From: Collodictyon triciliatum
Taxonomy: Eukaryota
Length of the DNA: 34,818 bases
NCBI GenBank assembly: GCA_043381765.1
Contig: JBHJMP010000892.1
Location: 1-34,818 of the forward strand
Direction of reading: 5' to 3'
The notes below the pieces were generated by a model, which saw only the letters and a list, made by a program, of their open reading frames with translations, was not told where the DNA came from and ran no database searches. Both the position numbers and the translations under genes were made by a program. Positions 1 through 34,818 of the stretch are shown here, in pieces. Within the stretch, counting starts at the first letter, position 1. Every line of letters begins with the position of its first letter.

Positions 1-104
1 TTGTTTCTTTGTTTCTTTGTTTCTTTGTTTCTTTGTTTCTTTGTTTCTTTGTTTCTTTGTTTCTTTGTTTCTTTGTTTCTTTGTTTCTTTGTTTCTTTGT
101 TTCT
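1..104. repeat. (TTTCTTTG)n 8-mer tandem repeat, truncated by the window edge
   Basis: Directly visible perfect 8-bp repeat, about 13 copies. Confidence 0.97.
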
Positions 105-194
105 ATTTGGTTAAATCGACAATGAGTAAATAATAAATAAATAAATAAAAGTACTAAAAACAAAATAACAGGGAGGAAACTACACAGCTCGTAC

Positions 195-216
195 CTTCGT
201 CTTTGCTGGCCTCCAT
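195..216 (-). CDS. Possible short first coding exon (MEASKDE+G) of a gene running off the left edge
   Basis: Minus strand reads ATG GAG GCC AGC AAA GAC GAA G|GTACGA, followed by AT-rich, microsatellite-containing sequence like the first introns elsewhere in the window. No recognisable homology. Confidence 0.3.
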
Positions 217-1695
217 AATCAAGTATGTTGCGTTCTCCTTCACGTGGACGTCTTTTACTGTCTCTCTTTACTGCCTTCAATTGGTCCGCAAAGAGTGAAT
301 GCCCGAGCAATAAATAGATATTATAACGCCGATCCCTTTGTTCCAACTGTCAAGAATGATAAATTTTATTTTCCTTCATCCGATTCGTCAAGGAGTGAGA
401 ATAACATAGAAAGTCTTGATTTTGGGGGTTGGCGCTTGATAAAACTAAGATACAGGCAGGAAAAGCGCTGTGGGTAGCGCGTTGGGGCAGGCAACTCTCC
501 AGAAAAGTATAAATTTAATAAATATGGAATTTATAATTTATAATTCAAGTTTTTATACTTAATTGACATCTATCATTGATATATATGTTAATTTTGATAA
601 TATATATATAAGTATATGTCATACGTGCAAGAGTAGTTTCAGTCAAATTATACATATTTAGGAAAAACTTGCGTACTCTCACGACAGAAAGAACCGAATC
701 CAAATTTGGGCACCCCCTTTTTAAACGGCGCTCAACGCGATCATTATTCCAGATTTACACAGAATATATAATGAATTGATCTCATTACCTATCTATTTTG
801 GCCACAACTGAGGCTGTCTGAACAGAAAAGCAAAAAAAAAAAAAAAAAAGCATCGCAGTGAATAACCGCACAACGCGATATTGTTTTTGTAGAAACGGAC
901 GGGACACCCGCGAAATGGGCGTTGCTTTTATTTCTGGAGGACGAAACACTCCATTTCCGCCGACAATGGATCAGCAAAGCGGATTTTCTCGCCCTCCCGT
1001 CTCCTCTGTCTCTGTTGGGATGACTGATCATACCTTGTCTTGAGGTGGGGAAAAGTGAGCGGACTCGTCATTCTCGTTGATCGCAGGTTCGCATGTCCCG
1101 ACCGCACGCACACGGTTTCTTCGTTCAAAGACGTCAAGAACCACGCGAAGAAAACCCCTCCCAAAAAAATAGAAAAAAGAAGGCAGAAACAAAGGATTTT
1201 GCTCTGATCCTTTTGGCTCTGTCTTGATCAATTTGGTGTCTATCTCTTATTCTCTCGAGGGCTGCTTTGTTCCTTATGTACCCTTATGTATGTGTGTGCT
1301 GCTTCCTGTCTTCCGTCCTTGCTATATTTATTGTTCTTGTTCTCTTCTTTACTCTGTTCCTTCTTTCATACTGGCTGAAAAGTGCCACCCTTCGAGAAAG
1401 AACCAGACCTCTCTTACTTTTCTTTTCTCCCATTTTTGCTCACACTTCCCCTTTTTCTACTGGGTACCCGTCCAGACTTTGCTCTTTGATCACGCCAAAC
1501 GTTCCACAAAGCAAAGAGACGGAGGTTAAAAGCGGTCGTGGGATTGAGAGGGAAAAAACGGATCAAAACACACGCAAAGAGAGTGAAGCTATTTGCAAGA
1601 CTCCTCTGAACCGCACGCTTTCATCTAACGCCTGATGCTTTCCTTCATTTCTCTCTCTTCTCTCTTTTCCCTCTCTCTTTTCTCAATCGTCTAGT

Positions 1696-4600
1696 ATGAT
1701 GCGCAGCCGAACCAAGGACGAGATAAACAACCCGGTTCCTATGCTGCCTGCCGTCTCTGCCCAAGCGCCAAACAAGATCGCCTCCTTCTCCACCCTGCCA
1801 AACGTCCCACACCCAAACCTTCCCGAACAAAGCCACCCGGTCTCGCCAAGAGCCACGGCCGCCTACAATGTTCCTGCAGCTGGGTCCAGTGCAGCCCCAC
1901 AGTCCGAGTTTGTTGCCGTCGAAGTCAAACACGAAAATCACTCGCACGCGTCTCAGCGCGCACCAAGTGAACGCTCAACAACTCGCTCTGCTCATTCCGC
2001 CGCTCCCTATAGCAAAGTGCGTAATGTTGCTTCACTTGACTTGTATGATTTGCGTTGTAAATCTGTATCATTTCCCCCCTTTTCTATATGTGTCTCGCTG
2101 TTTCTCCAAGTATAATTCTATATATGTTCCATTTCTCTGCTTACGAGTCTTATTCGTTCTTTGCTCATACACTCTATTTCATCTTGCCTGCAGGGCGGGC
2201 TTGGAAGTACCCGAACAGAGCTGTCCTTCTCGGAAACCACGCCTATGCATTGGTTCACAAATCGCTTTGTCGACAACGAGAATCTAGAGCTGGAGTTTTG
2301 GAAGCAGTATTTTCAAAAGTATGCGCGGACAATACGTTTCTGGATGACAGTGCTACCTTTTGTCTGTATTGCATACTTTGGGCTCTTCTACGCTGCGTAC
2401 TTTGACAAAATCAACAACATGCATGTCTACATGGCTGTGGCCATTGTTTGTTCTGGTATCCCTGCTGTTATGGCCGTCCTTGTTCTTCTAAAGAAGCTGG
2501 AAAACAGGAGAATTCAGTACGGACTCGATCTCTCACTTCTCTGCGCTTTCATCGGTTTCATCCTGGTCGATGCCATAAGCAACCAGCACAATCTCAGTGG
2601 CTATATGCCGCATTGTGACCAGCTGCCCAAAGACGGTAATCTCCACGAAACAAAAAGAAAAAGAAAAACAATTTTTTTAAAAAAAATCTCTCTTCCGTGG
2701 TATATAAAATGAGGGAGAAACTGACATTCTAGATTCGGCACAGTTTCATCCGTATTTCAGTCCTTTATGAACAAACTTTTAGTATCCTAACTTGAATGAA
2801 TAATTCACAGGAAAATGTCTTGTTGACTGGGAAGACGTTCAACTGAGGCTTCAAGGCCAGGACAGCTACGCACTAGCAGTTTATGCCATCGTTGTTTTGT
2901 CTGGCTTAATGAACCCGATATTTAGGTCATCCTTCATTCATGTTGCTGGGGTCATGTGTTGTTACTCCACATGCTTTATGATCTCATCAGTGGCCACTAA
3001 AAACTACTCCACGAGCCTTCGTGCAATTAGTTTCATTCTTTTAATTTACTTTTCCGCCGGATTTTTTGCATACGCTGCCCACGAGGCTGAACGCACACAA
3101 AGAAAAAACTTTTTGTTTGAGAAAGACCTCTACAAAAAGAACTCCCACCTCAAAGACAGATTGGAAAGAATCATATCAGCAAAGAAGAAGGCTGTTGACC
3201 TGGACTCCCCAATAGAAAAAGCCATGGATATCCTGAGAAAATGGAGAGACCATACAGGTCTAACAAATTTCTGACTATAATTTCTTCTCTGGAATTTTCC
3301 AACCCTCCGTCAAATATCTTTTTAACTCATAGCGATATTTGTGTTATAGTTGCTCGTAATATTTTCCCCTATTATTCGATTCAAAGTGTGGTTGCTCGTA
3401 ATCTAACACGTCCTTCTTTTTTTTTTCAGAACTGAACGATATCGTTGGTTCGGATGTGGATACCATGATTGGTATTTTGAGTAATCCAGATTTATTCAGC
3501 CCTGATTTCAAGAAACAAATCAAACAAAATGAACTTGGTAACCCTATATTTATATTTCCCTTACACGATTGTATTTCATTCCACCTACTTTACCTTTTAC
3601 TTTTTGTTCCATCTTAATTATATGCTTAACAGATGACAAAATAATTTTTTCGCGTGCTATTAATTTCCGTCCTCTTTTCTGACACATCTACAACAACAAA
3701 CACCATAGAAGTTGACACTGACATCCAAAATTGGATTATGTATGAGTTTGTCAAATCGCCGGCCACAAAGGCACCAACCACTCGCTCGGTTTCTTTCGGG
3801 TCTCTGGTCGAAAATGCTCGGCATATGCCCCATTCACTCCATATTCTAACAGTTCCTGGGTATAAACCTGTGCCTTTACGTTCTCCACAAATAATTATAT
3901 TTTGATAAGATATTGTCAATATTATATTCATACCGTTATCTTTTAAATGAACTCACATGTCCTCATCGCTTCCCATCTTCATCTTCTTACACTCCCTTCC
4001 TTTAATTAATTGAAATAGAAACCACGAGAAAGCCGAACAGATTGTTGCAAAGTCAGAATGGAATGCAGATATCTTTACGCTGAATGAAATCACGGGAGGT
4101 ATAGCACATCCGTTTATATCCCTAGTTCTAATACGATATATTCCACCAATTTGGCCATCTTGTTGAACAAATTCAAAAACACTTAACCTAACAGCATGAT
4201 TATCAACGATTGTGATATTAGGACACCCGTTAATATTTGCCACTCTTCAAATTCTAAAGAAGCACAAACTCACAAACATATTCCAAATTCCTGAGACCAA
4301 ATTGGTGAACTTCTTGAAGGAAATAGAGTCAGGATACCTCGAAAATCCCTTCCACAACAGAATTCATGCTGCTGATGTCACCATGAACATGAATTACATT
4401 ATACACAGACCAAAAATCGTTGAGTAAGTTTCATTCAGAACCTTATTATCGCCTTCGTTCTTGTTCCAACATAGCGTCATATATCAGTGGGTGTTGACCA
4501 CGATTTATATATACCCAACCAATCTTACCCCAAATTCAATGAAAATTAGTGCTTTGACCGACCTCGATAAGCTCGCATGTATATTGGCCGCAGCCATCCA

Positions 4601-6230
4601 CGATTTCCGGCACCCTGGTTACAACAATGCGTTCCACATAGCTCTCGAACGTCCCGAAGCAATCACATACAACGACCGCTCCGTAAGCCAAATGAACCCC
4701 ATCCCCATCCCCTTTCATTTCTTTCAGAGCGAGGGAATGTTCTGTCATGTGTATACTGATTATTTAGGTGCTCGAAAACTATCACCTCGCCCAAGCCTTC
4801 CACTTGATGTTTGACCCAACAAAAGATTGCAACATTTTATCAAATTTATCCAAGCAAGAGTACGTGCGTTCCTTCAATTTAGTTGTGCAATATACCGTAT
4901 TTTATTATCTTATATTTTCTTTTTCCTTTTCTCCTTTTTTCTCTCTTATAATCCTAATTACACTTTGGAAGGCGATAATATCAAAAACTGAGTAACATGT
5001 GATGATATTTCAGTAAGAAAGAGTTGAGGGACACAATCATTGAAATGGTGCTGGCAACGGACATGGCCAACCACTTTGGCATCATGGGTCAATTCAAGAG
5101 TCAGCTTCAATCAGGTGAATTGATACAAGAAATAATCTCTCGTGTGTCCCCACTAAATATTTGACTGTTGGGAACCCCTCCCCCCGATGATAATAACTAA
5201 TGTGAGAAACGTGAGCGATAGCATAATTCTATTTCTCATTCATTCAAACCCAGACTTCAACTTGCAAGAGCGAGCATCGAAGCTTCTTATGTTGCGCGTT
5301 GCGATGAAATGCTGCGATATCGGACATACCACCAAGAAATCTGAGTTACATCGAAAGTGGACCGTCCTCGTTACCGATGAGTTTTTTATTCAGGTGGGTT
5401 GTTTACACATGTATGAAATGAAGAATACTTTTACGTTATACTGGATGTAATTTGCTAGTTTTATACTGTGTGCTTTTTTTTTTTTAATAAAAAAAGAAGT
5501 AATCCGCGACCGCTCATTTTTTTGTTGCTATCGAGCAGGGTGACAAGGAGAGGGAAAATAGCATTCCAGTTTCACCTTTCATGGATCGAACAAAGGAAAA
5601 AATCTACAAGTCCCAGCTCGGTTTGTGTTGCGGCCTAACCAAACCTCGTTTCAATATTTATTCTTTTTATGAATAAAATCTTGAACATTTAAATAATGAA
5701 CCATATCCAATACACATGCGGGAATGGAATGCAAGGGGAAAACAAAAACAAAAAACAATCCAATCGACTTCCTAAACCATCAATTTCATACCCCCTACTA
5801 TAGGATTCTTGGACTTTGTATGCAAGCCGTTGTTCGAGGCATGGGCTGCTTTTTCGCTCGAGGACAAGGATTTGGTTACTGGGCTGGAGCGCAACCATGG
5901 GGACTGGAAGGCTGAGTACGCTTGCAATCAGTCATCAATATCACACTTTGTTTCTGCCTTAGCTCGTTCACAAAAATCATATTCTCACGTTACCTTGTTT
6001 CTTTGCCCAAACCTCCTTTTTTTCCATTCTCTCTGTTTTGTTTTTGTCTTTTCTGTTTTTTCTGTTTTGTTTTTTTCTCTGTGTTTTTCTGTTGTGCTCC
6101 TTCTGGTCATGAAAATTAAATTTTTCTTACGGGCAACTCATTTACAAAACACGCCGGACCGTCGTTCTCATGCACACACCAATCGCTACAACACAGGTCT
6201 GACCGTGAGGCCGCAAAAGGGACGTCATAG
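1696..6230 (+). CDS. Class I 3',5'-cyclic-nucleotide phosphodiesterase with N-terminal 6-TM anchor (14 exons)
   Basis: Exons: 1696-2016, 2194-2635, 2811-3257, 3430-3537, 3709-~3800/3859 (donor ambiguous), 4019-4098, 4222-4423, 4550-4682, 4768-4859, 5014-5114, 5254-5393, 5539-5620, 5804-5915, 6197-6230; phases are compatible. PDEase_I motifs: FHNRIHAADV, HDFRHPGYNN, YNDRSVLENYH, VLATDMANH, KCCDIGH, EFFIQGDKE, SQLGFLDFVCKPLF. Six hydrophobic helices lie in exons 2-3. Confidence 0.95.
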
Positions 6231-6728
6231 GTCGTTTGCATCACATTTCGTGTCTCCTCACCACTTGAATTCCCGAACGACAGGCGACAAGTGATGATTC
6301 CATCGCCTTTCCTTTGAGTTTGAACCACTCTGCGAGCAACACTCTGGAAGCAGCCTAATACTTCCCCTTTTATTTTTTTTTTATTTTTATTTTTTTATCT
6401 CTTCTACACCCTTCTCATATTCTAACCACGCTCCGAGGCAAAGGCCCAGCCGCCTCACGTCTGATTCCCAGCCCTTTTCTTTTTTTCTTTGGCGTTATCT
6501 GTGTAAACTTAAATCTACCGAGTGGAAACCCAGAACGAGGCACTCCGCCCTGAAGGTAGCCTAATTCCAGAATAGTCATGGATGCGGCACAGACATCACA
6601 AGGCGAGCGCATCAAGCAAACAGATCGATCAAAGGAACAGCCCACGCTCAGCCCGTCCCAAGAAGCGATCCCACTAAGAAAACCCCCTGCGAGCAGAAGA
6701 GAAAACAACACCTCTGAGAGAGAGAGAA

Positions 6729-7901
6729 ATGCCACAACTGCATCCGGCTATTGAGCACAATGCGCCAAAAGTCCCGCTTGTTCTTGGCGGACTCTCGCTG
6801 ATCCTGGTGGTTGCAAGTCTGGGCGCCGATGTCTGGTCGACTTTGGACTGCCCAGCAACAGAACTGGACTTTGGGTGGCGCGAAGCGCGCGGGGATTTGG
6901 GATTTGAGTACTCTGTATGTGACGAACAGAACCTCTTCAACTGTAATGACGTGAAGAGCGGAGGACGCGCTGCCTTGGGACTCGGCGTGACAACCATCTT
7001 CATTCTGATTCCGGCCCTCATTTTCCACGCGAAGGCTCTCAAATCGGTGAGTCTGCTGATTTGTTTTGTTTGTTTTGTTTGTTTGTTTGTTTGTTTGTTT
7101 GTTTGTTTGTTTGTTTGTTTGTTTGTTTGTTTGTTTGTTTGTTTGTTTGTTTGTTTGTTTGTTTGTTTGTTTGTTTGTTTGTTTGTATATGGGTCTGAAT
7201 ATGTGTATGCGCCGGTTGTGGTGGCATAGCATCGCATAAGTCTGCTCCCATTCAATTTATTTATTTATTTATTTTTGCTGTATAAAGGATATGAGTATGT
7301 GATGAAAAATAAATAGTTATGAATGATTTATAATCCAAGAAAAGACCAAAAACAAAAAGATATGGGAAACAACACCATTCTTGATCATTGGCTGCTTGTT
7401 CTCAAAGTAAATTCTTATTTCGGTGGACTTTTCCAGAACACAAACCCGCCAAAGACTATCTCGGCCGGCTTGTTTATCCTTGCCAATGTCTTCATTCTGG
7501 CCTCTTTTGCTTCGTGGACCTCCAAGGGACATCAATCCATCCAGGACTTCACTGATGATGTAGGAATTATCACGTATTTCTTTCTCTGACCTGCTTGAAT
7601 GCCACTCGCACGACACAAAATACGGACGCTTTCTTAGATGGTGCACAAAAGTCTCCAACACTTTTATTATCAAAAGGGATTCGCTTAGATGCTGCTTCCT
7701 TTCCTTTCCTTCTTTCTTTTCATCACACTTCATCGATTTGCATGCCATGTAACGCTCTCTGGGTTGTAGATCGATGGCTGCGACGCCTCACTGGGAAGCA
7801 GCACCAATCTGATGATAGCCTCCTTTGTCTTTATGATTATCTCGTCTGTTCTCTCCATCGGCTTCTACCTGCGAGGCCACAACACCTACGGAGATGTCTA
7901 A
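6729..7901 (+). CDS. Claudin/PMP22-superfamily tetraspan membrane protein, 190 aa, 3 exons
   Basis: Exons 6729-7046, 7437-7559, 7770-7901 with phase-0 GT-AG introns. Four hydrophobic segments. The first loop has W...FGW...C...C (DVWSTL..DFGWRE..VC..NC), like the claudin W-GLW-C-C signature. Ends ...HNTYGDV*. Confidence 0.8.
7061..7185. repeat. (GTTT)n microsatellite in intron 1 of the tetraspan gene
   Basis: Directly visible; starts about 14 nt after the GTGAGT donor at 7047. Confidence 0.97.
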
Positions 7902-8273
7902 TGGCACTGAGAATTGGCCGATAGGACGAACCAGTTGCCGCTCTTGCGCAACCACATAAAATAAAAATATATGAAAGAAAGAAAGAAAGAAAAGCGTCCC
8001 TTCTTCTGGTAGTTACATAATTCTTGGCAGAGTAATACACGATAAAATCCAAACGAACAAAAAATAACAGAAAAAGACCAATAGAAACATTTGAACAAAA
8101 GAGAAAAGAAAAACAACAACAAATGAATGTCTTGTCTTTCAAAAATCAAATAAAAAAGGGCAAGAAAAGGGCTTTCATTGAGCAAGTAAGCTGAAGGCTC
8201 AAATCTGCTTCTTTTTTCCCCCTCTCTTACTTTTATAGTCTATAAAAGAAAGTCGCGCAAAACAGGAAACAGA

Positions 8274-8597
8274 ATGGACTCGCAGACAGTCGAGCAGGTG
8301 CAGCTGATGCGTGCCTTCCTCGAGCATTGTGGCGACGGAAACCTGGAGCAGCTGGAACGGATTCTCTCTGCATTCGAGCTGAAGCCCAACACTGCCTCTG
8401 ACACAAACGGCTCTGTAAGTACAGATACCGAAGCAAATAAACAAATAAACAAATAAACAAATAAACAAATAAACAAATAAACAAATAAACAAATAAACAA
8501 ATAAACAAATAAACAAATAAACAAATAAACAAATATACAAATATACAAACAAACAAACAAACAAATAAACAAATATACAAATAAACAAATATACAAA

Positions 8598-8672
<75 letters not shown>

Positions 8673-11661
8673 CCAACTAACCAACAGACAAACAAATAAA
8701 TAAACAAATAAACAAATAAACAAATAAACAAATAAACAAATAAATAAATAAATAAAGAAACAAATAAATAAAGAAACAAATAAATAAAGAAACAAATAAA
8801 TAAAGAAACAAATAAACAAAATACAAATACAGATACAGATACAAATACAAATGAAAACACAAACATAAATGGAACCACAACTATTATATTTATAAGAGCA
8901 CATCACAAAGACAAAGACGAATTCAAACACAATGCCACAGCCCAACGAAACAACACTGGACGAGCAGCTGCATCCGGTACTGACGCTGACCGACCCGCAC
9001 GGCCGCACTGGGCTGCACTTGGCTGCATCGCGAGGCCATCAGGCTGTCTGCAAGCGCCTGCTGAAGCTGGCTACAAATCCCCGCACATATGCTGCACGCA
9101 CTGACAATGCAGGAATGGCCCCGCTTCACCATGCGACGATGGCTGCACACACAGCTGTGGTTCATCTTCTGCTCATCGTTGCTCCACAGGCCGTTCACTT
9201 TGCCACGCACTCCGGCTCTGCGCTTCACCATGCTGCGGTCGCTGCCGATGCATCTGTCACGGATTTGCTATTGCGTTATGGTGCTGACCCGAATAAGACA
9301 GATGAGCAGGTTTCGGATTCAAATATTCAAATGCTCTGGCATATTTCTCGTGCTTTTATTTATTTATTCATTCATTTATTTGCTATTTCCTTTATTTTTC
9401 GAAAAATTGCTTTGTCAGCTCATAGGTATATTTTACTATGCGATTGCTCCTTTTTTTTTTTTTTAGTATCATATTTACTTTAACGATTTGTTCGTTGAAA
9501 GCACGTACTCGTTTTAAAAGAATATAGCTTTTTTTTACTTGCTGCCTCTAATTTCTATTTAATCTTAAGTTATTTTCCCATCCCCTCAACCGGTTCTTAT
9601 TTCTATGTTTCTATCATTATATATTTTTGATGAAAAGGAGTTGATTTTTATGTCAAGCATCAACCACTTATCCCTTCCAACCAAATTTCCTTATGCATAC
9701 TGAGTCAGAATGTTCAATTATGTTCTTTTTATTTCATCTCAGAAAGTCTGATTTGTTTATCCTCGCATATCCATCTACGCTTTTCGATAGGGAAATCCAC
9801 CTCTGTTCATCGCTACCGTTCAAGGCTCTTTGCCTGTAGTAGAGGCTTTACTTACTGGAGGTGCCAAACCTGATTTTAAAACATCCAGTGAAATATCTGT
9901 AGTGCATGTGGCAGCCGAGCTAGGATTCATAGATGTACTGAAAACCTTAGTGAAGGTGAAGATTCCTTTCCAACTCTCTGACCTATTACTGAGTTTACAT
10001 TATTTGGCATTCATCAGTGTGATTGAAATATCAGTATAACAAAAAAAAATCGTGTGCCATGAAGAAAGTTTTTTTTTTGTATACCATTTAAAAGAGTTTC
10101 TTTACACTTCACACACCTATCTAACTCGTATTGTGCAATAAAATGGGGCTAGGCTGGCGGCGATGTCAACTCGAGGACATCAGAAAATCAACGGGCCATT
10201 GATTTGGCTACCGAGCAATCAATCGTGGAATACCTCTATCCAATCACAAATCTCCAGTCACATGAGACTCTCGCCCTTTTCTTAAAGAATTGTCAAAAAT
10301 CAAAAAGCAAAATACAAAGCAATCCCGTACCTTCCTCTCAGGCAGTAACGGTATATCTCATCATATCAGGTTAAAAATTTGTAAATATGACTTCAATTAA
10401 AATATCATTCACTTTCATACAGCAACCCATTTCTGTTGAAAAGAAAGAACAGTCGAGAAAACATAGAGAGGAGGGTAACAAAGCATTCAGGTGGTCTTTT
10501 TTCGTCCTTTTCTCATACTTGTAAAAATAAAAGTCAATTAGGTATCAGTTTCACAGCGTAAAAAGAAAAGAAAAGAAAAGAAAAGAAAAGAAAAGAAAAG
10601 AAAAGAAAAGAAAAGAAAAGAAAAGAAAAGAGCTCATTACCAAATAAAAAAACTTGTGCATACTTTCAACCGAAATTTATTTTTCCTTATTTTTCCTTAT
10701 TTTTTTTGTTTCGTATTTAGTACTATTGGTTACATTTCTACACACGCAGCGCTCTGACTTGAAAGTAAAAATAAATGTTAGGAGCGGTCACTATGAAGAA
10801 GCTATTAGATTTTATACCCTAGCAATCGAAAACGACCCGAAGTATACACATATATTCAATTGAAACAACTTATTCATATAAAAATCTACTGTTAACATCA
10901 AAGATGAAATTCAGTGAAACTTAATCACGTTATTCGTTCTTTGGTTCCATAGATTTCCTCCTTTTTTTTTTTAATTTATGTAAATTTTGATGTTATATAA
11001 AATTTGTTTTTTTGCTTTTTTGGAAAAAAAAGCGACCACGTCCCACATAGTAATCGCTCTGCGTGCTACCATAAACTCGGAAAGTTTGAGAGCGCTCTTG
11101 ACGACGCCAATAAAACTCGGTAATTTTATAGTAATGAACCGTTTTCCAAATATTTTCTCTCTTTGTTAACATAAACACCTTATAAACTCTCGCATCCATA
11201 TCATGAAATTTGCGTTAGTGTCTTGAATCCAAATGATGCAAAAGCGTGTTTTCGTGCTGGTTCCGCGTTAATGGAAATGAAGCAATATGAAGAGGCTGCC
11301 GTCGCTTTCTTTGATGGTGTCAAGGTACAAGAAAAATTATATACAAGTACACCACTTATTTTTATTCACATTTTAATGTCTTGAAACCGAGTGAACCTCA
11401 CTGCATCTTATGGTGATACATGACTTTAATGTGATTTCTTCAATTGTTTTTTCCTTTTCAAATCTTTGCTTTAGCTCAATCCCGACAGCTCGGAACTTTC
11501 TTCCTCAGTAAGTATCCTTCTATCATGTGTGCACATACTCATATACTACACACCACCCAATTCTAGGGTTAACTATGGAATATCCATAGTTCCAGGAAGC
11601 AATCAAAATGGCCAAAGAAGAATACCAGCAGAAACAGAAATCCGAACAAAAATCCGAATAA
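8274..11661 (+). CDS. Ankyrin-repeat + TPR protein (putative Hsp90/Hsp70 co-chaperone), 10 exons
   Basis: Exons 8274-8414, 8941-9309, 9791-9955, then seven more to TAA at 11659-11661. Ankyrin repeats: GRTGLHLAASRGH, GMAPLHHATMAAH, GSALHHAAVAAD, GNPPLFIATVQGS, SVVHVAAELGF. Three TPRs follow: REEGNKAFRSGHYEEAIRFYTLAI, HSNRSACYHKLGKFESALDDA, AKACFRAGSALMEMKQYEEA. Confidence 0.92.
8434..8822. repeat. Compound (AAATAAAC)n/(AAAT)n/(AAAC)n microsatellite in intron 1 of the ANK-TPR gene
   Basis: Directly visible compound array of about 390 bp; it explains the spurious FIYL/FVCL ORFs. Confidence 0.97.
10561..10630. repeat. (AAAAG)n microsatellite in an ANK-TPR intron
   Basis: Directly visible pentamer repeat, about 14 copies. 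Confidence 0.97.
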
Positions 11662-11826
11662 ATTCTATGGCGGTCCAAACTGGAGCGACATGCGAGGCTT
11701 TCTTTACATATGCCACAACTGTACAATACTTTAATTTTTTTTTGTTTTTGTCTAATGGGCTATGATATAAAAAAATTGCAATAATTATAAGATAAATAAA
11801 TAAAATTGATGTTTGATTCAATGAAT

Positions 11827-11827
<1 letters not shown>

Positions 11828-11887
<60 letters not shown>
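11828..11887. repeat. (GATT)n microsatellite between the convergent 3' ends of ANK-TPR and NEK
   Basis: Directly visible tetramer repeat. Confidence 0.97.
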
Positions 11888-12532
11888 ATTCTCATTAACA
11901 AAAATTGGCTTCCCTCTATATTCGAACTAACTCCATCTTTACAAAATCATAGCTCATTCATGTTTGTATGTCATATCTGATTGTTGAAATTAAAGGGCAT
12001 GTATGTTAGCGTCTGGGTAAAGTTGTATTCGGCGTCCAGTGTTTTTTTCTTCTTCTACTCTACAATTATTTACATTTCACCAGGAACCATTTCATGGGAT
12101 TCGATTGATTGTCGTTCCTTTACATGGGTGAAAAACGTCAAATTATTGAGGCTTTCATTATGTCTGTAAACGCTATGCCCTTTGGTTACTCCAGAACATG
12201 GGACAAGTATTGGTAGCAGTATTTCTTTTTTTCTTTTAAAAAAAACATTTAAAATAAACAATAATCGCAATAAATCACCAATGTTCGTCAAAGCCATCGT
12301 CTTATTTGCTTCAACACCTAATGCATGGGTGTTTTTTTCTTCCTTGAAGCATCACGAAGCACGCACGCTTATGATTGTAATTTTTTTTCCCACTTGAAAA
12401 TAAATTTTGTTATGGCTTCCCCAATTTAACTTGTTTATTGATGGATCGATTGACTGATTTCTGAGTTCGTTTTGTTTCATACTTGTCCTATTTAGTGATA
12501 AGGATTCGGTTAGGGTTTATCCTTCGACGGAT

Positions 12533-13380
12533 CTACGCCCTGCCAAACTTATCTTGCGCGCGTTTTTTTTCGTGCTCGTTCACCGCAATATCCGGCTGGT
12601 CTGGCTGTTGAGGTGATTTTGGTGTCTTCCTTGAAGATGACGACGACGATGACGATGAAGATGATGAAGAGGAAGACGAGTATTTGCTACTGAAGCTCTC
12701 GTACCATGCTTTCTTCGCTGGGGTAGCACAATCTATAAGTAGGTATACGCATATGTTATTTGGTGGCTATCAGTTTCCCCAGCATAAACACAGATTAAAT
12801 ACGTCATCTATTTTGTTTTGATTTGATTTTGACGCGCTATTTTAATTACGCTTCATTTGTGGATCTGCTGTTGGTTTTTCGGTCTTCCTTTGTGATTCCT
12901 TCGAGGAACGCCGGCTTTGGTGCACAGGAGGGAGAAGCATAAGTGACCTGTAAACTGAAAATGATTTCGATTCTAATGCATCTGGATCTGCTGGGATTGC
13001 ATTAGCTTTTGGTAAGGCCTTTGGAGGTTTGCTCGGCTTTTGATTCTCTTCGGATGGCGGGCTTCTCATCGGTTGCAAAGGAGGTCTTTCTTTCTTGACA
13101 AGTTCGGGAGCATTTTCTTTGTCAATGTCGGACTCTGCGTCTGAAAGCCTATATTACAAGAGAAAATGTTTTTACGTAATTCACTATATTGTTTGACAGT
13201 CTAATAAAAGTAAATTAATAGTAACATAGTGGTTTCATTTCGATTAGCTTATGACTGCTTGATTAAAATAGTTTATTTGGATGGGTCTTAAATTTGAAGG
13301 AAATCTTATATGATTTACCATATTCTGGAAAGAAGTTTGGGATAAATAAAGTATGTTATATTTATCAATTGATCATTATG

Positions 13381-13417
<37 letters not shown>

Positions 13418-13444
13418 NNNNNNNNNNNNNNNNNNNNNNNNNNN

Positions 13445-13475
<31 letters not shown>

Positions 13476-15823
13476 CGCTTTTTGAAATTTTGTAATTTTT
13501 GTGAGAGTGAATCCATGAATGCATGCCCATTCGTAGGAGACTGCGCTGTAGCTTTTCCAGGATGGCTCTCTCGTTCACGATTCTCTGACACGCCTTCGCT
13601 GGCACATTTCTCAGCTTCAGCTGGCGGCACGTTTTTTTCAGGGGATTCAGAGGGATAAGGATTCTTTGGGAAGCAGTTGGTCGATAAATCACCCATGTTT
13701 TTAATTGGACCCGGTGTCATGGACATTTGGGCCCTTGAAAGCTATATATAATAGAAGTTTTAACCTAAATAACGTTATAGAAATAATGGAAAAAGGAAAT
13801 AAAAGAAACGAAGTGGTATCAAATGTCTATATTGCGAAGAATTCAATGGATTACAGTTTCCAATCTTTGAGCCTTCGCAGCAACTTTTTCAGACGCCAAA
13901 ATATCCGTAATTGCTGGTCTGGTATTCGGGTCTGCAACTAAATTGGTTGGTGGGGTCTTGTTAGAATCGTGTCAGTTCCTGTGCATTTGGGAAAGAAAAG
14001 CATAATGATTAAAAAAACTATCTGGGTGAAACCATCATTTCTCACCAAGCATCATCTCTATGACATCTGCTAAATCTTGCGAGTAAAAATCAGGTATTGG
14101 TGAATGGGTCCCCTCCAACACTTTCTTTCCCAGTGATTTATAATCTTGAGCATTGTATGGGTACGCAAACGCGGCCATTTCGTAGATTACACAGCCTATT
14201 TTTTTTTGAAGCAGTTATCATACCACAGAAGAAAACGAGGAACAAATAAAATAGCAATCGATTTATGTAAGCTTAGCATCGCTTTATATAGGCGCTATTT
14301 CGTAATCTGTGTTTACTTCTGCAGCCCATAAAATCATTAAACTTTTGAGCGGTATGATATGAATAAAACATCACCTAATGACCATATGTCTGTCTTGCAA
14401 TTGTAAGGAACCTGGCGCCATACTGGGTTTTATCATGTAAATGCTATTAATTCATAGTGTGTTGTTTGTTTGTCTTTAAAGTAAAAGTAAAGCACAAACA
14501 GAACAAACAAACAGAAAAAACAAACAAAATCACGGCATCAACATGATACTCTGCCATACTCTCAGGGCTTTGATAATAAGGAGTCCCGATCATCGTTTTG
14601 GTAAGCTCTGAGTCTAAAATCTTTGCCACGCCCTGTCAAAAAAATTTTTTTATTCCACTTAAAATAAAAATACTGACAGATATTCTACGAATTTTAGAGA
14701 GAAGAAGCGAGAGATTTTCTCCTCTTATGAATGTAACTATAATTCGGTGAGGTAATATGCGAAAACTGCACGAATGAGAAATTAAATACCAGGTCCCCAA
14801 TTTTAACGTATCTGTTGTCTGTAATGAATATATTCGAGCTTTTGATGTCCCTGTGAATTATGCCCATTTCGTGAAGACACCGAAGCCCAAAGCAGAGTTG
14901 TATGAGAACAGACCATATCAGTTCCTCAGAAAAATGTTTGGGAGTATCTTTCGACTTTTTCTTCTAAATAGATAACCAGTGTGTCTGTCAATAACCATTC
15001 ATTTAAAGGTTATGACATCTTTCATCTAGAAAAAATAATTCAAACTCTTGGCGAATAACCTAATCGACCCAAAAACAGGGAACAAATCAAAACCTTTATC
15101 AGAGCATGCAAGTCTCCCTTTTGGGCGTATTCCATGACCTTGGAGGCATTTTCAAAGTTTTTTTTTAAAAAAAATAAAAACAGTTATTAAACAAATTCAA
15201 AATAAAAATTATCACACTATAGTTTATATATTATTGTGCTTGAAAAGTGCATATGAAACATGTTTTTATATTATTGTTTACATTTTAAGTAGGTAATAAG
15301 ATAGGGATTCTCATACAATAAAGAGCTTGTGCTCCTCAACGAAAGCCTCATAATATGATATGATGCAAGGGTGATTCACAGCAGCCAAGACCCTTATCTC
15401 TTCAAGGGCTCTGCTCCTATATATTTAAAAAAATAAGTGGGATAAAACCAAACACAAAACTCATTTTTATTTTATGATTTCGTATTATACAGCTATATTT
15501 GCGGAGTTATCCAGGTCAATTCACCACCACAAACCTTTCGTCCTTATCCATTCTTGATAGATTGATAACCTTCATCGCATAACTAGAAATATACCCATAG
15601 ATTTTGGTGAACGAGGACAATATTTTTTTTGAAATAATCGAATTTTGATATAGATTGGTAAAACAAAATTAAAAGTTAAATAACAGTTTGGAGGCTCCAC
15701 CCGAGTTTGTGACAACACAAAAATTTACTTGCATTTGTCTTGAACCCGAATGACCTTGTAGACTGCTCCGAAACCACCTTTCCCCAGTAAATCTCGCACT
15801 CGGAAATCCTTTAGCCCGCCCAT
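12533..15823 (-). CDS. NIMA-related (NEK) Ser/Thr kinase, DLG-type (FA2/CNK2-like), about 12 exons
   Basis: Spliced translation: [128 protein letters not shown], then a low-complexity tail with a poly-Ser run ending KFGRA*. The junction across the TAA repeat and N gap (13150-13530) is uncertain. Confidence 0.92.
13381..13474. repeat. (ATT)n microsatellite containing an assembly gap (N at 13418-13444)
   Basis: Directly visible; the true array length is unknown. Confidence 0.95.
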
Positions 15824-16855
15824 GAGATATATGTTCTTCTTAACACGCAATAAAGAGGACAATATGACTACATAAAATCGGAGCAATAGAACTTTAAATA
15901 TTTAATTTCATAAATAAATCATTAGTTTCTTTCCCTTTTGATGACTGAAATTGGAGGGAAAAAAGAAGTAGGGGAAATGGTGAGTGGCAAGATAATAAAG
16001 GTTTTTTTGGACAAATAAAACTCAACATATAAATGAGATTTATCTTTTCTTTGTTACACAGAATTATCGAGATTAAACTCAGCTGTGTATTTATGCATGA
16101 TGCAGGTACAATCACGCATATTCAAATGAAGCAGTGCAATCGACATATAATTTTTTTTTTAAAAAAAAAAAAAACTGTAGGTAGATTTGAAGCGAAAATT
16201 TTGTGTGTCCCTTTCTCTTAATTGCCACCGCGTCAAAAATTATTTTATCATTGGCATTATCCTGTTGCCGTTCTCTTGTTGGTTGACATAATTTAGATAT
16301 GCGTTTTTTTTTTTTTTCATCTTTCGGCATTATTATTGTAATTTATTTTATTTTATTTTTTAAAAAAAAGAATTTGGTCATAGAAATTGTTCATGCATTC
16401 GCATTAATGAAAGCAGGTGAGACAAATATGTTTTTACCTATTAGCTACTGTCCATGGAGAAAAAGCCAAATATAAATGCCATTTGGGAATAGAAAGAAAG
16501 GCATTTGATATTGAAAGCACTTGTGGATAGCATTAATTAGTGTGAATCGCCACACCACCGGTATTGAGTTTTTTTTTCCCCCTCTAATTTTCTCTGTGTG
16601 TTGATTCATTCCATCACTTTATAGATATTATTATTTTGGTTTGGGGTGATACTATTAGTGTGTGATGGGTTGTTGGGTTCATCATCGAGGATGTGAAATG
16701 CATTTCAATAGGTGGGTAGATTTGCCCAAGAGAAGGAAGGGAGGAAACCAATCTGCGCATGGCATTCACAGCAGTCTCCTCCTTGATTGTTGCTTTTCTT
16801 CTTCTTTCTTCACCTCCTCCCACCTGACCTGACCCGCAGAGAAGGCAGGGGCGGG

Positions 16856-18273
16856 TTAAACCAGCTCGGACAGAATCTTTGCGAACGAGGGCCGAGCACT
16901 CGGGTCATCGTCCCAGCACCGCTTCATCAGATCAACGAGCTTGGGATCTCCAGAGCGGGGCAGTGTCGGGCGCATTCCTTTGGCCACCTCCATGGTCAGA
17001 CGCAGCGGGTCGATGTTTGTGTACGGCCGCTGCCGGGTAAGCAGCTCCCACACCAGAATGGCATAGCTGTAAACATCAGCCTTCTCGTTGTATCGTGTGC
17101 CTTTCAATACCTGCGCATAAAAAACGACGTGGTGAATACGCGGTTGCATCCACATACAAAAAAAATGCCCCAGCCTGCGGAAGAAACATCACGCGGTGCT
17201 CGGAGTGGATGCAGCGATACTCAGTTTTTGTATCCGTATTGTTATTGTTGGTGTGTATCCACTGTTCTTGTAAAGAATGGATATTGTATTTGCACATGGA
17301 GATTGGTTGAATAAATGAGTACCTCTGGGGCGAGCCAAGCCTTTGTTCCGCACTTTGTCATGGTTTGGTTCTCTGCGCGAACGCGGGCAAGGCCGAAGTC
17401 GCAGAGCTTCACTTCCATCGGTTCCAAGGAGAAAATCTGTGGAAATGGGTGGGTGTGATTCAATCGGATTAATTAAGGAGGGAGTTGATGGTGATAATAG
17501 GCCATACAAGTATACACCAATAAATAAATAAAAAAAAATGACACATTTATTAAAGTAAGAGAGATGTCACCGAAGGAAATCGAATAAATTGGAAAGGTTT
17601 CAAGCGCATTACCAGAACATTAGGACTCTTCAAGTCGCGATGGCAGATGGGGGGTTGTCGAGTGTGCAGATACTCCATAGACTTTGCAACTTGAACCAGA
17701 ATTGTTCTTCTGATTGCGTCGTTGATGGCAAACTAAAACATAGTAATAAGTATGATTCACAATCATCGAGTTCACGATAACATATGTTTGACAGCTCGTG
17801 CCTCTTTGATAAAGACTTTAAGGCAAAATAAAAACCTTTTTATCCTCGATAAAGTTCTGCAAACTGCCGTGGGCTGCATACTCGAGAACGAAGCAGACAT
17901 TCGGCGCCTTCATATTGGCACCCACAAGCTTCAGGATATTTGGGTGGTCGAGGGTCCTGTATTAGACGCAAAAACATGAGCCATAGTCTAGACTTTATCA
18001 ATAGAAATATTCTTGGTTGGAGCAAAATAAACAATCTGTGGTATGATGTTTATCTTTCATTCGTTGTGTTATGGCATCTTTACTCACATCATCAGGCTGA
18101 TTTCGGATAAGAGGGAATACTGTTGTTTCTCGGGTATCTTTTGCTTTGAGAATTTCTTGATTGCAACTTCCTTGTCCTTGTAAGTTCCTTTGTAAACCGT
18201 GCCGAAGGAACCACTCCCAAGAACGACCTCTGATAATTTCAGCTTTTCCATTTCAAGGCTCCAAGTGAATTCC
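16856..18273 (-). other. Receptor kinase domain 2 (TKL)
   Basis: LGSGSFGTVYKG..VAIKKF, LDHPNIL, ICHRDLKSPNVL, KLCDFGLAR..TMTKCGTKAWLAPE, KADVYSYAILVWE, CWDDDPSARPSF. Confidence 0.95.
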
Positions 18274-21200
18274 TACAAGAAACCAAATGTGCTTAGGTAG
18301 ATGAAACAATTGTAGTTTTCTGTAAATCCACTAGAATGATACTTAATTAAATATTTGTGATTTGAGCTACCTGACGTTGTTGTTGTTGTTGCTGCTGCTG
18401 CTGACCGCTCTCATCGTTTGTGCTCACAATTGTCTGGAATATTGTTGAAGACTCTCCCGATTTCTTAAAGTACTCTGACCTCTCCCCCAAAGATGCAGGT
18501 GTAAGCTATACGCGTTTTTTTATTGGGCTAAATTTCTTGATATATTTGTATAATATTATACAGTTTGTTTCTTCGTCCTCTCTTTTTCATTAAACATAAT
18601 AAAGAAATAAAGTACGATTAAAAAATGGTGCATTCATCATACTTCAAAGAGATGGTCAACTGCTGTCATTCCCTTCAACATGTGCTCTCCCAAATCGTGA
18701 ACCAATGGACTTCCAAGTTCGTGAAGATGATTTCTTATTTCCTTTTGATAGAAAAAAAAAAAAACAAGACCGCATCATAGAGCAATTAAGTCATGTAAGT
18801 TATGTTAAATTCTATGAATTTTTATTGTTGTCTCCTTTTTAATTATTTTTTAACAAAAAAAAAAAGCTGAAGAAAGTAGCAAATGATGTAAAATGATATG
18901 CAAAATTCACTCCTAGACAAAAACGAAAAGGTATTGCGAGTCATTTACCTCGTAAGTCGGTTCGCTGATTGCAATCTGGCCACCAGCTGGAAAGGCTCCA
19001 ATTCTGTTTGCTCTGTTCACGGACTGTCCAAAGTAATCCATTCTCCCTGTCACAGCGTCTTCACGAGTCATCGGTTCGCACCAATGAACTCCCTTTAAAA
19101 ATAAAAAAATTCAGTGCCTATATAAAGTTTCTGTTTATAAATTAAATAAAGTAACATGCAGTCAAATAAAAAAATAAGCTATTAAATATTATAAAACAGA
19201 ATTCATGATTCAATACGACTGAGAATCCAGACCATACGAACGCGAAGTCCTCTGAAAAGGATTTTTTGGTCTACGCTCTCAATTGCTGTGGCCTTATGGG
19301 TGTAGATTTCAGAGGGCCATTCTGCCGTCAAGAGTAGTTCTTGAGCTCGCAGACAGAATTTCAAGGCATTCTTTGAAGATGTAAACGCAATGACGAACGC
19401 GTCGCCCTCCGTTCGGACTTCATAACCCTGTTTTGAGATGTAAACAAAGCTGAAATTTCAATACTAGAGAAAGTATGATATTAATAATATCGTTCAAATA
19501 ATACCCCCACAAAAAATGTATGATTCAAATTGTATGACCAATTATCATTAATAAAGAGTTAGATGCGAACTACCAGAGATAAATAAGATTTAAGATGACA
19601 TAAATACAATAATCAATTGATTAGTGGACAAACCTCAGTTGTTTTGATGCAACCTCGCATGATTTCGTTGTGAATGTGAAGTGCTGTCGCCATTTGCTCG
19701 TGGTATTTCTCCCACAACGCTGTTGAGCTCTGGACATCGGTAAAAACGAGCGCAACTTGACCTTTCGGCCCAGTGACCTTCTTTCGACCATTATCGGAGG
19801 AGCTTCTCATACTCGCAGTCATACTTCCACCCATGCTGAACGATAAACTGGAGCTCTTTTCGTCCAACGTTGTGCAAATTCTCTTTAAAATAGTTGAAAA
19901 GGTTGGCCTCTTTTCCATGTCCGAGTCCCAGCAGTTTTCCATCAGAGCTCGTATCTCTGATGGCATGATATCTTCCGGCGGTATATCAGGGCGCATACCG
20001 TTCTCAGCCACTCTCAAAGCAACAGATTCAGCAATTTCCTCTCCCTGAAATAGATTGAGGTTACCGATATCTGTATTGAAGTAAACTCTTGCAAAGAGAA
20101 AGGTGTTATTGATTGATTGTGCGCTTTTTTTAAGACATGATTCATCGAATGTGATTAGAAGATATAATTAAGTGGGTTACCTCGTTTTCGAATAAAGGAA
20201 AAAAAAAAGTGGGTTACCTCGTATGGGTCCATTCGCGTAAAGACTTCCCACATTATTATGGCGTAACTGTAAATGTCAGCCTTCTCCGTATATTTTTCGC
20301 CAAGAATAACCTCTGGCGCCATCCAAAGCAATGTTCCAGGAGGTTCATCAGAGGAGCTCTTTTTATCTTGAGACCCAGTTAGACCAAAGTCGCTAATGTT
20401 TACAAAGCATCTCGTATCAGTAAGTTTACACAGTCCTTGACATTATATGGGAATATGACTGGGGTTTATATCAATTTAGAAATTGGTTTACCTGATTTTA
20501 ACGTTCATTTTCTCGTCGAGCTATTTATTTATTTATTTATTACATTAAAAGCTAGCGTAATTAAGATGAACAAATGAATGGGTAAATGACGCCTTTCAAT
20601 ATATTTTTGAATCAGAGGAAAATGGAATTGAGCCTTAATCGAATCGAATATGACTTACCAAGAGATTAGGACTCTTCAAATCACGATGCAGAATCGGAGG
20701 GTTAGATAAATGTAAATATTGCAGACCTGCCGACAAAAAAAAAATAAGTATTTTTAATTGAGATATAAGGAGGAGCATAATTTCATTTTATATTTTTGTT
20801 TATACAATTATGGATGGTACTTCATAATGCTTAACTTATACTTGATGCGTTCATGTATTTTTTCAATAGAAAAAAAACCTTTTGCAGCGTCAGTGAGAAT
20901 TGACATTTTCATATGTACGTCGATAGGCAACGTTTCATCGTGCAAAACCTAAGATACATTGTGAATAGGTTAACCTTGTTTGATGCAGCAATTACAATTC
21001 TCATCTTTAGTTGTCATATGTATTTTGCAATCGAAGTTGAATTGGAGACTATATATGAAAGTAATTTTGTTTACAAAGGTAGTTTACATCATGTAAGCTG
21101 CCTCGCATCATGAGCTCAGATATAATGCATAGACGTTTGGGCTCCATACAGGCAGCCATATAAAGAACGACATTAGGGTGGCGAAGTTGTCTACCAATAT

Positions 21201-24200
21201 GTAACGAAAAAAAAATCAGCATATATTTGCTAATGAATTTTAATGTATTTACATAACAATAGATGATAAATCGCCTCCAAAAGAAAAGGATTTCCTTGAA
21301 TTTGATAACTTACACCATAACAGCGACCTCATCTTGGAATGCCTGTATTGATTTTTTTGTAATATTCTTTGCGCTGATTCTCTTTATAGCAACATCAGCT
21401 CCTCTCCAGAAACCAGCATAAACCTGGCCATTGGGATAAATGATTAATTTTTGAAGCATCTATTAGATGATATCTGAAGAAAAATAGAGTGGTTAGTTTG
21501 TAAGTTAAAAGTAACCTCGCCAAAGCTCCCAGCGCCCAGCAACCGCCCAAACTGCAAGTCTTCGTACTTGACATGTACGAACAACTGATCCTCTCGGGCC
21601 TTCATCTTCTTCATTTGGTCCCGGTAAAGAAGGCCTCCGATTACTACGAGAATGATAACAAACGCACTCGCGCCCCCAGCTATCCCACCAATAATGGCTG
21701 AGCTCAACTCATCTGAAATGAAGTGCTTAGTATATGAACTGGGTGGCTATTTCTATGCACAAACCACATCGAATGAAATAATGCACTTTCAAAATTCAAA
21801 TCAATTCGTTTAGCGGTGTATATTTTAAAGGCATTGAGTTCATAAAGTATATAAGCGAGGATGAAACACTCACTGCTTTCGTGGACATACTGACTACAGA
21901 TAGGCTTTTATTATTAAAAAATGCATTAATTAGTTGAAGTGAAAACTCGAATGCACAACATAATTTTATTAATGCTGAAAGATACATAAATAAATGTTGA
22001 AAAGGTACTGCGTCATTTGCTTGCTTGCATTTTTTGCACTCATTTGTCTTTTCATTTTCATAGTAACTTGCTGGGCATGTGCATTCTCCATCAACTATCG
22101 AGGAACTTGTCGGGCAATCTGTCCAAAAATGTAACCATGTGAATTTAGCTAATATTTATCTCATTGCAGCTTAGTTTTCTGCAAACAGCGAGAATAAATC
22201 TATAAATGTAAAAACGCTGTACTGAAGTATGTGACATTAAATCCCTGGCCGCGGTGGTTACTGCTAATATCAACCGAACTTTTTAGCTCCAGCGAAAGCG
22301 AATTATCCGCAGAGTAGAAAACTCCAAGGATTTCGCCTTTCAACTCCTCTGTTTTCGATTTTCCATCACTAGTTGACTTGTACGAGATGTAAAGCCTAAT
22401 GTTTTCGCAACATGTAAATGATATTTAGCACAGTGGTTACGACTAAAATTTTGTTTTCAAATTAAAAGAATCATATAGTAATAATAAGCTAGCAACATAA
22501 TCGTATACGTACATATCCCCTGCTGCGAGGCTGCCTCTGATGATGAAAGAGTTGGCATCCTTAATCATATATTTGCAATGGGTCCCACCGGGATATTCTC
22601 CCAAGCCACTTCCATCCTCGAGCAAGCTTCCTGTCCTTAATCCATGTACCGTTTTGGTATTTTTTGCATTGCAGAGACCTTTTTTTTTAAAAAATAAAAA
22701 AAATTAAAAATTAAATAAGCACTTGGTATATGTATATATAAAGGACCAATTTGACAATTAATTTATGCATCCTTTAATTACATAGATATGTGATTGAAAC
22801 TATCAGGCCAAATATCTTACTCGGCTTGTATAGGAATCCATAGGTACTGGAAAAGTAATCTGTACTCCCTCCATATATTATCAACCCGTCATCTGTTGCT
22901 ATTGAAGCATGACCACTTAACTTTGGGAGAGGAGCATCATCGCCATCTGGGTCCAACTGAATCCACGTTGATGTACCTTAGCAGGTAGTAAGCTCATTAA
23001 CGTTACTTTCGATGAAAAGTGGAAATCAAACGAAAAAATGGTTATTATCACCATGATTGTAGTTTGTATGATGTATAAAAATATATCATATCCGAGAGAG
23101 GAGGAAGAGTAAGAGTAAGAGTAAGAGTAAGAGTAAGAGTAAGAGTAAGAGTAAGAGTAAGAGTAAGAGTAAGAGTAAGAGTAAGAGTAAGAGTAAGAGT
23201 AAGAGTAAGAGCATTAAATGTAAGCACACCTATTTGATATATCCAAGTCTCATTGACACGAACTCCCTTAGCACTTATTCCTCCATAGACAACGAAGCTG
23301 TCTCCAAAGACACCGAAGCCCGCCTGATAAAGTTTGGGCCCATCTATGGTCACGCCTTGTAATTTTGTCCAAGAGTTCTCCACTGGATACAAAGGTCTCA
23401 TGATTAGTGATGGCATTAGCTGTGGGGATAAAGGATGGTAAGTGTCTCATCTCCCATGGAAAAATGAGAAAAAATGCATATGTATATTACCCATTCAACT
23501 TACAGTTATCGTAGAACCAGACATCTCCAAGGTTTCGGTTCTTGAAATCACGACCTCCATATACAACAAACCCATTCAAATACTTTCCATACGCAAATCC
23601 TGTTCGGGCAATCTATGCACCAAGAAAAAGATATTTGGTATAAGAAATGGCAAAAAGTATTTAAAAAAAAACAGTTTTCGTCATTAACGGATCGTCCATG
23701 TAACCACAAACTTACAGGCCCTTTATTTGTAGGAGCTATGGAACTTATTGATTCGTCTTCAAAGTCGATTTTATAAACACTGGTATAATCTTCATACACT
23801 CCCGTGCGGACAGTGAGCTTATTGTGACAATTAGGTTTCAAATATAGCTTTCAATACATAGCCAATATATTATGAAACATGAGCATTCCTCTCATGGATT
23901 CATTGGTATGGTCTTTCTTATAATCGACTTACATAGCCTCCCCAAAGATATGCCGTTGAGTCCTCCATAATCATAGAGAATCCTTCCTTTTCTAAAATGT
24001 GTTGACCCAAACCAAGGCTGGATGAAAAACTGACGGACATCCATGATGCGGCTATTAGAAATGAAATGATAATGAGTACTGAATTGAGAAGTATCCTCAT
24101 ATATTTATAGGGAATAAGTAAAAGGAGAATTTCATTTGGTTGCGTATCTATTATTAGCATACTTTTCTGTTTGCCATTCAGCACATTTGTCATATCAGCC

Positions 24201-27200
24201 GTCCAAAGTAATCCATCACTGAATCCGTCTCCACTGTCTCCACCAAACACATAAATCTTATTATTGTAGAATGTAATCATAGCATTGCTTCTGGGAGATG
24301 GAGCTTCAAGGCTTGCGTCGTAGTTAATAAGCATCGTCCATCGATTATTTCCTTAATTAATCGAGCAGTTTTTTTTAATAATAAAAAACTTCAAAATTTA
24401 TTGTCTACATTTAATAAAGATGAACGAGGATTATCATTAAATGGGGAAGCTAAACGTAGGAGGATACCTTTGTCAAAATACCACAAATCGTTGGACAATT
24501 GCTCCTGGTGGAGTTGGACATACCCGCCAAACACTACGTATCCCCCAGGCACGTTTGTAACGGCCGAGTTGCGTCTACCAAGTGGTTCGTTCAAACTTGA
24601 TGAGGAGACCCAGTTCTTCTCATCTGTAGCGATAGTAAGTTGCATTTTTTATTTTTTCTTTCAATTTGTGCAAGATGATGGGGGTGTTGACTTTGGCAAT
24701 AGTAGATTGCATACTTGAGAAGTGAAAAAAACTGCTCATGGAACATTTCTAGTCAATATAACCAATTAACAACACTCTCACCCATGTCTAAGCCCCACAT
24801 CCAGTTAACGTATCCTGCACTGTCCTGTGTAGAGCCTCCAAACATAACCAGTCTATTTCCCAAAATCGCTAGTGTGGAATACTGAAGAGGCGGTGGAGCA
24901 TTTAAAGGTAAAATGTTCGTAGTGGGATTGACAATGCGATGCTCCAGACTCAAATCATCTGATTGTGGATGGAGCAATTAGGTTTTTTTTAAAAAAAAAA
25001 AAATGATAAAATTGAAATGACTCATTTCATAACCTAATGATATATCGATTTCGACTGCTTTCTATATGTAATTCACTGATAAACCACCGAAAAATGCGTA
25101 TAATTATTTTCTTTCATTATATGGTAGTTATATTGTAATTAACTTAATTAATAGAGTTTTTCTACTTGGGATTACCTTTTGAGATAACTACGAGGTCTCT
25201 TAAATTTTTCTCCTTGGAATATCCTCCAAAGATATATATTTCTCCGTTGTACTCTACTGTTTGAATGTTTTGGCGAACTGCTTGGCACTTCTGGGGATTA
25301 GCCGTACATCCCAAGCACGGATTATTTGATAAAGCAGAAGCTGGTGTCCACTTGGAAGATTCTATAATATTGTTAGATATATAGACCTTTGAAGAAAAAA
25401 GCAATAAGAGAACAGAAAAAAAAGCATCATGAAGAAATTTCGAAAAGAAAAAAAAAAGACACTTACTGATATCAAATATGTATACGTCGGAGAGTTCTTG
25501 GATTCCATTGTAGCCGGCGAATAGGATTAGCTTTTTATTTGTAATCCATGAGGCATGGAATGCAAGTGGTGGTGACATGGTTTCGCTCGAAGTGGTCCAC
25601 TTATCGGTCGCTGAAAAGTTATTTAAGACCAGTTAGTTGTAGTTGGCTTGGTGTTTATTGACTGATTGTGAAACAAAAAGAGTAAATCCTTTCATAAAAT
25701 GCCAATAATTGACAAAATTGGGTAAAGTATCCTTTTTTTTAAAAAAAAATATCCTGCTCAGTTTTACACTCCCACTCACCAATATTGTAAATATTCATAG
25801 TGGACAATACGTTCCCTTGAGACTATGAAGATAGAATAGAATTTTATGCTTCACTCCAAATGGCATATATGAACGATTATCTTATGAGGAAAACGAAAAA
25901 AATTATTACGTCCATTCCACCGTGAATGTAAACGTCTTGGCCATCATATGCGCAACTGTGTCCATATCGGTTCAGAGGATATCCAGACAATTTCTTCCAC
26001 TCATACGTGTTTGAATTGAAAGTGTATGTGTGTGTATGATTTACAGAAGGGGCAAGTCCACCAACATAGTATATCAAATCCCCTTTGTTTAAGAGGCACA
26101 CACTTTGGCGACTCGGTGGGAGGATTCCGGTAGCCCTGATTCTGCTCCAAGACAATGTATCTATAATTTTTCAGAAAATAGACCAAAATATATACTTGTA
26201 AAGAATGATTTATGACACAGGCATACTGTTGATAATATGATTGGATTACAGTGGACTAGTTTTGGAAAAAAAATTAGACAAAAGGCTTTTTTAGCCCTTG
26301 TATTTAATTGAAAAAAAAACCTGCGCTGGTCACTTTGAATGTAGACACAGGAGTATATTGCGACTCATCCTTGCTCTCGTCTTGGTAGAGGCAGAATATG
26401 TAAATATTCTGGCCATCACTAACAGAGCGTGGGTACTTGCACGTTGGCATAGAATCAGAGTAAAGTCCCCAATCTCCATTTTCGACTAACAATAGGAAAT
26501 CGTATGTTAAACATTAAGAAAGAAAAATAAATAATAATAAAAAAAGACCGGGGTATCGAAATGTCAAAGACCTGATAAATCCGTGGTGGTTGGTGGGTTC
26601 TTGGCAATACAATAATCCTACAATTCCAATTTTAAGACTTTGAAAAATATGTATGATTTTTTCTCTCGGGTGGATGAGGTGTTCTTTTTTTTTTTAAAAA
26701 AAAAAACTCTTGTCTTTATTATAAAAATTATTTGTACCTTATTCTTTTCTGGCTGATTATAACCACTCGGGCAAGGGTAGCATTGCCCTCCGATGGTAAT
26801 GTAGTTATTTGCAGGACATTCACAGACTCCGCTAGAGCTCATAAAACCGTACTCACATCCTTTTGTTTTTCAACGGGCATTTAGCAAAATTTCGGTTTCC
26901 TTCTCTATTACAAGTAGATGAAAATGTACATAATGTAAGAATTTTTTTTAAAAAAAAAGTTACTGATCAAGTCAAAAGTGAATCCAGGCAAGTTGGTTAA
27001 CTTTGGGCCCGTTGTAAATCTAATTTGGAATTCTCCTCCTGGTATACTAACTCTAGTTCCTTGAGCGTATTCATGAATTGTTGTCTGGTATTTTGATTAT
27101 CTCTTAAATAAAAAACGAGGTATTTATCCATATAGTATTTAAAATAAAGATGAAGTCCAAATAAAAATGAAAAAATGAAGATATTATTTTTCCTAGATTC

Positions 27201-30200
27201 GACAGAAGTCCAAGAAAACCTAGCCATGTGATGTACGAGTAAAAAAAGTAGGATAGCATATTGAAATTTGCGTACTTCTCCTTCAAAAGTTGATTGTCCG
27301 TTAATGACAATTTTTCTATCGGCACATTGAGATGGAGTTGTGATTGTTATACGTGCATCTTCATCCAACTGAATCATCTTCATCTATTGATGCTCGAAAA
27401 ATTAACTTGCCAACTCATAAAATTACTAGTGATATGTAATTATTTCAATCATATGGCTATTGCTTTACTCACGATGAAGTTGTTCGCTCCAGTTATAGCC
27501 CAGGTGCAGTCGGTGTAAGCCATATATGTGAAATCTCCACTTTGGTCAGTAACAACTTTTTGTCCCTTATTGTAGTCGATATAATTGGTTCCGGAGCAAA
27601 ATGATTTACCTGAAAAAAGGTATTTCAAAACAAGTACATATCACATGTATTGAGAGAAATAAAAAGGAAATTCAGGCACAATATTTCTTAAAAAAAAAAA
27701 ACAATAATGAATATGAACACCAGAAGAACAAGACCCCTTTTATGATTACCAATATCGTATCCAAGAACACGTGAATCATAAGTCGAATAAACGTTAGGCT
27801 GGGCAAGTAATATATAATTCTTCAACACTATAGAATTGCTAGATGAAATTGGAGCTGGTCGCTCGGGTGCTGGTGCCTGTTTTCCCCATTGCTCGTGGTC
27901 TAGTGGATATTTGGTTTTGAAGCTTATGAGAATATGCAAGGTGTATTGATGTCATTTTTTCTCTTCATTCGAAAAAAAAAAAAAAAGAAGACTCAAAACA
28001 TGAATGATTTATTTAAGCTGTTTAATTCCAACTCACAGAAATCAAAGAACCATATATCATTGGTGAATCCGCCGTATTTGTCATTGCCTCCAACAAGAGC
28101 GCCCATCCCCACATTGACCATATTGCTCGATTCGATTCCTTGTTGATTGCCTTCAGACCCAATAGCTCGGTAAAATGATGTCGTGACTGATATTAATGTG
28201 TTATTTAATTATTGTGATAGAAATTCCAGAAGATTCATGTAAGGAGTAAATGAGTATGATCTATGTTGAAAATAAAAAGGAGCTCTCTTTTCTTGAATGA
28301 CGTACCAGGGTTGAAGCAATTAATGTCTGGTAAAATCGTGCTTGACCCGTACACTGTTCCTCCTTGAATGCAAAATTTATCATTTCGCACGAATCCTTTC
28401 GCTCCGACTCGCAGAAGAGATGAATCAGGTAATTCATAGTCAGAAACCGTCAAGCTCTCCAAATCCAAGACGTATAGATAGTCTTCCATCATATTTGTGT
28501 AGTAATAGTAGTATGTGGTGAAATCATGGAGGAAGCCTCCAGTGATGTAAAGTGATGACCCAATAACACCATAAGAGGGGCTCCTCAAGAGACCAAGAAA
28601 TTCGTATCCACTAGGAAGATTGATGTATGTCCACGTCCGAGTTGCTGATTATTGATAATATAAAAAGTAAGACAGTATTGAGTAAGTTGAGATAATAATA
28701 TGGATATCATTTTTCCTAAGAGTTCGTTTGTGTAAATGACGGCAATGTGTGAAGACGAGGGGTATAATACGTCTGAATTTACCAATATCAAACTTGAAGC
28801 TCACAGCAACACCAATTCTTATATCTGAAAGTCCTCCAAATATGTATGCCGTGTCATTGAAAACCCCCATATACTGTAAAGAAATATTTAAAAACAAGGA
28901 TCAAATTAAAATTCGAAACTTTGCTGACGCAAGCTTATTTTGGATGAATTACTCACCGGATCGTACAGTCCTGACGGAAAGTCTGTATATGCATAAGGAT
29001 CTGCTAGTGTCAAAGGGAATAGATTCGTCCATTTGCGAGTGTCTATAGTCATGAAAATTTAATGATAGGTGAATTCGTTCGAAGGAACCTGTCAGATATA
29101 TATGTAAATATTCTCATTTTGTTTTCGTTAGGTCTCATTTTCAATAAAAAAAAAAAAAAAAAAAAAAAAAAATTACATATAAAAAAAAAAAAAAAATATT
29201 TTAAAAAAAAAAAAAAAAAAAAAAGGAACTTACCTATGTTGAACTCCCATAGGTCATTTAAGAACATAGTCCTGACACATCCGTTGTATCCTCCAAACAT
29301 TAGGAAGGTCGATTCACTACTTTTCCCAAGGGCTTGGCGGGCTCTTCCCATGGGACGAGCGTCGAAAGACTTCCGTGGAAACGTTCTTGAAGCTGTTTTT
29401 TTTTTAGGTGCATTTTTTTTAAAAAAAGAAGCTATACCCTTTTCTGTCTCGTCAAAAATCGATTACGTAGTAGCAAGGCGATATGCAACATGTAAAGAAT
29501 TAAAATTACTCGTATCAAATATCCAAATGGTATCATCTGTGCATCTAAACTGCCCGAATGAATAAACAACATCTTTTCCGACAGAAGTCGCTGATGCATA
29601 AAGTCTTGGCTTTGGATATTGAGAGTCATACGGGTACGCTCCAATCATGTTTCTGTAATTGACCATGTAAACGATTTCCTTTTCGTCTAAAAAGGACAAT
29701 TTTTGTGATAAATGTTTCAAACAGAAATATGGTGTCATCCAAGATGCAGTATTTTGCCCATTGAAAGAAAGAGATTCAAATTGTCAAAAGATAATAGTAG
29801 TAACATGGTGTATACCTAAGTCCAATATGTATAGGATGGGGTCTGCAGAGGACGATGTGTCGTACATCGTCCCACTTATGATGATCAATTCAGATCCGAC
29901 GAGGGCTTTGGCAGAGAGACTTGAAGAAACCTTAACACCGGGATAAGGAAACGAGACACTGTTTTTTGACCAAGTCGAAGTAGCTGCAAGCAACATGATC
30001 AGTGAGGCTTGATTACTTGAAGACGTTACCAGATGCATTAGTTAGTCTACAATATAGAGTTAGCGAGGAGGAAAAACTCACTGAAATTAAATATCCACAA
30101 ATCTGTCATCATGATTCCACGAGAACCACCGTAAATGTAGAGCTGGTCATTGTAAAAGGCATATGCAGGAGTGTCAAGTGCAGGTGCAGTCTGTTGGTTA

Positions 30201-31606
30201 TATTCTACCTCGCTCCATTCATATGTTTCTAATCGATTAAATATATTCCAAGTGTTGTTTTAATCTTAAGATTTTTTTTCTGCACATCGCAAACTTTTTT
30301 TTTCCTTTATTCGATTCAAAGTGTAGCGAGATTATGCCTGCACATCGCAAACTTAAAAAAAAAAAAAAAGAAATCGAATTGATGAAATATTGTTCTTAAT
30401 AGTAAATATATTGTGGTAGGAAGCGGGTGATGAAGAAAACACTTTTTTTAAAAAAAAAAATACCCAGGTTGAATGTCCACATATCGGGTAGAAGCCCGGT
30501 TTCAGCTAGCCCGCCGGTAACGTAGGCTATTCCATTTCTAGTAAAACATATGGGAAATCGCCGACCATCAGGAATAGAGTCACTTGGAGAATAGAGTGTC
30601 TCCCATGTCATAGTCGACATGTCCAGAATGTGCATGTCATTCATGTAGACATCAGAAAGGCCTCCAAATAGTATTATCTAATAAGCGATCAGATGAGCTA
30701 TCCACTTGGAGTGTGGTGGAAGGTGGCAAATGAAAAAGCAAATAAATCTTGAAGTAAACCATTTGAACTAAATATGAAACTATGTAGAACGAGAATCATT
30801 CATCATACGAGACGAAAACGAAGGAACAATGATAATTGAGCCTTGTTTGTATGGACTGGATATAACTAAGGGTAAATACCTTATCAGCAACAACTGCAGT
30901 GCAAAAATCATCGCGTACAGTAGGCGCTGGTCCGTAGGTGAAGACCACGCGTGATTCAAAGCTCTCTATATGTTTGATGGGTTTTTTTGTTATGTGCTAG
31001 TGTCTCATGACACATAACTCAAAGGTAAGAAAATATTATTCTGATATGCGTAGGTGCGCGAATACAAAAGATTTCGAAGAAGGCGGTAATGATAACGAAA
31101 AGCCCACCCAAGTCATCCATGATGTAGATGTGATCAACATAACGAACAGGGGCGTCCCAATCGTTTCCAAAACTTTGACAGAAAGAATGAAATGAGGAGC
31201 CTTTTATATAGACGCAACATTCAAAAAATGCCTCAAAATATTTTTTATCTAAAAAAAGAAACGAAATGAAATGAAAACCTCTCAGGAAAGAAAATGACGG
31301 AGTTGTTAAAGGTGACACTCGTGTGTGTTGTGAACGCTTGGGGGTACTCATTGATCATATTCCACGTGTTCACTTCTCCTCCGCGGTAAGCCAACGACTC
31401 TGCATCACGAAATCATATTAAATAGACTAAACAAATTATATAGATAATATAAATAATGAAATGAAAAATAATTGCACCAATATAAACGTATTGAAGTAAA
31501 ACAAATATATTAGTGCAAACAAATGTATACCTCCGGCAAGTAAAATGAGGAGCCCCAACAAAACGAAGCGCAGCACAACCAGAAAGGACGTATTGTTTCC
31601 TTTCAT
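16856..31606 (-). CDS. Giant single-pass receptor: SP-[Kelch x12-CUB-Cys-rich]x2-TM-TKL kinase-class III cyclase-TKL kinase (about 53 exons, roughly 2,500 aa by estimate)
   Basis: Signal peptide MKGNNTSFLVVLRFVLLGLLILLAG (ATG at 31606). I could join GT-AG exons continuously in phase to TAA at 16856-16858. TM segment AIIGGIAGGASAFVIILVVIGGLLY. Domain evidence is listed in the sub-features. Confidence 0.9.
18643..19775 (-). other. Class III nucleotidyl cyclase domain (fungal CYR1/trypanosome/amoebozoan type)
   Basis: VALVFTDVQSSTALWE, GYEVRTEGDAFVIAF, FRGLRVRMGVHW, RMDYFGQSVNRANRI..GGQIAIS, DLGEHMLKG. Confidence 0.95.
19860..21570 (-). other. Receptor kinase domain 1 (TKL/Raf-like)
   Basis: LGAGSFGEVYAGFWRGADVAIK, FQDEV, LRHPNVV, ILHRDLKSPNLL, KISDFGL, GTLLWMAPE, KADIYSYAIIMWE, CWDSDMEKRPTF. 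Confidence 0.95.
21874..22678 (-). other. Receptor ectodomain: CUB-like domain 2 plus Cys-rich stalk
   Basis: LCNAK..LLEDGSGLGEYPGGTHCKYMI...SLSLELKSS..RGQGFNVTYF, then CPTSSSIVDGECTCPASYYENEKTNECKKC..PICSQY. Confidence 0.75.
22821..26487 (-). other. Receptor ectodomain: Kelch block 2 (12 blades)
   Basis: Examples: RYGHSCAYDGQDVYIHGGMD, IYIFGGYSKEKNLRD, LVMFGGSTQD, YVVFGGY..SNDLWYFD, PSPRSNAMITFYNNKIYVFGG, FVVYGGRDFKNRNLGDVWFYD, LSGHASIATDDGLIIYGG. Confidence 0.88.
23105..23210. repeat. (AAGAGT)n hexamer microsatellite in a receptor intron
   Basis: Directly visible; it produces the spurious LTLTLT run in the ORF track. Confidence 0.97.
26571..27610 (-). other. Receptor ectodomain: CUB-like domain 1 plus Cys-rich (ephrin-receptor-like/GCC) repeat
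   Basis: FCSGTN..VVTDQSGDFTYMAYTDCTWAI...FQIRFTTGPKLTNLPGFTFD, then CEYGFMSSSGVCECPANNYITIGGQCYPCPSGYNQPEKNKDYC. Confidence 0.72.
27750..31400 (-). other. Receptor ectodomain: Kelch block 1 (12 blades)
   Basis: Repeated P..R...hydrophobic-GG...D-L/M-W-x-F-N/D...W units, e.g. IILFGGLSDVYMNDMHILD, AYVTGGLAETGLLPDMWTFN, LYIYGGSRGIMMTDLWIFN, FLMFGGYNGCVRTMFLNDLWEFN. Blades 1, 5, 6 and 12 are divergent. Confidence 0.85.
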
Positions 31607-33182
31607 TTCTCCTTTCAGAGCGAATGGTCCTTGTTGAATGGCGTATGAGAGTGTAAACTTCAAGACTGTGCGCCTGTCTCTCGTCTGGCCAATGGTGAAA
31701 AGTAAGGTAGGCTTTGTCGGCTTCTCTGCAGCAAAACTTCTTCCTCTTTTTTTTTTTATCTTGTGCCTTGGCGAGTCTGTCTGGGTTTGTCTCAGAAAGT
31801 CTTTCCTTGGTGAACGAAGGTGCGGATTCCTGTAAACTATTTTTTATATGAAAATAGGAAAAATAATAATCGGCCTTATATTGATCACATTGGACAATAT
31901 CTTGGTAGAAGATTGCCGAGAACCATGATTCGTTATTGATTGGAGCAGATAGGCTCGGAGGGAGGGAAATTGAAAGCGGAAAGGATGAAAGTGAGAAGTC
32001 AACCATCAGCTGAGAAATGAATGAATGCAGCAGGCGGGCAATGATATAACAACAACTGCAACCATCCCACAACTTTGTTCTGGTTCCTCTTGTCTTCACC
32101 ATCCTCGCCCGACAGAGAATTGTTCTCGCTCTTCTGATTGGTTTTTTCTGAGCACAAGATCCCTCCCACCTCGACTATGTTATATAGACAACAAGATCGT
32201 TATTTCTTCTCTTTTCTTCTCTTTTCTTCTCATTTTTTTGTGGTTAAATTGTGAATTTTCCTATTTACTTCGGCATCGCAGCAATCTTCAATTCACATAT
32301 ACTCTTAGATTTTTTTTCTTGCACTTCTGACACTTAAATAAGTGAAAAAAATAAGTTCAGTCAATTGAAATTCGCCAATAGCACTCTCAGTATTAAAAAA
32401 TAAATAAAAAAACTCTTGGTTTGTATACGCACTTTGTGTTTGACACCTTTGACATGAATAATTCATCGAAAACCCCCGATAAAACCAGAAGACCGTTATG
32501 AAAGACTGAAATGGAAGATCTAGGAAATCAAATCATTCATTAATATATCTATGTATGTAAATAAACAGAACATTTTCTATTTCAACATGATTTTTCTTAA
32601 AATTCGGAGAAAGTTTCAGGGAGGGCACTAGACAGCCCTCAGATGGGATTTCACATTCTCCCGATTTTTTGTGTTGGGTCTGTCATGTTCTCAGAGAGGA
32701 AGCTTTGTGACAAAAATTGACTAAAGAAGAAAATTCAGCCACAGAACTGCAAGCAGGATTGGGTGATAGTGTTATTTAAAATATACGTATCGATATTGGT
32801 AATGTATATTTCTATATATATATAATAATTATTATAAATTAGAATGAAGGATGAAAATAAGAATTTTATGTAATTTATTATATTTTCCATAATTGAGCAA
32901 TATTGGATTCAACCCTTTACTGGAATTTAGGAGCAAACGCGCCATTTGGTTCGGCTGGAGAGGGGCAAAAGGTTGTGTTTTGGAGTGGATACAGAAGGGG
33001 CTCGTTTATCAAAAGATGGAGATAGAATCGAAATGTGCATTTCACAGCCGGTGGTAATCAAGAAACTTGGACGGAAAGATAAAATGGGGATTTCATGACT
33101 GAGAATGTTAGGAGGAGGAAAGATAGCACATAGGACACGGTGTGTGTATTCACCAGGAATACAGTGGGGAAATGGGCGTTAT

Positions 33183-34397
33183 CTATGACTTTGGGAGATT
33201 CCCGATTGCGCTCACTTTGTGGATTGTAATGAAATCGTCCCATCCAGAGATGATTGTGATTTTCAGATAACGAGCAACAAGGCCAGTAATCTGTGATTTT
33301 TTTGTCATTGTATTGATAAAGTTAATTTTTGACTTTTTATGTCCCTTTTCCTTGTATAGTTTATACTTGAACTTTGAATCAAATGAAGGGGAATATTCTT
33401 AAATAATACCAAAATAAAGATGCTCCTACTCATATACATACTCATACTAATCATTATGACCATAATAGTTGTTTAAAACAAAAAGAAAAATGGATTACCT
33501 CCCTCACTTTGGATTGTAGCTTTCCGGGTGTTTGAGGATACTCTGTAAACCAATTTTATCAAAAATATAAAAAATTACGTAGCAAAGAGTCTTGCGCATT
33601 TTCCTTGTGTGAAATACGATGTGAATCTATAAAATCCGTTTCAAATATACTAACCGTCCATATATACTTTCTCGAAGCTTTGAGGTTGGTTGGCTTCACA
33701 CTTTTGTATGTAAATCTGGCGAACTAGGCAATAGGATCGACAATAAGATTTAGAGTCTCCTTATACATCATCTTCCTGGTTATGAATATTTTTCGAGGGA
33801 ATTATCATCACAGAGATAATAAAAGATTGTGTATTCTTGGCAAATTAATGTGTTTTTCCTCCATATTATTATATTCAAACATTATCGATAAGACGTTCGT
33901 ACTGTTCGCACAGACTATCTTTAAAGACGATATATGAACCGTGGTCCCGAATGCAACTACAATCTCTTGAGGAAACATCCCAGTAGTGGACCAGAAAGTC
34001 TTTGTGTTCCTGGAATTCCAGTGGATAAATCCAATTCACATACCAAAATAAAAAATTTTTTATCAAAGTGAAGTTATGTTTTCAGGTATGCGGAGTGTCT
34101 TCATAAAAGAAGGAAAAGAAGGAAAAGAAGGAAAAGAAGAAATAGAAGAAATAGAAGAAATAGAAGAAATAGAAGAAAAAGAAGGAAAAGAAGAAAAAGA
34201 AGGAAAAGAAGAAAAAGAAGGAAAAGAAGAAAAAGAAGAAAAAGAAGAAAAAGAAGAAAAAGAAGAAAAAGAAGAAAAAGAAGAAAAAGAAGAAAAGAAA
34301 CAAACGGATCGAGAATGTTCTCTGGAGGATTTTGCTCGTCCAGGGAAGTGGCCATGAGAATAGTTGTTCCATTCGACTCGAGTGCAAGATCGGTCAT
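33183..34397 (-). CDS. IFT25: Intraflagellar transport protein 25 (HSPB11), 139 aa, 5 exons
   Basis: Exons 34397-34306, 34009-33903, 33723-33655, 33542-33499, 33290-33183 total 420 nt. Translation MTDLALESNGTTILMATSLDEQNPPENILDPNTKTFWSTTGMFPQEIVVAF...ARYLKITIISGWDDFITIHKVSAIG matches the IFT25/HSPB11 hallmarks ATS.DE..PPENI.D...TFW.TTGMFPQE. Confidence 0.96.
34107..34299. repeat. Compound 9-mer purine array (GAAGGAAAA/GAAGAAATA/GAAGAAAAA) in IFT25 intron 1
   Basis: Directly visible; abuts the donor at 34305 on the minus strand. Confidence 0.95.
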
Positions 34398-34450
34398 TCT
34401 TTTATGGTGCGGCTCAGAAAACAACTCCTTAGTCTACTGCAACTTTCGAT

Positions 34451-34553
34451 ATGACTTGCAGTGGAGTGTACAACAGATTAGTTACAGCAAAACGTCAGGA
34501 AACCCAGCGTGTTATGAGAAGCAGATCATCAGAATATTTGGGAAGGGAACAGA
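34451..34553 (+). CDS. Possible first exon of a gene divergent from IFT25 (MTCSGVYNRLVTAKRQETQRVMRSRSSEYLGREQ..)
   Basis: ATG-initiated, coding-like stretch ending at a GTAAAC donor-like site and immediately followed by a microsatellite. No recognisable homology. Confidence 0.3.
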
Positions 34554-34559
34554 GTAAAC

Positions 34560-34602
34560 TTGTTGTTGTTTATGTTGTTGTTTATGTTGTTGTTGTTGTT
34601 TA

Positions 34603-34655
<53 letters not shown>

Positions 34656-34722
34656 TTGTTTATGTTGTTTATGTTGTTTATGTTGTTTATGTTGTTTATG
34701 TTGTTTATGTTGTTGTTGTTTA

Positions 34723-34783
<61 letters not shown>

Positions 34784-34785
34784 GC
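34560..34785. repeat. Compound (GTT)n/(GTTGTTTAT)n microsatellite
   Basis: Directly visible. Confidence 0.97.
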
Positions 34786-34818
34786 TATAACCCTGCGATA
34801 AAGTGTTATTCACCTGAT

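Follow-up and report, generated by a model that had tools for sequence, protein, structure and literature searches.

Animal membrane guanylyl cyclases of the natriuretic-peptide type are single-pass receptors whose class III cyclase follows a kinase-like domain and works as a dimer. They have an ANF-receptor ectodomain, a single pseudokinase homology domain and no second kinase. In cyclase kinases, as described in the main text of two reports (PMC4053784, PMC4758236), "an extracellular receptor domain" and a membrane helix are followed by a class III cyclase located between two Ser/Thr-type kinases. According to the same reports, Acanthamoeba castellanii has 66-67 genes of this type and Physarum polycephalum has 43, and these receptors are presented as peculiar to Acanthamoeba, then Physarum, plus giant viruses.

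Here we analysed a contig of Collodictyon triciliatum (JBHJMP010000892.1; the window, 34,818 nucleotides). The region 16856..31606 most probably corresponds to one transcribed gene, which encodes a membrane receptor with type I topology that belongs to the kinase-cyclase-kinase ("cyclase kinase") family and carries a duplicated Kelch-CUB-Cys-rich ectodomain. Compared with the published descriptions, the protein shares with amoebozoan cyclase kinases a receptor ectodomain, a single membrane-spanning helix and two kinases with a class III cyclase between them, and differs from them in the duplicated Kelch-CUB ectodomain of ~1640 residues. Moreover, its closest relatives are found in Diphylleia rotans (CRuMs), and not in Amoebozoa. 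The single pass and the kinase-like domain preceding the cyclase are also features of natriuretic-peptide-type guanylyl cyclases, from which the receptor is set apart by their pseudokinase, their ectodomain and the second kinase that they lack.

Gene organization

The gene is located on the minus strand, running from 31606 to 16856, and all features described below map to this strand. The coding region is split into 53 exons (7518 nt) and encodes a protein of 2505 residues. The frame contains no internal stop, all 52 introns of the model are of the GT-AG type, and intron lengths range from 83 to 253 nt (median, 131). The start codon at 31606 is the first ATG in its open frame, and the stop codon, TAA, maps at 16858-16856. 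An earlier sequence-only reading, in which the strand was not stated, had placed both ends exactly and proposed a single continuous spliced frame, as found in the model.

Pfam searches of 95 stop-to-stop ORF pieces of the minus strand identified Kelch families in nine pieces (30677..23051), Guanylate_cyc in two (20167..18916) and kinase families in nine (21309..16859). None of the plus-strand frames across the gene region, inspected by eye, is comparably open. Hydropathy profiles of the 2505-residue protein revealed two hydrophobic segments only, the signal peptide and a helix starting at about residue 1665, which agrees with the signal peptide and single transmembrane segment proposed earlier. 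Start codon and signal peptide (residues 1-25) are encoded by exon 1 (31531..31606), as indicated by the first ATG, hydropathy windows 4-12 and the aligned N-termini of homologues. Introns are mostly in phase 1 in the ectodomain part (24/35), a bias resembling that of shuffled extracellular modules, and in phase 0 in the intracellular part (12/17). A microsatellite is present within the gene at 23105-23211. Adjoining genes on the contig include a phosphodiesterase gene, an ankyrin-repeat gene and a kinase gene.

Homologues and evidence for a single gene

Four full-length transcript ORFs from D. rotans, 2469-2511 residues long and 27-42% identical to the Collodictyon protein, are colinear with it from the signal peptide to the last kinase. 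P0153 (2504 residues, 41.9% identity), P0155 (2505 residues, 39.2%) and P0159 (2469 residues, 30.6%) align end to end, and P0168 (2511 residues) is 27% identical over nearly its full length in BLASTP alignments. All are single Trinity transcripts in a public protein set, and Pfam identifies Kelch families, two kinases and Guanylate_cyc in each of them. Because of this colinearity, the fusion of ectodomain and enzymes is regarded as real and conserved. The sequence-only reading was to be abandoned if the Kelch and kinase regions proved to be separate genes; in the four D. rotans transcripts, the Kelch ectodomain and the kinase-cyclase-kinase region are carried together.

RNA contigs X1 and X2, derived from a relative 90-99% identical in sequence, are spliced and were aligned over 16500-23100. 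Of the 16 intracellular introns, 13 are directly confirmed by these contigs, in which they appear as CT..AC joints. X2 record 4 (2206 nt) extends from the poly-A end to kinase 1. X1 record 3 (1031 nt) covers the start of the cyclase, kinase 1 and the membrane-helix exon, and continues for another 29 letters upstream; the lengths of both records match the modelled exons to the base. By arithmetic from the alignment, the RNA contigs lack 6 nt between exons 46 and 49. X1 and X2 contigs stop at 16601 with 18-21 loose T residues (plus strand), which mark the poly-A site and delimit a 3' untranslated region at 16601..16855. Sequence sets X6 and X3 matched the same interval in short, dissimilar pieces only. 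Transcription is demonstrated for the 3' half of the gene, and the span seen in RNA as one mRNA runs from the membrane helix through the poly-A end.

No displayed RNA contig in the aligned interval spans 22009 to 21712, where the ectodomain meets the membrane-helix exon, and RNA depth, which is 42 at the 3' end, drops to ~4 over the exons of the second CUB-like stretch, both of which appear from the depths to be covered by an RNA contig. Both observations would fit two adjacent genes fused by the model, one for a secreted or anchored Kelch-CUB protein and one for a membrane kinase-cyclase-kinase. However, the membrane-helix exon begins at an acceptor site in phase 1 and has neither an ATG nor a signal peptide of its own, X1 record 3 extends 29 letters past it, and exons 35-37 are colinear with the four single-transcript homologues. 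Furthermore, depth commonly declines toward the 5' end in long poly-A-primed transcripts. We consider two genes very improbable. In the single-gene model, the predicted link between ectodomain and membrane-helix exon is based on the 29 letters, which were assigned to 21874..22118 by depth arithmetic only, on homology and on the open frame.

Modular organization of the ectodomain

The ectodomain would be a tandem duplication of a unit consisting of ~12 Kelch blades, a CUB-fold domain and a Cys-rich stretch. Kelch module 1 (27750..31399, exons 2-14, residues ~30-677) and Kelch module 2 (22821..26485, exons 20-32, residues ~853-1503) were delimited by Pfam matches on ORF pieces and by a blade profile of our own, built from 10 single-blade exons. 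The profile found 20 units, 16 of which at i-E < 1e-8. Nine units were found in module 1, to which three may be added from spacing, and 11 in module 2, which probably holds one more. The 24 blades (12 + 12) of the sequence-only reading are thus matched by 20 detected units and four deduced from blade-sized gaps. Module 2 is colinear with residues 1-582 of the homologue P0006. The ~12 blades of each module probably form two six-bladed propellers, so that the ectodomain would feature four.

Several matches in the Kelch region bear the Pfam name "Galactose oxidase, central domain", and the nearest relatives of the receptor come from D. rotans, a phagotrophic flagellate. Rather than sensing a ligand, the ectodomain might accordingly serve in adhesion or the capture of prey, or represent a galactose-oxidase-type catalytic Kelch domain, with the intracellular enzymes reporting contact. 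Yet the Pfam names denote generic Kelch repeat families, and adhesion and sensing can coexist. We regard this alternative as quite unlikely and favour a ligand-sensing receptor.

CUB-fold domain 1 (26964..27609, exons 15-17, residues ~678-797) was aligned with the CUB-like stretches of homologues P0021 and P0006. CUB-fold domain 2 (22223..22678, exons 33-34, residues ~1504-1616) is the counterpart of the P0006 segment described below, and is contained in a local BLASTP alignment with P0006 showing 31.6% identity overall. Cys-rich stretch 1 (26572..26859, exons 18-19, residues ~798-852) is encoded by exons adjusted by homology, and Cys-rich stretch 2, together with a juxtamembrane exon (21874..22118, exons 35-36, residues ~1617-1663), is colinear with the homologues. 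The Cys-rich repeats noted earlier correspond to these two stretches.

At E<=10, Pfam detects no CUB match in two homologue stretches and five CUB-region exons, and no CUB, EGF or PSI family in the CUB-like and Cys-rich pieces; no family was found for Cys-rich stretch 1. The fold was assessed on an AF2 model of the P0006 segment (pLDDT 76.9, pTM 0.72). CUB-containing chains account for 31 of 43 Foldseek rows and CUB domains for 23 of the 24 top rows obtained with VIA-align (Z 11.9-8.6, rmsd 2.3-3.5 over 96-108 residues). As a lead only, a CUB family is also carried by each of the ten top-ranked named neighbours in a language-model comparison (scores up to 0.88). Alignment of our CUB profile with an attractin by hhalign gave a 28-column match with a probability of 2.6%. 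Both CUB-like stretches are predicted to adopt a CUB fold, a prediction made through the homologue P0006 only. Hence, the two CUB-like domains of the sequence-only reading are present as stretches and lack a Pfam CUB match, and the AlphaFold and Foldseek check that it had called for points to CUB for the P0006 segment.

Comparison with attractin and MEGF8

The animal proteins attractin and MEGF8 (P0151, P0169-P0177) resemble the receptor in having Cys-rich stretches, a single membrane helix and extracellular Kelch repeats matched by Beta-prop_ATRN-LZTR1, and they have a CUB, a fold that is predicted for the receptor as well. MEGF8 features two Kelch regions, as does the receptor; it has two CUBs, and the Pfam scan shows one CUB stretch. 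The domain order differs, as the CUB precedes the Kelch repeats in the animal proteins and follows them in Collodictyon. In addition, animal modules carry one propeller each, and no kinase or cyclase is present.

Sequence similarity to the animal proteins is confined to the Kelch blades. With the Pfam propeller profile for Attractin/LZTR1 (PF24981; cut-off 50), P0153, P0155, P0159 and P0168 reach 234-290 bits, and the Collodictyon ORF pieces remain below threshold; a generic Kelch family outscores it. Outside the family, the P0153 ectodomain has its best matches in insect MEGF8 proteins, with E values of 3e-17 to 3e-13 and 8-12% of the query aligned. Apart from P0021 itself, a search with its ectodomain returned only an attractin and a fungal Kelch protein (E ~2e-4). 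Our CUB profile, at 2-5 bits, falls inside the Pfam CUB in P0151 and P0176, where that domain was mapped, and hits the corresponding position in the remaining eight of the ten attractin/MEGF8 proteins. P0151 and P0176 contain EGF, PSI, laminin-EGF and GBD_ATRN, none of which Pfam finds in the four D. rotans homologues (E<=0.01; E<=0.001 for P0168).

Judging from sequence, the likeness to attractin and MEGF8 is one of domain types, not of family membership. The comparison drawn earlier stands for domain types only, in line with the PF24981 and MEGF8 matches, and fails on domain order, on the EGF, PSI, laminin-EGF and GBD modules and on the generic Kelch score. Alternatively, the Kelch, CUB and Cys-rich module might be shared by ancestry with attractin and MEGF8, instead of having arisen twice. 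The module would then predate animals and have been wired first to kinases and cyclase, animal proteins would be enzyme-less descendants, and the receptor family would date back to the base of Amorphea, not just to Amoebozoa and their viruses. We hold this to be improbable.

Kinase and cyclase domains

Exon 37 (21516..21712), defined by hydropathy and X1 record 3, encodes the single membrane helix (residues ~1666-1693; hydropathy windows starting at 1665-1675) and runs into kinase 1; apart from the signal peptide, no other hydrophobic segment was found. Kinase 1 (19861..21553) is supported by Pfam, RNA-confirmed introns and the motif table, the class III nucleotide cyclase domain (18643..19768) by Pfam Guanylate_cyc, alignments to GRESAG4 proteins and the motif table, and kinase 2 (16859..18236) by Pfam and the motif table. 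A linker exon (18371..18505), whose translation contains a run of nine Gln, lies between cyclase and kinase 2. Minus-strand Pfam matches occur in the order kinase, cyclase, kinase, the spliced intracellular frame is continuous, and RNA contigs join the domains. The tail of TKL kinase, class III cyclase and TKL kinase that had been read from the sequence is borne out by Pfam, the motif table and RNA contigs.

Both kinases are assigned to the TKL type with intact motifs, as each retains the G-loop, VAIK, HRD..N, DFG and APE. PK_Tyr_Ser-Thr outscores Pkinase on most kinase exons in Pfam. When the last kinase exon was compared with solved kinases, the tyrosine kinases EGFR and MST1R/RON ranked first and second. 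TAK1, CTR1, ILK, MLK, RIPK and Roco4 are among the other top kinases, and the tyrosine kinases ITK, ABL, TIE2 and MET are further listed.

Class III cyclases use two metal-binding Asp residues, a substrate pair (Lys/Asp or Glu/Cys) and Asn and Arg residues acting on the transition state. In Collodictyon (Guanylate_cyc, 28.4 bits on ORF 18916-19110; cut-off 21.9), both metal-binding residues are retained, as are the Asp of the substrate pair and the Asn..Arg pair, and an Arg occupies the Lys/Glu site, at which adenylate cyclases have the substrate Lys. The closest solved cyclases to two of the exons are the receptor-linked Trypanosoma brucei GRESAG4.1 and 4.3 (1fx2, 1fx4), although the matches are weak (E 0.08-0.4 on exons of 48-65 residues). 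In these alignments, metal Asp, substrate Asp and the Asn..Arg pair line up. The trypanosome enzymes differ in having Lys at the Arg position and no kinases.

Relationships within the kinase-cyclase-kinase family

The exon at the kinase/cyclase junction finds proteins that match it on the kinase side as well as at the start of the cyclase, and in ~30 of the 51 proteins scanned the cyclase lies between two kinases. The ectodomains of these proteins vary extensively, and include solute-binding, ANF-receptor, 5'-nucleotidase, Cu/Zn-SOD, peroxidase and Kelch types. A word-index search with the same exon found no match among proteins up to 2000 residues, which are too short for the family. In a quick tree, constructed without Acanthamoeba or Physarum sequences, the Collodictyon protein is sister to P0153 (SH-aLRT 100) inside the kinase-cyclase-kinase family. 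A member with a Cu/Zn-SOD ectodomain is nested in the Kelch-CUB clade, and therefore ectodomain swapping on a fixed signalling tail is indicated. Further members were found in Fabomonas, Pelomyxa and Mastigamoeba; together with those of D. rotans (CRuMs), they make the family wider than stated in the main text of PMC4053784 and PMC4758236.

Moumouvirus (P0052) and Pandoravirus (P0102) receptors are among the matches and have an identical intracellular domain order. Given the kinase-cyclase-kinase genes of mimiviruses and pandoraviruses, the Collodictyon gene could in principle be a recent insertion from a giant virus. In contrast with such an origin, 52 spliceosomal introns interrupt the gene, transcription and splicing are observed, and the viral members, the ectodomains of which are PBP-like, fall in a separate starred clade of the tree. 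We find a viral insertion scarcely credible, and treat the gene as a cellular member of the family.

The word "Kelch" is absent from the main text of PMC4053784 and PMC4758236. Our literature search found no paper on a Kelch-CUB architecture with kinase-cyclase-kinase enzymes, and papers retrieved with "Diphylleia" concern the plant genus. The receptor belongs to a known family, to which it adds an undescribed Kelch-CUB ectodomain and a new lineage. It is not a new kind of receptor, because kinase-cyclase-kinase receptors with varied ectodomains have already been described in Acanthamoeba, Physarum and giant viruses. The novelty claimed earlier holds for the papers searched, but was overstated, as the family is described and four public D. 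rotans ORFs have the same architecture.

Proposed function and significance

Binding of a ligand or surface by propeller and CUB modules may pair or re-orient two receptor chains. Paired cyclase domains would then make a cyclic nucleotide, probably cAMP, and the flanking kinases could phosphorylate in trans or act on substrates. Cyclase output would follow chain pairing, because cyclase active sites form only as a dimer. The four propellers, dimer-driven activation, nucleotide specificity and the ligand are what we infer here. Coupling of ligand binding to both phosphorylation and cyclic-nucleotide synthesis is plausible, since all the predicted catalytic motifs are kept except one substrate-site residue.

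That residue, an Arg instead of the substrate-defining Lys, raises the alternative that the protein is a receptor kinase only, in which the cyclase is a pseudo-enzyme acting as a dimerisation or scaffold module between the kinases. The D. rotans paralogues bear on this point. P0153 has degenerate cyclase motifs, with Glu in place of Asp, His in place of Asn and Ser in place of Arg (Guanylate_cyc, 61.9 bits), and P0159 and P0168 have lost these motifs (27.9 and 21.0 bits, respectively). As three of the four paralogues are affected, cyclase activity appears dispensable in the Kelch-CUB subfamily. In contrast, motifs are fully canonical in P0155 (81.8 bits), and the Collodictyon cyclase has its two metal-binding Asp residues, the Asp for the substrate and the Asn and Arg that act on the transition state. 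A pseudo-cyclase is unlikely in our view, and a receptor with two enzymatic outputs is preferred.

An ectodomain of 24 Kelch blades and two CUB-fold domains, as proposed here, would be unusual in a unicellular eukaryote. In the Collodictyon copy, the three enzyme domains are apparently intact, whereas two of them have lost motifs in its closest D. rotans relative. The Collodictyon receptor may therefore be well suited to experiments on how a single receptor controls two outputs.

Structure of the receptor gene

Kelch, kinase and cyclase signatures are spread across many minus-strand frames of the region (G+C content approximately 37%); plus-strand frames are short and, on inspection by eye, unconvincing. 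Among 95 minus-strand stop-to-stop pieces, Pfam matched Kelch families in nine, protein-kinase families in nine and Guanylate_cyc in two. Along the minus strand, Kelch matches (30677..23051) are followed by a kinase (21309..19800), a cyclase (approximately 19800..18916) and a further kinase (18272..16859), in agreement with the kinase-cyclase-kinase tail proposed in the sequence-only reading.

The gene was modelled using a splice-aware dynamic programme based on codon versus intron trinucleotide scores and on donor and acceptor weight matrices, which were retrained on the programme's own output. The model was then adjusted by RNA evidence and homology. The acceptor of exon 7 and the 46-nt exon 19 were set by alignment with Diphylleia rotans homologues, bringing the length to 2505 residues. 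The final model consists of 53 exons (7518 coding bases) separated by 52 GT-AG introns of 83-253 nt (median 131). The ATG (31606) and the stop codon (16858-16856) are exactly the two ends previously proposed for this gene, the strand of which had not been stated and is the minus strand. A continuous spliced frame had also been claimed, and the model is indeed colinear with all four full-length D. rotans homologues, from the signal peptide through the C-terminus.

Exons 1-8 are located at 31606-31531, 31399-31279, 31172-31108, 30965-30880, 30677-30464, 30228-30082, 29983-29816 and 29686-29510; exons 9-16 at 29392-29234, 29042-28957, 28873-28783, 28644-28306, 28186-28037, 27899-27750, 27609-27473 and 27377-27276; exons 17-24 at 27084-26964, 26859-26738, 26617-26572, 26485-26321, 26160-25910, 25822-25780, 25610-25467 and 25361-25176; and exons 25-32 at 24958-24782, 24623-24468, 24351-24163, 24051-23933, 23817-23716, 23612-23504, 23382-23230 and 22976-22821. 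Exons 33-40 follow at 22678-22513, 22395-22223, 22118-22009, 21904-21874, 21712-21516, 21423-21314, 21190-21088 and 20948-20879, exons 41-47 at 20726-20659, 20520-20492, 20392-20218, 20044-19634, 19427-19233, 19092-18949 and 18741-18643, and exons 48-53 at 18505-18371, 18272-18088, 17956-17836, 17732-17613, 17436-17323 and 17110-16856. Ectodomain exons derive from the programme and homology only, and small errors are possible at some borders. Phase 1 introns, mostly found between Kelch blades, account for 24 of the 35 introns of the ectodomain part, a pattern consistent with blade exons multiplied by duplication. Phase 0 prevails in the intracellular part (12/17). The longest intron (23229-22977) hosts a GAGTAA microsatellite (18.5 copies, 23101-23211), which stays open over long stretches in each of the three frames.

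Transcript evidence

Two sequencing runs of a close relative, X1 and X2, both from one study, were compared over positions 16500-23100; their RNA nature is assumed, and the contigs, 90-99% identical to the window, are spliced. Thirteen contig joints with CT..AC ends (plus strand) match 13 of the 16 intracellular introns of the model. The remaining three agree with record lengths, as the 380 letters between exons 43 and 37 equal the sum of five exons. Both X1 and X2 stop at 16601 with a loose T run, indicative of a poly-A site, from which X2 record 4 (2206 nt) extends into kinase 1. The 1031 nt of X1 record 3 start at the beginning of the cyclase, take in kinase 1 and reach the membrane-helix exon, beyond which 29 further letters follow. 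As bin 21804-22024 has a mean depth of 1.29, equal to 9.81 x 29/221, these letters are placed at the 31-nt exon 36 by depth arithmetic rather than by a displayed joint. By the same arithmetic, a contig of depth 3.7 spans approximately 79 and 77 nt of exons 34 and 33. Between exons 46 and 49, the model exceeds the contigs by 6 nt, a difference that probably sits in a Gln run. A run of nine Gln residues occurs in the linker preceding kinase 2 (18371-18505).

Modular organization of the ectodomain

The protein features two hydrophobic segments only, and the ectodomain carries 30 Cys residues and six N-x-S/T sites. No Pfam family was found in the Cys-rich stretches. A profile derived from ten single-blade exons detected 20 Kelch units in the model, 16 of which had i-E values below 1e-8. 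Four gaps of blade size raise the total to 12 + 12, in agreement with the 24 blades previously counted. An attractin/LZTR1 propeller profile (289 positions) matches the homologues near end to end, over approximately 270 residues (for instance, residues 66-332 of the D. rotans homologue P0159), which fits six-bladed propellers; four propellers would then be present.

The Pfam CUB family was not found at E<=10 in two homologue stretches or in the five exons of the window CUB regions. Both our five-sequence profile and hhalign matched an insect attractin over 28 columns only, inside its CUB domain. In nine MEGF8 proteins, the single best match of the CUB profile was at residues 37-72 (2-5 bits), within the Pfam CUB domain (34-143 in the animal protein P0176). 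As these proteins are mutually orthologous, the matches are worth about two independent observations. For residues 420-536 of P0006, a Kelch-bearing relative, the ten best named language-model matches were all CUB clusters; the scores (0.85-0.88), below the level counting for more, were taken as a lead only. This stretch was modelled with AlphaFold2 from a six-row alignment including window exons (pLDDT 76.9, pTM 0.72). Foldseek searches of PDB with the model yielded 21 matches at E<=0.001, and among the 43 rows listed, 31 were CUB-containing chains and 12 other sandwiches. VIA-align against 48,161 representatives placed CUB domains in 23 of the 24 top rows (Z 11.9-8.6), the first unrelated sandwiches appearing at Z 8.0. 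The folded stretch is the counterpart of window CUB-2, inside a local BLASTP alignment with 31.6% identity overall. The CUB-like domains noted earlier are in line with this predicted fold, transferred from the homologue.

The window receptor has domain types in common with attractin and MEGF8, as had been noted, and MEGF8 proteins are the best matches outside the family to the ectodomain of P0153, a D. rotans homologue. We do not assign the receptor to the attractin/MEGF8 family, because the likeness is limited to Kelch blades, and Pfam finds in the window receptor family none of the EGF, PSI, laminin-EGF and GBD domains that the animal proteins carry.

Kinase and cyclase domains

Kinase 1 motifs are complete in the window and in all four D. 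rotans homologues (5/5). Kinase 2 motifs are complete in the window and degenerate in P0153 (VAVR, HRA, DYG). The solved structures best matching the last exon, which encodes part of kinase 2, are EGFR and, second, MST1R/RON; several other tyrosine kinases and the TKL kinases TAK1, CTR1, ILK, MLK, RIPK and Roco4 are also among the top matches.

The window cyclase features both metal Asp residues, the substrate Asp and the Asn..Arg pair, and has Arg at the position of the adenylate cyclase Lys. The same correspondences are obtained by alignment with the closest solved cyclase sequences, the trypanosome receptor cyclases GRESAG4.1/4.3 (E 0.08-0.4, single window exons). The cyclase is fully canonical in P0155, degenerate in P0153, and devoid of the first metal Asp in P0159 and P0168. 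Motif decay differs between paralogues: P0153 is affected in both kinase 2 and the cyclase, P0159 and P0168 in the cyclase, whereas the window receptor and P0155 retain the motifs.

The gene product is most likely a receptor. Since class III cyclases work as dimers, and given how single-pass receptor cyclases and receptor kinases behave, we favour a mechanism in which a ligand or contact would alter the pairing of two receptor chains; altered pairing would complete the active sites of the cyclase and allow the kinases to act in trans.

Relatives of the receptor

The 137-residue junction exon (kinase 1 end, linker and cyclase start) was searched against 1.84 billion representatives, matching 667 proteins at E<=0.001 and 60 at E<=1e-10 (best match, 53% identical). 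Pfam scans of 51 relatives, drawn from the best 150, revealed a cyclase between two kinases in approximately 30. Their ectodomains are of the bacterial solute-binding, ANF-receptor, PBP-like, 5'-nucleotidase, laminin-G-like, Cu/Zn superoxide dismutase, peroxidase plus DOMON, and Kelch types, the last being found in two proteins, P0006 and P0021. The three nearest clusters and P0168 are D. rotans Trinity transcript ORFs from EukProt. Additional members are found in Fabomonas tropica, Pelomyxa schiedti, Mastigamoeba balamuthi, Moumouvirus and Pandoravirus. The full-length D. rotans homologues P0153 (2504 aa), P0155 (2505 aa), P0159 (2469 aa) and P0168 (2511 aa) are 41.9%, 39.2%, 30.6% and 27% (BLASTP) identical to the model, respectively.

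A quick tree, built from the C-terminal 850 residues of 22 proteins and rooted for drawing only, shows the window as sister to P0153 (SH-aLRT 100), and all D. rotans members form one starred clade (support 98). Viral members fall in a different starred clade. P0010, a D. rotans protein with a Cu/Zn-SOD ectodomain, is nested among Kelch-CUB members as sister to P0155 (SH-aLRT 98), which suggests an ectodomain swap inside the clade.

Neighbouring genes

PDEase_I (3'5'-cyclic nucleotide phosphodiesterase) was matched in three plus-strand ORF pieces at 4428-5447 (Pfam; E 2e-15, 2e-5 and 1e-9), denoting a gene for a cyclic-nucleotide-degrading enzyme; the receptor gene has its 3' end about 11 kb away, and this proximity to a cyclase receptor gene is probably due to chance. 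Ankyrin-repeat ORF pieces map at 8896-10036 on the plus strand (Ank_2, E 3.6e-15). A run of 27 Ns at 13418-13444 is an assembly gap. Another protein kinase gene, distinct from the receptor and likewise interrupted by introns, closely follows it downstream on the minus strand (about 14700-15900), with Pfam Pkinase on ORF 14697-14963 and tblastn matches at 14742-14912.

Relationship to known cyclase kinases

According to the Acanthamoeba genome report, 67 cyclases combine "an extracellular receptor domain" with a single helix and a cyclase between two Ser/Thr kinase domains, and cyclases of this type also occur in giant viruses (PMC4053784). Physarum has 43 "cyclase kinases" (PMC4758236), and a Protostelium paper restates the description of kinase-flanked cyclases (PMC5804921). 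The word "Kelch" does not occur in the main texts of these three papers, the supplementary architecture figures of which may show more. Literature searches returned nothing relevant on a Kelch-CUB cyclase-kinase architecture, Diphylleia cyclases or CRuMs genomes, or on attractin/MEGF8 in unicellular organisms. The anatomy given in the sequence-only reading holds, and its novelty was overstated, as two of these reports already describe the kinase-cyclase-kinase family (PMC4053784, PMC4758236). The window receptor adds a new ectodomain variant to a known receptor family and comes from a lineage for which the family had no prior description; its Kelch-CUB architecture is conserved in D. rotans, where at least four paralogues have it.

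Follow-up and report, generated by a model that had tools for sequence, protein, structure and literature searches.

Probable ancient duplication of a Kelch, CUB-like and Cys-rich module within a predicted giant receptor gene of Collodictyon triciliatum

The window analyzed here, a stretch of 34,818 nt from Collodictyon triciliatum (contig JBHJMP010000892.1), carries on its minus strand what is predicted to be a single gene of 53 exons encoding approximately 2498 residues. The ectodomain of the predicted product consists of two blocks, and we consider it highly probable that a whole module was duplicated anciently, most likely in tandem, as a unit bounded by phase-1 introns. The ancient tandem duplication of a whole module that the first-pass annotation had proposed was supported by the collinearity of the blocks, a positional signal among their blades, the agreement of blade lengths, the pairing of the CUB-like and Cys-rich parts, and the shared gaps in the intron pattern. 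As in an internal module duplication, the blocks are adjacent collinear segments with equal domain order, and in the splice model they also share features of gene structure.

Gene model and predicted domain architecture

The exon structure is purely computational and was obtained with a dynamic-programming splice model that was blind to the claims of the first-pass annotation. In the final model, all 52 introns are GT-AG introns with sizes of 83 to 253 nt, and read-through was blocked in 34 of the 36 ectodomain introns because each of these contains a stop or a frameshift. The blind model gave the same ectodomain limits as the first reading, with the first blade exon starting from 31399 and the last ectodomain exon extending to 21874. 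The start codon was our own choice, and exons that the blind model had placed further upstream were left out as unlikely; the signal peptide call corresponds to a hydrophobic N-terminus seen in the translation. Alternatives were present at three junctions (acceptor 30007 or 29983, boundary 4'/5', and boundary 10'/11'), which were settled partly by blade regularity; all of them retain the boundary intron, and the phase or a few residues alone differ. The possible 28-nt mini exon could be bypassed through a weaker donor within the block 1 Cys-rich exon that splices directly, and the possible 31-nt mini exon through a single intron running to the acceptor at 21746. For block 2, the acceptor at 26485, in phase 1, was the sole one available. 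A comparison of the 52 introns with each other revealed no introner-like similarity beyond short low-complexity matches.

The predicted chain runs from the signal peptide through the two ectodomain blocks and one membrane helix to a kinase, a class III cyclase, and another kinase (Table 1). Guanylate_cyc (PF00211) scored 26.0 bits on one exon (cut-off 21.9) and 16.6 bits on another, and two exons of kinase 1 were corrected by hand in the model. The Pfam order gives the layout of a cyclase kinase receptor, with a membrane helix, kinase, class III cyclase and kinase on what is modeled as one chain, and the intracellular module probably falls among the known 'cyclase kinase' receptors. The kinase-cyclase-kinase part may signal via a cyclic nucleotide and phosphorylation, and the doubled ectodomain may provide two ligand-binding units on one receptor chain.

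Table 1. Features of the predicted receptor gene, in positions of the window
Feature	Position	Strand	Basis
First coding exon: start codon and signal peptide, ending on a phase-1 donor	31531..31606	-	Splice model
Block 1 Kelch array: degenerate blade 1 and blades 2-12, 13 exons	27750..31399	-	Pfam Kelch matches, blade profile, exon model
Exon across blade boundary 2/3, block 1	30464..30677	-	Unbroken frame; Kelch_4 35.9 bits vs cut-off 21.6
Exon across blade boundary 9/10, block 1	28306..28644	-	Unbroken frame; two blade-profile matches within
Block 1 CUB-like part, 3 exons, 122 residues	26964..27609	-	Local alignment to block 2 counterpart
Block 1 Cys-rich exon	26738..26859	-	Cysteine spacing equal to block 2 exon; local alignment
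Possible mini exon, 28 nt, linking blocks 1 and 2, model-dependent	26572..26599	-	Blind model
Block 2 Kelch array: degenerate blade 1' and blades 2'-12', 13 exons	22821..26485	-	Pfam Kelch matches, blade profile (11 blades), exon model
Exon across blade boundary 2'/3', block 2	25910..26160	-	Unbroken frame; Kelch_3 32.2 bits vs cut-off 22
Exon across blade boundary 9'/10', block 2	23716..23817	-	Unbroken frame; exon model
Block 2 CUB-like part, 2 exons, 113 residues	22223..22678	-	Local alignment; language-model look-alikes
Block 2 Cys-rich exon	22009..22118	-	Cysteine spacing; local alignment
Possible mini exon, 31 nt, ahead of the membrane-helix exon, model-dependent	21874..21904	-	Blind model
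Exon with single membrane helix and start of kinase 1	21516..21712	-	Translation, hydrophobic helix
Kinase 1, several exons, approximate limits	19880..21516	-	Pfam PK_Tyr_Ser-Thr and Pkinase matches
Class III nucleotidyl cyclase domain, approximate limits	18643..19780	-	Guanylate_cyc PF00211
Kinase 2 and stop codon	16856..18272	-	Pfam kinase matches up to 69.6 bits; model

Similarity between the two ectodomain blocks

Each block contains 11 clear Kelch blades preceded by one degenerate blade-length segment, and the Kelch array is followed in the model by a CUB-like part, a Cys-rich exon and possibly a mini exon. At least one Kelch-type match at E 0.1 or better was obtained in 16 of the 21 ectodomain reading-frame pieces scanned, with single-exon scores of 35.9 bits for Kelch_4 (cut-off 21.6), 32.2 for Kelch_3 (22), and 34.0 for Kelch_1 (20.1); three further scanned pieces without any match were located in the CUB-like and Cys-rich parts. 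A blade profile made for this gene recovered 22 units, which form tandem arrays of approximately 50-residue repeats as expected for Kelch. The profile, which was built from blades 2-12, matched the first blade of block 1 only weakly (i-E 0.036) and failed to detect that of block 2. No additional Kelch blades were found elsewhere in the window among 884 reading-frame pieces outside the ectodomain of this gene. Closed Kelch beta-propellers have six or seven blades per ring. A 6+6 sub-duplication within each block was not indicated, as the shift-6 sums were not elevated and the scores showed no 6+6 periodicity.

The description of each half as 12 blades, a CUB-like domain and a Cys-rich repeat was retained in its order and modified in its content: the blades are 11 clear ones plus one degenerate one, and the CUB label has no Pfam or PDB match on exon fragments. 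The absence of the GG motif from blade 1, also noted at first reading, was borne out in both blocks; since GG is also missing from blades 5, 6, and 12 of block 1 and from blade 4 of block 2, this feature carries little weight.

A BLASTP comparison of the two blocks gave one collinear match (residues 67-812 vs 61-789, 789 columns, 21.7% identity, E 2.8e-19) that extends through the Kelch, CUB-like and Cys-rich parts. In a global alignment of the Kelch arrays, 148 of the 601 aligned pairs were identical (24.6%). Summed over same-position pairs, the 12 x 12 blade score matrix gave 255, compared with 113.8 ± 39.9 for permuted pairings, and this sum was reached by 122 of 200,000 permutations (31, 42, and 892 of 200,000 with three other gap settings). 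Register 0 ranked first among the 12 cyclic registers of the matrix in all four gap settings, and when block 2 was rotated without regard to blade boundaries, register 0 scored 199-211 and the next best register 157. The comparison of the blocks, akin to the self-alignment that had been suggested as a check, yielded a single collinear match, with register 0 best in both the rotation and the permutation tests. Blade lengths were also correlated by position (r 0.79), a value reached in 77 of 20,000 permutations.

At the level of single blades, only blades 7 and 9 topped both their row and their column in the score matrix, blade 4 topped its column alone, and the first blades of the two blocks showed no mutual similarity. 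When local alignment z-scores were used, the diagonal was matched by 5869 of 200,000 permutations. The expectation that blade n of one block would pair with blade n of the other in a tree was not borne out: in a tree of 24 blades and 53 columns, 1 of the 12 same-position pairs came out as sisters, without support, and none of the 21 inner branches was well supported. The blockwise clustering that would have spoken against a duplication was not seen either in this poorly supported tree, and being unresolved, it is no help for or against duplication. At the DNA level, blastn between the blocks gave only short matches of 37 nt or less at E 0.005 or worse, in agreement with the earlier statement that no DNA similarity is evident.

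The accessory parts also correspond in pairs. The two CUB-like parts aligned locally with a score of 48, against 26.3 ± 4.5 in shuffles, and none of 2000 shuffles scored as high; the two Cys-rich exons have equal cysteine spacing, and their local score was reached in 1 of 2000 shuffles. Pfam, including CUB (PF00431), gave no matches on the five single exons of the CUB-like parts (among 9 pieces, E up to 10), and a two-sequence profile of the N-terminal halves of these parts gave no PDB match at E up to 10; because the domain is split by introns, these tests were confined to fragments. Among the language-model look-alikes of the second CUB-like exon of block 2, 28 of the 30 matches were CUB clusters (best 0.94, 171-175 shared features), and those of the first exon were weaker (best 0.88); both serve as leads only.

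Intron pattern and origin of the doubled module

The blind splice model reproduced the claim that introns lie at 10 of the 12 blade ends in each block, the predicted exceptions being boundaries 2/3 and 9/10 in both. The four stretches quoted for these boundaries in the first-pass annotation lie in unbroken minus-strand frames (30399-30677, 25880-26170, 28238-28648, and 23551-23850), so that neither boundary requires an intron in either block, and frames and model agree on this point. With 2 of the 11 inner boundary introns missing in each block, the chance that both blocks miss the same two is 1/55; taken alone, this coincidence corresponds to approximately p 0.02 and was spotted post hoc. Phase-1 introns account for 25 of the 36 ectodomain introns, compared with 1 of the 16 intracellular ones. 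Both blocks open on a phase-1 acceptor (31399 and 26485), and each closes in the blind model on a short exon with a phase-1 donor, as required by a tandem duplication that keeps the reading frame. The intron between the CUB-like and Cys-rich parts is likewise predicted to be in phase 1 and one residue ahead of the first cysteine in both blocks. Nine introns are copy specific; all are in phase 0 or 2, and each lies at a different place within the blades or the CUB-like part.

In the ancestral module, eleven Kelch blades would have stood behind a first blade that was degenerate, and they would have been followed by a CUB-like domain, a Cys-rich knot, and probably a short exon serving as linker. 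Its array may have arisen by amplification of a blade-sized exon with phase-1 ends, and boundaries 2/3 and 9/10 would have lost their introns or never had them. The entire module of approximately 18 exons would then have been duplicated within the gene; the break points would have fallen in a phase-1 intron after the signal-peptide exon and in another after the module, which would have kept the reading frame intact. The copies would subsequently have diverged to approximately 22-25% protein identity, with loss of DNA similarity and with nine copy-specific introns making them different. What the analysis shows is the modeled exon structure, the collinear similarity, the positional signal and the shared intron gaps; the tandem mechanism, the order of events and the proposed function are inferences.

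An unlikely alternative course, with the same outcome, is a tandem duplication of the whole gene followed by fusion, in which the membrane and signaling part was lost from the upstream copy and the signal peptide from the downstream one. Such a course is compatible with the same similarity and intron data, and the strong amplification of such receptor families in other protists, as described in the relevant parts of two reports (PMC4053784, PMC4758236), makes tandem paralogues plausible. However, it needs more events, the 253 nt between the block 1 Cys-rich exon and the first exon of block 2 hold no remnant of a helix, kinase or signal peptide, and the boundaries coincide precisely with phase-1 introns, which is the prediction of a simple intragenic duplication. 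The same short gap bears on the view that the gene model is an artefact and that blocks 1 and 2 are separate genes or transcripts, so that the duplication would not be internal. The link between the blocks does depend on the 28-nt mini exon or a weak donor, but the gap is 253 nt, no start codon or signal peptide occurs in frame upstream of the first exon of block 2, its sole acceptor is in phase 1 and frame-compatible with block 1, and block 1 would otherwise be without an anchor or a proper end. We therefore regard an artefact as very unlikely.

It is very improbable that the blocks grew independently, by amplification of blade exons beside a shuffled CUB-like/Cys-rich cassette, with the equal blade number and the intron gaps arising by coincidence. 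The boundary introns all share blade position and phase, which blade-by-blade amplification alone would be expected to give, and the lack of position pairs in the blade tree and the weak signal at the single-blade level are in line with it. Independent growth is nevertheless disfavored by register 0 being the top of 12 registers in every test, by the position-wise correlation of blade lengths, by the degenerate blade that opens both blocks, by the introns absent at the same two boundaries (1/55), and by the identical domain order. Given a duplication of the module within the gene, we suggest tentatively, and with some doubt, that intron turnover is recorded in the two copies with an internal calibration: the 25 phase-1 ectodomain introns would have been inherited from the blade-exon array and through the duplication, and the nine copy-specific introns would have been gained afterwards.

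Significance and comparison with known systems

Growth of a giant protist receptor gene by internal duplication, as proposed here, would be neat but not unusual, and neither the duplication nor the receptor layout nor the intron pattern overturns current views. It illustrates how a large receptor ectodomain may be assembled, from phase-matched blade-sized exons and then by a copy of the array together with two accessory domains, and how gene structure can preserve the history of a duplication past the loss of DNA similarity. The nine copy-specific introns allow gain and loss of introns to be weighed against each other on a small scale, as in a natural experiment; if they are gains, this gene would be a rare example, and one that can be dated, of introns being gained repeatedly in a protist lineage that has been little studied.

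Neither an orthologue nor a single-module paralogue was found in our protein and metagenome contig searches. A phmmer search with the 112-residue exon 28307-28642 against 1.84 billion representatives gave no matches at E 0.001 or better, and word-based searches among longer proteins with this exon and exon 25910-26158 gave no relative. With the kinase-cyclase junction exon, no protein of 241-2000 residues reached E 1e-5 in the word-based search, a blank that is weak evidence. Among metagenome contigs, exon 25910-26158 had 543 pattern matches, none of which was confirmed. A literature search for Kelch-ectodomain cyclase receptors, or for such an intron argument in Kelch genes, found nothing specific.

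MEGF8 resembles a doubled attractin-type module. Attractin and MEGF8 are described in the parts of the literature used here as animal single-pass membrane proteins with an extracellular Kelch propeller, CUB and Cys-rich modules (PMC3776557, PMC10778434), and the present gene likewise joins Kelch, CUB-like and Cys-rich modules on a single-pass protein. The Attractin/LZTR1 propeller model matched its exons weakly (up to 30.5 bits, under the Pfam cut-off of 50). The order of modules differs: in this gene the Kelch array comes before the CUB-like part, whereas in Attractin and MEGF8 CUB and EGF precede the propeller and PSI, C-type lectin and laminin-EGF lie behind it. None of these last three domains gave a match on the exons scanned here, and the order of that family was not observed. 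The cytoplasmic part also differs, being kinase-cyclase-kinase here and a short tail in Attractin and MEGF8.

Kelch-repeat ectodomains are listed for 4 of 36 Chlorophyta receptor-like kinases in the relevant section of one survey (PMC12757656), and these combine Kelch outside with a kinase inside, as in this gene; unlike it, they are mentioned there without a cyclase, a CUB-like part or a doubled module. Exon-intron structure has been used as a mark of homology after similarity fades, according to the summary of a preprint (bioRxiv 10.1101/2021.09.24.461719); that argument runs between the genes of a family, whereas here it runs between the halves of one gene whose protein similarity is still detectable. 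The closest parallels to the intracellular part are the 'cyclase kinases' or receptor nucleotidyl cyclases, for which the relevant passages give 66-67 genes in Acanthamoeba castellanii and 43 in Physarum polycephalum (PMC4053784, PMC4758236). The Pfam order described there is common to those receptors and this gene, and their ectodomains are left unnamed in those passages, in contrast to the doubled Kelch/CUB-like/Cys-rich module found here. With the present gene, a Kelch/CUB-like ectodomain joins those of the kinase-cyclase-kinase receptors, whose descriptions have hitherto come mainly from Acanthamoeba and Physarum.

Gene model and layout of the window

The receptor gene lies in AT-rich surroundings (GC about 0.30-0.49), and its minus strand carries an extended run of short open frames with Kelch-type matches, followed further downstream by kinase and cyclase matches. 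Exons were modeled computationally by dynamic programming, with a splice finder that used a codon log-odds model and allowed GT-AG introns of 35-700 nt. Its splice-site weights were retrained in four rounds, and it was blind to the claim of the first-pass annotation that the ectodomain is an internal duplication with the same two blade boundaries lacking introns in both halves. In the hand-corrected (curated) model, acceptor 29983 replaces 30007, junctions 25467/25361 and 23504/23382 replace 25486/25386 and 23491/23396, two kinase-1 exons are lengthened, one doubtful exon is removed, and the frame is closed at stop 16856. This model predicts 53 exons, 2498 residues, and 52 introns, all GT-AG and 83-253 nt long. 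The longest intron (253 nt), between blades 11' and 12' (primes denote block 2), is taken up in good part by a GAGTAA hexanucleotide microsatellite (23101-23211, 18.5 copies, 99% matches). The class III cyclase was matched on one exon (PF00211, 26.0 bits; cut-off 21.9). The 3' end of the receptor gene (16856) and the phosphodiesterase gene lie ~11 kb apart.

Features of the receptor gene and its neighborhood
Feature	Position	Strand	Basis
Signal peptide	31606-31531	-	Splice model
Block 1	31399-26572	-	Splice model
Block 2	26485-21874	-	Splice model
Membrane helix (one)	exon 21712-21516	-	Splice model
Intracellular order: kinase, class III cyclase, second kinase		-	Pfam matches
Multi-exon gene, hydrophobic N-terminal exons, cyclic-nucleotide phosphodiesterase catalytic domain	~2100-5500	+	PDEase_I 57.5 and 38.7 bits, two exons
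Ankyrin-repeat gene	~8900-10400	+	Ank_2 56.7 bits
Exon of a further protein kinase	14697-14963	-	Pkinase 47 bits
Assembly gap (27 N) within a trinucleotide run	13418-13444		
Further long simple repeats	6900-7250, 8200-9000, 34100-34818		Visible as repetitive translations

Blades and boundary introns

The blades match Kelch models of Pfam. A profile built from blades 2-12 recovered 22 blades and, weakly, blade 1 of block 1 (i-E 0.036), whereas blade 1 of block 2 was not found with this profile. Each block is therefore better described as a degenerate blade-length segment followed by eleven clear blades than as the twelve blades proposed previously. The reported absence of a GG motif from blade 1 of both blocks is real but not distinctive, because four other blades also lack it.

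The four peptides quoted in the first-pass annotation for boundaries 2/3 and 9/10 all sit within unbroken frames, so these boundaries are intron-free in both blocks under any model. The blind model placed introns at all ten remaining blade ends per block, in agreement with the earlier count. Among the 36 ectodomain introns, 34 cannot be read through, and the two that can (25486-25386 of the blind model and 24163-24051) match the remainder in AT-richness. The boundary introns were in phase 1 in 10/10 cases in block 1 and 8/10 in block 2 in the blind model, and in 20/20 after curation, lying four residues (once three) ahead of the blade's tryptophan position, where present. Three curated junctions were picked partly for their fit to this phase and position regularity (the two in block 2 also have stronger donors), and the all-phase-1 pattern is therefore not independent evidence.

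Two short repeats were also observed. One is a 17-nt direct repeat (30280-30296 and 30338-30354) in the block 1 intron that separates blades 3 and 4. Its copies bracket an insert of ~41 nt, which on the gene strand closes with a short motif and an A run and resembles a very small retro-insertion flanked by a target-site duplication. In the other, within 20171-20222, a repeat of ~15 nt doubles the end of a kinase-1 exon (20218) together with its splice donor; the ~22-nt insert between the copies carries the same motif and A run in the opposite orientation, and the curated model takes the upstream donor copy.

Origin of the two halves

Compared with block 2 by BLASTP, block 1 gave a single collinear match (789 columns, 21.7% identity, E 2.8e-19) covering blade 2 through the Cys-rich exon, with a second match shifted by one blade (E 1.8e-8). 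At the DNA level, blastn between the blocks yielded chance-level matches only, as the first reading had suggested by eye. Because all blades are mutually related, the real question is the register. When all blades of one block were scored globally against all blades of the other (12 x 12 matrix), pairs at the same position summed to 255, whereas permuted pairings gave 113.8 ± 39.9. The observed sum was reached in 122 of 200,000 permutations (31, 42, and 892 of 200,000 under the other three gap settings), and register 0, with blade n opposite blade n', topped all 12 cyclic registers under every setting. With shuffle-normalized scores from an earlier model, the diagonal was reached by 258 (global) and 5869 (local) of 200,000 permutations. 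A rotation test without blade boundaries gave 199-211 for register 0 and at most 157 for other registers. Furthermore, blade lengths were correlated by position (r 0.79, reached by 77/20,000 permutations), blades 5, 6, 8, and 9 being long in both blocks. The CUB-like parts aligned at the same offset (score reached by 0/2000 shuffles), and the Cys-rich exons had their cysteine spacing in common (1/2000).

Some results count against a duplication, as individual blades followed position less closely. Only blades 7 and 9 were reciprocal best matches between blocks, and the expected pairing of n with n' did not appear in the blade tree, which contained one unsupported same-position sister pair and no well-supported branch among 21. 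Clustering by block was not seen either (8 label changes versus 8.4 for shuffled labels).

The boundary introns occur at an identical spot in every blade and therefore speak for blade-by-blade exon amplification rather than for the copying of a block. More telling are the shared exceptions, first the same two intron-less boundaries (chance 1/55) and the phase-1 acceptor that opens both blocks. In addition, a phase-1 intron precedes the first CUB-like cysteine by three to four residues in both blocks, and another precedes the first cysteine of the Cys-rich exon by one residue. At both block ends, the blind model predicts a phase-0 intron, an exon of 28 or 31 nt, and a phase-1 donor; these mini exons are uncertain, and simpler splice alternatives exist. 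Nine introns are copy specific (five in block 1, four in block 2; seven in phase 0, two in phase 2), none at matching positions, and a sequence comparison of the gene's 52 introns revealed only short low-complexity matches, with no mutual similarity among these nine. Phase-1 introns make up 25/36 in the ectodomain (21874-31399) versus 1/16 in the intracellular part (16856-21712), where 12/16 are in phase 0.

The collinear match, the register tests, the blade lengths, the likeness of the CUB-like and Cys-rich parts, and the shared intron gaps support the proposal that the halves arose by an ancient duplication of the whole module, which we consider probable. That the duplication was tandem, and in what order the steps followed, we infer; in a tandem duplication, the break points would have lain in the introns behind the signal peptide and behind the module, a course that would require exactly the phase match seen in the model. 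The main rival, in which two tandem paralogues were fused into one gene, appears improbable.

Relatives and comparison with known receptors

A phmmer search with the 112-residue exon 28307-28642 against 1.84 billion representatives returned no relative at E ≤0.001. Word-based searches among longer proteins with this exon, exon 25910-26158, and the kinase-cyclase exon found no relative, and metagenome contigs scanned with exon 25910-26158 gave no confirmed one. Calibration of when the duplication took place, or of which way the introns changed, is therefore not possible. The CUB-like label is tentative: exon fragments had no CUB match in Pfam or with a PDB profile, but language-model look-alikes of the second CUB-like exon of block 2 belonged to CUB clusters in 28/30 cases (best 0.94), and the other such exon of block 2 reached 0.88, each as a lead only.

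The kind of event and the receptor family are already known, and the ectodomain is undescribed. The intracellular part fits the 'cyclase kinases'. According to PMC4053784, the Acanthamoeba genome encodes 67 nucleotidyl cyclases that combine an extracellular domain and a single helix with a cyclase placed between two kinases; PMC4758236 counts 43 such genes in Physarum and 66 in Acanthamoeba. Receptor kinases with Kelch ectodomains are reported from green algae in PMC12757656. In animals, CUB, EGF-like, and Kelch parts occur together in attractin and MEGF8 (PMC3776557, PMC10778434), but the domain order differs here, and the propeller-model matches of this gene fall under the cut-off.
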